64,000 bases of DNA, taken from positions 212,970,001 to 213,034,000 of the forward strand of contig OZ024743.1 of the NCBI GenBank assembly GCA_964016885.1. The letters are read 5' to 3'. Each line of letters begins with the position of its first letter. The stretch's first letter is position 1. Of the stretch, positions 1 through 64,000 are shown piece after piece. Below the pieces are notes generated by a model that did not search any database, was not told where the DNA came from, and saw only the letters and a program-made list of their open reading frames with translations. This DNA comes from Eledone cirrhosa. Taxonomy: Eukaryota. The translations under genes and the position numbers were made by a program.

Positions 1-112
1 ATATAATATATATAATATATATATAATATATATAATATATATATAATATATATATAATATATATAATATATATATAATATATATATAATATATATATAAT
101 ATATATATATAT

Positions 113-143
<31 letters not shown>

Positions 144-244
144 ATATATATATATATAATATATATATAATATATATATATATAATATGTATATATATAA
201 TATATATATAATATATATATATATAATATATATATATATAATAT

Positions 245-278
<34 letters not shown>

Positions 279-284
279 ATATAT

Positions 285-318
<34 letters not shown>

Positions 319-336
319 ATATATATATATATAAAT

Positions 337-385
<49 letters not shown>

Positions 386-401
386 TATATATAAATATAT
401 A

Positions 402-440
<39 letters not shown>

Positions 441-454
441 TATATATATAATAT

Positions 455-507
<53 letters not shown>

Positions 508-508
508 T

Positions 509-542
<34 letters not shown>

Positions 543-580
543 ATATATATATATATATATAATATATATATATAATATAT

Positions 581-623
<43 letters not shown>

Positions 624-640
624 TAATATATATATATATT

Positions 641-703
<63 letters not shown>

Positions 704-765
704 ATATATATATAATATATATATATAATATATATATATATATAATATATATATATATAATATAT

Positions 766-797
<32 letters not shown>

Positions 798-954
798 ATA
801 TATATATATATATAATATATATATATATAATATATATATATATATAATATATATATATATATAATATATATATATATATAATATATATATATATATTATA
901 TATATATCTATATAATATATATATATATATATAATATATATATATATAATATAT

Positions 955-997
<43 letters not shown>

Positions 998-1040
998 TAT
1001 ATATTATATATATATATATAATATATATAATATATATATA
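1..1040. repeat. Degenerate (TA)n/(TATAA) microsatellite array
   Basis: Almost pure A/T dinucleotide tract. Similar tracts at 1111-1345, 2290-2975, 3082-3190 and 3410-3612. Confidence 0.95.
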
Positions 1041-1260
1041 ATAAATTGAAGTGAAAGCAACTGGTGCGTGTGTTTCTTATTGGCAACATGACCCTCCCAA
1101 AGTATAACAATATATATATATATTATATATATATTATATATATATAATATATATATATATATTATATATATATTATATATTTGATATATATATATATTAT
1201 ATATAATATATATATATATATTATATATATATTATATGTTTCATATATATATATATTATA

Positions 1261-1298
<38 letters not shown>

Positions 1299-1306
1299 TA
1301 TATAAT

Positions 1307-1339
<33 letters not shown>

Positions 1340-1348
1340 TATATTTAT

Positions 1349-2290
1349 TTAGTTGCTCGGGGTCGCTCAGTAGCTGTGTTAAAGTTACAATGTTAAGTTT
1401 CTTTCTTGGCTTAAAAACTGTAGTGTCTACTGTGCATGTGGTGTTTTTGATTAATATTCCCTCAACCAACAATATGCCTTATGAAGTTAAGAAAACATAA
1501 CGATAACCCGAATGTTATAACAAAAGAGGATGCTGGAGATAGAAACTGCACTGGTTATTTATTAACAAAGATCGAAAATGTAAACACTGCAACGCAGAGA
1601 AAAACATTAGCGTAACCAAATTATCAGTTATGTCTGTCTGCACGCCTATATCACCTCTCTGCACGACTGTCTGTCTGCACGCCTATATCACCTCTCTACA
1701 CGACTGTCTGTCTGCACGCCTATATCACCTCTCTGCACGACTGTCTGTCTGCACGCCTATATCACCTCTCTGCACGACTATCTGTCTGCACGCGTATATC
1801 ACCTCTCTGCACGACTGTCTGTCTGCACGCCTAACGACGAAATATTTGCTTGTTTTACGTAGTCTTTAAATAGACTTGTTTTCAAGTAAAAATATTGTTT
1901 TAAAATGCTTTTAAATGGAAATGAAGCAAAACGGAAGTTTAGTGTTCGAACTGATGAATTTTGCAGGACAATATTTTGCTGGCTCGACAACTGTTCGTGT
2001 ATTGTGTTAATGTCATTTTAAACGCTGAGAAAGCCAGCGTAATTTTTTACGTAAGACGCTCAATGTAAACAGAACAAAGGGAAATAACTGATAACTTACT
2101 CTCAAAATCGATACATTATATTCGATTTCGTCACATAGGGTGGGTCAATTTGAAATATTTTTTTCCGATGTCTTCGCTAGGGCTCAATGTACAAGTATAG
2201 CAATTTCCGTGCAATTCCGTGAGAGATTCTAAGAGATGTGTGCCAAAAATCGATAGACAGACAGACAACCACAGTTTTATATATATAGAT
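1349..2290 (-). mobile_element. Non-autonomous Helitron/Helentron-like element with internal minisatellite
   Basis: Minus strand begins A|TCTATATATATAAAA followed by (GTCT)n. The other end has a GC-rich element near 1350-1370. It carries a 37-bp tandem array, an architecture typical of such elements. Confidence 0.5.
1630..1832 (+). repeat. 37-bp minisatellite, about 5.5 copies
   Basis: Unit CTGTCTGTCTGCACGCCTATATCACCTCTCTGCACGA at 1630, 1667, 1704, 1741, 1778 and 1815 (partial). Confidence 0.95.
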
Positions 2291-2446
2291 ATATATATAT
2301 ATAATATATATATGTATAATATATATATATATAATATATATAATATATATATATATATAATATATATATGTATAATATATATATATATAATATATATATA
2401 TATAATATATATAATATATATATATATATAATATATATATATATAT

Positions 2447-2479
<33 letters not shown>

Positions 2480-2514
2480 ATATATATATATATATATGTA
2501 ATATATATATATGT

Positions 2515-2547
<33 letters not shown>

Positions 2548-2603
2548 ATATATATATATAATATATATAATATATATATATATATATATAATATATATAT
2601 ATA

Positions 2604-2646
<43 letters not shown>

Positions 2647-2685
2647 TAATATATATAATATATATATATATATATAATATATATA

Positions 2686-2728
<43 letters not shown>

Positions 2729-3095
2729 TATATATATAATATATATATATATAATATATATATATATATAATATATATATATATATAATATATATATATA
2801 TATATAATATATATATATATATAATATATATATATATATAATATATATATATATATAATATATATATATATATATAATATATATATATATATAATATATA
2901 TATATATATAATATATATATATATATAATATATATATATATATATAATATATATATATATATAATATATATATATCATCATCATCATCATCATTTCATTT
3001 TACGTCCACTTTTCCCTGCTTGCAAGGGTGGGACGGGAACTGATGCTGGCTTGATTTCTACAGCTGGATGCCCTTCCTAACATATATATATATAT

Positions 3096-3163
<68 letters not shown>

Positions 3164-3275
3164 AATATATATATATAATATATATATATGTAGGAGGTGA
3201 GTTTTATTGTAGTACAATAAAGCAATGCAGATATCGGATAAGAAGCACTCTACAGTTTGTAGGACAGGAGTATAC

Positions 3276-3409
3276 ATAATATAAGATCAAAAGATGGTTA
3301 AAGGAGTTCCATGTATTTTATTATGCGCATTTCATGATGATGTTTGTTTTTGAAATGCGCATAATAAAATACATGGAACTCCTTTAACCATCTTTTGATC
3401 TTATATTAT
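3276..3409. repeat. Perfect palindrome, 59-bp arms, 16-nt spacer
   Basis: 3276-3334 is the reverse complement of 3351-3409. Confidence 0.95.
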
Positions 3410-4069
3410 ATATATATATATAATATATATATATATATAATATATAATATATATATATATATAATATATATATATATAATATATATATATAATATATATA
3501 TATATATAATATATATATATATATAATATATATATATATATAATATATATATATATATAATATATATAATATATATATATATATATATAATATACATATA
3601 TATATAATATATATCGTTTCTGAATTTGTTTAGCAAGATTCTTTATCTGAAATCGTGTGTTGAAACCGATATTGTTATACTTTGGGAGGGTCATGTTGCC
3701 AATAAGAAACACACGCACCAGTTGCTTTCACTTCAATTTATTATATATTTATAAATTTATAAATTTACAAATTTACAAACTTATAAATTTCTGGTTGGTT
3801 GGTTGGTTCCACAACCAGATAGTTGTTTATATATAGTCATAGTCCTTTCGTCACACACTCTGTGACCTCTTCAGTGACTGGGGATTCCTTCTTTGTTTCT
3901 GTGCCTTTCCTTTCTTCTATCCTACGCCATTTTGTTTCTGTGTGTGTGTTGTGTGCTCAGTTTGTGCATGCGCCACATCCAGGTGTCTGTGTGTGTTTGT
4001 GTTCATTTATTTATTGTTGGTTGGTTGTTTGTTCTATGTGTGTGTGTGTTTTCATTTTGTCCTGTGTGT

Positions 4070-4720
4070 GTTAAAGCTTCCTTTATACTTTGTGCCAGTA
4101 CTTCCATTACAACTACAAATTGAAGTAGGCTTAATACTGATCCTTGGTGCATCCCTTTACTGTTTCTGTTTGACTTAACGGAATCCACCCTCAGATACAT
4201 TGTCATCACTACACTTACCAACCATTCTTCCACTTCTCTCAATGTCCCTGTCACTACTTATTGTGGAACCCGATTGAAAGCTTTCTCCAGATCAACAAAC
4301 AAGTTTCTCTTGTCTTATACTTCCCACGTATTTGTTTCACAAAACTCATATCAGTACCTCTTTTTTGGCACAAATCCAAACTGCGTTTCATCACTCTCCC
4401 CCACCGATTATTTTCCCTAGCATTTTTTCCAATACCTTCTTTCTATCTGAGTCTACCACAATTTATTCCATTTCCCTCCTGTTACTCACATTTTTCTCTT
4501 GCTAAGAGCTTTGCAATCTTAAATACCTCTCTCTAACTTTGCTCTGACTCCATAAGCTCTCTAGACATTTCCCAAGCTACCTCCTGTGCTTTTTCCAATT
4601 CTTTCTTTATAGCCTTTTGATTCTAAAGAGTTGTCTCTTTGCTACTATACATCTTGCTCTGCCATTCTTGGAATCTCTTCCTTTTCCCATCAATTCTCTT
4701 TTCAACTTCATCACCCCATC
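4070..4720 (-). mobile_element. Degenerate RTE-type LINE RT fragment
   Basis: Translated remnants EEWLVSVVMTMY and GMHQGSVLSLLQFVVVMEVL match the RTE RT seen elsewhere in the window. Confidence 0.7.
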
Positions 4721-6577
4721 ACCAAATAAAAAACGTGAGTATCCAGTTTAGAATAAACCACTAAAATGAGTTGGTGCCAGGAAGGGTGTCTGGTGATAAA
4801 ACATTGCTGCAAAAAGGATCTCATGATGACAAGTGAATAACAAAGAATATATATTGACGGGCGCGTGTTATAAAAAATATTTCCATTGAAGATCATCTAT
4901 ATATTATAGAATTGTTCTGGATTTTTGTTAAAATTATTAATGAGTGCTATATATATGGACCCATAACTCCCAATGGAGTTATAGGAGCACTGTATTGCCA
5001 TACTGTGTTTTTAGGGCATTTTTAAAACCTGGCGGATCCCATCTCCTCTCCAGTTCCGAATACAGCAGATTTCTCCCAGAGAAGGATAGAAAATATGAGA
5101 GAGGAAGTAAGAAAGAGATATGGAGGAAGAATCAACCCCAGTACTAGACTGGTACTTTTGTATTGATATCAAAAAGATGAAAGATAAAGTTGACCTCAGT
5201 GGGATTTGAACACAGAGAGCAGTGAGCCAAAACTAATACCACAAAGCATTCTATCCAACATTCTAATGGCTCTGCTAATTTGCTATCAAAAGTACTAATT
5301 GAACATGCTAATTTATGCATATACATACACAAGTTATGCAAGAGGAAGAAAAGAAAAGACACTTGAACAAACGAGAAACTTTCAACATTGTCTAAACAGT
5401 TTAATAATTATATAACAATTTCCTTCATGTTTCTTTGTTCCTCAATGAAATGGAACCACAAGCAACAAATGTTTTATTTCAAAGCACACAAGTTTAAAAA
5501 TGACATTTGAATTTGTTTTATAAATCTTTGATTTTTAGTGTCACAAAAATTCAGATTTAAAAAGAAAATACAATTCAAAACATTATATATATGTATAAAG
5601 TGTCCGGCTTGGATAAATCATACAATGAATAAGAAATTGTGGGCAAAGACAACGGAAAAACAGACAAATAGTCTCTTCTCATCAGTCAACCTCTGGAGGT
5701 CTTCGTGGTCAGCAATGAAACTATGAAGACCTCTAGAGGTTGACTCCGTTTCGTCCATTGTCTTCGTCCACCATTATTTATATATATATATATATATATA
5801 TAAAAGCAATCACAAAAACACTGATCACATTGTTTAGTAGTAGCCAATGTCATGAAGTGAAGGAAGATCCATATTGAAGTCCTCAATTTGCCTCTCTTAC
5901 ATTTATAGGACTATTTAAACACACTGAGATAGTTCTGATCTGAATTTCAGAAAAATAGAATGAAAAATAATTATAACAATCAGAGAAATGGAATGCAAGA
6001 AGCTACAACTGCCTCCACCATTACTATTACTACTCCTACCATTACCACAGTCAACAATAGAAAGCTGGTAACAACAACATCATTATTATCAGCTAATAAC
6101 CCTAACAATAACATTTCATTAACAATAGACAATACTTTTCTTTCTTATTTTTCCTTTACTTTGAATATATTTTCCTCTGTAAGAACCCCTGTTCTCTAAT
6201 TCTGCAAGAACACACGAGACACAGGAATCTCTCTTTGGAATCATTTCACTATACATAAATTAGATATGTAAATGTGTATTTTTCATACAATGTTATGATG
6301 TCTTTATGGTGTCAGTTCCTTTTATGGTATGTTGATTCAGAACTATGGAAGACCATAAAGTCATCAATTTTAAAATCAGGATTTACAAATAGAAATATTT
6401 GCAAAATTATTTTTATTATTATTATTTTTTTCATGGCCACTCATATTTTGGAAATAATTGCCCTGACATTTGAATTCTAAGTTTTTATTCCTTTTATTCT
6501 ATTTTGAAACTATTGTACAATTATACACATTCACCAGTTACATACATATATATACATACACATGTATATATATATGT

Positions 6578-6663
<86 letters not shown>

Positions 6664-6755
6664 TCTGTTGATGTACATGATGTAGTTTTAAAGAGGCTGA
6701 TGCTTTTGTTTCATTAAAGCTTTTATTATAAAAGCTGCTCAATTATTCTAGCGTA

Positions 6756-6831
6756 TTAACCTTTCACTGCAGTCATTCCAGGCTGTGATGATACTGGTTC
6801 TCTTCCTTCAAGCTGTTTGCCAAGGTATTCC
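6756..6831 (-). CDS. ATP6V1H: ATP6V1H terminal coding exon 14 ([24 protein letters not shown])
   Basis: ttcag acceptor, WEYLGKQL across the junction, TAA at 6756-6758. An AATAAA lies at 6722-6727 (minus). Confidence 0.95.
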
Positions 6832-6844
6832 CTGAAAATTAGAT

Positions 6845-6875
<31 letters not shown>

Positions 6876-9800
6876 TCAGTAATAACATTTCTAGGATAGG
6901 CTCAATGACACAAATTTGAGGAAGGGGTATTTGAACTTGCTCATAAAGAGAAATAACTAAATACTGTCTTCTTGCTCAACTGATTTTGCTCTTATAACAA
7001 TAAAGTAAATAAAACAAGTTTTTTAATATCATAGAGATCACTGTATGAAACACTAGAGAGCTTATCTCACTTCATGACTGAACCTTCCTATTGTTAATCA
7101 ATCAACTATGAATCATGAACAGGAGAAGGAGAGCCCTGCACTTGGTTCAGAGAAGAGAGCTGTGTACTTGGCTGAGGGAGGAAGAATCATGTGTCTGGGT
7201 CAAGGAAGAACTAAAAGTGTAGCAGTCTTGTGTCTGGCTAATGAGTTTCTGGTTCAGGGAGGAAGTGAGAGAGACAAAGACGAGTTGTTATTTGCCTAGC
7301 TCTAGAAGGTAATCTGAGAGGAGATGTGAATCTGGTTAAGAACAAAACTGGCAAGCAAGGGGTAGAGTGAGTCATGCACCTCACTCATTGAAGAGATTCT
7401 TACAAGTGACTCAGAGGAGAAGGTAAGAGAGCTGTGCTCATATTAGGGGAAGCAGAGAGTACATTGAAGTAACTATCGTGGAGTCACAACACAATAGTAA
7501 TAGTAAATAACAAAAACTTTGGAGCATGTGGTCTGTATTACTCCAGCACAGTTACTGTTTCATATAGGCACTGCATATGGTCACTTACTCTGTGTACCTG
7601 GTTTAGGATAGGTACACCATATCCTGCATGTTGTAAAGAGGAGACTAAAAGGGTCCAGTATCAGAAAGGGCATCAGGTCATAAAACATTGTCTCAACCCC
7701 ACCTCCCTCCATGATGAGTATGATTAAACCTTGAACAGGGCTCACAAGGCTAACTCGTACTTTAGAAGGGAAAATGGTCTTAAAATGCTTGTTGTACATG
7801 GCCATCTTAATTCAGATAATAAATAAATATATAGAGTTCTCTTGCTTCATTACTTACCAGTTATGTACCATCAGTTTTTGGACTGCTATGAGGGCTTCAT
7901 AGCGAACATTTGGATCTTCATGTGTGAGGTATTGCATCACAAGTTGTTTGGCACCAAGTTTTTCAATCACACTGAAAAAAAAAAGCCCAAAAACCACAGA
8001 AATGTTACAATTAAAAAAAAAAAAAATACATGTAAAAACAGTGATGAAGATGAAATAAAGCTTATTTCAAGGGAATGGATGAGAAAGTAGGATTTGGAGT
8101 TTGATTTTGCCATATTTCTAATAAAGGCCACTGCTTATGATTTTCAAATAATATCGAAAAAGAAGTTTGAAGGATTTATTAATATAATTGGTTTTCTCAT
8201 TTTGAAGCTGGTGTTTGGAACATAGCTTAAAGGTTTTTAATTAAGATGGAAGGTGTTTAGATAAATATAAACTCTTTAAAACAGTCATGTATTGTAAAAC
8301 TAAGAGTGGTTTGATATTAAAGGGGTTAATTGACTGTATACAACACGACTGCTGATCTAAATGAAGGTAAAAAAATTTGTGGCTGATTTGCCAAGGCAAG
8401 AAATTATCTTTATGTCATTCAGCTGAATAACTAATACACCCTACCACTAATCTTGTACAGATTCTAAACTTCTGAACAAATAATTCTCCCGAAGACAGAC
8501 TTTTTTTGTATATCACTGTACAAGGGTAGACCGAAAAGTTCATAGGTTGACTATGAAGGAGTGATGCTAAAGCTGTGAAATCTTGCATGCATTAATTTCA
8601 ACTCTTCTTATTAATAACAGTAATCAAGCAGGGCTACTGAATTCCCAGACAAGCTGAGGAGTCTGTATCCCACCTACGTATGGTCATATCAAGTACAGAG
8701 ATGTGTCTTTTGACACAAACTAAAAGGTCCTCCTAACCCCTTGTTTGGCAAACTTTCTACGGTTGGATGCTCTTCCTGTCACCAACCACTTTGCGGCATG
8801 TACTGGGTGCTTTTATTGTGTAGATCACCAGCACGAGGGAGGCTGTCACGTCCTTGATACAACTAAAGGGTCCTCGCAATTCTTTGTTTGGTAAGCTTTA
8901 TACAGCTGGATGCCTTTCCTAACACCAACCACTTTAAAATGTGTACTGGTTGCCTTTAATGTGTAGATCACCAGCACTAGGGAGGCTGTCATGTCCTTGA
9001 CACAACTATTAATAAATCAATTGTCTGAAATAATAACTTACTTCTTCCCTCGAGGGTAGTAGCGCACGTATTCACCAAAGTCATGAGCTGCTACAGAGAG
9101 AATAAGTGGATCCTTGCTGCTTTCAAGTAATCGAACTAAGATTCTAGATAAGAAGAAATGAGATATCATTGGAAACAGAAACAAATACAAATATTACATC
9201 TGAAAATAATTTTAGTAAAAAAATATATATTTACAATTGTCATAGTAAAAGTACTAATTAGTAATAAAACACTATTACTAATTAGTACGATCTGGATTGT
9301 GGCATTGATTAATCAAATATTCTTGAGCATATTTTCGTCATTTCTGCTAAGCTCAGGACAGCACACCACGTTTATAAAAATTTTGTTTTACAAAACAGCA
9401 CAGTAGATAAGGCCATTAGAGACAAAAGACTAGCATGGAAGGCTTGGAAAAAGGGTGGGAGTAGGGAAGAATATACAGCCACTAAGAGAGAAGCTAGACG
9501 TCAAGTGTACTTAGCACGCAGGGAGGCTGAGAGTAGGAGGTTTGCCAATGTTCTGCGACGGGAAGATCAGAGGCGTGCGGTGTTCCACATTGCAAGGCAG
9601 TGTGTCAATGCAAATCAGGATGTTGTTGGAGATAAATGTGTCCGGGATGATGCCGGTGTACTTAGTGTCACGAATGATCAGAAAAAGGAGGCCTGGAAAT
9701 GTCATTATGAGAGACTGATGAATGTGGAGAACGAATGGGAGAGAGAGAAATTACCCTTAGTAGATCCAACAGAGGGACCAGCTATTGAGATTGACGAATA

Positions 9801-12800
9801 TAGGGTTAAAGAGGCGATTAGGGAAATGAAAAATGGTAAGGCTGCTAGACCATCGGGAATAGTTACTGAGATGCTGAAGGCATCAGGGGACGTAGGCACT
9901 AAACTGGTTGCATGCATCATCAATCAGGCTATATATGGTGGTGTCACACTCAAAGACTGGTGCAGCAGTATTCTCATAAATTGCTACAAAGGTAAAGGGG
10001 ATGCTCTGGAGAGGAGCAATTATAGGGGTATAAAACTGATGGATCAGGTTATGAAAGTGGCAGAAAGGATATTAGCACAACTAATTAGAGAAAGGATCAA
10101 ACTAGATGAGATGCAGTTTAGTTTTGTGCCTGGGAAGAGTACAACAGATGCCCTCTTCTTGGTGAGACAATTGCAAGGAGGTTCTTAGAGAAAAATAAGC
10201 CACTATACTTAGCCTTTGTTGACCTAGAGAAGGCCTTTGATAGGGTACCCCGATCTGTCATCTGGTGGTCCCTAAGGAAACTATGTGTTGAGGAATGGCT
10301 TGTGAGGACAGTGCAAACTTTGTACAGAGGTACTCTCAGTAAAGTCAGGGTAGGGATGGAGTTTAGTGAGGAATTCCAGATACAAGTAGGAGTACATCAA
10401 GGTTTGGTCCTCAGCCCGCTCTTGTTCATTATAGTCCTCCAAGCCATAACAGAGGAGTTTAAGACTGGCTGTCCATGGGAACTTCTCTATGCTGACGATC
10501 TGGTTCTTATAGCAGAATCAGTAGAGGAGCTAGAGAATAAATTCTGGCTATGGAAAGAGCAGTTGGAAGCCAGAGGACTGAGAGTGAGCCTAGCTAAGAC
10601 AAAAGTGTTGAGTAGAAAAGAGGACAAAACCCCGATTCCGTCAGGGAAATGGCCATGTTCGGTATGCAGAAAAGGAACTGGCATAAATTCTATAAATTGC
10701 ACACAATGCAGATCCTGGGTACACAAGAGATGTAGCGGGATAGCAAGCAAACTAACAGGTAGGGAGAAATATGTATGCAGTAGATGTACAGGGAAATTAG
10801 ACAGTAGAAGTCGCATTGATAGACACATTTTTCAGATGCAGGAGGGTGCTATAGAAGTGGTGGATAGCTTCCGGTACCTAGGAGATCAAATTAGCATGGG
10901 AGGAGGGTGTTCCGAGGCCATAGTATCTAGAATAAGGATGGGTTGGAAGAAGTTTAAGGAGCTGCTTCCTCTGTTGACGAAGAAGGGTTTCTCCCTGCGT
11001 ACGAAAGGCCGGTTGTATGATGCCTGTGTGAGGAGCGCGATGCTGCATGGTAGTGAGACATGGGCAGCAACTGCAGAGGATATGCAACGGCTGGAGAGAA
11101 ATGAAGCAAGCATGCTCCGTTAGATGTGCAGTGTAAATGTGCGTGAACGACCCAGCATAAATGTGTTGAGAGAGAAACTGTGTCTGAGAAGGATAGAATG
11201 TAGTGTACGGGAGAGGAGACTGAAGTGGTATGGACATGTGATGCGCATGGAGGATGACCGATGGGTGAAGAAGTGCCAGTTGAAGGAAGACGTGGTAGAG
11301 GTAGACCACGAAAAACATGGGCGGAGGTGGTGAGAACAGACCTCAGATCATTGAAGCTCACGGTGGAGATGACGAAGGACCGTGACGAGTGGAAAGATGC
11401 TGTGCTGAATAAGACCCGTCCCACCCTTGCAAGCAGGGAAAAGCGGACGTAAAATGATGATGATGATGATTGATGCAAGAGCTGTGAAATCTTGCATGCA
11501 TTAATTTTAACTCTTATTAATAACTGCATTGTTTCTTTCCAGGGACTATATTGAAATATAAATCTCATTTGGTCATTCCATGAGAGTATCTTGGTCAGCC
11601 AATGAATTTTTTCAGCCAACCCTTGTATGTATGTTTAAGCTGATCATCATCCACAAGCCTGGATGGCCTATAAAAGGTAATGACCAGTGGTTATCTCCAG
11701 ATTAACTCATAATAAAAGAAAAAAAAAATCATTGGGTGTTTTTCCAATTATGTGTCAAAGGTATTGTTGAACCTTTGATTCATTGATTTATGTTTACTAA
11801 AACAAACATTTGGATCACAACTGATTTAGAGGTTTCTGACATAATTAGCAGACAATATATGCATGACTAAGACACATACAGATACACACAACATACTTAC
11901 TTAAGAAGCTCATAGTTCTTTTCATTCAATCTCATAGCATTTTCTCGCCAGAAACGGTCAGATCTGTGCACAGGACTCCATTCAAGTCGGCCAGATTTTA
12001 CTTCATTAGAATATTCATCAAATGAACTGAAAATATAAATATATAAAAGTAAATCAACAGGATGAATTTAATTAAAGTTGTTGTTGTTTAACACCGGGTC
12101 AGAATAAACTTAGCGCTTACATTCTTCCAGAAAGTCTATCTAAGAATGTATTATTCAATATTTTGCTTCAAGAATACTTGCGATGTCAGTTTCACTCAAA
12201 ATTTGTAAATCTCAAATTACATATCTTTCTTTTCAGTTTCACAAACTTTATATATAGCCGAATGAAGCAAGTTAGAAGCATGTTATATTATCATCATCAC
12301 CGTTTAATGTCTGATTATATATATGTATATATCAAGCAGGGAAAAGCAGACGTATGATGATGATATATTAATTCCATAATATACAAAATAAAGAAACAGG
12401 AGTTTATACCTCAAGTCTTGGACAGAAGCTAACAATTTCTCTTGCAAGTACTTCAAGTCATCTTCAAACTCTGGGTCTTCATTCTTGCGGGCCTCAATTA
12501 ACTCCAACTGTTTCAGTACTTTACACTGCACCATAGCCAAAGCGTGTTCTTGAATGACATCGGTCTCACTAGTTTTCTCTAGAAGGTTCTGATAGCAAAC
12601 AATCAAGAAAATTTAGTATGACATGATGAAAATCTAGGTCTAGTTGATTGAATTGATGTTAAAAATTGAGTGATACTTACTGGGGAAGAGTTTAAAACCA
12701 AAATATAAAGAGAACTTAACTAAATAACAAATGTGATAGTTACGCCATAACAAAATTTAATAAATTCAGCTACTCCTACTAGAATCATTTTGTGTGCAAA

Positions 12801-15800
12801 GATGCAACGTTTTTAGACTCAAAAGATGTGAAAATATATATTAAAAAGATGCTGTTGAATAATCAACAAACCTGTTTCTGGTAAAACCTACCATTTTTAG
12901 TAACATTAAAAAATATTTCAAAATTTATAAATAAAATAAAAAATGACTTTGCATAAAGTGCTCCTTTTACAAGTGGTCATGAAAAGGATGATAGTTTTTT
13001 ACTATAAGCCTTCCTGAAGGTCTCACTAGCCTCATTAGTGCATTTCAATAATGAACTACTTCATTCTATTAAGAACTTTTTATTCTCTTCTTAGTAAATA
13101 TTGTACCATACTTTTTTCTTTCATGCCTCTTTTTTATATTTCAACTTTAAACACGGCTAGTGAAATAAATGAAAAGAAAAAAATTTTTTTTATCAATCCT
13201 GGAAATATAAATGGCAAAGGTGATCTCAAAGGAGTATGAAATCCATAATGCAAAGGAATTCAAATAAAAACCACAATCTATTCAACAGTTAATGGTCATG
13301 TTGGTGTCATGACAAAAAGACTCAGTCCACACTGTAGAGTGGTCGTGTCACAACAAAAAGCACCTAGTACACACTGTAAATGTGGTTGGTGTTAGGAAGG
13401 GTATCCAGCTGTAAAAACCAAGCCAAAATCACTTCTGTATGAGCAGTTATCTTATCTGGCTTGTCTCAAAGGGACAACTTGTCAAACCCATGCTAGCATG
13501 GAAAAATGGATGTTAAATGGTGATGATGATGATGAGGATGATGATGTATTACTAATTCAGTAATCAGCCATCCTTTAAAATAACAACAGTAACTACTACT
13601 TACTCGGAAAGTTGATAAAATAATTCTGCTGACTTTCTCTTTAACTGATTCACTGAGAATATCAGACAAAATTTCAATGATATTATATCTGAAGAAGAAA
13701 AAGAAACATGGATTCATAAACATCATTGCTGGTCTTATAATAAAAAGTTCTCCATTATTTGAATGTAATTGCAGTACACTAGGGATAATCTGTGGAGTAC
13801 AATTTTAATATACAATTTTATTTCAGATTTTGTTTTGTATTTTATAGACCAATCAGTGTGTGAAGTGCAATGCTGCATGGTAGTGAAACATGGGCTGTGA
13901 CTGCCGAGGACATATGTAGACTGGAGAGAAATGAAGCAACCATGCTTCGTTAGATGTGCAATGTAAGTGTGAGAGAAAGGCAGAGCTTGGATGAGCTGAG
14001 GGAGAAGATGGGTTTAAAGGGAATCTGATGTGGTGTGCAGGAGAGAAAGCTGTGTTGATACGGGCATGTGAAGTGCATGGATGATGATCGCTGGGTAAAG
14101 AAGTGCCAGGAAATCCTAGTGGAAGGAAGCTACAGTAGAGGTAGATCAAGAAAGACCTGGGCAGAGGTGGTGAGAGCTGATCTCTGATCGCTGAGACTCA
14201 CTCAGAGAGGAGATGATGAAGGAACGTGACAAATGGAGAGATGCAGTGTTGAAAAGGACCCACCTAACCCATGTGAGCATAGAAGAACTGACTAAAGGAT
14301 GATGAGGACATCATCATCATCATCGTTTAACGTCCCTGTTCCACGCTTGCATGGGTTTGGACGGGGGTTTTCCCACATGAGGCAAGAGTGGTTGTCTTGC
14401 TCGCATAGGACTGTCTGGCGTGTTTTCTACAGCTGGATGCCCTTCCTAACACCAACCACATTTACAGTGGGGCTGGGATGTTTTTACCGTGTTGCCTACA
14501 CGGCCACATTACAGCATGGACTGTCTGGCGTGTTTTCTACAGCTGGATGCCCTTCCTAACACCAACCACATTTACAGTGTGGGACTGGGAGGTTTTTACC
14601 GTGTTGCCTACATGGCCACATTACAGCGTGGACTGTGTGTTTTTTGTCGTGACACCTACACGACCTCGTTTGTTTCGGCCTGGATGTTGTGGCACCAACA
14701 TAACTTTGCATTGAAGGGGGCGGTGTGGATGGGGTGGGACGGGGTGTATTTTGTTAGAGATGCCTACTGACTAGTAGGTTTTACTTTGTATTTAGGTAAG
14801 GCGGGTCTTCTCTGTTACTGAGTACCGCCAAAGGTCTCGGTCCAGTGACATTGTCTTGGAGAGGTGTAAGTGTGTGAGGTCGGAATTTATCAGCTCGTCC
14901 CAGGTTTTCCTGGGTCTGCCTACTCCGTGGCTACCATCTATCTTTATTGCCCTGCACTTTGTTATACAGCTGTCGTCTTTCATGCGCATCACGTGACCGT
15001 ACCAACGTAGCCTTCTCTCGAGTAAACAACATCTGATCCTTCTTATTTCTAATTTTTTCCTTAGTTCGTTTATGCTTTGCCGTTAACGTATATTACTATT
15101 ACACATCCAGCGGAGCATGCAAGCTTCGTTCCTCTCTAGTCTGCATATATCCTCTGCACACAATGCCCAGGTCTCACTGCCATGCAACATTGCTGTTCGT
15201 ATGCAGGCATCATACAACCTGCCTTTCATTTTTAGGGAGAACCCTTTAGCGGCTAATAGTGGTATAAGCTCTCTGAACTTTTTCCATCCAGTTCTGACTC
15301 TAGCTACTGTACTTTCAGAGCACCCTGCCCCACTGCTGATTTTGTCACCCAGGTAACGGAAGCTGTCCACTATTTCTATAGAACCCTCTGCGCAATTGAA
15401 AGAGTATTTTGTGGGCACTTGCTGCTACTTATTGCACCAGAGCACCGGCCACATGTAAAATCTGTGTTCTTAGTTAGCTTACCTGTGATCCCACTACATC
15501 TTTTATGCACCCATACTTTGCATTTGGGACATAAAATGGAGTTTCTACCTACGCCTTTCCTACACACTGAGCATGGCCATTTCCCGGAGGAGACCGGCGC
15601 CTTATTTTCTTTCCTACAAACTAGAACTTTAGTCTTAGCCAGGTTAATTTTAAGGCCTTTTGATTCTAGGCCGTGCTTCCATGTTTGGAATTTCTTCTCT
15701 AGCACGGCCATTGATTCAGCTATGAGCGTTAGATCATCTGCGTATAGGAGTTCCCATGGGCAGCCGGTCTTGAACTCCTCTGTTATAGCCTGAAGGGCAA

Positions 15801-18004
15801 TAATAAATAGTAGGGGGCTAAGAACAGAGCCCTGATGGACACCAACTTTTACGCTAAACTCTTCACTATATTCGTTGTTAATTCTAACCTTGCTGACTGT
15901 TTCTTTATACATGGCTTGTATGGCTCTCACAAGCCATTCGTCAACACCTAGTTTTCTAAGAGCCCACCAGATAATGGAACGGGGGACTCTGTCGAAGGCT
16001 TTCTCCAAGTCGACAAAAGCTAAGTATAGGGGTTTACTTTTAGCTAGGTACTTCTGTAGTTGTCGTACAATGAAAAGAGCGTCTGTGGTACTTTTGCCTG
16101 ACACAAACCCGAACTGCATTTCATCTAGATCAATTCTCTCTCTGATTAGTTGCGCTATTACTTTTTCCGTGACCTTCATGACCTGGTCGATTAATTTAAT
16201 GCCTCTATAGTTACTCCTATCTAGGGCGTCTCCTTTACCCTTGTAACAGTTAACGATGATGCTGCTACGCCAGTCCTTCGGAACAACCCAATTCTGTATG
16301 ACTTGGTTTACTATCCGGGTGACCATGGTGTGTCCCACCGTACCGGAGGCTTTCAGCATCTCAGCAACTATTTCTGAAGGCCCAGCCGCCTTACCCGTCT
16401 TCATATCTTTGATTGCCTTACTTATTATACTACCTTCGACTAACACTGCTGGTCCCTCTATTGGGTCGATGTGGGGGAGACTGTCTTTCTCCCATTTATT
16501 CTCCTCATTTAGTAGCCTTTCGTAGTGACACTTCCAAGCTACCTTCTTATTAGCGTCAGTGATGGCAAGTACACCATCATCGTTAAGTACACACTTCTCC
16601 CCGACAATATCACGGTTTTCCTTGACACATTGCCTAGCAATCCTGAACACCTCACGTTTTTGGTCCTCGCATTATAGAAAATGCTTGAACTTTCTTTCCT
16701 CTGCTTCCCTTCTTGCAAAGTACACTTGTCTCCTAGCTTCCCTCCTGGCCACTTGATAGTCTTCTCTACTTCCCCCATCCCGCCATGCTTTCCAAGCCTG
16801 CTTTTTGGCCTTGATTGACCCCTCCACCTTACTGTTCCACCACCATGTTACTCTCCTCCTGCCTACAGGCCTGCTCCAGCCACAGACTTCGTCTGCCGCC
16901 ATCAGCAGGTTTGCTTTCAGGAATTCCCACTGTTCCTCTACCTTGTACGACTCTAATTGCTCTTCCTTACTGTCGAAATCATCAAGTAATATGCTTTGAA
17001 ATTTATTTCTGGCTGTGGGATACTTTAGCTTCCATATTTTTCTCCTGAGGATAGTCCTCTTCTGCTGTCTAGTACGTCTCGTCCTGACTATGAGGTCGCT
17101 AATTATCAGTCTATGTTGGGAGGTGCATTCTTCATGGGGGAGGGATTTAGTGTTTACAACAGACACTCTGTCACGTCTTCTGGTAAGGATATGTAGTAAG
17201 ACGCCTCACGCTCCTTGATAGAACAACGCCGGTTAGGAACGCCAGAAAGAAAAGACAGACAGCCACTGAAAAGCCGACTGATCACACGCAAGAAACCAGC
17301 CTCTGTACAACAACATTGTTGGTGCTACATCAAAAAATAAACGTATATTTCATCTCTAATTTCTGCTGTTGAAATAATTATTATGTCACTCGTATCTCGA
17401 TAACATCTATAACTAATACTGCTAAAGTGGTGACCGACGTAAGAATTTAACGCAACCCTTCTTTTTCACGTTGCCGGCCTTTTTTCGCAACTTGTGAAAA
17501 TAAAAAATATTCCTTTTAAAATTATCGAAAAATTAGTAGTATTTCAAAAAACTTTTTGCTACACTCGACAACAACAACGACAGCAGCAGCAGCGACAACA
17601 TTGTTTAACCACTGACCAAAACAGGGAATAGTGAGTGGCAGCTTCATAGCCTTACCGACGCAAACCACCACACATCGGAAATATCAAAACGATTCATTTG
17701 TGTCGATAATTTAGAGCAACTTTTTTTTTATTCACTTGAATATTCCATTTCCGTTGCCAACTTTTTCGCAACTTACAGAAGAAAAAAGAAAAAAGTGTAT
17801 TTTTCCAAGGTGGCGTTGCGTTCCTTCCCAGTTTTGAAACGGACACATTTTTTGAATTGCGTGTGTGTTCCATGACTGATCAAGAGAGAAGAGACTAAAC
17901 TTTTTTTGTGAACATAACTGCCCCGCATGGGGATATACATGCCTTACTTTTTTCTAAGGGATTTTTAGCCACTGGCTACCTTTGTTGATATCCAACGCGG
18001 ATAT

Positions 18005-18035
<31 letters not shown>

Positions 18036-21000
18036 CAAACATTTTTTTTTCTTCCTCTTTTTTACCTTATTTGATTTGGCTGGTTCGTTGAAGCAACGCG
18101 AGGGGACAGACGTTGAAGGAAAATTTTTTTTTTAAAAGATATATATCTGTATTTTATGTATTTTGCATATTTCCTTATGTTTTGAATGTTTCTTTTTGCC
18201 ATTTAACTTTTTCTCAATATTGGCTGTTCTCTTTTTACTGTACAAGGGTACATTAATTGCTCTTTAGATATATAGGTATATATATTTGTTTTAATTTTAA
18301 AAGTTGACATGAATGTACCACATTTGCCCGCCTTTACTGGAAAACCTAAGATGTGGTTTGCCCAGTTACAGGCGTATTTTACGGTCTGTAAGACCGAATC
18401 TGACCAGCGCCTCGCTGTACTGATTAGCGGCCTTCCCCCTAATCTAGCAGATTCGGTCCAAGACCTAATTACAGACCCCCCCCCCTCTGACTTGACGTAT
18501 GAGTTTTTGAAGGGCGAGATTTTGAGGAGGAATTGTAAGTCGGTAGAGAGTCGTTTTCGGTCACTGATCGAGGACGAACGATTAGGTGACAGGACCCCTA
18601 CCGCTTTGCTCCGGCATTTGCGGGATTTGAGCGATTCCCAAGATCAGGATAGCCCTTTCCTGAAGCAATTGTTCTTCTCTCGCCTACCTCAAGAGGTACA
18701 GGCGATCCTAGCCCATATGCTAGAGGTGAATACCCTGGATCACATTGCTGTCTCTGCTGACAAAATTGTAGAGGTGACGAAGAGAGACACTTCGAAGCCA
18801 AAGTACGTTGCTTCCTCTTCTCTTCCTCAATCACGCTCATCAGCGTCTGATGACAAATTAATCACCACTATGGAAGCCATGACTCGTCAAATGGCGGAGT
18901 TGTGCACGGAATTCAGGTCCTTTGGACGGCAGAGGAGCCGCTCACGACGTTATTCAACTTCTCGCCACCGTAGCCCTTCCAACACACCAGGAACACCATA
19001 TTGTTATTACCATGAAAGATATGGTAAAAAAGCCGCCCGTTGTAGGCCTCCTTGTGCTTACGAGGGAAAAGACGACCAGAGTCACTAACGGTGGATAGTG
19101 CGCTCTGCGAAACAACATCTAACCGCCACTTTTTCATTGAGGACCTGCTGTCCGGTAGAGCTTTTCTGGTTGACACAGGTGCAGCTTGTTCTGTATGGCC
19201 TGTGTGTTGTATGAAGGAGACTCCCCCTGAGACGCCTATTGAGTTGCAGGCAGTAAATTGTTCGCCGATTCGAACTTTCGGACAAATCTCGTTACCTTTG
19301 CAGTTTCGTAATCTGCAGCGTGAGTTTAAATGGATATTTACTGTCGCTGCCTTGCCGTATCCGATTCTAGGCGCGGATTTTCTCCACCATTTTTCATTGA
19401 CGGTGGACCTTCGTGGTAAACGCCTTATTGATGGCATCACGGGATTAACTGTTGTTGGCAAGGCAGCAGGAGTTCCAACGGTTAGCCCGACATTTTTTCT
19501 TGCTAACACCGGTGATCCTTTCCATGCGTTGTTGAACTCGTTCCCGCAACTGACACAGGGGAATTTTCGATTTGATGAACCTACTCATACCACGGAGCAC
19601 TTCATATCTACAACTGGTGCTCCCGTTTCCTTTCGTCCTCGTCGCTTGCCTCCGGACAAACTCAAAGCAGCACGATCAGAATTTGATCATATGCTGCAAA
19701 TGGGGATTATTCGTCCGTCCACGAGCCCGTGGGCATCCCCATTACACATGGTACCGAAAGCGAATGGCGATTGGAGACCTACTGGAGATTATCGACGCCT
19801 GAATTCGATAACGGTACCGGACCGTTATCCTATCCCTCATCTGCAAGACTTTGCGTCTTCGTTGCAGGGATGCAAGATATTCTCCAAACTGGATTTAATT
19901 CGTGCGTACCATCAAATTCCTGTCCATAAAAATGACATTCCAAAAACGGCTATAGTTACGCCATTTGGGTCTTTCGAGTTTTTGACTATGCCGTTCGGAT
20001 TAAGGAATGCCGCTAGTACTTTTCAGCGGTTTATGGATGAGGTTACTCGCGGCCTCGATTTCGTCTATACCTATATTGACGATCTGCTCATTGCTAGTTC
20101 TTCTCCAGAGCAGCATACGCACCATTTGAATCTTCTTTTCCGCCGATTGAAGGCGTATAACGTGCAGCTTAATGCACCCAAATGTGTTTTTGGTGCTGAG
20201 TCACTGACTTTCTTGGGTCACATCATCGATGCTGACGGTATTCGACCCCGGCCTGAGCGAGTTAAGGTTATAGAGGATTTGCCTCCACCGACCTCACTAC
20301 GTCAGTTACGCCAGTTCTTAGGTCTGGTTAACTTTTATAGGCGTTTCGTGCCAAATTGTGCAAAATTGCTTTTCTCCCTGACAGAAATTTTGAAAAATTG
20401 TCGGAGGAAGAACAAAGATATTTCTTTGACAGACACTCAACTTGCTGATTTTCAGCACGCCAAAACCGTTTTGGCTAATGCTTCGTTACTGACTCACCCG
20501 GTACCCGGTGCAAAGCTAACGCCTTGTGTTGATGCATCGGATATCGCTGTGGGCGCAGTACTACAGCAAAACATCAATGGTTACCAGCAACCGCTGGAGT
20601 TTTTTTCCAAAAAGCTAAATCCTGTTGAGACGCACTACAGCACCTTTGGAAGAGAGCTTTTAGCCATCTATTTGGCCGTGAAACATTTTTCACATGTGCT
20701 AGAGGGTAGGCAATTTACTATCCTCACTGACCATAAACCATTGACTTTTGCTTTGAGAGCGAAGGCTGATAAATACTCGCCCAGAGAGACGAGACACCTT
20801 GATTTCATCTCGCAATATACGAGTGATATCCAGCACATTCCGGGTTCACTAAATACAGCGGCCGATGCTTTGTCCTGCTTACCCGTGACAGCGATCTCGT
20901 CATCCTCTGACATAGATCTGACTCGTTTGGCTGCGGATCAGCCTCCCCTTGAGTCATTGGATGTCACATCGCCCGAGTTTGCGAATTGCGAGATGAAATA

Positions 21001-22325
21001 CTTGCCTCTGTCGACTGCAGTTGGCCAAATTCTCTGCGACGTCTCCTTGGACGTGCCTAGGCCCTTCGTTCCAGAGAATCATCGTCGGACCGTGTTTCTG
21101 GGATTACATTGTATCTCGCATCCAGGATCTTCTGCCACAGCAAAGCTCATAACAGCTAGATTTTTCTGGCCAAATATGAGGCGTGAAATTGCTGCCTGGT
21201 GCCGTTCCTGCGTCGCTTGCCAGAGATCAAAGGTCCATCGACACGTCAAGGCTCCCCTGGGTACCTTTGCTAACCCAGATGCGCGTTTTTCACATATTCA
21301 TATTGACATAGTGGGACCTTGGCCTGTCAGCGATGGTTTTTCTTATCTACTTACCGTCATTGACTGTTTTTCGAGATGGCCTGAGGCCATCCCCTTGAAA
21401 AACATCACCACGGAGACAACAGCACGTGCTCTTGTGTCTGGATGGATCTCTCGTTATGGAGTTCCATCCACAATAACTACCGACCGTGGACGACAGTTCG
21501 AGTCGAGCCTTTTCCTTGAGCTGTCAAAATTAATTGGTGCTAAACGCATTAGAACTACGGCATACCATCCCGCTTCGAATGGTATGGTGGAGCGCTTTCA
21601 CCGCCAACTGAAGGCCTCCTTAATGGCCTCAATGGACTCGGCGCATTGGAGCGAGTACCTCCCTATTGTGCTACTAGGGATTTGGTCAACAGTGAAGGTT
21701 GACTCTGGATTTTCACCGGCCGAAGTACTGTACGGTGCCCCTCTGACGTTGCCCGGGCAAATACTTGCCCCTATCGATCTTGATGCCCAAGATCACGCTT
21801 CCTACGTGTCCCGTTTGCGCTCCTATTTCCAGGATTTGCCGCCAATGGACACTAGGAAACAAACTGTCAAGACTGCTGTCCCGAGGGATATTGCCTCGTG
21901 GACGCATGTCTTTGTAAGGAATGATACGGTGAAGCCCCCGCTCACACAGCCTTACACTGGACCTTACCGTGTCTTAGCGCGCTCGGCTAAGCATTTCACG
22001 TTAGATATTAAGGGGTCCAGGGAGACAGTTACAATAGACAGGCTTGAGCAGGCTCACCTTGACACGGACGCTGTGGTTCCTGATCCACGAACCCCTTCGT
22101 ATTTGCCTGTTGAGCGAACGCCTGTTCCTGAACCACCATCATCGCCTGTCCCTACACCACCACCATCGCCACGTTACAAGACCACGACCCTTTCAGGTCG
22201 TAGGGTCCACTGGCCCAAAAAATTTTGCAGCACCGTTTATATTTAGACTATGTTAGCTGCACCTTTTTTTTGCCTCTGTGTTTCTGCTTTTTCTTTGCCT
22301 TGTTTTTTTTATGCATGCATGTCGG

Positions 22326-22360
<35 letters not shown>

Positions 22361-25300
22361 TCAAATCCTTAATCTGGATTCAATTTTTGCTAGAGCGGAT
22401 AGCTCCCCCTTGTTGCATTGTTCACCATCTTACTCCACATGTGAGTAATGACATCGATTTTCGATAATTTGAAAATCTGGCTCGAGGTACTGTAGTAAGA
22501 CGCCTCACGCTCCTTGATAGAACAACGCCGGTTAGGAACGCCAGAAATAAAAGACAGACAGCCACTGAAAAGCCGACTGATCACACGCAAGAAACCAGCC
22601 TCTGTACAACAACATTGTTGGTGCTACATCAAAAAATAAACGTATATTTCATCTCTAATTTCTGCTGTTGAAATAATTATTATGTCACTCGTATCTCGAT
22701 AACATCTATAACTAATACTGCTGTCTAGTACGTCTCGTCCTGACTATGAGGTCGCTAATTATCAGTCTATGTTGGGAGGTGCATTCTTCATGGGGGAGGG
22801 ATTTAGTGTTTACGACAGACACTCTGTCACGTCTTCTGGTAAGGATATAATCTACCTGGCTGGTATGTTCTCCTGATCTGTAGGTGATCAAGTGATTGTC
22901 TCGTTTTTTGAAGATAGTTAGGTTGTTTGCATCACAGAATTCCAGGATTCTGGAGCCTTCCTCGTTTCTAGTACCAAACCCATAGCCTCCGTGGATTCCG
23001 TCATAGCCGTCACAATGTTGTCCAACGTGACCATTTAGGTCGCCAGCAATAATTATATAGTCACTGTCGGTTATTTGGGAGGTAGTGAGCATCAGTGTTT
23101 CATAGAATCTGTCTTTTATAGCGCCAGGCAGTCCGGATTGGGGCGCGTATGCAGATATTACTGTCACAGTAGTTCTGTTTAGAACAAGTCTTATTTTAAT
23201 TATTCTGTCATTCACTATTTACATCTATTATCTTATCCACCCATTTTTCTGCTAACATGATTCCTACCCCACCTATCCCATTGTCATTCCCCACCCAGAA
23301 AAGCTTATAGCAACGTTTTTTACCCACAATGAATCTAGCAGACCTGCCCCTCCACCTGGTCTCTTGGATACAGCAAACATCAACCTCCTTACGTTCAAGC
23401 AATTCTACAACCTCGTTAGAGCGGCCTTTTAAGGTGCCTACGTTCATGGTACCAACTCTGAAGTTTTGGATTGTGTTTGGAGGATGGGGCGCAGGGAGGG
23501 GTGAGGGGAATGAGTTTGGGGTTATGTTGGCCATCCGTGACCGAAACAAAGAGGGGGGGGGGGCCTTGCCCCTTCGTCAATGAAGCAATATCTTGTTCTA
23601 CCAAACAATCACTAAGATGGTGGCTAGCGCATGGCAAATTTGCAAAAATGGTTCAAAGTGTAACTTTGATTCAAACTTCAACTACTTTGCTACACTGTTA
23701 CTCCTTATCCCTGCCATATTTGATCATAATTAGGCCATTTGGAGAGATATTGGTTAAAATGTCCATGAAAGACTAAATGGATGTTACATGGGAAAAAATA
23801 ATTCTAGAGATATCCTAATTAAACATTAAAAGTTCGCACATGTCCATACTACAATCACATTACATTTAATATGATTATACTTTAAAAATCATCATGATTA
23901 TTATCTCTCATATTTAAATTAATTGTTTCTACTTTAGGCACAAGGCCAGCAATTACCCAGTGCATTACTGGTACTTTATTTTATCGACCCCGTAAGGATG
24001 AAAGGCAAAGTCAACCTCGGCGGGATTTGAACTCAGATCGTAAATTAATGATGTCTTTTATGACATTAGAGAGAGTTCTTGATGTCGTTGGTTATAGAAT
24101 AAGAAACTGTGTAGAGATAATTGTAGGTAATAAAGAATTTAACATTGGGAGGGAGAGAGAAACTAGAATTGACTGGGGTGAGAATGATAATAATCCACCT
24201 ACTTGTTCATTTTCTCCACAAGTTTTGGGCTGAATGACAAAGACCAGAGACAGAAAATTAGTTGGTACTGGATTTGGAACCCAACTTTGCTTCCAGCCAG
24301 AACAGTGACAATACTGGAAATAAAGTGAATGGTAACAGCATCATTATGACAGTAAGATTGTAAGAGCATCCAAACCTACGAAGGAGGATACTCACTTGAA
24401 ATGGAACACATTCAGAAGGAGGCTCCCCCTCCTACCCATAATTTCAAAACTACTTACGTTGAAATGCCATCAACATCAACAAAAGCTTTTCTGTATATTT
24501 CAATTCTGAGCATCATTTGAAGACAACGAGCTGCAGTCTGTAGATATTCATTGTTCTGAATGTACAAAATAAAAAAAAATTTATAAAACAAAAGCCACAA
24601 GTCAATAGAAACAAACATATTAAAATCATCATCATCACCGTTTTATGTCAATTTTTCCATGCTAGCATGGTTTAGACAAGATGTCCTGTTGTGGGCAATG
24701 CCAGGTCAGGTAACGATGTCTTGCTCATACAGAACTGAGCAATACATGGTCACCTGAGCTGGCATTGCTCACAACAGAACAACTCATCTAACCCATGCTA
24801 GCGTGGAAAAATGGATGTATATACATCATCATTTTAATGGAGCATGCTTGTGAACTAACTTTATATTAATGGGATGAGTGGCCTTTCTCTGGATGTGGTT
24901 GAGGATGTTTGTGTGTGTGTAGTAGTAATACCATCCCAGATATGGGAGTAGTACTCCATTGTGGGTATCACCTGAGTTTTGGAGTTGTTGGGTGCTGAAG
25001 TATTTCATGGCTCTGAAAAGAAGGGGCAGTCTTTACTATGTTAACAATGTGAGATGAGAGATTCTCGGTGATAGTGGCGTAAAGCATTTGGAGAGATTGC
25101 AAGGGCCTTAGTCATGTGGTGATATGTAATTATGTTTTGATATGAGCAGTGTATGTGTCTTTTCTGCTGTTGGAGAAAACAAGATTAGCATGATCCCATT
25201 GAAGAATGCTTTTGAAGGTTCTGTTATTGGCGTCAGTTCAATATTTAGTGTGAATTTACATATGGATGATGCTTGGCTGTGGAAGGCTAGAGGAATGAAG

Positions 25301-28300
25301 TAGATGTCATCTGTGTAAGAATGAGAATTGTTGGAGGTGATGGTAAGTAGATCATTGATGTATATGTGTAAGAGTGTGACAGATATAACTGACCTCTTCT
25401 TGATGGTGCAATTTGACAGGAAATTATTGACCTCAAAGATGAGGGAGGGATGGAGTCCATGGGATGGTGATAAATAAGACAAGTACAAAAGATTTTTTTA
25501 AAAAATGTACAAAATAAATCTTTTCCAAAAAAGGTAACAGGCTTTACAAGTGAGAATCTGTAAATTAAACTGCAATAACCAACAGATGTTCCAAATAGAT
25601 TACCATCTACTTACAGGGAGTTTAAGTTGATCCTTTAACCAATTGAGATAAAATTCTAAGTCACTTTTATCCATTGGTTCTTTACCCCAACAAGCAATTT
25701 TGGCAATAATTCTGCTGGTCTACAAAAAATATAAATAGATGTACATCAATTAGGCTCCTTTTCATAGCAAAAAAACAGGTATATATTATGTAGAAAATTC
25801 TATCCATAAATAAGTAAAATCCTTTAATTATGCCATAATGATGCTCATGGAATTTATATGGAATTTACCAAATTTGATAACAATTTCAACATTTTTAGCC
25901 ATTGTCTGCAGGAATGCTTTTGCAGTCTTGTCTGCAGGGCTCAGCTCCTCTACTGCCACACCCTAGGCCCAGACCTCAATCATCCTCCCCCCCCCCCCTC
26001 CCCATTCTTCTGTGACACTAGAGTCCTTGCGATTTCCTTCCCTTCCCGTTTTTTCTTTCTTATTCTCTTTTTTCTCTATATTTTCCTATTTTACATTCCA
26101 TTCTTCCCAATCTAAATTAAAAAAAAAAATTTTTTTCTATTAAACTGTATTACCATGATATATTCCAAAATTAAGACACGATATTTCAGAAGAAAAATGA
26201 GACTTGTGTTCTATTGTGAAACATTAATGAACTGAAGTAACTAAGGAGTAGAATTTTTGTTGTAATAGCAATGACTTTTGTTGAGGCAGCTGACTCATCT
26301 CATTTCGAATGTTTTCTAATTCTCCACCAAACCACAATTAACAGGTGATGTAGCTTATTGTGACAACTAACAGAGACTGTCCATTTCTTAACAGACTTTA
26401 CTGTCAAATGGCTCAATCTGTCTAGCTTTAAATAGCCAGTCAGGTAGGAACAACACAGTTATACCTAGTGGTAGTAGTGTTAAAATTAATGAGTATTTTG
26501 TTCAGTTGTAGAATCAGTCAAGATTCATAGTTTAGAACGTATACACACAGCAAGAGGCACAGCTCAGTTGCTGCTGTGCCATCATGCTGTATTTCAATGG
26601 CCAAATAACCTAATGGTGCCTATCTCCTCTAAATGTATGGCTGGTTATTGACTTCTCTGTTAGAGACTCTTCCACCTTTTGACAGGTTTTATTTTTAATC
26701 CTGATGGGTCTCACATATACTTCTTACCTGGGTGGGGTTGATAGTTCAATCACTGACCACTTGACCATGAGGCAAATTGCACTGGGTTATGCAGTCCAAG
26801 TAACATGTAGAATTGTGTTTAAAATCTCCTAAGTTTATAACAAGGAAAGATAGCTCCAATAAGACAAAGCTTTATAGCAGTACATCACCACTGAAAGCCT
26901 GAAAGTAATACTTTAATGTGGTTGTTATTAACTGTTTTGGAGATTAAGAGTACAAGTATAAATGCCTCAAACATTTCTGATGACCCTTATGGTGTGTAAC
27001 CAATTGACGCATTTGGTATTGAATTGATGGGTTTTTTTCTCTCTCGCTTTGATTATATATTTTTGTTTATTATATTTATAAGGTTCCTAGCAATTAATTG
27101 TATATATTATGTGTTTATATTTTCATTCTGTAAGAATTATAAACAATTTGTATCGTTATCTATACAACAGTGAAAGAAATGTTTAAAGTATAAAATAATT
27201 ATGAAAAATCAGATGAAAAACTGCTCACCTGGTTAACTATGAATCGATCACTCCTATTCAGAAGGTGTAGGAAAGGGGTCCAAACCGATTCCCTGTTTTT
27301 GCGAGCATAATCTCTGAAGATCTCAACATAGGATTTATCCTCCTGGAATGCAGAGCATTACAATTTATTCATTGTCATATTAACAACAAAACAACAATTT
27401 ATTACATTGGCAAATCAAATAGGTTTAATTTACAAAAGAAGTACTTGACACAAATTACACTATTTCAGAACTAAGTCATATATGAATGACTGGTATCACA
27501 TCAAGGAAGGAGATTTCTTTCCTTTGTTTAATACATTTTCTCCATAAAAGAGGAATATGAGCCCCCTCTCCCCCAACAAAAAAATTCAATGGTGGAAGGT
27601 GGGTCGACATATTTAGGGTCAATATTTTGATGATTTTCACCAACTTCAAATTCTATGTAAATAAGGTTTGGATTTTTGCCCATTTCTCAGACATAAAATA
27701 ATTGTTTCTACTTTAGGCACAAGGCCAGCAATTATCCAGTGCATTACTGGTACTTTATTTTATCTACCCCGTAAGGATGAAAGGCAAAGTCAACCTCGGC
27801 GGGATTTGAACTCAGATCGTAAAGGGACGTAACTATGCTGGAAAGCATGGCGTCCGACCCTCTAAAATAATGGAGTTGACTTGTATTCATATTGTTTCCA
27901 TTGGTCTTTCCATTTCTAATACTATCTACCAGTCGCAACTCCTGGCAGAAAGAACAACATAAAATAAAGTGTCTTGCTCAAGAACATAATGCATTGTCAG
28001 GTTCGGGAATTGAACTCGCAACATTACAATTGCGAATCCAATTCTGTGACCACTAAACCACACATTATATGTTATATAAATTATATATATAACTTTTAAT
28101 TATAATAAAAAAAAAAAAAAAAGAGAAATTATAATAAAAATAGGATTACCTTCAGAATGTCATCAGCAACAGTGAGAATATATTGTAAGGTTTGATCTCT
28201 GGCAATGTGATTCATTAAATTTATAAAGGTTTCAGCAAACTGTAAATATAAAACAGAGATAATAGGGAGTTTTTTTAATAGATAATTTTCACTAATTAAA

Positions 28301-31300
28301 TTTCCTTTAGTTCTTGTCAAAGCAGACCGATGAACAATGGGATTCCAGTTGTGACTGTGTTTTATTTTTTTTATACCAGACTATATTTTTCAATGTGCCT
28401 TGCCTTTTTTTAAGACATAGAAAGCAATTTGAGGGACCATGTCATTGTCCTGTAACACAAGAGTTATTTTCACCTCTTGACACATCCATCACAAAAGCCC
28501 TGTAAAAGTTATAGTTGCTGCCCTTCCTCATCTTACTAAGCTATAAAAATCTAAAGCATGCTCATATTTATTGTTTTATGTTTATCTCTCCATGATGGTA
28601 TGAGTTGGATGGGTCTTTCAGTTCTTTCTTATCTAACATACAATAAAGAGAGAACCACCAATCTTTGTGGTTTTCATTTGATTAAGCCTTTCATTCCCAT
28701 ATTTTTTATGAAAGACACTTCCTTTGATTTTCAATTAACCACAAATTTTGAAGCATTTGAAGTATAACTAACTAGCTGGTGATAGAAACATAACTTAACA
28801 AATATTCTTACATAAAATTACAATGCTAAGTTTTTAGACAAATATAATCACTTTAAAACAAGCTTTATATGAAATTCTCTTTATTATAGTAATTTAGATA
28901 CATAGATAGATTTAGAATGTTTAGTGAAACATACAGAAAAAGAGATCCGCATTGGAAAGGACTATACATGCCATAAATAAGAGGAAAAGGAGGGAACGAG
29001 CAAGGACTATTAGGCAATGGAAGAAAGAAAGGGGAGAAGGGGAACACCAGAAGTGGTTTCAGGTGGTTTGGTATTAAAAGGGTTAAAAATATAAATAAAA
29101 TGTATGTAAAATGGAAACAAAGTTGTATACCTGCATAGGTGTTTCAGCTAACATCCGTTTCTTGACCTCAATGTTATTTTGGTCAAATTTTGAGACAAAC
29201 ATGTAATCTTCTTGAGAGATCATCTGGCCCCTAAATTCAGAGAAAAAATTAAATTATAAATGACTATAACTATGAGAGTGGAGGTGCATAGCCAGTCCTG
29301 CTTATTTGTCCTATATTTCATTCACACATAATTTTGAGTTGCAGAAATGTTAACTATAATAAAGAAAGGAGTGCGGGACTGCATCCAGAATATATTTTTT
29401 TACCCCGTTTGTAAAATAAGTTGGATTACTTTGAATAAATAATGAATGAATATTACATAATTTATGTGCTAAATTTCGTGGTTGTTGATTAAATATATTA
29501 ATTTTCTCCTAATGGAGTTTATATATAATATCGTCTTTTTTTAATGTATCATGGATTACATTACTGATTACATAAGACAGTGTAACACAGTCTTCGTTCA
29601 ATTTCTGTGTATATTGTCAATTACGATTTTATTTGATGTATCATATCAACATATATATATATATATTTGTGTATAATATCAATATCCAGACTACACATGC
29701 TAGCTGAAAACCACCCGAAGGGTGGTTTTTCTGCTAGTCAACTGAAATAACTGTTTCAAATTTTTCAGTGGGAACAGTATCCAGGTAAAAGAGTGTGTGC
29801 GTGTATTTTCAATAAAAATGACTGACTTATTTGAAATATAAGTATAGAAGCTAAAGAGAGAAAAAAGAGGTACTTACTGAAGGTAACATTGCCAGTTAAT
29901 ACGATTAGCTCTGATATCATTAGCATGTCTCTGTAGAGTACTAGTGGCAGTTTGAGCACCTAAAAGAAAAAAAAAAAACAATCATCATGATAATCAATTG
30001 TTGAAATTTACAATCAACATCATTTCTTGCTGCTCTCATGGACTGTGAGAAGATTGGTTCATATATCCCTGTACACTGCTATCAAAGTGGAAATGCTGCT
30101 TGCAGGTGCGAGCCCCTGTGATGTGGAGTGGCTGTTCCAGCATGTCTCCCTCACTGTCCTTCTAGGCAATGTTTTCTCCATCTTGTCAGCCGGGACCACA
30201 AGGTAGACAACATATTAAGGTAGGAGTAGGGTGGCAGTCTTCAGATTAAAGGGTTAATAATTGTTTCTACTTTTGGCACAAGGCCAGCAATTACCCCAGT
30301 GCATTATTTTATCGACCCCGTAAGGGTGAAAGGCAAAGCTAACCTCAGCAGGATTTGAACTCGGAACATAAAGGGCCACCACTATGTATCTCCATAAACC
30401 ATGTTTTATTAGAATCCCAAAATATCCAACAAGGGAACCTCTATATGGCCACTCAACCTGCTACACATAGCCAAATCTCTTGTATTGTTTTGAAAAAGGA
30501 AGGACACATTGAATGTGGTTCTGGATACAGTAACCTTGACTTCAAAATAAACAGCAACATTAACAAAAAAGAAAAAGCCAAGAAAAACATGAGTCTAAGG
30601 AAACCAAATATTAGTTTGATGAATGTTAGGATTTTTGAACCAGCACAAACATTCGAACATTACATATACAACAGTCTGTTAGGGCTAGGAAGTTTGACAG
30701 CTGACATCTATAATGTCTTCATATTTTGGCCTACTCCACCAGTCTTTCTAAAGCCTGTCTCAAACTCAGACTCCTCAGTCCAGTGCTTATCCTGGTTTCT
30801 GTGGCATTAAGTGACGGAGAGTATAAGATTCTCCCTGGACAGGACGCCAGTCCATTGCTGTGTTAAACCCCCAGCTACTGTTGCTGGTACTCATTTTCAG
30901 CTGAATATACTGGAGCAATGTGAAATAAAGCATTTTACTTTTACTCAAGAACACAACACACAAATCCAGGAATTGAACCTATGATATTATCATCATATGT
31001 CCAACACACTTACCATTAGGGAATGTACCTCCATGCACCAGTCTTTAACTACAATTAAATGCAAATAATACTGAAAGGGCAACACACATTGCTAGGAATA
31101 TTTGTTTTACAAGTTAGAAAGATTATCTTTCACAGGCCTCCCAAGACTGAGATTGAGCAAATTGTTCAGCCTAAACCTCCCTAGGTCAATGTTTGTCGGA
31201 AAAATATTCTCTGTCTATAGTTGAATGTCATTCCTAATGACATGTCATCATCATCATCATCGTTTAACGTCCATGTTCCATGCTTGCATGGGTTTGGACG

Positions 31301-34300
31301 GGAGTTTTCCCACTTGAGGCAAGAGTGGTTGTCTTGCTCGCATAGGACTGTCTGGCGGGTTTTCTACAGCTGGATACCCTTCCTAACACCAACCACATTT
31401 ACAGTGTATATTTATTTATTTATGCAGTATTGTAATTTTATTGTCATGTGTAATTATGCTAGTGGTGACAAATATATAAACAAATAAATAACAGTTGTCA
31501 TCATCATCATAAACAGTTCTATATGAACGAGGAAGAAACTCAAGGGAGATAATAACATATGTGGCATTTTAATCACTTTAGTGTAGGTCAGAGTGAAACC
31601 ATCACACGAGAACATTTTAATTATATTAGTCATACTATGCAGTAGTGTGTGTGTGTATATATCATGATCACTGTTTAATGTCTATTTTCCATACTTGCAT
31701 GGGTTAAACAGGTTATTACGTTTTAAGGCCTGATCAGTCAGATGACTGCGTCATATTTGTATGGACTGTTTTGACTTGGTTTCTATAGATGGATGCCTTT
31801 CCAAATGCTTTACAGTGTGTACTGGGAGTATCTTATGAGACCGGCACTACCATTTTACAGGGTGGACTGGGTGTTTTCTGTCATGGCACCAGTACTACCA
31901 CTTTACAATGCTAGGATGCTCAGTATCCTTGGTGTGGTTGGAGACATTGATGGGGGCTGGGGTGTATAAAGGATGCTTCATTGAACATGTATATCACAAT
32001 TACACATCCATTGGAGTATGCGTGCCGCATTTCTTTCCAATCTTTGTTAATCCTCCATATGAAAATCCCAAGTCTCACTTCCATGCAACATTGCACATAC
32101 AATTTGCCTTTCACTCTGAATGAAAGATCCCTTATATCCAGCAGTGGTAGTAGCACCTTCAACATTTTTCAACTGGACCTCACTCTGGCAACTATACTTT
32201 CAGAACACCCACTGCTAACTTTATTCTCCAGGTAGCAGAAGCTGTCAACTACCTCTAATGAACCATCTGAGCATTTGATAGGGCTCGTTTCCTGTGAGTT
32301 CTTGTTCCTTACTGTTCCTGTGGATTGGGCACATTCAAAGCCTACATCTTTTGCTAGCCTTTTGGATACATTTCTTCTCAACATCATCTTGATTTTTCCT
32401 CATACACAGCCTTGCAATCTTGAACATCTCATACCTTTGGTACTCATGACATAGAACATGCAGAAATTTCTTTTCTGCTTCTCTCCTTGCTAAGTGTACC
32501 TAGTTTCTCTTCTAGCTTTTTGATACCCTATTTTGCCAGTCTTTCCATACCTGTTTCTTTATTTTAATTGTCTCACCAACCCTGTTATTCCACCACCATA
32601 TCACCCTGTGTTGCCCTGGGGCCTTGCACCAGCCACATATCTTGTCTGCAGTCATCAGGTTATCCAACAGGAACTTCCATTGCTTTTCTTTGCTGCCGGC
32701 TTCTAACTTATCTTCCTTATGGTCATAAGCGTCAAGCAGGACATCTCTGAATTTATCACCAGCTGAAGGCTCCTTCATCTTCCATGCCCTTCTCTTCCAA
32801 TTTCCGTGTTCCCCTAGCCCTGATTTTAAAGTTAATACCATATGTTATGTTGGATTGTACCTTCCTTACCAGGAAGAAACTTTGTGTTTGCAACCATCAG
32901 CTTGTCCCAGCTTCTGGTGAGGAATTTATATCTAAAAGTAAAATAAAAATAATTTATATAACCAAAACAATATTGTGTGTGTTTGACCTAGGAAAAAAAT
33001 TAAAAGTTCTAATCACACTTAAGTGTTCCCCATGGTTGGATGAATTGTCACGGTTCAAGACAAAATGGATTAGCTAAGTGTACCTTGCTCAAGACTAATT
33101 TCTTTTCTTCAGATTACATTCTTATATAAAGGATCCAGTAAGCCATGAAAATATTCAGCCCTCTGGGTCTCAAAAGAGAAAAGTTTCCAAAGAAATGATT
33201 AAAAAAACAAAACAATGCTGATGCATTAGAAAAAATTCAGCATTTTACAGAACATAGGAAACAGTGACACTCCTAAATACATCTGCAGAAAATGGGTGTG
33301 ACAGATCAAATGAAAATATTGAAAGTGATGCATTATCACATGCTGTATATACTTCAGATAAGGACAGTGAAGTGCCATCATGTGATTGAGATCCAACTTC
33401 TGGTTTCCTGTCAGAGAATATGATGAGTAACCATGGTCAAAATCAGCTATGGCATGTCAAAAGCAAAAATGTATGTGACTCCTACACAGAATCTTGATGG
33501 GCACTGCTATTATTCAAAAACTTTGTTTTACACTATTTATGACAAAATTGAGAAAGTACAGCAATGGAAAGACCAAATGAAACATTGTTTCTTTGGTCAA
33601 ATTTGATGAGCTGTACCCCACTCAAAAGCAATAGATTCCGATATAGCTCACCAAAGAATATAGTTTACAGTCAGAATGGCTTTAATGACTGGAATTAAAA
33701 TTAACTGGTTAAGTAAATGTCTATTCCTGGAAAATTTATCTATAGCTAGATTAAATTAAATTGTAATAACCTTGAACTATAGATAGTTGTGTGTGTGTGT
33801 GTCAACATTATTAACCCTTTCATTTGCAGACTGCCACCCTACTCCTGCCCTAATAGGTTGTCTGCCTTGTGGTCCCAGCCAACAGGATGGAGAAGTCATT
33901 TCCCCCGAGGATGGCGAGGGAGATGCGCTGGAACAGCCATTCCATCTTGCAGGGCGAGCAACTGCAGGCAGTCAACACTGCTCCAATAACAGTGAGCAGG
34001 GATGTGGTCTAAGGGCCAAGAACGCTGAAAGTCTCCATCGCTACAGGCTCAACAACAAACCTATCAGAGAGGAGCTGGTACGATATACAATTGAAGTCAA
34101 CTTCAGTTAATTACATTAAGATTTACTTCCAGTATATTTCATTTGATATGGAAGACAGTAAAGGTACTTTATCTATACAAAGAGTGAAGGAGCGTGGTTT
34201 AGTGATTAGAGAATTAGATTCGCAATAATGAGGTTACAAGTTCAATTCCCACAAGATATTTGATTTCATGGTGCTCTTTCTGCCAGGAGTTATGACCGGT

Positions 34301-37148
34301 AGATAGTATCAGAAATAGAAAGACTAATGGAAACATTGTTTCCTTGGTCCAATTGGATGAGTTCCACCCCTCTTGGTTAGTGAATGAGGTCTGAGATCTT
34401 CCCCATAGATTCCTGATATAAAAAAAAGTCAAACGTATTCAAAGTTATTCTTATCACCACTTCAAGAAAGTGAAGAATGCTGGAGTTCAGATTCTGGTGT
34501 ATTTAAAAACATTTTTTGTTTCAGAAATTTCCCTAAATATTTATTGTAGATAAAATTTGTAAAAAATTAGTCACAGCACCTTACTACTGATAATATATTC
34601 AAGCTATATTGAATTCCTAGGTGAAATTTGAACTCAGAACACAAGGCCAGCAACTTGGGGTAGGAGTAGAAGTTGATTATATTTGACTCCAGTACTTTAT
34701 TTTATTGACACCAAAAAGATAAATATGAATTGTAGTGCACCTAACCACTATACACAATAATTTCATTGGAATGTTGCCAGGCACTCACTGCCCTCTACCA
34801 AGCGGGCAATGCGATCAGTGGAACTTCCACTCTCGAGTTCTATAGAGGATTAGTGGTGGGCAAGTGCGATGACGCACTCGGAGAAGCTTTGGGCCTCGAC
34901 GAAGTCAAACTGACCAGTCTGTACCGGAGGACTTTTGAGCCGGGGACGATGGACAATTTCTAGAAATCCCTCGCTTGGCAGTGCTACCGGGGGGCTCTGC
35001 CGGTTCGGGATAAACTCTACAGGCATGGACGTGCTGTCAGACGGACCTGCCCAAGATGCGCACAGAACGACGAAACCGTTCTGCACGCACTTGTCCAATG
35101 TCTGTGCATTACTGACTTGTGGAGTTATGTCAAACAGCTACTGTCGCATGTGGAACAAATCCGGCTATCGGCCGAGTCCATAGTGAAGATCGACCCACCG
35201 CCTTCCTTAGGTCAGGAAGAGCAGGAAATTTTCCTCTGTCTGGTGGTAGTTGTGAAAGAGGTTATATGGTCGACCAGGTTAAAAGGACTGAAGACAGACA
35301 CTTTTCTCTTCGGCCAATCCCTCATCAACTTCTTCAAGTTTCACCTGGAAAGGAAGGTGAGGGTGGAGAGAGAAGTGCTGCCCCCCCCCCCCCAGTACAT
35401 TTGCTAAAAGGTGGGTGAATGTGGCGAGAATGGGCCTACTCTAACCATGCGCCTATAGGCTAGCTAACTTGAGGAGAGGGGTGCTCTCCCTGGGTGCCCT
35501 AGAAGTGCATGGTGGTTCAGGATCGGTGGGGTACCCGAGTCACCGCAGAGTCGTCCACCCCCTATCGGGGAATTTATTTTGTATGCATAGTTTATTTTAT
35601 ATTTTTATATCTTCATTGTATAAATTACTCTTGCCATTGTGCACTTTTACTCAACCTTATTGTAAACCCCCACTGTCCCTGTCTTTGTATTGTCCCTTAC
35701 ATGTCGGCCCTTGTGGCTAATAAATGAAATCATTATTACTATTATTATTAAGGGCGGTAGATTGGCAGTATCTGTAGAGAGCCGGACACCATGTTTTGAA
35801 TCATAGAGTTACGTCCCTTTATGATCTGAGTTCAAATCCCTCCGAGGTTAACTTTTCCTTTCATCCTTACGGGGTCGATAAAATAAAGTACCAGTAATGT
35901 ACTGGGTATTTGCTGGCCTTGAGCCTAACATAGAAACAATTATTACTATTATTATTCATCAAAGCATGCTCACTTCATTTATCTTTACTCCCTGCACACC
36001 CTTTGCATTTACTGCCCGTGTTTCATTAAACAGGTACCAGACTGGTACCTACTTCAATCCATAAACATGAAAGGCAATATTCAGATGGATCAACAACCAA
36101 GGAATTTGAACTCACAATGTAAAATAGACATAAGTGAATTCAGTAAAATGTCCCTTAAGTAGCGTGTTTTGTTTTTATTAGATACTACTCAATCATTTTA
36201 AAAACAATGTCAATGGCCTTTCATGACATTGTGAGATTTTGTATACTGAATAAATTGTAAACTCATAACAAAAATAACAAAAAATTCATGAGTTTCGTAT
36301 TGAACTGAAAAATGTGTTTTGGTATGCTAAGGCAATCAAGGCCCACAGTGTCACGGAGTTATCAGATTTATACATGTATATAATCAGCTATTATCGCCAA
36401 GCTATTTTTTCCCCAGCCAGTGGCATTGGAGACGTTTGGCGAAACTGGGTCTCTGAAAACGAGGATCTTGTTATTGTTGATGGCTCGCCTTACTGACACA
36501 TCAGGTGATACAGGGCAGCACCACCAGCAGCAATGTTCTGAGTGTGTTAGGTTGCCTAAAGAAATTATTAAAGGGAAATTGCAACGCCCCTTGTAGCGTG
36601 TGATTGAATGTGGGTGTCTTCTTATAAATTGTGTTTATATACAAATATATAAATGGTGTTTATCAATAAAGATATACTTTCTTAAAAACACATATTTTAC
36701 AGAGATACATTTTCGAAGATGTATGGACTAAGAATCTATGAGTACTGAAAGTAACTGTTTGATATATATATATATATAGAATAGAATGAAACGAAATTTC
36801 ATTTCTCACTCTTAGTACGGCACTTACTTAAATGTAAGTATGTATGTATGTATACGTACATACATATATGTATACAGAAGTACTGTGTATATATATACAT
36901 ACATGCACACATATATATATGCACGTATCGGTTTACCGAACATTTATTATAATGCTCGGTTTGTCCGTTTGTAAACAAACAAACAGCCCGAATTACGCCG
37001 TACAGTGTTTACAAACGGACAAACCGAGCATTATAATAAATGTTCGGTAAACCGATACGTGCATATATATATGTGTGCATGTATGTATATATATATACAT
37101 ACTACTGTACTTCTGTATACATATATGTATGTACGTATACATACATAC

Positions 37149-37222
<74 letters not shown>

Positions 37223-38438
37223 CAACGGAATCGGACAGCAACGAGATCATTGCATACATTAAGATATGAGACAGTGGGTAAGATAAAACAGAAAGCTGTC
37301 ATTGAAAAATACAGATCCTAAGTATCGTGTTTGATAATGTTTTCTAACCTTGGACACCACGAGACTACGAATTTGGGGGGAGCAGCATAAATCACTCCAT
37401 CTCCTCAGTACTTATTGTACCGATTTCCCCTCCTGAGTGGGCTTTGAATTCAGAACATAACTAAATACCAATATATTTTGTTGTATAACACTATCAATAA
37501 TAATAATTATATATTTTAATGGCAACATGGGATCAATGGACGAAATACAAAATCAGTTGGGGAGGAGAACTTAAATTAACTAAAAGTGGGAAATGAACAA
37601 GACAGAAATAACAATAATACGGACATAAGAACAGAACCCCGAAATAAGGAACAACACTGGGAGAATTAAAATTTCTTTTCATAATAATTATAATTATTGT
37701 TAGTTTTGCCTTTCATCTTTACTAGATCAACAAAATAAAGTACCAGTAACACACTGGGGTTGATTTAGTCGACTTCCCCTCCCCCAGAATCGTTGGCCTT
37801 GTGCCTAAATCAGAAACCATTACTGTTGTTGCTACTGCTGGTTATATAATTGATCATTTCTATAAATAGAGAGGTTTCCATGACCTAAAACCTAGATATT
37901 TAAAGTGAATTATCTTACGATATTATCTTATTATAATAGATAATTAATTATTAGCAAAATGGCAAGATAGATAAATATATATATATTGAATGTGAGGACT
38001 CGATTGATGGTTGTACACCCACCCCGCAAGTGTCAATTCTTCTTATTGTGTCAAGAAGAAATTATTGTCGTTTCATTCGGGTAGTCTTTTTTATTCTTAG
38101 TTTAAGATAGTTATAAGATATGTTTCTTTATTAGCCACAGGGGCTAAATAGTTATAAGATAGTTACCCAAACATATATCAAGTTAGATAATTAGTCTTAG
38201 TATATGTTTACGAGAGCATATACTCGAAAGCAAAATTAGATACAATATATTTATATATATGATCACAGGAAATAACCACAAGGAGCAAACAACGTGAACA
38301 AAAATGAACTGATAATAAATAAATAAACAAACTCTACACCAAATTGAAAGAAGGTGAAATGTTGAAATATATACCTTTCTCCAAATCTTCAATGTTAGAT
38401 ATAACACTGACAATTTCTTGTCCACGTAAGCTCGCCAT
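6756..38438 (-). CDS. ATP6V1H: V-type proton ATPase subunit H, complete spliced CDS (14 exons, 481 aa)
   Basis: Manually assembled exons 38375-38438, 29878-29959, 29131-29230, 28150-28239, 27229-27342, 25615-25719, 24458-24555, 24203-24313, 13604-13688, 12410-12588, 11901-12026, 9042-9143, 7858-7971, 6756-6831. All GT-AG, phases match, total 1446 nt. Diagnostic peptides [72 protein letters not shown]. Confidence 0.97.
7858..7971 (-). CDS. ATP6V1H: ATP6V1H exon 13 ([12 protein letters not shown]...VQKLMVHN)
   Basis: ttcag / gtaagt boundaries. Confidence 0.97.
9042..9143 (-). CDS. ATP6V1H: ATP6V1H exon 12 ([12 protein letters not shown]...YPRGK)
   Basis: tctag / gtaagt boundaries, AAHDxGEYVR motif. 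Confidence 0.97.
9410..11470 (+). mobile_element. 5'-truncated RTE-clade LINE (RT + PHD-like finger), frameshifted, (GAT)n tail
   Basis: ORFs 9505-10188, 10302-11123 and 11261-11452 with NYRGIKL, HQG..LSPLLF, LLYADDL, GRPRKTW. Ends GGACGTAAAATGATGATGAT. Lies in ATP6V1H intron 11. Confidence 0.92.
11472..11627 (+). mobile_element. Partial mariner-type MITE (right portion)
   Basis: Matches the 56724-56931 element and ends TTCAGCCAACCCTTGTA. A left-portion copy lies at 8519-8618. Confidence 0.7.
11901..12026 (-). CDS. ATP6V1H: ATP6V1H exon 11 ([30 protein letters not shown]...)
   Basis: ttcag / gtaagt boundaries, signature C-terminal domain motif. Confidence 0.98.
12410..12588 (-). CDS. ATP6V1H: ATP6V1H exon 10 (NLLEK...[10 protein letters not shown]...SVQDL)
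   Basis: AG/GT boundaries, 179 nt. Confidence 0.97.
13604..13688 (-). CDS. ATP6V1H: ATP6V1H exon 9 ([28 protein letters not shown])
   Basis: cttcag / gtaagt boundaries, ESVKEKV motif. Confidence 0.97.
13855..14305 (+). mobile_element. RTE LINE 3' fragment
   Basis: Homologous to 11030-11460 (ATGCTGCATGGTAGTGAAACATGGGC...). Confidence 0.85.
17192..17426 (+). repeat. 5' LTR
   Basis: Starts TGTAGT and ends ...ACTGCTAAA just before G-TGG PBS. Contains AATAAA. Confidence 0.93.
17428..17440 (+). promoter_or_regulatory. Primer binding site, tRNA-Trp-like (2-nt deletion versus TGGTGACCCCGACGT)
   Basis: TGGTGACCGACGT immediately 3' of the 5' LTR. Confidence 0.65.
18309..19088 (+). CDS. gag: Gypsy gag (259 aa)
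   Basis: [22 protein letters not shown]-rich stretch, C-terminal [16 protein letters not shown] knuckle. Confidence 0.92.
19052..22246 (+). CDS. pol: Gypsy pol (PR-RT-RNaseH-IN), uninterrupted, -1 frame relative to gag
   Basis: LVDTGA protease, YIDDLL RT, DAS..TDHKPL..ADALS RNase H, HHCC plus D-D-E (HIDIVGP, TDRGRQF, MVERFH), GPY motif. Confidence 0.96.
22491..22722 (+). repeat. 3' LTR (terminal bases missing)
   Basis: Matches the 5' LTR to ...ACTGCT, then switches to RTE sequence. Confidence 0.93.
23921..24041 (-). mobile_element. tRNA-derived SINE copy (octopus OR/OK-like family)
   Basis: Family consensus ...GAGTTCAAATCCCGCCGAGGTTGACTTTGCCTTTCATCC...GTAGAAACAATT, recurring many times in the window. 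Confidence 0.8.
24203..24313 (-). CDS. ATP6V1H: ATP6V1H exon 8 ([23 protein letters not shown]...)
   Basis: ttccag / gtaggt boundaries, GFQxQYQ motif. Confidence 0.96.
24458..24555 (-). CDS. ATP6V1H: ATP6V1H exon 7 ([17 protein letters not shown]...DGIS)
   Basis: ttcag / gtaagt boundaries, CLQMMLR motif. Confidence 0.96.
24845..25470 (-). mobile_element. Degenerate CR1/L2/Jockey-group LINE fragment
   Basis: Remnants [16 protein letters not shown] and [15 protein letters not shown]-type sequence. Confidence 0.6.
25615..25719 (-). CDS. ATP6V1H: ATP6V1H exon 6 ([14 protein letters not shown]...LKLP)
   Basis: tgtag / gtaagt boundaries, RIIAK..WGKE motif. Confidence 0.96.
27229..27342 (-). CDS. 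ATP6V1H: ATP6V1H exon 5 (EDKSYVEIF...[12 protein letters not shown])
   Basis: ttccag / gtgagc boundaries, 114 nt. Confidence 0.95.
27699..27865 (-). mobile_element. tRNA-derived SINE copy (same family)
   Basis: Near full-length reverse copy. Others at 5145-5285(-), 30258-30370(-) and 37704-37820(+). Confidence 0.8.
27960..28062 (-). mobile_element. CORE-type tRNA SINE 5' part
   Basis: Reverse of a tRNA head with B-box GTTCAATTCC followed by TTGAGCAAGACACTT. Similar pieces at 30915-31030, 34190-34300 and 55815-55905. Confidence 0.6.
28150..28239 (-). CDS. ATP6V1H: ATP6V1H exon 4 ([30 protein letters not shown])
   Basis: AG/GT boundaries, 90 nt, conserved TFINLM..QYILT..DD. Confidence 0.96.
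29131..29230 (-). CDS. ATP6V1H: ATP6V1H exon 3 ([16 protein letters not shown]...PMQ)
   Basis: AG/GT boundaries, GQMIS motif. Confidence 0.95.
29878..29959 (-). CDS. ATP6V1H: ATP6V1H exon 2 ([26 protein letters not shown])
   Basis: ttttag acceptor, gtaagt donor, matches the conserved RANKVNWQSYLQ segment. Confidence 0.95.
31243..31405 (-). mobile_element. Short copy of the RTE-associated 3' domain and tail
   Basis: Nearly identical to 14329-14468. Related copies at 2975-3080, 8740-9000, 13300-13540 and 31660-31910. Confidence 0.8.
31950..32840 (-). mobile_element. Deleted and degenerate RTE LINE fragment
   Basis: [22 protein letters not shown] and RVIWWWN remnants. Confidence 0.8.
33826..34075 (-). 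mobile_element. CRE-like non-LTR element C-terminal (REL) fragment
   Basis: Encodes ...[20 protein letters not shown], homologous to 62060-62280. Confidence 0.6.
34768..35732 (+). mobile_element. L1/Tx1-clade LINE 3' fragment
   Basis: [19 protein letters not shown] zinc knuckle, 3' end GGCTAATAAATGAAAT. Reverse 3' ends at ~38120, 61535-61810 and 62355-62460. Confidence 0.7.
35752..35942 (+). mobile_element. tRNA-derived SINE, near full length
   Basis: GGCGGTAGATTGGCAG head, B-box GTTCAAATCC, tail GAAACAATTATT. Confidence 0.8.
36833..37153. repeat. Long foldback palindrome (~145-bp arms, 28-nt spacer) in ATP6V1H intron 1
   Basis: 36833-36977 is near-perfectly reverse-complementary to 37006-37153. 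Confidence 0.92.
38375..38438 (-). CDS. ATP6V1H: ATP6V1H coding exon 1 ([21 protein letters not shown])
   Basis: aaacATGG start context, AAAG|gtatat donor, phase 1 matches exon 2. Assigned by phase and position; the N-terminus is poorly conserved. Confidence 0.8.
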
Positions 38439-38635
38439 GTTTACTTAATTTCACGAATTCTTCTACTTACAGTTAATCGTATTAGGGTTTTTAAAAGTAC
38501 TAATCGATGTGTGTAGTCTTTATGTTGATGTATGTATATCTTTAGCCATACACAATTATATATTAGCAAGTGAGCGAAAATATCATAACTGTAACGTAAA
38601 TAAGACTATTGAATTTATAGCAGTCGAGTCACTGA

Positions 38636-38692
38636 TCATGTGAACTGTTTTGATCCGGAAGTAATAACTATTCTTACCTTTAACTACCGCCC
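38636..38692 (-). promoter_or_regulatory. Putative ATP6V1H proximal promoter: M-box/CLEAR-like TCATGTGA, ETS site CCGGAAGT, GC box CCGCCC
   Basis: TCATGTGA 38636-38643, CCGGAAGT 38655-38662 and CCGCCC 38687-38692 cluster about 200-250 bp upstream of the ATG in otherwise AT-rich DNA. Confidence 0.55.
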
Positions 38693-40121
38693 ACATTCAA
38701 CTTTATTATTTTTATTAAAATATTTAATTACTTTTTATATTAGCTCATGTCAAATATTATTTCTAAATTCTTTTATTTTTTAGAATGAGTTTCTAATAAG
38801 TCAATTAATTCTTTTAAAAACAACTCACATTTTATTTATCATAGTTGTTTTTTTGTATCTATGCAACACTATTAAGATAAAATACTTTACTGTTATATTT
38901 ACTGTCATCCAGCGCTAAAAACAAATAAATTAAAATCATTCCAGGGTCGACTTTGCTCTTTAACTAATATCTGCAAGGTCAATAAGATAAATAGTTAGTT
39001 ACACCCTGAGATTGGATCAACAGACTTTTCTATTTTGGGGAATTTGAAAATATTGTTTACAAAATAATCAATTAAATATCACATTTATCTCCCTTAGTAA
39101 ATATTGTGTAGAGAGGGATTGTCTCCCTTGAAAATAAATTAAAGTCGGAGAATGGATTTGTGTGGGGGGGGGGGGGGGGATGAAAGAATGTAATTTATTT
39201 CTAGGATAAAATTACATAAAAATAATAAAGAATTTAATGTTTAGTCAAACATAAATGAAAAGAAAGTAGCATTGCAAAATACTATAAATGCTATAAATGA
39301 AAAGGAAAAGAGGAAAAGAGCAAGGGATATTAAGAAAGGAAAGAAAGAAAGAAGGAAGTCACAGTGATGCTTCGGTTGCTCCCTGCGGACAATGACCAGC
39401 AATACCCACTGCAACAGTCACCCCATATATAAAAGAAACTAATGTGACAAATTTATGTCTGTTCATTATGTATCCGTTCATTAAACATTTTAAGCTGTTA
39501 AATAGACTTGATAACGAAACATGGATACATGAACTATATATAATTGTGTGTGTGTGTGAATTATTAACCCTTTCGTCGGATGACTGCCATCCTATTCTTG
39601 CCCTTCAAGAAAATCACCGCATCCCTGACTAACATTACTCCACCCACCAACACCATATAGTCGTTGACACTTATGCGTTTGAACATAGATTTTTACTGAT
39701 CCCTAGCCGTTTTTAATTATGACACTTTTTCAAAATAAATAAATGAATGTATTTAAATAAATAGTTAATTTAAAAATGTTATGATCGTAAAGGACTTTTC
39801 ATATTGCTTTAAAATATTTTCTTTTGTTTTAAAAACAATATAACAAGTATTAAAAAAAAAAACAATAATAAGGAATTTTAATCCAATGTAATGTAAAAAT
39901 TGTATTCATATATTAATTAGATGAATAAATAACACGAATCTTGTGATAACTGTATTTGTTTTTAAAATAACGAACTTAATGAAAACATTTGTTTTGCACT
40001 GTTTAACTTTCTGGAAATTGAATATGCTGCTGTTTCAATTTATTAAAAATATAAATGTAATGACAAATGCAAACAAAATATATTTACATACAAAAAATAC
40101 CTTTAATAATTACTAATTATA

Positions 40122-40123
<2 letters not shown>

Positions 40124-40200
<77 letters not shown>
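40124..40200 (+). repeat. (GA)n microsatellite
   Basis: Pure GA tract. (CA)n at 6580-6662. Confidence 0.95.
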
Positions 40201-40203
<3 letters not shown>

Positions 40204-40385
40204 GAGACAGAGAGGGGGGGAGATAGAATGGGGGAGGGGCAGCTGTAAATTCCTTAACAAAAGATTCTGAATGTCTGATGTTTAAAACATTAAAATCCAG
40301 AGATCATTATATTTTTTTAATGCATAAAAAACTTAAGGGGCGGGTGTAAAACATCACACTTAAAAGAAAAAATGCACACACACAC

Positions 40386-40416
<31 letters not shown>

Positions 40417-40750
40417 CGTGCGTGTATGCATATATGTATGTATGTATGTATGATGTATGTTTGTATGTATGCATGTATGCATATATGCATGTATGTATGT
40501 TCTTCTGGTTTTATAATTTCACAAAGTTTTACCAATAGAGAGAGAGTCGGTTTCTAACATTGACACAAGACTCTCATTGGAATTTACACAACATCAACTA
40601 GGTAGATATGTATGTATGCATGCATGTGTAGGTATGGATGTTATTGTATGTGTGGATGTGTATATTTTGAGTTGTATGTGTGCATGTGTATATGCTTTGT
40701 ATCTGTACATGTGTATATGCTTTGTATCTGTACATGTGTATATGCAGTTA

Positions 40751-43700
40751 TTAGATGCAACATTTTTGGAATGTTTTACATATTTTTATTGTTCCATTAA
40801 TGGATTGTACTTGTAGTTTCCTAACTAGTTGTGTTCTTTCTGTTCCTGTGAAGCCTAGCTTCTCAAGATTTGTATTGAGGCAGTTACTAACATATCCCAA
40901 TGCCCCAATAATCACAGGCATAAATCTGAAGGTGTAATCAGGGTGGAGTATCTGCAGATTTCTCATCAGTTCTGCATAAATATTTTCCTTTTCACTAATC
41001 TTTGATATTATATTGGCATCTGCTGGGCAGCTAATTTCTACTACTGTGCATGTTTTCTTCTCCCTGTCCCATATCATAATATCTGGTCTGTTATGCCTGC
41101 ATTTTATTGGGGGTTTTTACTGGAACATTCCACCAGTACTCTTTCATATTATGTACATGGATGTCTTCCACATTGTTGTAGCTTTTAATGTGTTTATTAT
41201 CGGGGCTATCTTTTTTACGAACTGCATTGTACAGTGTTTTGGCCACTACATCATGCCTCATAGGTAGATAGTACCGCGATGACATCTTTGGGCAGCTGCT
41301 GATGACATGGGTGATATCCTCGATGTTAGTTCTGCAGAGTCTGCACTTGTTATCACATCTAGGTGTTTTGCCTGCATCCCTATCTCTTTTGTGAATCAGG
41401 TATTTCGTGCTAATCTCCTGTTCTTGGATTGCAAAAGCGTATCCTTCAAAGTGGGAGCCAATATAGTGGTTGTTGGTCCAAGATAGACTACTTTCCTTAT
41501 CTATATTATTCTCACTCTGGAGCTTCCTGGCAACATATCCATGCATGATTTTTTGCTGATAGGCATGCAGTTTTTCATCCATGGATTCACTGCGATACTG
41601 CTGAGCGACATCCCTGGGTGTGAGTTTTTGATTATCACACAGGGAATATCTCTGAAGGAGTTCCCTCCCAACTCTCATGATCTTATCTGTTTCATACAGA
41701 TAGACTTGCTCGAGAAGCGGGCTCCTATGCTTCGAGGTTCGTAGATGTTGTCGGAGAGATATGATGCGACATTCAAATGTTGTCTGGACTGATGTTAGGC
41801 CTCTGCCTCCCTGCTTACGTTTCAAGTAAAGGCGGTCTATATCACTGTTGATGTGGAAGTTTCCGGTGTTGTTCAGTATTTTTCGAGTTCCAACATCAAC
41901 TGCTCGGATTTCGTCTATCGTCCAATTGAGTATTCCAAACGTTGGTGTTAGGACAGGCACAGCAAACACATTGTGAGCCACTGTTTTGTTTTGCGCAGAG
42001 AGTTCCGATGACCAGATCTTTCTTAATCGGGTGTAGTATTCCCTGGTTACGCGTTCTTTATTACAGATACCATTATAGGATATGTTCTCATCTATCCCCA
42101 GGTATCTGTAGCAGTCTTCATCAGATATCGGTGAAACAGTTAGACCATTGATGACAATGTTGCTAGATTGGGTTGTTGTTTTTCCCCGCTTTACAGTCAT
42201 GTATGAGCATTTATCTTGGCCAAACTCCATTCCTATATCCTTTGAGAACGTTGTAACCAGGTCAAGATTTTTCTTCATCCCATCCATGTTCTTGGCATAG
42301 AGTTTCAGATCGTCCACAAAGAAGTTATGGGTTAGGTTCCTATTTCTGTCCTCCTGTGAGCCAATGATGTATCCCTCACATTTCTTGAGCAGAAAGGACA
42401 AGGGGTTTAATGACAAGATGAACAATATCACAGAGACACTGTCCCCCTGAAATATACCCCTGCAATATTTTATTTTATCAGTGAAAATAGAGTCCTCCCT
42501 CTCTGTCTTTAATCTTAGGATAGTAGCCCAAGAAGAAGACAGCCTCTCTATGGCTCTGACAATAATGTCTGGGACTTTAGCAAGTTGGAGGGCCTCTATC
42601 ATCCAAGAGTGGGGAACAGAATCGAAAGCTTTCTTGTAGTTCAGCTAGACTATAGTCATATTTCTCCTAAGTTGTCGCACCTCCGACATCGCAGTTTTGT
42701 TGATTAGGAGTTGTTCAGCACATCCCCAAACCCTTTTCTTTCCAGCTGCTTGTTCATCTGTGATGATATTATTATTTTCACAGTGATCTTGGAGGAATAG
42801 GTTCAGGCAGGCTGTATACATCTTATACATCAGGTTCTGGCATGCAATGGGTCGGTAGATTTTTGCCAAGTGGGTGTCTTTGTTCTTGGGGACCAGTAAC
42901 GTTTGTGCTAATGTCAACCATTCTGGTATAAGTGTATCTCCCTTAAGAACTTGTTGGTAGAGGTCAGTAAGATACCTCCAATAGAATATTAGTTTTTTGT
43001 ACCAGTAGCCGACAATCATGTCTCTTCCTGGTATTTTCTTATCTTGGAGTTTTCCTATCACAGTCTCAAGGGTACCCTCACTTATTTCGTATGTTTTTGT
43101 TGTAGTGTAGGAGCAATAGTTCTTTCTGATTTCTCTTAGCCACACTTCATCTTGGTTGAAATTCTTCTTTTCATCCCATATTTTTCTCCAATAGGAATCT
43201 ATGTCTCTCAGTGACACTTATTATTTTGCCCTTCATATCTCTATAGACTGATGTTTGGTTTCGTCTGAATCTTTTATTAAGCATTTTTCTCTCATCTACC
43301 TTCTTCAAGTATCGGCGTTTTTCGCTAACAGCTCTCAATTCTTGTTTGAGGGTGATCAGCTTATATTGGAGAGTTCTGGTTCTACTGTTACCAAACATCG
43401 TCTTTATTTTATTTTTCACTCTTTGTTGGTGAGGAGTGAGGTTTTTTTGTGTTCGTTTGCATGTACGGAGCATTGTCACATGTCCTATGTTTTTTCGTAG
43501 GTCAGCACTCTTTTTTTCTATTTTAGTTATATATGATGGTATTTTTGGTGGTGTTTTGTTCTTGTTAATATCTCTGCTATCACCAAGATAATGCTTCACT
43601 GTCTTTGCTAAGGCATATAAACAGGCATTGATTTGCCAAAATGTTGGGGTTTTTATCCGTCGTAAATATTCATCCCCTATTTCGTCAATAACACGTAGTA

Positions 43701-44650
43701 TTTCATTATTTGTTTTTTTATTCACCATTGTCATTTTAACAGTTTCAGCCAGAGAGATATTTATACATGAGTTAATCTCTCTCTGGAAGATTTCGTTGAT
43801 GGAAATTTTCAATTGTTTATACTTTTTATTATCATTATCGATAGTATTTTCCACAACAGTCGAGGTAGACTCGGATGGTATACGTGGTGTCACATTTATT
43901 CGATTATTATTATTATTTCTTCGATTATTATTATGAAAGGCAAAGTCAACCTCAAATCCCGCCGAGGTTGACTTTGCCTTTCATCCTTACGGGGTCGATA
44001 AAATAAAGTACCAGTAATGCACTGGATAATTGCTGGCCTTGTGCCTAAAGGAGAAACAATTATTATTATTATCGATAGTGTTTTCCCCAGCATTCGAGGT
44101 AGACTTAGATAGTACAGGTGGTGTCAAGTTTCTTACAGGCATAGTTGTTTCAAGGCGCTGTTCGACCTGGCTGCTAGGAAGTCTAGTAGCATGGCGATCT
44201 GTAGCACGTGTTGTTGATTCCATGTTTGTTGTGGGGGACTTACAATTAATAAAATCATTATTAAGTTCGCAACTCCAAGAGAAATGCGATTTATAATTTC
44301 GGTTTCTTCTGTAGCTACAACTGAATAAAGTTTGATTACCTTCTTTGTTATTTGTCTTCGATACTTCCTTAATTTTCTTGTTGATGTTGTGTTCAACCAT
44401 GCTGTTTGTAGCAAATCCTTGTAAAATGAATTATGTATTTAGTCGGATATCTCTACGAATTCGAATAAAAGGTGTCTTCAGAAGGGATAGTTAGAAGAAT
44501 AACCAGTTATTCAACCTGGCTGTAGTTGTGGCATTACTGTCGGAGATAGTATTCATCTTAAATTTAATAAATAGTCTCCCACTCCAAAATATGCGACTGA
44601 TCGCGTTGACTGATATGTATGTTTTCTCTTTCTCTTAATTTCGAGTATAT
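40751..44650 (-). mobile_element. R4/Dong-like non-LTR retrotransposon A (RT + CCHC + REL endonuclease), frameshifted
   Basis: YRPIACQN, GIFQGDS, FFVDDLKLY, CRLC..H...C, RHD, PD..VVEISCP. SINE inserted at ~43935-44065. Confidence 0.88.
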
Positions 44651-44654
44651 TTTT

Positions 44655-47415
44655 TTGACCGGCCACCTTCCTGGTGGCAAGGTTGTAAAAGAAAAGAAAT
44701 TGTCATCCCTTGAATCGCAAGAATGTTTTGCAAATTTTGAAGGTGCCAGCTATCGCAGCCATTTGTAGACTATGAATTAGGGAGCTGCGCTTTTTGTCCG
44801 CAAATCCAAGTTCAGTCATACTTTGGTCCAAGCGGGTTGGTATATAACCCGTAGCACCAATAATGATGGGTATGAAGCTAAAGGTGTATCTTGGATACTG
44901 GATTTGTAAACTCCTCATCATAGATGTCCTCCTTCTCCTGTATTTTTCTGACAACGTTTACATCAAGTGGGCAGCTGATCTCCACAACAGAACACGTTTT
45001 CAATGTGTGGTCCCAAACTACAATATCAGGCCGGTTGTGCTTTAATTTGGTGGCAGTTTTTATTTTCAGGTTCCACCAGTATTCCTTAGTGCCATCTGTC
45101 TCAATATATTCTTCCTCGTTTGTTGTTGATTTTGTTTTCCGAAGTGCGTTCCAGATGGTTCTAGCTATCCCATCGTGTCTCATGGGGAGGTAGTAGCGAG
45201 ATGACATTCTTTCGCAGCTGGCAACAATGTGGCTTACATCCTCGATCTTTGTTTTACATAGCCTACATTTATTGTCAGCTGCTGGCCCTCCTCTTTTGTG
45301 CAGCAGATATTTGGTAGGGAGTTCTTGTTCCTGTATTGCATAGAGATATCCCTCAAGGTGTGATGTCATAAACTTGTCGGAACTCCATGCCAGGCTTTTT
45401 GAGTGGTTTATCCCCTCTATGGTCTGTGTTTTACGCCTCAAGTATCCATGCACAACTTTTTCTGTAAATTGGTCAATTTTTTTATCTTGTTTGAACATTG
45501 AATAGGATCTTCCGATTTCTCTGGGTGAGAGATTTATATCAGGCTTTATTCCATATCTCTCCTCCAGATCAGTCGCTATTCTAATGATATTTCATTTTTC
45601 ATGGTCATAAACCTGGGCAAGATGGTTGCCAACCTTTTTCCTCTGTTGAGGGTGTTGCTTCAGTGTTACTATCCGGGTCTCATATGTTGTTAATATTGAT
45701 TTTAGACCCCGGCCACCTTCCTTGCGTGAGAAGTATAGCCTATCCACATCACCATTGATGTTAAATTCCCAGTAACACTGAGAAGTTTTCGAGTTCTAAC
45801 ATACATCTCACTTAGTTCTTGCAATGACCAGTTCAGTAGGCCAAATGTTGGCGTTAGAATTGGCACAGCATAAGTATTGTGGGCAATGTATTTGTTGTAT
45901 GCTGACAGTTCTGATGACCATATTTTCTTTACTCTTCTGAGGTATTCAGTTCTGGTTCTCTCCTTATTTATGGGTCCATCATATCTGACATTCTCATCCT
46001 GTCCAAGATATCTGGAGTTGTCACCTGACTGCAGAGGTTGTATTGTCAGGCCGTTCATCTCTAGATTTCTAGAGGAGGGCACAGCTCTTCCACGTTTTAC
46101 TGCCAAATATGCACACTTGGACTCACCAAATTTCATTTTGATGTCGGTTGAAAATTGTGTAATGAGGTCCAATTGTTTCTTGATGTCATTGATATTTGGC
46201 CCATACAACTTCAGGTCATCAACAAAGAAAAGATGGGAGATACTTCTGGTCCCACTTCTTTGTCGACCTTGTTTCCTGAGTAGGTAAGATAGTGGATTCA
46301 GTGAGAGAACGAAGAGTAGCACTGACAAGCTATCACCCTGAAAGATGCCCTTCTGGTAATGTATCTTATCAGTCTTAACCTGCTCCTTCTCACCTCTAAG
46401 GATCAAACTGGTGTACCAGTTCTTGGTCAGGCGTTCAACAGCAGCTACCAATGGTTGTGGGACTTTAGCTAACTATAAAGCCTTAACAATCCACCCATGA
46501 GGTACACTATCAAATGCTTTTTGATAGTCCAGCCACACGACAGTCATGTTTCTGCGATTCTTTGTTGTTTTTTCCTGAATCATTTTGTTAGTTAGTAGGT
46601 GATCTATGCAACCCCACACCCCCCTCTTTCCACCAGCTTGCTCAGGTGTTATGATGTTGTTGGTAGCACAGTGATCCTGTAAGAACAGGTTAAGGCACCC
46701 AGTATATAATTTATACATGATGTTTTGGCAGGCAATTGGGCGGTAATTTTTAGCAAGGGTGGTTTGGCTATTTTTGGGAATGAGGAGAGTAGAGGCAGTT
46801 GATAACCATCTGGGCAGTTCTTGTGTGCCCTTAATGGTTTCTGTAAACAGCCGTATGAGATCTTGCCGATAGAAAGTGAAATTCTTCAACCAGTATCCTG
46901 TAATGAGGTCTGGGCCTGGCGATTTCCTATTCGACATTTTCTGTAGAGCTGTTTCCAGTATTGACCCATCTATGTCATATTGTTTTGTCTGGACATGTTG
47001 GCAGTAGTCCTGTTCCAGTTCTTTTAGCCAATTAGCTTGTCTGTTGAATCTGTCATCCGTTTCCCATACAGATCTCCAGTAGCTCTCAACCTGTTCTTTT
47101 GAAGGGGTGTCATTTACAGAGATTGAGCTTTTGCCACCGAAGCTGCGATAAACTGATTTAGGATCTCTGGCAAACAATCTATTTAGCACTTGTCGTTTAT
47201 GTGCTGTTGACTTATATTTTAGTCTTTCTGTTGTAGCTGTGAGTTGTTGTTTCAACTGGTGTAATTTGTAGTTCAAAGTTTTAAATTTTGTATCTCCAAA
47301 TCGTCTCTCTAACTTTTTCTTTAGGTCTTCCTGGTGTCGTGTGAAGTTGCTCTCTATGTTGCATTTCATAACGACTGCGATGTGTGAGACACTTCGTCTC
47401 AGGGACAAAATTTTG
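44655..47415 (-). mobile_element. R4/Dong-like non-LTR retrotransposon B (divergent family, 5' end lost)
   Basis: NYRPIACQN, GIFQGDSLS, FFVDDLKLY, CRLC..RHD..RPDIVVWD..VVEISCP. Stop at 44703, then a short 3' UTR and A-run. Confidence 0.88.
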
Positions 47416-47516
47416 TGTGTATGTATGTATGTATGTATGTATGTATGTATGTATGTATGTATGTATGTATGTATGTATGTATGTATGTATGTATGTATGT
47501 ATGTATGTATGTATGT

Positions 47517-48075
47517 CTCATGGTCGGGTCGTTGGCGACTAAACTGGCAACCCCACCAAGGTTTCTTGGTGAGGCGGGTGACTTTGGACATCCTGCAGGA
47601 CTAAAAACAAAACCTGTCAAAGAGCAAAGGAACTCTTAAGAGTCAATGGCCATCCAAAATCACCGGGAGAGATGACCTCTTAGCCTTTGTCAAAGCAGAA
47701 TTCTAGGAGAAGGAAAACTCTGCTATAACACCTGCAACCCTAATGGTATCCAATGATGTTGACTTGTTCTTCTTTTTGGTAAATATCATCTTGGTTAAGA
47801 GAGTGGGACTGGCTTTGTGCAGTGCCTTTGCTCACTATAAAAGCTTCACGGCACAGGCATTGCTTTATAACTGGAGATCTCTCTGCACTTGTCGTCACAT
47901 GGTACCATGGGCCCAGCACTATGTGTCAATAATTGTCACAAGTGTAGTGTTTGTACCAGAGTTTTCAAGTCGCTGACTGGACTAAAAAGTCACACTCGTT
48001 CAGCGCATCGGTAGGGGTTCTGCTACATGGATATAAAGTAGTGGCCGTACTCGAAAACGAGTTGGCAGCCACCAT
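47517..48075 (+). mobile_element. Bipartite non-autonomous RTE derivative, copy 1 (5'-truncated)
   Basis: Near-identical to 48203-48762 (offset 686). Followed by (TATG)n. Confidence 0.8.
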
Positions 48076-48152
48076 GTATGTATGTATGTATGTATGTATG
48101 TATGTATGTATGTATGTATGTATGTATGTATGTATGTATGTATGTATGTATG

Positions 48153-48762
48153 TCAGGTCACCAGTTGGTGCTACTGGTAACATGTATCCCAGTACAACCT
48201 GCCTCATGGTCGGGTCGTTGGCGACTAAACTGGCAACCCCACCAAGGTTTCTTGGTGAGGAGGGTGACTTTGGACATCCTGCAGGACTAAAAACAAAACC
48301 TGTCAAAGGGCAAAGGAGCTCTTAAGAGTCAATGGCCATCCAAAATCACCGGGAGAGATGACCTCTTAGCCTTTGTCAAGGCAGAATTCTAGGAGAAGGA
48401 AAACTCTGATATAACACCTGCAACCCTGATGGTATCCAATGATGTTGACTTGTTCTTCTTTTTGGTAAATATCATCTTGGTTAAGAGAGTGGGACTGGCT
48501 TTGTGCAGTGCCTTTGCTCACTATAAAAGCTTCACGGCACAGGCATTGCTTTATATCTGGAGATCTCTCTGCACTTGTCCTCACATGGTACCATGGGCCC
48601 AGCACTATGTGTCAATAATTGTCACAAGTGTAGTGTTTGTACCAGAGTTTTCAAGTCGCTGGCTGGACTAAAAAGTCACACTCGTTCAGCGCTTCGGTAG
48701 GGGTTCTCCTACATGGATATAAAGTAGTGGCCGTACTCGAAAACGAGTTGGCAGCCACCATG
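48153..48762 (+). mobile_element. Bipartite non-autonomous RTE derivative, copy 2
   Basis: 5' part homologous to the 5' UTR of the RTE at 48937. 3' end GCAGCCACCATGTATG resembles that RTE's end GCAGCCATCATGTATG. Confidence 0.8.
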
Positions 48763-48936
48763 TATGTATGTATGTATGTATGTATGCATGTATGCATGTA
48801 TGCATGCATGTATGCATGCATGTATGTATGTATGCATATATGCATGCATGTAAGTATGTATGTATGTATGTATGTATGTATGTATGTATGTATGTATGTA
48901 TGTATGTATGTATGTATGTATGTATGTATGCCTGTG

Positions 48937-51900
48937 TCAGGTCAGGTTGCTCTCGAGTGCTACTGGTAACATGTAACCCAGTACAACCTGTCTCATGGTC
49001 GGGTCGTCGTCGACTAAACCGGCAACACCACTAAGCTTGCTTGGTGAGGAGGGTGATATTTGGACACTGCAGGATGAACTACAAGACCCGGCAAAGAGCG
49101 GAGGAACTCGGCAGAGTCAACGGCCATTCAAATTGTACTTTTTTTTTACCTGGGAGTGAAGGGCTCCCTGTTGTTGTCACAACACCTTTCTAGGAGAGGG
49201 AAACTCTGAAAAAAACCCTGCGGCTTTGGAAGCATCCGATGATGTTGACCAGTTCTCCTTTTCGGGTAGTGTTTTCGATGCTCAGAGAGTGGGATTGGTC
49301 GCGTGCAAAGCCTTTCCCCACTTAAAAAACCTTCAAAGCACAGGAATCGCTTGTTCAGGATCTGTTACAGGTTCGTGTGGCTGGCCGTAGTCTAAAAGTG
49401 CACCAAACTCTATGATGACAGATGATAACCTTGAAGTCAATGGCAGTAAGGGCTCTGGAACTTATTGTGAAGGGGTCTGGCCTGGAAGGTGTCCCATGGC
49501 ACCGTAGCGTGGACCCGGTCGTCATCCTACAACTGCAAGGAGGTTCAAACCTCTGAATATTGGATGTTGGAATGTAAGAACTTTAATGGATTCCCAGTCC
49601 AGTAAAACTCGCCCTGAAAGAAGATCTGCTTTGGTGTCGAGGGAACTCGATCGCTATAGCATGGACATCGTTGCTCTTTCAGAAACAAGCTTGGCAGGTG
49701 AGGGTCAATTCATAGAACAGAAGGGAGGAAATACCTTTTATTGGAGTGGTGGAGCAGAGGGTTGTAGGAGAGAGGCAGGGGTCGCATTTGCAGTCAGGAA
49801 TGGAATCATCTCAAAGCTGGAAAATCTTCCTTGTGGATTCAATGATCGGATAATGTTCATTCAAAACCGCTTTGTGACACTGGTCAGTGTGTATGTTCCT
49901 ACTATGTGTGCTAGTAATGATGAAAAACTAAGTTTCTACATGTCTTTGAGAGACGTCATCCATGGTATACCTTATGCAGACAAGATTGTCATCCTTGGTG
50001 ATTTTAATGCACGTGTTGGTAATGACTGAGAAGCTTGGAGTGTGATGGGCAGGCATAGAGCAGGTAAGTGCAATAACAATGGACTACCTATGTTGCAGAT
50101 GTGCGCTGAGATGGATCTTGTTGTTGGGAACACGCTCTTTCAGCAGAAAGACAAATATAAGACAACTTGGATGCATCCTGGTTCCAAGAAGTGGCACCTT
50201 ATTGACTACGTTTTAACGAGAAAATGTGATATCAGGGATATCACGTTGGTTCGTGTATTGCGAGGCGTGGAATGTTGGACTGATCATCGTCTGGTGCGCG
50301 CCAAGTTTAAATTTGTTGTGAAGCCCAAAGTAAGGGGGAAGAAGGTTGCACTTCCAAGACAACTAAACGTGGCTCGTCTGAAAACAGAGAAAGTCAGAGC
50401 TGAGTTGTCGAGGTCCCTTGGGTCCATGGAAAGTGAAAACACTTGGGAATCATTGAAGAAAACCGTCTATGATGTTAGTGCTGGAGTTTTGGGTCATAAC
50501 AATAGAAAGCATAAAGACTGGTTCGATGAAAATGATCCAGTGATCCAGACCTTGCTTGAAGAGAAACAAAAAGTGCTGACGTCATTGTTGTGTGAGACAC
50601 GTTCTGACGGGAGTGACCGGACCTTCAGGCAGATCAAGGCACGTGTGCAACATCGATTGAGAGCCATGCAGGATACCTGGTGGAGCCAAAAGGCTGATGA
50701 AATCCAGAAGGCCTCAGATAGACATGATACAAAGCTCTTATACAGTCTGCTCAGGGAGGTGTATGGTCCGTCCGGTTCACAAATATCACCAATTCGCCCC
50801 GGGGACGGCAAGGAATTGCTCAGAGATCCGTAGGAAATCCTGATCAGGTGGCATGACCACTTTGATGAGCTTCTCAACAGACCATCAGAAATTGATGATG
50901 AGTTCACCCGGTCGATTCCATCCAGACCTACAAAGCTGGAAATGGCTGATCCTCCTTCATTTGATGAGGTGGCGAAGGCCATTGTTAAATTAAACAGCGG
51001 CAAGTCACCTGAAGTTGATGGACCAAGTGCCGAGTGTGCTGGTGATAACTTCTTAAACCACCTCACTGATCTCTTTGTGAATGTTTGGAATGAAGAAGAT
51101 GTGCCACAGGATTGGAAAGATGCATTGATGGTGGTACTTTACAAAGGAAAGGGAGCCAAAGATGACTGTGGCAACTACAGGTATTTCACTGCTATCTGTG
51201 GCTGGGAAGATCTTGTGTAGGATATTGTTGGGCAGATTGATACAGCACATTGCTGTTGAGGTACTTCCTGAGTCCCAATGTGGCTTTAGGAATGGCAGAG
51301 GCACTGTTGACATGATCTTCTCGGTCAAACAACTTCAAGAGAAATGCATTGAGCAACGCATGGACTTATACCAAGCTTTTGTCGATCTGACCAAGACATT
51401 TGACACCGTAAATCGGAAGGCTTTGTGGGTTATTTTGGAGAGATTGAGCTGTCCTGAAAAGTTTGTGAACATTCTGAAACTCTTCCACGATGACATACAG
51501 GCATGGGTGAATGCTGGAGGTAAACTGTCTGATCCAATCTTGGTTGAAAATGGTGTCAAGCAGGGTGATATACCTGCACCGACTTTGTTTGCCTTGTATT
51601 TCGCGATGGTGTTCTTCATGGCCTTCAAGGATTGTCAGCACGGTATCTATCTCAGATATCGCACTTCCGGCAAGTTGTTTAACCTTAGGCGTTTCACTGC
51701 CAACACTAAGGTACTGAGTACCTTGATCAGAGAATTTTTATATGCAGATGATTGTGATCTCTCTGCACACTCCCAGAATGACAAGCAACACCTTATGGAT
51801 TCTTTTTCCAATGCGTGCAGTACTTTGGGACTGACAATCATTCTGAAGAAGACTGTCGTCATGTAACAACCTGCTCAGGATAAAGTTTTCAATGAACCCT

Positions 51901-52910
51901 CCATACACGTATGCGGTCAAAAGCTGAAGGCTGCTGACACATTTGTGTATTTGGGGAGTACTCTGAGTGTGACCTGCTCTGTGGATGCAGAAGTTGGTCT
52001 ACGTGTTAGTAAGGCAAGTGAGTCATTTGGAAGGCTCAACGACCGTCTTTGGTGCAGGCGAGGAATCACAATGAGGACCAAGGTGAGAGTGTATGCTGCA
52101 TGTGTACTGTCAGCTTTGCTGTATGCATGTGAGACATGGGTTGCCTACAAACGGCATATCCACAGACTGGAACGGTTTCACCAGCAGTGTCTCAGAAAGA
52201 TACTCGGTATCAAGTGGCAGATGCATGTGAGTGATGCTGAGGTCCTTGAGAGAAGTGAGTATCGGTGCATTGAGAGTATCATCCACCAACGTCGTTTGCG
52301 ATGGACCGGACACCTCTGCAGAATGGAGGATGATTGAATCCCAAACAACTCTTGTATGGCGAGCTTTGTGAAGGTAAGAGACCACCTCACAAGCCAAAGC
52401 TCCGATTCAAGGATTGTGTAAAAGACTCATTGAAAAAAAACTGGTTTGATGATGGCTGACTGGGAGATAGAAGCTCTTGAAAGAGAGACTTGGCGTGGAA
52501 TGGTGAATGATGGGGTCCATAATTTTGAGGACAGAGGCATAGAGCACGAGAAGATCAAACAGGATGTGCGTAAACAATGCCCTGGTGTATCTCTCGAAAC
52601 GATCGGTGTCTCCATTGAATTGAAGTGTCCTGAATGTGGAAAAATTTGCTTGAGCAAACCTGATCTCAGGAGCAACAGTCGCAACCATGTTCAAAGAGAA
52701 CCAGTGAACTATGATCTCCACGGTGTTGTGAGGGTTCACGGAAAACCTGATGCAGGACCTGAAGCCAGGGAGATTCATAGTTGTCGTCAGTGTGTGAAGG
52801 AGTGCAAGTCTCTAGCAGGCTTGAAAAGCCATATCCGAGCGTCCCACATCTGAATCTGACAAGCAATTGCAATACTCTTGGCAGAGATTGCAGCCATCAT
52901 GTATGTATGT
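48937..52910 (+). mobile_element. Full-length but disrupted RTE-BovB-like LINE with two C-terminal C2H2-like fingers
   Basis: CWNVRTL, ALSET, GDFNARVG, LIDYV, TDHRLV (APE). GVKQG..APTLF, FLYADD (RT). CPECGK and CRQCVKECKSLAGLKSH..H. (TATG) tail. Several stops and frameshifts. Confidence 0.92.
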
Positions 52911-54329
52911 AGCGACAACCCTGCCTGCCACAAGTCATGGACTTATTTGGCTCTGGCTAACAGCGCCTTCCTTGTATGGGCTCTTACCCAGAGTTACGGA
53001 TGTCTAGACCTTCGTTATCTAGAAATACTCGGTTAGCCTACAACATAATACAAAGAGGAGCTCTTTAGTCTTGACCGAAAATTTTCTTAGAGATGCTGTC
53101 TGGATAATAAAAAAAAACAACACACTGATGGTTGTGCAATCTTAAACTCGCTAACCAATCATGTCTACAAAAGAATACCGCAATGGCACCCGACGGAACT
53201 AAATCTACCGCGTGTGGAGGAAGATCCTTTAGCTTTGGTTGGCAAACCTCTTAGAGATGGCATATCGATAAATGCACCGGGGGTAGAGTATACTTAATAG
53301 TCTCTATTCTCGTATGTCTGTACAACAGGGGTTTCAAATTCAAAGACTCAAAAGGGCTATTATATCCTGAAAGGGGAAACTTGATTTCCACCAGTTATAA
53401 TGTTGACCTGCAATACAACTGATAGGCCCCTATTTATTTTTTTTTAATTTTTCACAAGAATGAATACACATATGATAGTAAGTGGAATATATGAATTTGT
53501 ACAAAATGTAAAGGGATAAATCTTATGCTTCAAATTTTCCTTAATTCCGTTTTTACTTTTGGTAAATACTCTTATTTTCGTTTTCAATTTTGATAAATTC
53601 GGTTTTTTTTTTCATTTTATTATATTTCATGGGTAAATTGCAATAAATTCAAAGTTTTATCATATTTAAAGAAATATTAGTCATGAAAATTGTTCTGTAG
53701 CTGGTCATACCGAATTGTCTTGTTACTGTCGTGGAAACCAGCACGATAGCAGCAATGAAATACAATTTGAAAAGTGAATCAAAGGAGTGAGGATTTCAGA
53801 TAACATTGCCGAGAATTTGGAACGTGACTGGAATGCCCAATGCTCGTGAATTGAATGGAGAACTATCGTGTATGGGGATTGAAAATCACTCTATGATTAG
53901 GAAATTGAAGAAATACACACAAAAATCAACTAAGAATTATAAGAAGCAACATACCCAAATCGGCTGAATAAACTAAATCCTGTACTTGAAAGAAGGGCAA
54001 GCGAGATCATGTAAGAGAAGAGGGAATGTAATGTTGAAAAAATAGATGACAACCAAGTAGAGATCGTTGAAAAATTGGGACAGAAACTAAAAGAACCAGA
54101 GACGTCAGAGTTGGTTAACTTGATCGATGAAAGGTTAAAGAAAGGACATCAGAAAAGAACAGTGTGATCGACAAGATTGCCTCTGAAAATATTGGAAACA
54201 ACAATACATTGATATTAACAGACATGCTCCGAAAATAGAAAGGACAGAAAAAAGACTAACAGGTATGGTATCTTGATGGAAAAGATAGATATCAACGAAG
54301 ATTTACGGCATTAGAAAATATGCGAGGTA

Positions 54330-54797
54330 ATCAGAAGAAGTGAGATAGGTGTAAAAGCCAAACTCGCTATCTTCAATTCGATATTTGTGCCAACCATTTC
54401 ATATGTTCATGAATCTTTGGTAATGACCGAAAGAATACGATCGCGAATACAAACGGCTGAAATGAGATTCCTCCAAAGGGTCTTTGGAGTAACGTTACTC
54501 GATAGAAAGTCACTCCAGGAAGAGCCGCTACTTCTCCGAATTGAAAAATCACAGTTCCGATACTATGGTCATGTGGTTAGAATGTCTCAGGAAATAATCG
54601 CAGGACAGATTTTACGCGCAAAACCAACCGACAGGAGGCCCAGGGGTAGACCTCAAGCAAAATGATTGGATAACATCAATGAGCTTGGCTGGTTTCGCTT
54701 GGGGATCAAGCCGGAAGAAGAAGAAGAAGAAGAAGAAGAAGAAGAAGAAGAAGAAGAAGAAGAAGAAGAAGAAGAAGAAGAAGAAGAAGAAGAAGAA
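54330..54797 (+). mobile_element. RTE-like LINE 3' fragment followed by (GAA)n
   Basis: RIQTAEMRFLQRV..YYGHVVRM..RRPRGRP. Confidence 0.8.
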
Positions 54798-54953
54798 TAT
54801 ATAAACCTATAGAGCAAATATTTATTATCAATACAAATTAGAAGTTTTAGCAAAACATTTCTGCTTCCACCCTAAGCGGGCTCATCTGAAACAAAGAGTT
54901 TCAGATGATCCCATCTAAGGTGAAACACATTCTTTGTTTAAACTTTTAATCTG

Positions 54954-55003
<50 letters not shown>

Positions 55004-55089
55004 TATGCCCTCAGTATGTAGATGTCCAATGCAACTAGGTTGACATCGAATGCATATCTACAATCAGGAGGATTGAGTCTTCTTTGGAC

Positions 55090-55530
55090 TAACGTCGTCA
55101 CGCTTGCCTCTTCCCCCCCCCCCCAACCAATCAAACAGCGGCGCGTGACTCAATATTGTTCCCTCCTCATGAACGGGTACCCTTCTTGTTGGTGAGTGCA
55201 GTCACATCGGAGTGGCCCAGTGCCTCGACCTTCACGTGTGTGAGCCATATAAATGCCGTTATGGGGTCGTTGTTCATTCTGCACCCGCTATCATGCCGCC
55301 TTTGTGCAGGCCGGTTCCTCGACTTGTCGCCCTGAACGACATCATCAGAAGGAGCCCCGATGCAACCAGCTTCTCGTCACAACTGAAGCCAGCTGGCCTC
55401 GACCATAGTGATAGTAAGCAGCCCGAGGGAATAACTCTCTTTCCATTCGAAGAAGGTAAATCTCCAATCTGCGACCAGACGTGTTCTTTGCGGCAATACC
55501 ATTGCCAGTTTATTCGCAGGACGCAGCTGA
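55090..55530 (+). mobile_element. CRE-like non-LTR element fragment (zinc knuckle/REL region)
   Basis: VCEPYKCR, ALNDIIRRS, PAGLDHSDSKQPEGITLFPF resemble RH..LNDII and EP.GL...DGKRPDG.TL.P. Confidence 0.65.
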
Positions 55531-56088
55531 CACACCACTCAGAATGGAGTGTAGTGTCTGTCGCTCTACACCATTCTCTCTTTCTTTCGTTGCTTAGTTA
55601 CCTTTTTCTCACTCTTTTCCTTCCTTTCCTTTTTTTCTTGTTGTTTCCTTATTGCCATGTGTGTATATTGTACAGTTTCTATCACATTTTATGTATATGT
55701 AGTCTGAATGATATACCTTTGTTAATAAATTGACCTACTTGTGAAATTAACCTTTAAGTAGCTTAGCATCACACATACGTACACGTATGCTGTTAACAGA
55801 ACTGGGGAGAGCAAAGTGAAATAAAATGTCTTGCTCAAGAACTAAATGCGCCGTTAGGAAACGAACTCATAACCATTCGATCGTAAACTGAATCACCAAG
55901 CCATGAGTCATCACGACATACACATACAGACATACACACACACACAAACTCAGAAACATGAGTGTATGCGTGATTGTGTGTCTGTGTGTTTTTGCGTGCG
56001 CCTGTCTTTGTGTGGTTGTGTGTGTTTGTTTACTTGTTAGTGCACACGGCCGTAAATTCTGTTTTTTTATCCAAAATATTCGATATAA

Positions 56089-56275
56089 TAATTGTTTCTA
56101 CTTTAGGCACAAGGCCAGCAATTACCCAGTGCATTACTGGTACTTTATTTTATCGACCCCGTAAGGATGAAAGGCAAAGTCAACCTCGGCGGGATTTGAA
56201 CTCAGATCGTAAAGGGATGTAACTCTATGGAGCAAAGCATGGCCTCCGACCCTCTACCGATACTGCCTATCCACC
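56089..56275 (-). mobile_element. tRNA-derived SINE, near full length
   Basis: Reverse copy of the family consensus. Confidence 0.82.
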
Positions 56276-56284
56276 AGTTATTGT

Positions 56285-56665
56285 GTACAGTGCTCAGGTG
56301 TACTACAACTCATCAAAAGTGCATGTATAGTACCTAGAATAATGTACAAATGTTAGGAAAGTGAACAGTATATGAGTCATGATATACACACAGATACATA
56401 TATGCATGTGTATGGAGGGGGAATATCAGGTGTAGTGTTAGCGAATTTCAGGAAGCATGGAAGTTTTAAAGGATGCAGTGTTCCGGCAGCTAACAACTGA
56501 TGCAGGTAGTTTGTTCCATGCTTCAGCAACTCTGAGCGTGAAAAAATGTTTTCTAAAGTCATGGGAGTTGTGCTGTTTTCTGACTGTAGGCATGCCCACG
56601 AGAGTTAGACACCGTGGAATTAAAAAAATGTGCTCAGGGTTGTTGGCAAGATGGTTAATAATTTT
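56285..56665 (-). mobile_element. CR1-like LINE 3' end
   Basis: FRKHFFTLRVAEAWNKLPASVV..TASFK, a typical CR1 ORF2 C-terminus. Confidence 0.75.
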
Positions 56666-56723
56666 AATTATATACATGTTCCTCCCTGATATGTTTTTTC
56701 CTCCACTTTCTCCCAGTCATACG

Positions 56724-56931
56724 TACGAGGGTAGGCTGAAAAGTTCACAGGTTGACTATGAAGGAGTGATGCTAGAGCTGTGAAATGTGAAATCGTGCCT
56801 GCATTAATTTAAACTCTTCTTATTAACAACTGCATTGTTTCTTTCCATGGACTATGTTACAAAATAATCCTCATTCGGACATTCATGAGAATATCTTGGT
56901 CAGTCTATGAACTTTTCAGCCGACCCTCGTA
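56724..56931. mobile_element. Tc1/mariner-type MITE
   Basis: TA-flanked imperfect TIRs TACGAGGGTAGGCTGAAAAGTTCACAG ... CTATGAACTTTTCAGCCGACCCTCGTA. Confidence 0.85.
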
Positions 56932-57629
56932 TTCTATTATTCGTGATTTACCTATAAATAGGATCATTGTTTTGGTATGTTATGAATGTATTTTAACTAA
57001 TTGTATTCAACTTGTTTAATTATTCGATAAACACACAAAACTGTTGCAAAAGCAATAACAAATTGATGTAGGAAAAGATAATCTGCATTAAGTACTGGTC
57101 AGCCATAGTTACCTCCCTTACAAATTTCTGCATGTTGGTGGATGTGATAATTTTGATTATTTTATTGAGCGGTGCACGTTTGAAAAACATAAACCCATAT
57201 GTACATACATACACGCACACAAACACACACACAAACATACATACATATGCTAGAGCCCCAAAATGTATGTATGTATGTATGTCTTTGTGTATGTATGTAT
57301 GTATGTATGTATGTATGTATATGTGTGTGTGTGTGTGTATGTATGACATAGAAATAATCGGGCTGGATACCCGATCGCACGGTTAAACCACTGGGAGTGA
57401 AGGACCCCTATTCTTTGTCAGGGCATTCTTCTAGGAGAAGGCAACTCAGGAAACTGGGATAACTCCGATATAAAACTCACTCAAATACACACTCAAATAC
57501 ACACACACACACATATATATACACACAAACACACACATGCACCTCCACGCGCACACACACTCACTCACACAAACACAAACACGCCCATGCCTACAAAACG
57601 ATTATTGTGCCAAAAGTAGAAACAATTAC

Positions 57630-57965
57630 TTTGGCAGTTCTTTTCGGACGCCATGCTTTGCAGCAAAGAGTTACGGCCCTTTATGGTCTGAGTTCAAATC
57701 CCGCCGAGGTTAACTTTGCCTTTCATCCTTACGGGGTCGATAAAATAAAGTACCAGTAATACACTGGGATAATTGCTGGCCTTGTGCCAAAAGTAGAAAC
57801 AATTATACTTTTACTGATTTGGCAGTCTCGGTAGAGCGTTTGACACCATGCTTTGCAGCACAGAGTTATGGGCCTTTACGTTCTGAGTTCAAATCCCGCC
57901 GAGGTTAACTTTGTCTTTCATCCTGGGGTAATTGCTGGCCTTGTGCCTATAGTAGAAACAATTAT
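57630..57965 (+). mobile_element. Two tandem tRNA-SINE copies
   Basis: Two consecutive family copies, the second internally deleted. Confidence 0.8.
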
Positions 57966-58370
57966 ACTTTTACACACAGACACCAAAACAAACAAACCAC
58001 CTCAAATCTCACCTTCCATATTCCGGCAATTGGAAAAATCTGTATATCGCGGTGACTGACAGTTTAGTGTGACAATGTAAATATACGAAACGTAGAAAAT
58101 AACCCTGATGATAGTCGATCACTATAGATAATACTTTATTGATCATATCACCAGAATGTAAGAGGGATCAAAATTGTAACTTATCTTCAGACACAAATTT
58201 ATAAGATACAGTTATAACAAAGGGAAATAACTCCAAGATGTAAAATTGAAAATAAGGCAATTTACCCAATTTCTTCATCTAGCATCTATTATCTATCAAT
58301 AGTGATCAACTGCTATTACAGCTATTATCTGCGTTTGGTACTTTCATCTTTTCTTCGGAGGAAATCATCA

Positions 58371-58423
58371 GGTCTTTCCTGATGATTTTCTTCGAATGAA
58401 ACAGTTCTAGTCCTGTAGAAGCC
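58371..58423 (+). ncRNA. Candidate type I hammerhead ribozyme (weak stems I and II) with an inverted partial core
   Basis: CTGATGA 58379-58385, GAAA 58398-58401, stem III ACAG/CTGT, GTA triplet ending 58417. Antisense TCATCAG at 58365-58371. Confidence 0.45.
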
Positions 58424-58442
58424 ATTTCTATATTAAATGTTG

Positions 58443-58550
<108 letters not shown>

Positions 58551-59028
58551 GTGTGTGTGTATATACATGTATATACATATATATATATATATATATACAC
58601 CCACACCCACACCCACACACACATATATATATGTATATATATATGTATATATATATATGTATATATACATGCGTGTGTGTATATATATATACATATATAT
58701 ATATATAAATATATATTTATATATCTATATCCAAAATTAAGATAATCAAAATTATGGGTGTCATGCCACAAAGACATGCGCCATATCACCCGCAAAATAA
58801 ACTCTAAGATTCTAACGAATAGGTCCGAGCATTTTATAATAACTAGAAATTGATTAACATATAAATAAACATTATATAAAATTATCTCCTGTGATTATTC
58901 ATGTTTATTTATATGTTAATCAATTTCTAGTTATTATATATTTATATATGTATATATATATGTGTATATATAGATATGTATATATAGATATGTATATATA
59001 CATGTATATATATATACATGTATATATT

Positions 59029-59061
<33 letters not shown>

Positions 59062-59198
59062 GTATATATATATATAGGTAAAGAGATATTTAATTTGTTG
59101 GTTATTCAACAAATTTATTTATAACAGATTCGAAGCACTCTACAGTTGAACTTAAAATGAACTTAAAAGGATAAGTCCTTGTTTTTGGATATGTAAAT

Positions 59199-59292
59199 AT
59201 TTAAAAACAATTTTTGTATTTTATCTGATGAGAGCGTACCAAAGTTTTAGTACCCTTGAAATATATATAATCAAATAAATATGATTTTATAA
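59199..59292 (+). ncRNA. Type I hammerhead ribozyme candidate, copy 1
   Basis: CTGATGA 59225-59231, 9-bp interrupted stem II, GAAA 59258-59261, TATATA-T-A, stem I pairing. Confidence 0.7.
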
Positions 59293-59338
59293 AGACAGTT
59301 TCCATGTATTAATATCATTGATATATATATATATATAT

Positions 59339-59454
<116 letters not shown>

Positions 59455-59513
59455 TGCCAAATCAACTTTTCAAATACAAGTCGATGTTGAACGGTATGTC
59501 AAATCTATTTATC

Positions 59514-59612
59514 TATAAAACTGTCTATATTGTATTTTGTCTGAGGAAGGCATAGCATATTGTTAATATGATATCCCTGAAATATATATAATGAAATAAA
59601 TATGGTTTTATA
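59514..59612 (+). ncRNA. Type I hammerhead ribozyme candidate, copy 2
   Basis: CTGAGGA 59541-59547, 12-bp interrupted stem II, GAAA 59579-59582, TATATA-T-A (site 59590), long stem I. Confidence 0.75.
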
Positions 59613-59725
59613 AATATAGTTTCCATTTATTTAATATTGTAAATATACTCCAAATACTTGTCGAGTGCTTTTATATCAGTTATAAATATTTACTAGTTGT
59701 AACCCAACAATTTAAATATAACTTT

Positions 59726-59849
<124 letters not shown>

Positions 59850-59983
59850 GTATATATACATATATGTATATATACATATATGTATATATACGTTATATAT
59901 CCTTATATGTATATATCCGTTGAAAATTAAAAAGTCATAGGAGTGAAGAGTGCTCTATGTAAGTACCAAAGCTAAATTTAATG

Positions 59984-60122
59984 TATAATAAACAATACAA
60001 TATAATTACCTCATTACCAGAGGTTTCCCGAATAAGACGAATACAAGAAACGTCCCCATTCGTTTCTTGTATTCGTCTTATTCGGGAAACCTCTGGTAAT
60101 GAGGTAATTATATTGTATTGTT

Positions 60123-60129
<7 letters not shown>
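59984..60129. repeat. Perfect palindrome, 69-bp arms, 8-nt spacer
   Basis: 59984-60052 is the reverse complement of 60061-60129. Confidence 0.95.
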
Positions 60130-60172
<43 letters not shown>

Positions 60173-60195
60173 GATATTAACAAATGGAAACTACA

Positions 60196-60298
60196 TTTAT
60201 AAAACCATATTTATTTCATTATACATATTTCAAGGACACCAAGTTAAATTATGGTGTGCTTTCATCAGATAAAATATAATATAGAGCAGTTTTATAAA
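60196..60298 (-). ncRNA. Type I hammerhead ribozyme candidate, copy 3
   Basis: Minus strand reads TATATTATATTTTAT-CTGATGA-AAGCACACCA..TGGTGTCCTT-GAAA-TATGTA-T-A-ATGAAATAAATATG. Confidence 0.75.
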
Positions 60299-60368
60299 TA
60301 AATATTGACATACCCTTAAAGAATGCAACTATTACTGTTGGAAGCTCCCGTGTGTATATATATATATG

Positions 60369-60448
<80 letters not shown>

Positions 60449-60564
60449 GTGAAAGAGTGAAGTTGAGTCAAACAACGCCGTACGCTAAAACTATCCACAA
60501 TACGGATTATTCACAACCTCTAACTGGATTACCTATAACGATAATTTGTTATCCCCCCCCCCCA

Positions 60565-60605
<41 letters not shown>

Positions 60606-60622
60606 GAATATATACATATATA

Positions 60623-60677
<55 letters not shown>

Positions 60678-60808
60678 ATAACAAAGGGAAATTACTCAAA
60701 GATATAAAATTGAAGAGCGAGATCGTACACGTGTTAGTGTTTGTAGGCTATAGAAGAAGTATAGTATTATATGTCGGGGTTATACGCCCGATTACATTGT
60801 AGTTAATA

Positions 60809-60990
60809 TTGGCAGTATCGGTAGAGAGTCGGACGCCATGCTTTGCAGCAAAGAGTTACGTCTCTTTATGGTCTGAGTTCAAATCCCGCCGAGGTTAACT
60901 TTGCCTTTCATCCTTACCAGGTCGATAAAATAAAGCACCAGTAATACACTGAGATAATTGCTGGCCTTGTGCCAAATGTAGAAACAATTA
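60809..60990 (+). mobile_element. tRNA-derived SINE
   Basis: Family consensus match. Confidence 0.8.
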
Positions 60991-62059
60991 TAGTTAATAT
61001 GTGTTGTAGAGTCATGCAGCAAGCAAAACATATTCACAGATTTCAATCTTATTCCACGCTCTTTAAACCTTCCATTGGTTACATTAACTTAAAAAAGTTT
61101 TACATACTGGGATGTTATGTTAAATAAGTTTATAAAATATGTTTGTTTATTTTATAGAGTTATATGATGCTACAGTATTTTCCTGAAATTGACATAACCT
61201 GGCAGATACACCACAGAGAGAGAGAGAGAGAGAGATACAAATATTTATATAAGGTGATATAGATAGTTACTGATACATAAAAAAGGGCAAACAGATAGAC
61301 GTATAGAGAGCTACAGAGATAACGAGGAAGTAGATAGATTGACTGATTTATAGATAAATAGATAGAGCGATAGATAGATAGATAAATTGACATTCAGAGA
61401 GATAAATACAGGCGGATAGATATACAGCTAGTCATATATTGAGAGACATATAGACAGATAGACAGACAGCTTGATAGACATATAAAAAGATTAACAGACA
61501 GATAAATAGATAAATTGATAGATAGATAGATATGTTTCTTTATTAGCCACAGGGGCACAAAAGAAGGGGACAAATACAAAGGAGGAAGTTTACATACAAT
61601 AAAAACGTGTAAAATATTATCACAAATGCAATTGAAAAGTTAATCGATTTTCCCAATAGGGGGAGACATTTCATATGGGTAACACATACCCCCGAAAAAA
61701 TGTGCAACCCTCATCTCCAGGAGTACGAAGAGTGAGTACCCCATTCCTCTCTTCCTTCTTTTCCTCAACCTACAGGCTGATATAGTGAGAAGGCCCATTC
61801 ACTCGGGATAGATAGATAAATAGATAAATTGATAGATGGATAGATAGATTGATTGACAAACAGACAGATAGATAAAATGGTAGATTGACAGACAGACAGA
61901 CAGATAAATATATTGGCAGACAGATAGATAAATAGATAGATCACTAATATTTCTAAATCAGCTTTGTTTTGTTTGATATTTGGTTGTTACCAAAGACTCC
62001 ATAGGTAATTGGAAAGTTAGAAATATGGTAATGAAGGGTTAAGTAATCATATTGATGGC

Positions 62060-62280
62060 TTCCCCACAGCCCCGGCAGACAGAATGGAGAAGGCGTTTCC
62101 CCAGAGGATGGTAAGGGAGATGCGCTGGAAGAGCCATTCCAACTCGCGAGGTTCACACCTGCGGCTGGACAGCTCAGCGCCTATGGTGGTGATTAGGGAG
62201 GTAGCCAGAGGGCCAAGGACACCAGAAATCTCCACTGCCAAGGGTACGACCGCAAACCTGTCGAAGAGCGACCGGTTGAA
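62060..62280 (-). mobile_element. CRE-like non-LTR element C-terminal fragment
   Basis: [38 protein letters not shown]. Confidence 0.65.
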
Positions 62281-62651
62281 AGACAGAAAGATAAATAGAT
62301 AGACATACAGACATATAGATAGACAAAATAGCTAGATAGCTAGACAGATAGATATCTTTCCTTTTGCCACAAGGGCGCACAAGGGACATCACAAGACGTC
62401 ACGGCGGGGGTTTTACATAAAAATCGTATAAACATTAATGTATAACAATAAACTATATTCAGGCAAAAAGACAGACAGGCATTTTGTTTTAGAAATAAAA
62501 TTGTTTTCTTGGCTCAAAGCAAATATTTTTGAGGAAGAAACAATCAATTAGATCGGTGTCTAAAACTTGGTTGCGTGTTATTTTATCGATCGAGGAAAGA
62601 CGAAAGTCAATGTGACGGGATTTGAACTAAGAACTTAACGTAATAAAAACA

Positions 62652-62855
62652 CGAGCGTTGGTTGAAAACTTCATAGGCTGACTATAAAGGAGTGATGTTA
62701 GAGCTGTGAAATTTTGCATACATTAATTTCAACTCTTCTTATTAATAACTGCATTGTTTCTTTCCAGGGACTATGGCTGAAAAATAAACCTCATTTGTTT
62801 ATTCCATGAGAGTATCTTGATCAGCCTATGAATTTTTCAGCCTATGAACTTTTCA
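62652..62855 (+). mobile_element. Mariner-type MITE copy
   Basis: Homologous to 56724-56931. The right end runs into a tandem array. Confidence 0.8.
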
Positions 62856-63013
62856 GCCTGTGAACCTTTCAACCTATGAACTTTCCAGCCTATGAACTTT
62901 CCAGACTGTGAACTTTCCAGCCTTTAAACTTTTCGGCCGACGAATCTTTCAGCCTATGAACCTTTCAGCCTGTGTACTGCTCAGTCTATGAACTTTCCAG
63001 CCTATGGACTTTC
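62822..63013 (+). repeat. 16-bp tandem repeat x12 derived from the MITE right TIR
   Basis: Consensus CAGCCTATGAACTTTY. Confidence 0.9.
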
Positions 63014-63368
63014 CAGCGGACTATTGTATATATGCTCTACCGAATCTACTAATGTAGCTTCTCTTTTTAAAAAACAAAATTATTGAAAAATGTTTTTTAA
63101 AAAAAAAATAGAATAAACAAAAAAATATTAGTGACAACAGTCAAACTTACTAGATGTCTCTTCATTTTCTTGAGGTACATCAACAATCTTGAGTTTATGC
63201 TTCATCTTAGTGTAGAGGTGTCACTGAGAATGTTTCTGTCCACCTGATACATCAATGAAAATAAAGTATAACGGAGTATAATAATGTAATCACTAAAAGA
63301 CAATCCTATACTACATTCTGGAAAGACTGAAAAAATAAAGGAGGAAATATGAATAAGAATATGAAAAT

Positions 63369-63585
63369 CTAGTAGTAGAAGTAGTAGTAATAGTAGTAGT
63401 AGTGGTGGTGGTAATGGTAGTGGTGGTAGTAGTAGTGGTGATGGTGGTGGTGGTCGCTGTGGTGGTAGTAGTAATAGTAGTAGTGGTAGTAGTAGTAGTA
63501 GTAGTGGTGGCTGTGGTGGAAGTAGTAGTGGTGGTGGTAGTAGTGGTGGTGATGGTAGTAGTGGTGGTAGTAGAAGTAGTAGTAA

Positions 63586-63619
<34 letters not shown>

Positions 63620-63678
63620 GGTAGTAGTAATGGTGGTGGTGGTGGTAGAAGTAGTAGTAATAGTAGTAGTAGTAGTAA

Positions 63679-63736
<58 letters not shown>

Positions 63737-64000
63737 GGTAGTAGTAATGGTGGTGGTGGTGGTGGTAGAAGTAGTAGTAATAGTTGTAATAATAGTAGTA
63801 GTAGTAGTAATAGTAGTAGTAGTAGTGGTGGTGGTGGTAGTAGTAATGGTGGTGGTGGTCGTAGAAGTAGTAGTAATAGTAGTAATAGTAGTAATAGTAG
63901 TGGTTGGTGGTGCTAGTAGTAGTAATAGTAGTAGTGGTGGTGGTGGTAGTAGTAATGGTGGTGGTGGTGGTAGAAGTAGCAGTAATAGTAGTAATAGTAG
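63369..64000 (+). repeat. Compound (TAG)/(TGG)/(TAA) trinucleotide array
   Basis: Runs to the window end. (CTA)n also at 54956-55002. Confidence 0.95.

What the first reader, a model, noticed from the sequence alone, without database searches (positions are those of the whole stretch)
17062..22847. Gypsy insertion with a non-CA U5 end and a ~125-130 bp flanking duplication: apparent natural one-ended integration
Seen: instead of a 4-6 bp TSD, host RTE sequence 17062-17191 is repeated at 22718-22847 (one mismatch). The left junction is a clean TG start. The right LTR stops at ...ACTGCT and joins the host through a 5-bp microhomology (CTGCT). The internal copy of the same LTR end reads ACTGCTAAA-G-TGG where ...CTACA would be expected as the inverted partner of TGTAG. 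Established: U5 of both new LTRs is copied from one template, integrase needs the terminal CA, and retroviral DNAs with one defective end give large duplications or deletions with microhomology at that end. Inference: the parent carried a CA>AA change, integrase joined only the U3 end, and host repair fixed the other.
Basis: partly seen in the sequence, partly recalled or inferred. Interest (0 to 1): 0.75.

Follow-up and report, generated by a model that had tools for sequence, protein, structure and literature searches.

The report
Jumping gene inserted by one end
A retrotransposon in a mollusc intron is flanked by a 130-base host duplication instead of the usual 4 bases, most likely because only one end was joined by its own enzyme and the cell patched the other; this is a known accident, and the 'mutated end' blamed for it is probably normal for this group.

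Summary
The structure is real: host RTE-LINE 17062-17191 recurs at 22718-22847 (1 mismatch); the left junction is a clean TG; the 3' LTR lacks the last 3 nt and joins the host through CTGCT. Chance of 5-nt microhomology is about 0.3%. The element matches the CsRn1 clade of Gypsy (CHCC gag, tRNA-Trp-type PBS, -1 frame, no env). So AA is probably the normal U5 end, not a lesion. One-ended integration with host microhomology-primed repair at U5 remains the best mechanism (~0.68), trigger unknown. The same outcome is known for ASLV, HIV, XMRV (1 of 15) and natural HERV-K. Family members, empty allele and reads could not be checked. Verdict: new example of a known accident; interest 0.3.

The parts
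14954..17191 (-). Host RTE-type LINE, RT-bearing part left of the insertion (decayed, with stops)
   Evidence: RVT_1 + PHD in 15379-16671; 68% to a second copy at 9433-11276
17062..17191 (+). Left copy of the 130-bp duplicated host segment (begins CTGCT)
17192..17426 (+). 5' LTR, 235 bp, TGTAG...CTAAA; AATAAA at 17336; the U3 junction is clean (1-nt ambiguity)
   Evidence: the right end is placed by the 1-nt spacer before the PBS, as in L001 and L004
17428..17440 (+). Primer-binding site of tRNA-Trp type, two bases shorter than in relatives L001/L004
   Evidence: clade PBS in PMC2582038
18309..19088 (+). gag, 259 aa, DUF7041 and CHCC motif CX2HX9CX3C at aa 232-249
19046..22246 (+). pol PR-RT-RH-IN, 1066 aa open, -1 frame to gag, catalytic motifs and GPY present, no env
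22479..22490 (+). Polypurine-tract position; purine-poor compared with L001/L004
22491..22722 (+). 3' LTR, 232 bp, lacking the last 3 nt of the 5' LTR (3-8 nt given the microhomology)
22718..22722 (+). CTGCT microhomology shared by LTR end and host
22718..22847 (+). Right copy of the duplicated host segment, continuing into unduplicated RTE
22848..23576 (-). Host RTE-type LINE, endonuclease part right of the insertion
   Evidence: Exo_endo_phos hits; 138 relatives
6759..38438 (-). Host V-ATPase subunit H gene; RTE and Gypsy lie in the intron between exons near 24.2 kb and 13.7 kb; exons collinear across the insertion

Best explanation
A CsRn1-clade Gypsy cDNA was joined by integrase at its U3 end only (clean TG junction at 17192). 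That leaves the host top strand intact and the U5 end free. The free U5 end lost its last few bases, paired through CTGCT with host DNA 125 bp upstream of the cut, and host polymerase copied through, duplicating the segment (either priming on the empty sister after replication, or annealing to a host strand extended from the nick). The AAA end is probably the family's normal U5 end, so the failure was stochastic or due to a weak parent or enzyme, not to a lost CA. Shown: the anatomy, the microhomology, non-CA ends being integrase-competent in relatives. Inferred: the order of events, the repair route, and that this family ends in AAA.
For: Clean U3 junction; U5 trimmed by only 3-8 nt. A later random break would land within 4 nt of the cDNA end with p about 0.0007 over the element, 0.017 over one LTR. 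5-nt microhomology p = 0.0034; the site used is one of only two 5-nt matches within 150 bp on the left for trims up to 5 nt, and none exists within 300 bp on the right, which explains duplication rather than deletion. LTR divergence 1/232 and duplication divergence 1/125 are compatible with one event (Fisher p = 1). The structure needs an uninterrupted host template, which a one-strand join supplies itself (inference). It matches the model in PMC5041404 Discussion: truncated end, short homology, duplication on one side, and an XMRV provirus with a 273-bp duplication and 5-bp end loss, 1 of 15. AgCR13 lost the 3' LTR end and TSD, 1 of 14.
Against: One locus in one assembly; no reads, empty allele or family copies were available. 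The final sequence cannot separate repair at integration from later repair off an empty homologue. The age agreement rests on two mismatches (95% CI 0.07-2.0%). The relatives fetched are only 47-48% identical and end TA, not AA. PMC3601003 also says in its text that the CsRN1 model has TG...CA, so CA ends occur in the clade.
Confidence: 0.68

Rival explanations
1. One reading: the family ends in CA, the parent had mutated to AA, and that is why integrase joined only U3.
For: U5 differs from the inverted U3 end at the C of CA. CA ends exist in the clade (AMA). The copy has other oddities: short PBS, purine-poor PPT, 17 departures at 291 near-invariant pol columns against a median of 3 in 120 relatives. 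Mutated ends do cause such proviruses in ASLV (as summarised in PMC5041404).
Against: AAA/ATA ends with 4-bp TSDs are described as the rule for PwRn1 and AgCR1-14. 4 of 4 full-length relatives end TTA with 4-bp TSDs, and a fifth copy and L004 also end TTA. A C>A transversion at one given site is a priori rare.
Confidence: 0.08
2. Normal insertion first, then rearrangement: a break at the 3' LTR end repaired off the empty homologue at CTGCT, or unequal exchange between two insertions about 130 bp apart (pseudo-TSD).
For: Gives the same final sequence. Pseudo-TSD models are discussed for HERV-K.
Against: Needs a break within a few bases of the LTR end (p 0.0007-0.017). The two-insertion version predicts a complete LTR end plus 4-bp TSD on the right, which is absent, and no target preference is reported for the clade.
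Confidence: 0.12
3. Assembly artefact: a switch from the filled to the empty haplotype at the LTR end.
For: The join sits at a repeat boundary inside another repeat; the one mismatch in the duplication could be an allelic SNP.
Against: No N in the window, 4 kb of gag-pol without frameshift, host exons collinear; a 5-nt overlap is far below what assemblers join on (general knowledge).
Confidence: 0.08
4. The host already had a 130-bp tandem duplication and the element landed at its junction.
For: Would explain the long repeat without special repair.
Against: No short TSD, trimmed LTR end and LTR-host microhomology are all unexplained; none of 120 RTE relatives has the segment twice; insertion exactly at the junction is improbable.
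Confidence: 0.02

Closest known systems
CsRn1 clade of Ty3/Gypsy LTR retrotransposons (CsRn1, Kabuki, Boudicca, PwRn1, AgCR1-14)
   Same: CHCC gag motif, tRNA-Trp-type PBS, PR-RT-RH-IN with GPY, -1 frame, no env, TGT...AAA ends, 5.5 kb, short LTRs. Clade reported in 9 of 12 cephalopods.
   Different: 130-bp flanking duplication instead of a 4-bp TSD; trimmed 3' LTR; PBS two bases short and PPT purine-poor compared with L001/L004.
Aberrant one-ended retroviral integrations (ASLV end mutants, HIV under integrase inhibitors or weak integrase, XMRV clone C-3)
   Same: One exact end; other end truncated, with short homology and a long host duplication.
   Different: Here an env-less invertebrate retrotransposon in a genome assembly, and no damaged end is needed to explain it.
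HERV-K(HML-2) loci with long TSDs (PMC5488345)
   Same: Natural inherited insertions with 61-450 bp near-identical flanking repeats; 8 loci over 10 bp among 451 estimated TSDs; empty alleles shown for the 111- and 250-bp cases.
   Different: Primate retrovirus; the parts I read do not analyse junction microhomology or invoke one-ended integration.

Membership tests
CsRn1 clade | Gag CX2HX9CX3C (CHCC) motif | tested here: met
   aa 232-249 of gag; definition in PMC2582038
CsRn1 clade | PBS complementary to tRNA-Trp | tested here: inconclusive
   First 8 nt match the PBS of L001/L004 and the published motif, then two bases shorter; no host tRNA to compare (0 tRNA in window)
CsRn1 clade | PR-RT-RH-IN order, GPY/F motif, no env or chromodomain | tested here: met
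   no ORF of 90 aa or more between pol and the 3' LTR
CsRn1 clade | LTR termini TGT...AAA/ATA (consensus AMA) | tested here: met
   5' LTR TGTAG...CTAAA
CsRn1 clade | 4-bp TSD | tested here: not met
   No 3-7 bp TSD; this is the anomaly of this copy, so membership is held as probable, not proven
CsRn1 clade | Groups with named CsRn1/Kabuki/Boudicca in an RT-RH-IN tree | not testable with these tools
   No named reference sequences; no tree built. Named hits are mostly tapeworm and fluke pol proteins at 49-53%; Spirometra pol proteins are mostly CsRn1 clade, 59 of 81
Saci-2 clade | Gag CCCH motif and TGT...ACA ends | tested here: not met
   gag has CHCC; Saci-2 features
One-ended (uncoordinated) integration products | One exact end | tested here: met
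   U3 junction at 17192
One-ended (uncoordinated) integration products | Other end trimmed, with short homology, and long host duplication or deletion | tested here: met
One-ended (uncoordinated) integration products | Pre-integration allele has one copy and no normal-TSD precursor allele exists | not testable with these tools
   No genome, reads or other individuals; only indirect support from RTE relatives
One-ended (uncoordinated) integration products | Failed end is a defective integrase substrate | tested here: inconclusive
   Non-CA ends work in relatives; own family not available

The most novel reading that the evidence does not exclude
CsRn1-clade elements have naturally asymmetric ends (CA at U3, AA or TA at U5). 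If their integrase joins the non-CA end less reliably, the whole clade would produce U5-polarised failed integrations at an elevated rate and act as a recurring source of local host duplications and deletions in invertebrate germ lines. This locus and AgCR13 (3' LTR end and TSD lost, 1 of 14) would be the first two examples; TSD-dependent annotation tools would systematically miss them.
Probability: 0.15. Interest if true: 0.6.

Novelty: new member of a known kind. Interest (0 to 1): 0.3.

Why it matters
It is a tidy natural example, outside vertebrate retroviruses, of an integration accident worked out in cell culture, and my searches did not show a Gypsy case with both junctions dissected; that library lacks most subscription papers, so this is weak. 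As a single copy in an old LINE inside an intron it changes little. It would matter more if aberrant junctions prove U5-biased across the CsRn1 clade, since that would link a relaxed integrase end rule to genome rearrangement.

Tried and rejected
CA>AA lesion as cause: rejected as unnecessary. LTR ending at TG...CT with an integrase-made right join: considered because TGCT is in LTR_retriever's motif list; rejected since the 1-nt spacer geometry of relatives puts the end at AAA and the 5-nt host match would be chance. Tandem duplication or circle of host segment plus LTR made after insertion: gives the wrong order of parts or leaves a TSD or extra LTR. Translocation between two RTE loci: host exons are collinear. 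Other family copies in the window: none; self-BLAST of 14500-25000 found only the two LTRs, and 17 other ORFs scanned gave non-LTR RT/endonuclease, V-ATPase or no hit. tRNA scan found nothing. Protein search found no relative above 63% identity. L004 has no TSD to test. 'Decayed parent' was tested but is unresolved: 17 departures versus 1.9 expected from ageing (6.7 at the upper bound), yet no stop codon (P 0.04-0.12), and some residues may be family-specific. The Culex paper gave nothing on termini. No tree, structure or complex prediction was run; none bears on the question.

Full report
OBSERVATION. Window 17062-17192 matches 22718-22848 over 131 nt with one mismatch (17158 A / 22814 G); the last base is the T that the host shares with the LTR's TG, so the duplication is 130 bp, 125 bp of it outside the microhomology. 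The LTRs begin TGTAG at 17192 and 22491 and agree over 232 nt with one mismatch. The 5' LTR continues AAA, a 1-nt spacer, and the PBS at 17428; the 3' LTR instead passes into host DNA through CTGCT (22718-22722). No 3-7 bp TSD fits. In 27,874 simulated joins of a U5 end trimmed by 0-6 nt to 4 kb of flanking host, 0.34% had 5 nt or more of microhomology.

SETTING. The target is a decayed minus-strand RTE-type LINE (endonuclease right of the insertion, RT left). Of 120 RTE relatives, 106 match the duplicated 43-aa segment once, 14 not at all, none twice, and in 108 testable relatives the two host halves project as contiguous, the commonest offsets being -1 and 0. So the duplication is local. LINE and element lie in an intron of a V-ATPase subunit H gene whose exons run in order from 38438 to 6759, which argues against a translocation. 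The best named matches to one exon are molluscs (77% and 72%); a cephalopod is my inference from recalled repeat content, not a tool result.

THE ELEMENT. gag (18309-19088) has DUF7041 and the motif CX2HX9CX3C; pol (19046-22246, -1 frame) has PR, RT, RNase H and integrase with catalytic motifs and GPY, and there is no env. These are the features given for the CsRn1 clade in PMC2582038 (passages and Results part 1 of 2 read; its alignment of termini is an image supplement that I did not see and that bears on how many elements end AAA). No tree with named references could be built, so membership is probable, not proven.

IS AA A LESION? Probably not. (a) PMC2582038 states that in PwRn1 and AgCR1-14 the termini are TGT...AAA or TGT...ATA and all TSDs are 4 bp. 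(b) PMC3601003 (passages, including Table 3) gives the CsRN1 3' motif as MSYYAMA, i.e. ACA or AAA; against my reading, its text lists CsRN1 among TG...CA models. (c) A scan of genome contigs returned 5 loci from 20 candidate stretches, in MAG records but evidently eukaryotic contamination (inference). Four (L001, L002, L003, L005) are full-length copies of one family, 47-48% identical to the window's pol, with DUF7041, a CHCC-like motif and a tRNA-Trp-type PBS. All 4 start TGTAG, end CTTTA, and have exact 4-bp TSDs (ACAT, AGAC, ACAG, GGAG). A fifth partial copy and L004 also end TTA, without testable TSDs. Non-CA U5 ends are thus normal integrase substrates in this group. Limits: these relatives are distant and end TA; the window's own family was not available.

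MECHANISM. Shown: exact U3 junction, U5 short by 3-8 nt, 5-nt microhomology, duplication on the U3 side. Inferred: integrase joined U3 to one host strand; the other strand stayed whole; the free U5 end paired at CTGCT 125 bp upstream and host synthesis completed the join. For trims up to 5 nt only two 5-nt matches exist within 150 bp to the left and none within 300 bp to the right, consistent with a local homology search ending in a duplication. A later random break would fall within 4 nt of the cDNA end with probability 0.0007 to 0.017, and would need the empty homologue as template. LTR and duplication divergences (1/232, 1/125) are compatible with one event but rest on two mismatches. Why U5 failed is open: chance; a weak parent (PBS two bases shorter and PPT purine-poor compared with L001/L004; 17 departures at 291 near-invariant pol columns, 10 in integrase, reached by only 3 of 120 relatives); or lower reliability of non-CA ends. 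The weak-parent idea is not secure: ageing alone could give up to about 7 departures, and the frames have no stop. PMC5041404 reports that reduced integrase activity alone yields such products (passages and Discussion read).

RIVALS.

COMPARISON WITH WHAT IS KNOWN. It works like aberrant retroviral integration: one exact end, one truncated end with short homology, long duplication (PMC5041404; the ASLV work of Oh et al. is known to me only through that paper). It also occurs without drugs or engineered ends: 1 of 15 XMRV proviruses had a 273-bp duplication with a 5-bp end deletion (PMC2857682, passages and one Results section). Inherited natural cases exist: 8 HERV-K loci with repeats over 10 bp among 451 estimated TSDs, two with empty alleles confirmed (PMC5488345, parts 1-3 of 4 read; supplements not opened). 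In the CsRn1 clade, AgCR13 lacks the 3' LTR end and TSD (1 of 14). Passages only were seen of PMC12471100, PMC6238403, PMC8220671, PMC3286476 and PMC10742618. Listings from searches showed no dissected Gypsy case, which is weak evidence given the library.

VERDICT. Real feature; probable one-ended integration of a CsRn1-clade Gypsy; the headline cause is not supported. New member of a known kind, interest 0.3. Boldest reading not excluded: naturally asymmetric ends make this clade prone to U5-sided failures (probability 0.15, interest 0.6). For: this locus and AgCR13. Against: 4 of 4 fetched relatives, PwRn1 and 13 of 14 AgCR representatives are normal, though the published ones were verified by finding a TSD, so that sample is biased towards normal.

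Noticed in passing
window 6759-38438 (-): V-ATPase subunit H gene with about 13 exon matches; the RTE and Gypsy sit in one ~10.5 kb intron, Gypsy antisense to the gene.
   Followed up: partly
window 17428-17440 and 22479-22490: PBS two bases shorter and PPT purine-poor compared with relatives L001/L004; family trait or decay unknown.
   Followed up: partly
window 19046-22246: pol is open but departs at 17 of 291 near-invariant columns (relatives' median 3), more than the LTR age suggests.
   Followed up: partly
L001 4568-8876, L002 4568-8876, L003 2222-6530, L005 4567-8886: Young Gypsy family (142-bp LTRs, TG...TA ends, 4-bp TSDs, one 1307-aa frame in L001) inside contigs of a MAG labelled Rubritalea: apparent eukaryotic contamination of a bacterial genome record.
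   Followed up: partly
L004 2849-3020: LTR shared between a pol and a following PBS plus gag-like frame (tandem elements), U5 ending TTA; MAG labelled Lysinibacter.
   Followed up: no
window 9433-11276 vs 14954-16797: Two RTE copies in inverted orientation, 68% identical, both with a PHD-like cysteine-rich stretch after RT.
   Followed up: no
window 23920-24044 and copies near 27682, 30258, 35818, 43952, 56089, 57680, 60865: Short interspersed repeat of 110-140 bp, 83-100% identical, one pair 100% over 125 bp; SINE-like.
   Followed up: no
window 24648-24815: 168-bp imperfect palindrome (83%), with partial copies near 11450, 13450 and 31250; MITE-like.
   Followed up: no
window 41091-52337: Further decayed non-LTR retrotransposons and three (TGTA)n tracts at 47418, 48074 and 48760, spaced about 650-690 bp apart.
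   Followed up: no
window 62821-63017: 16-bp tandem repeat, about 12 copies, 78% matches.
   Followed up: no
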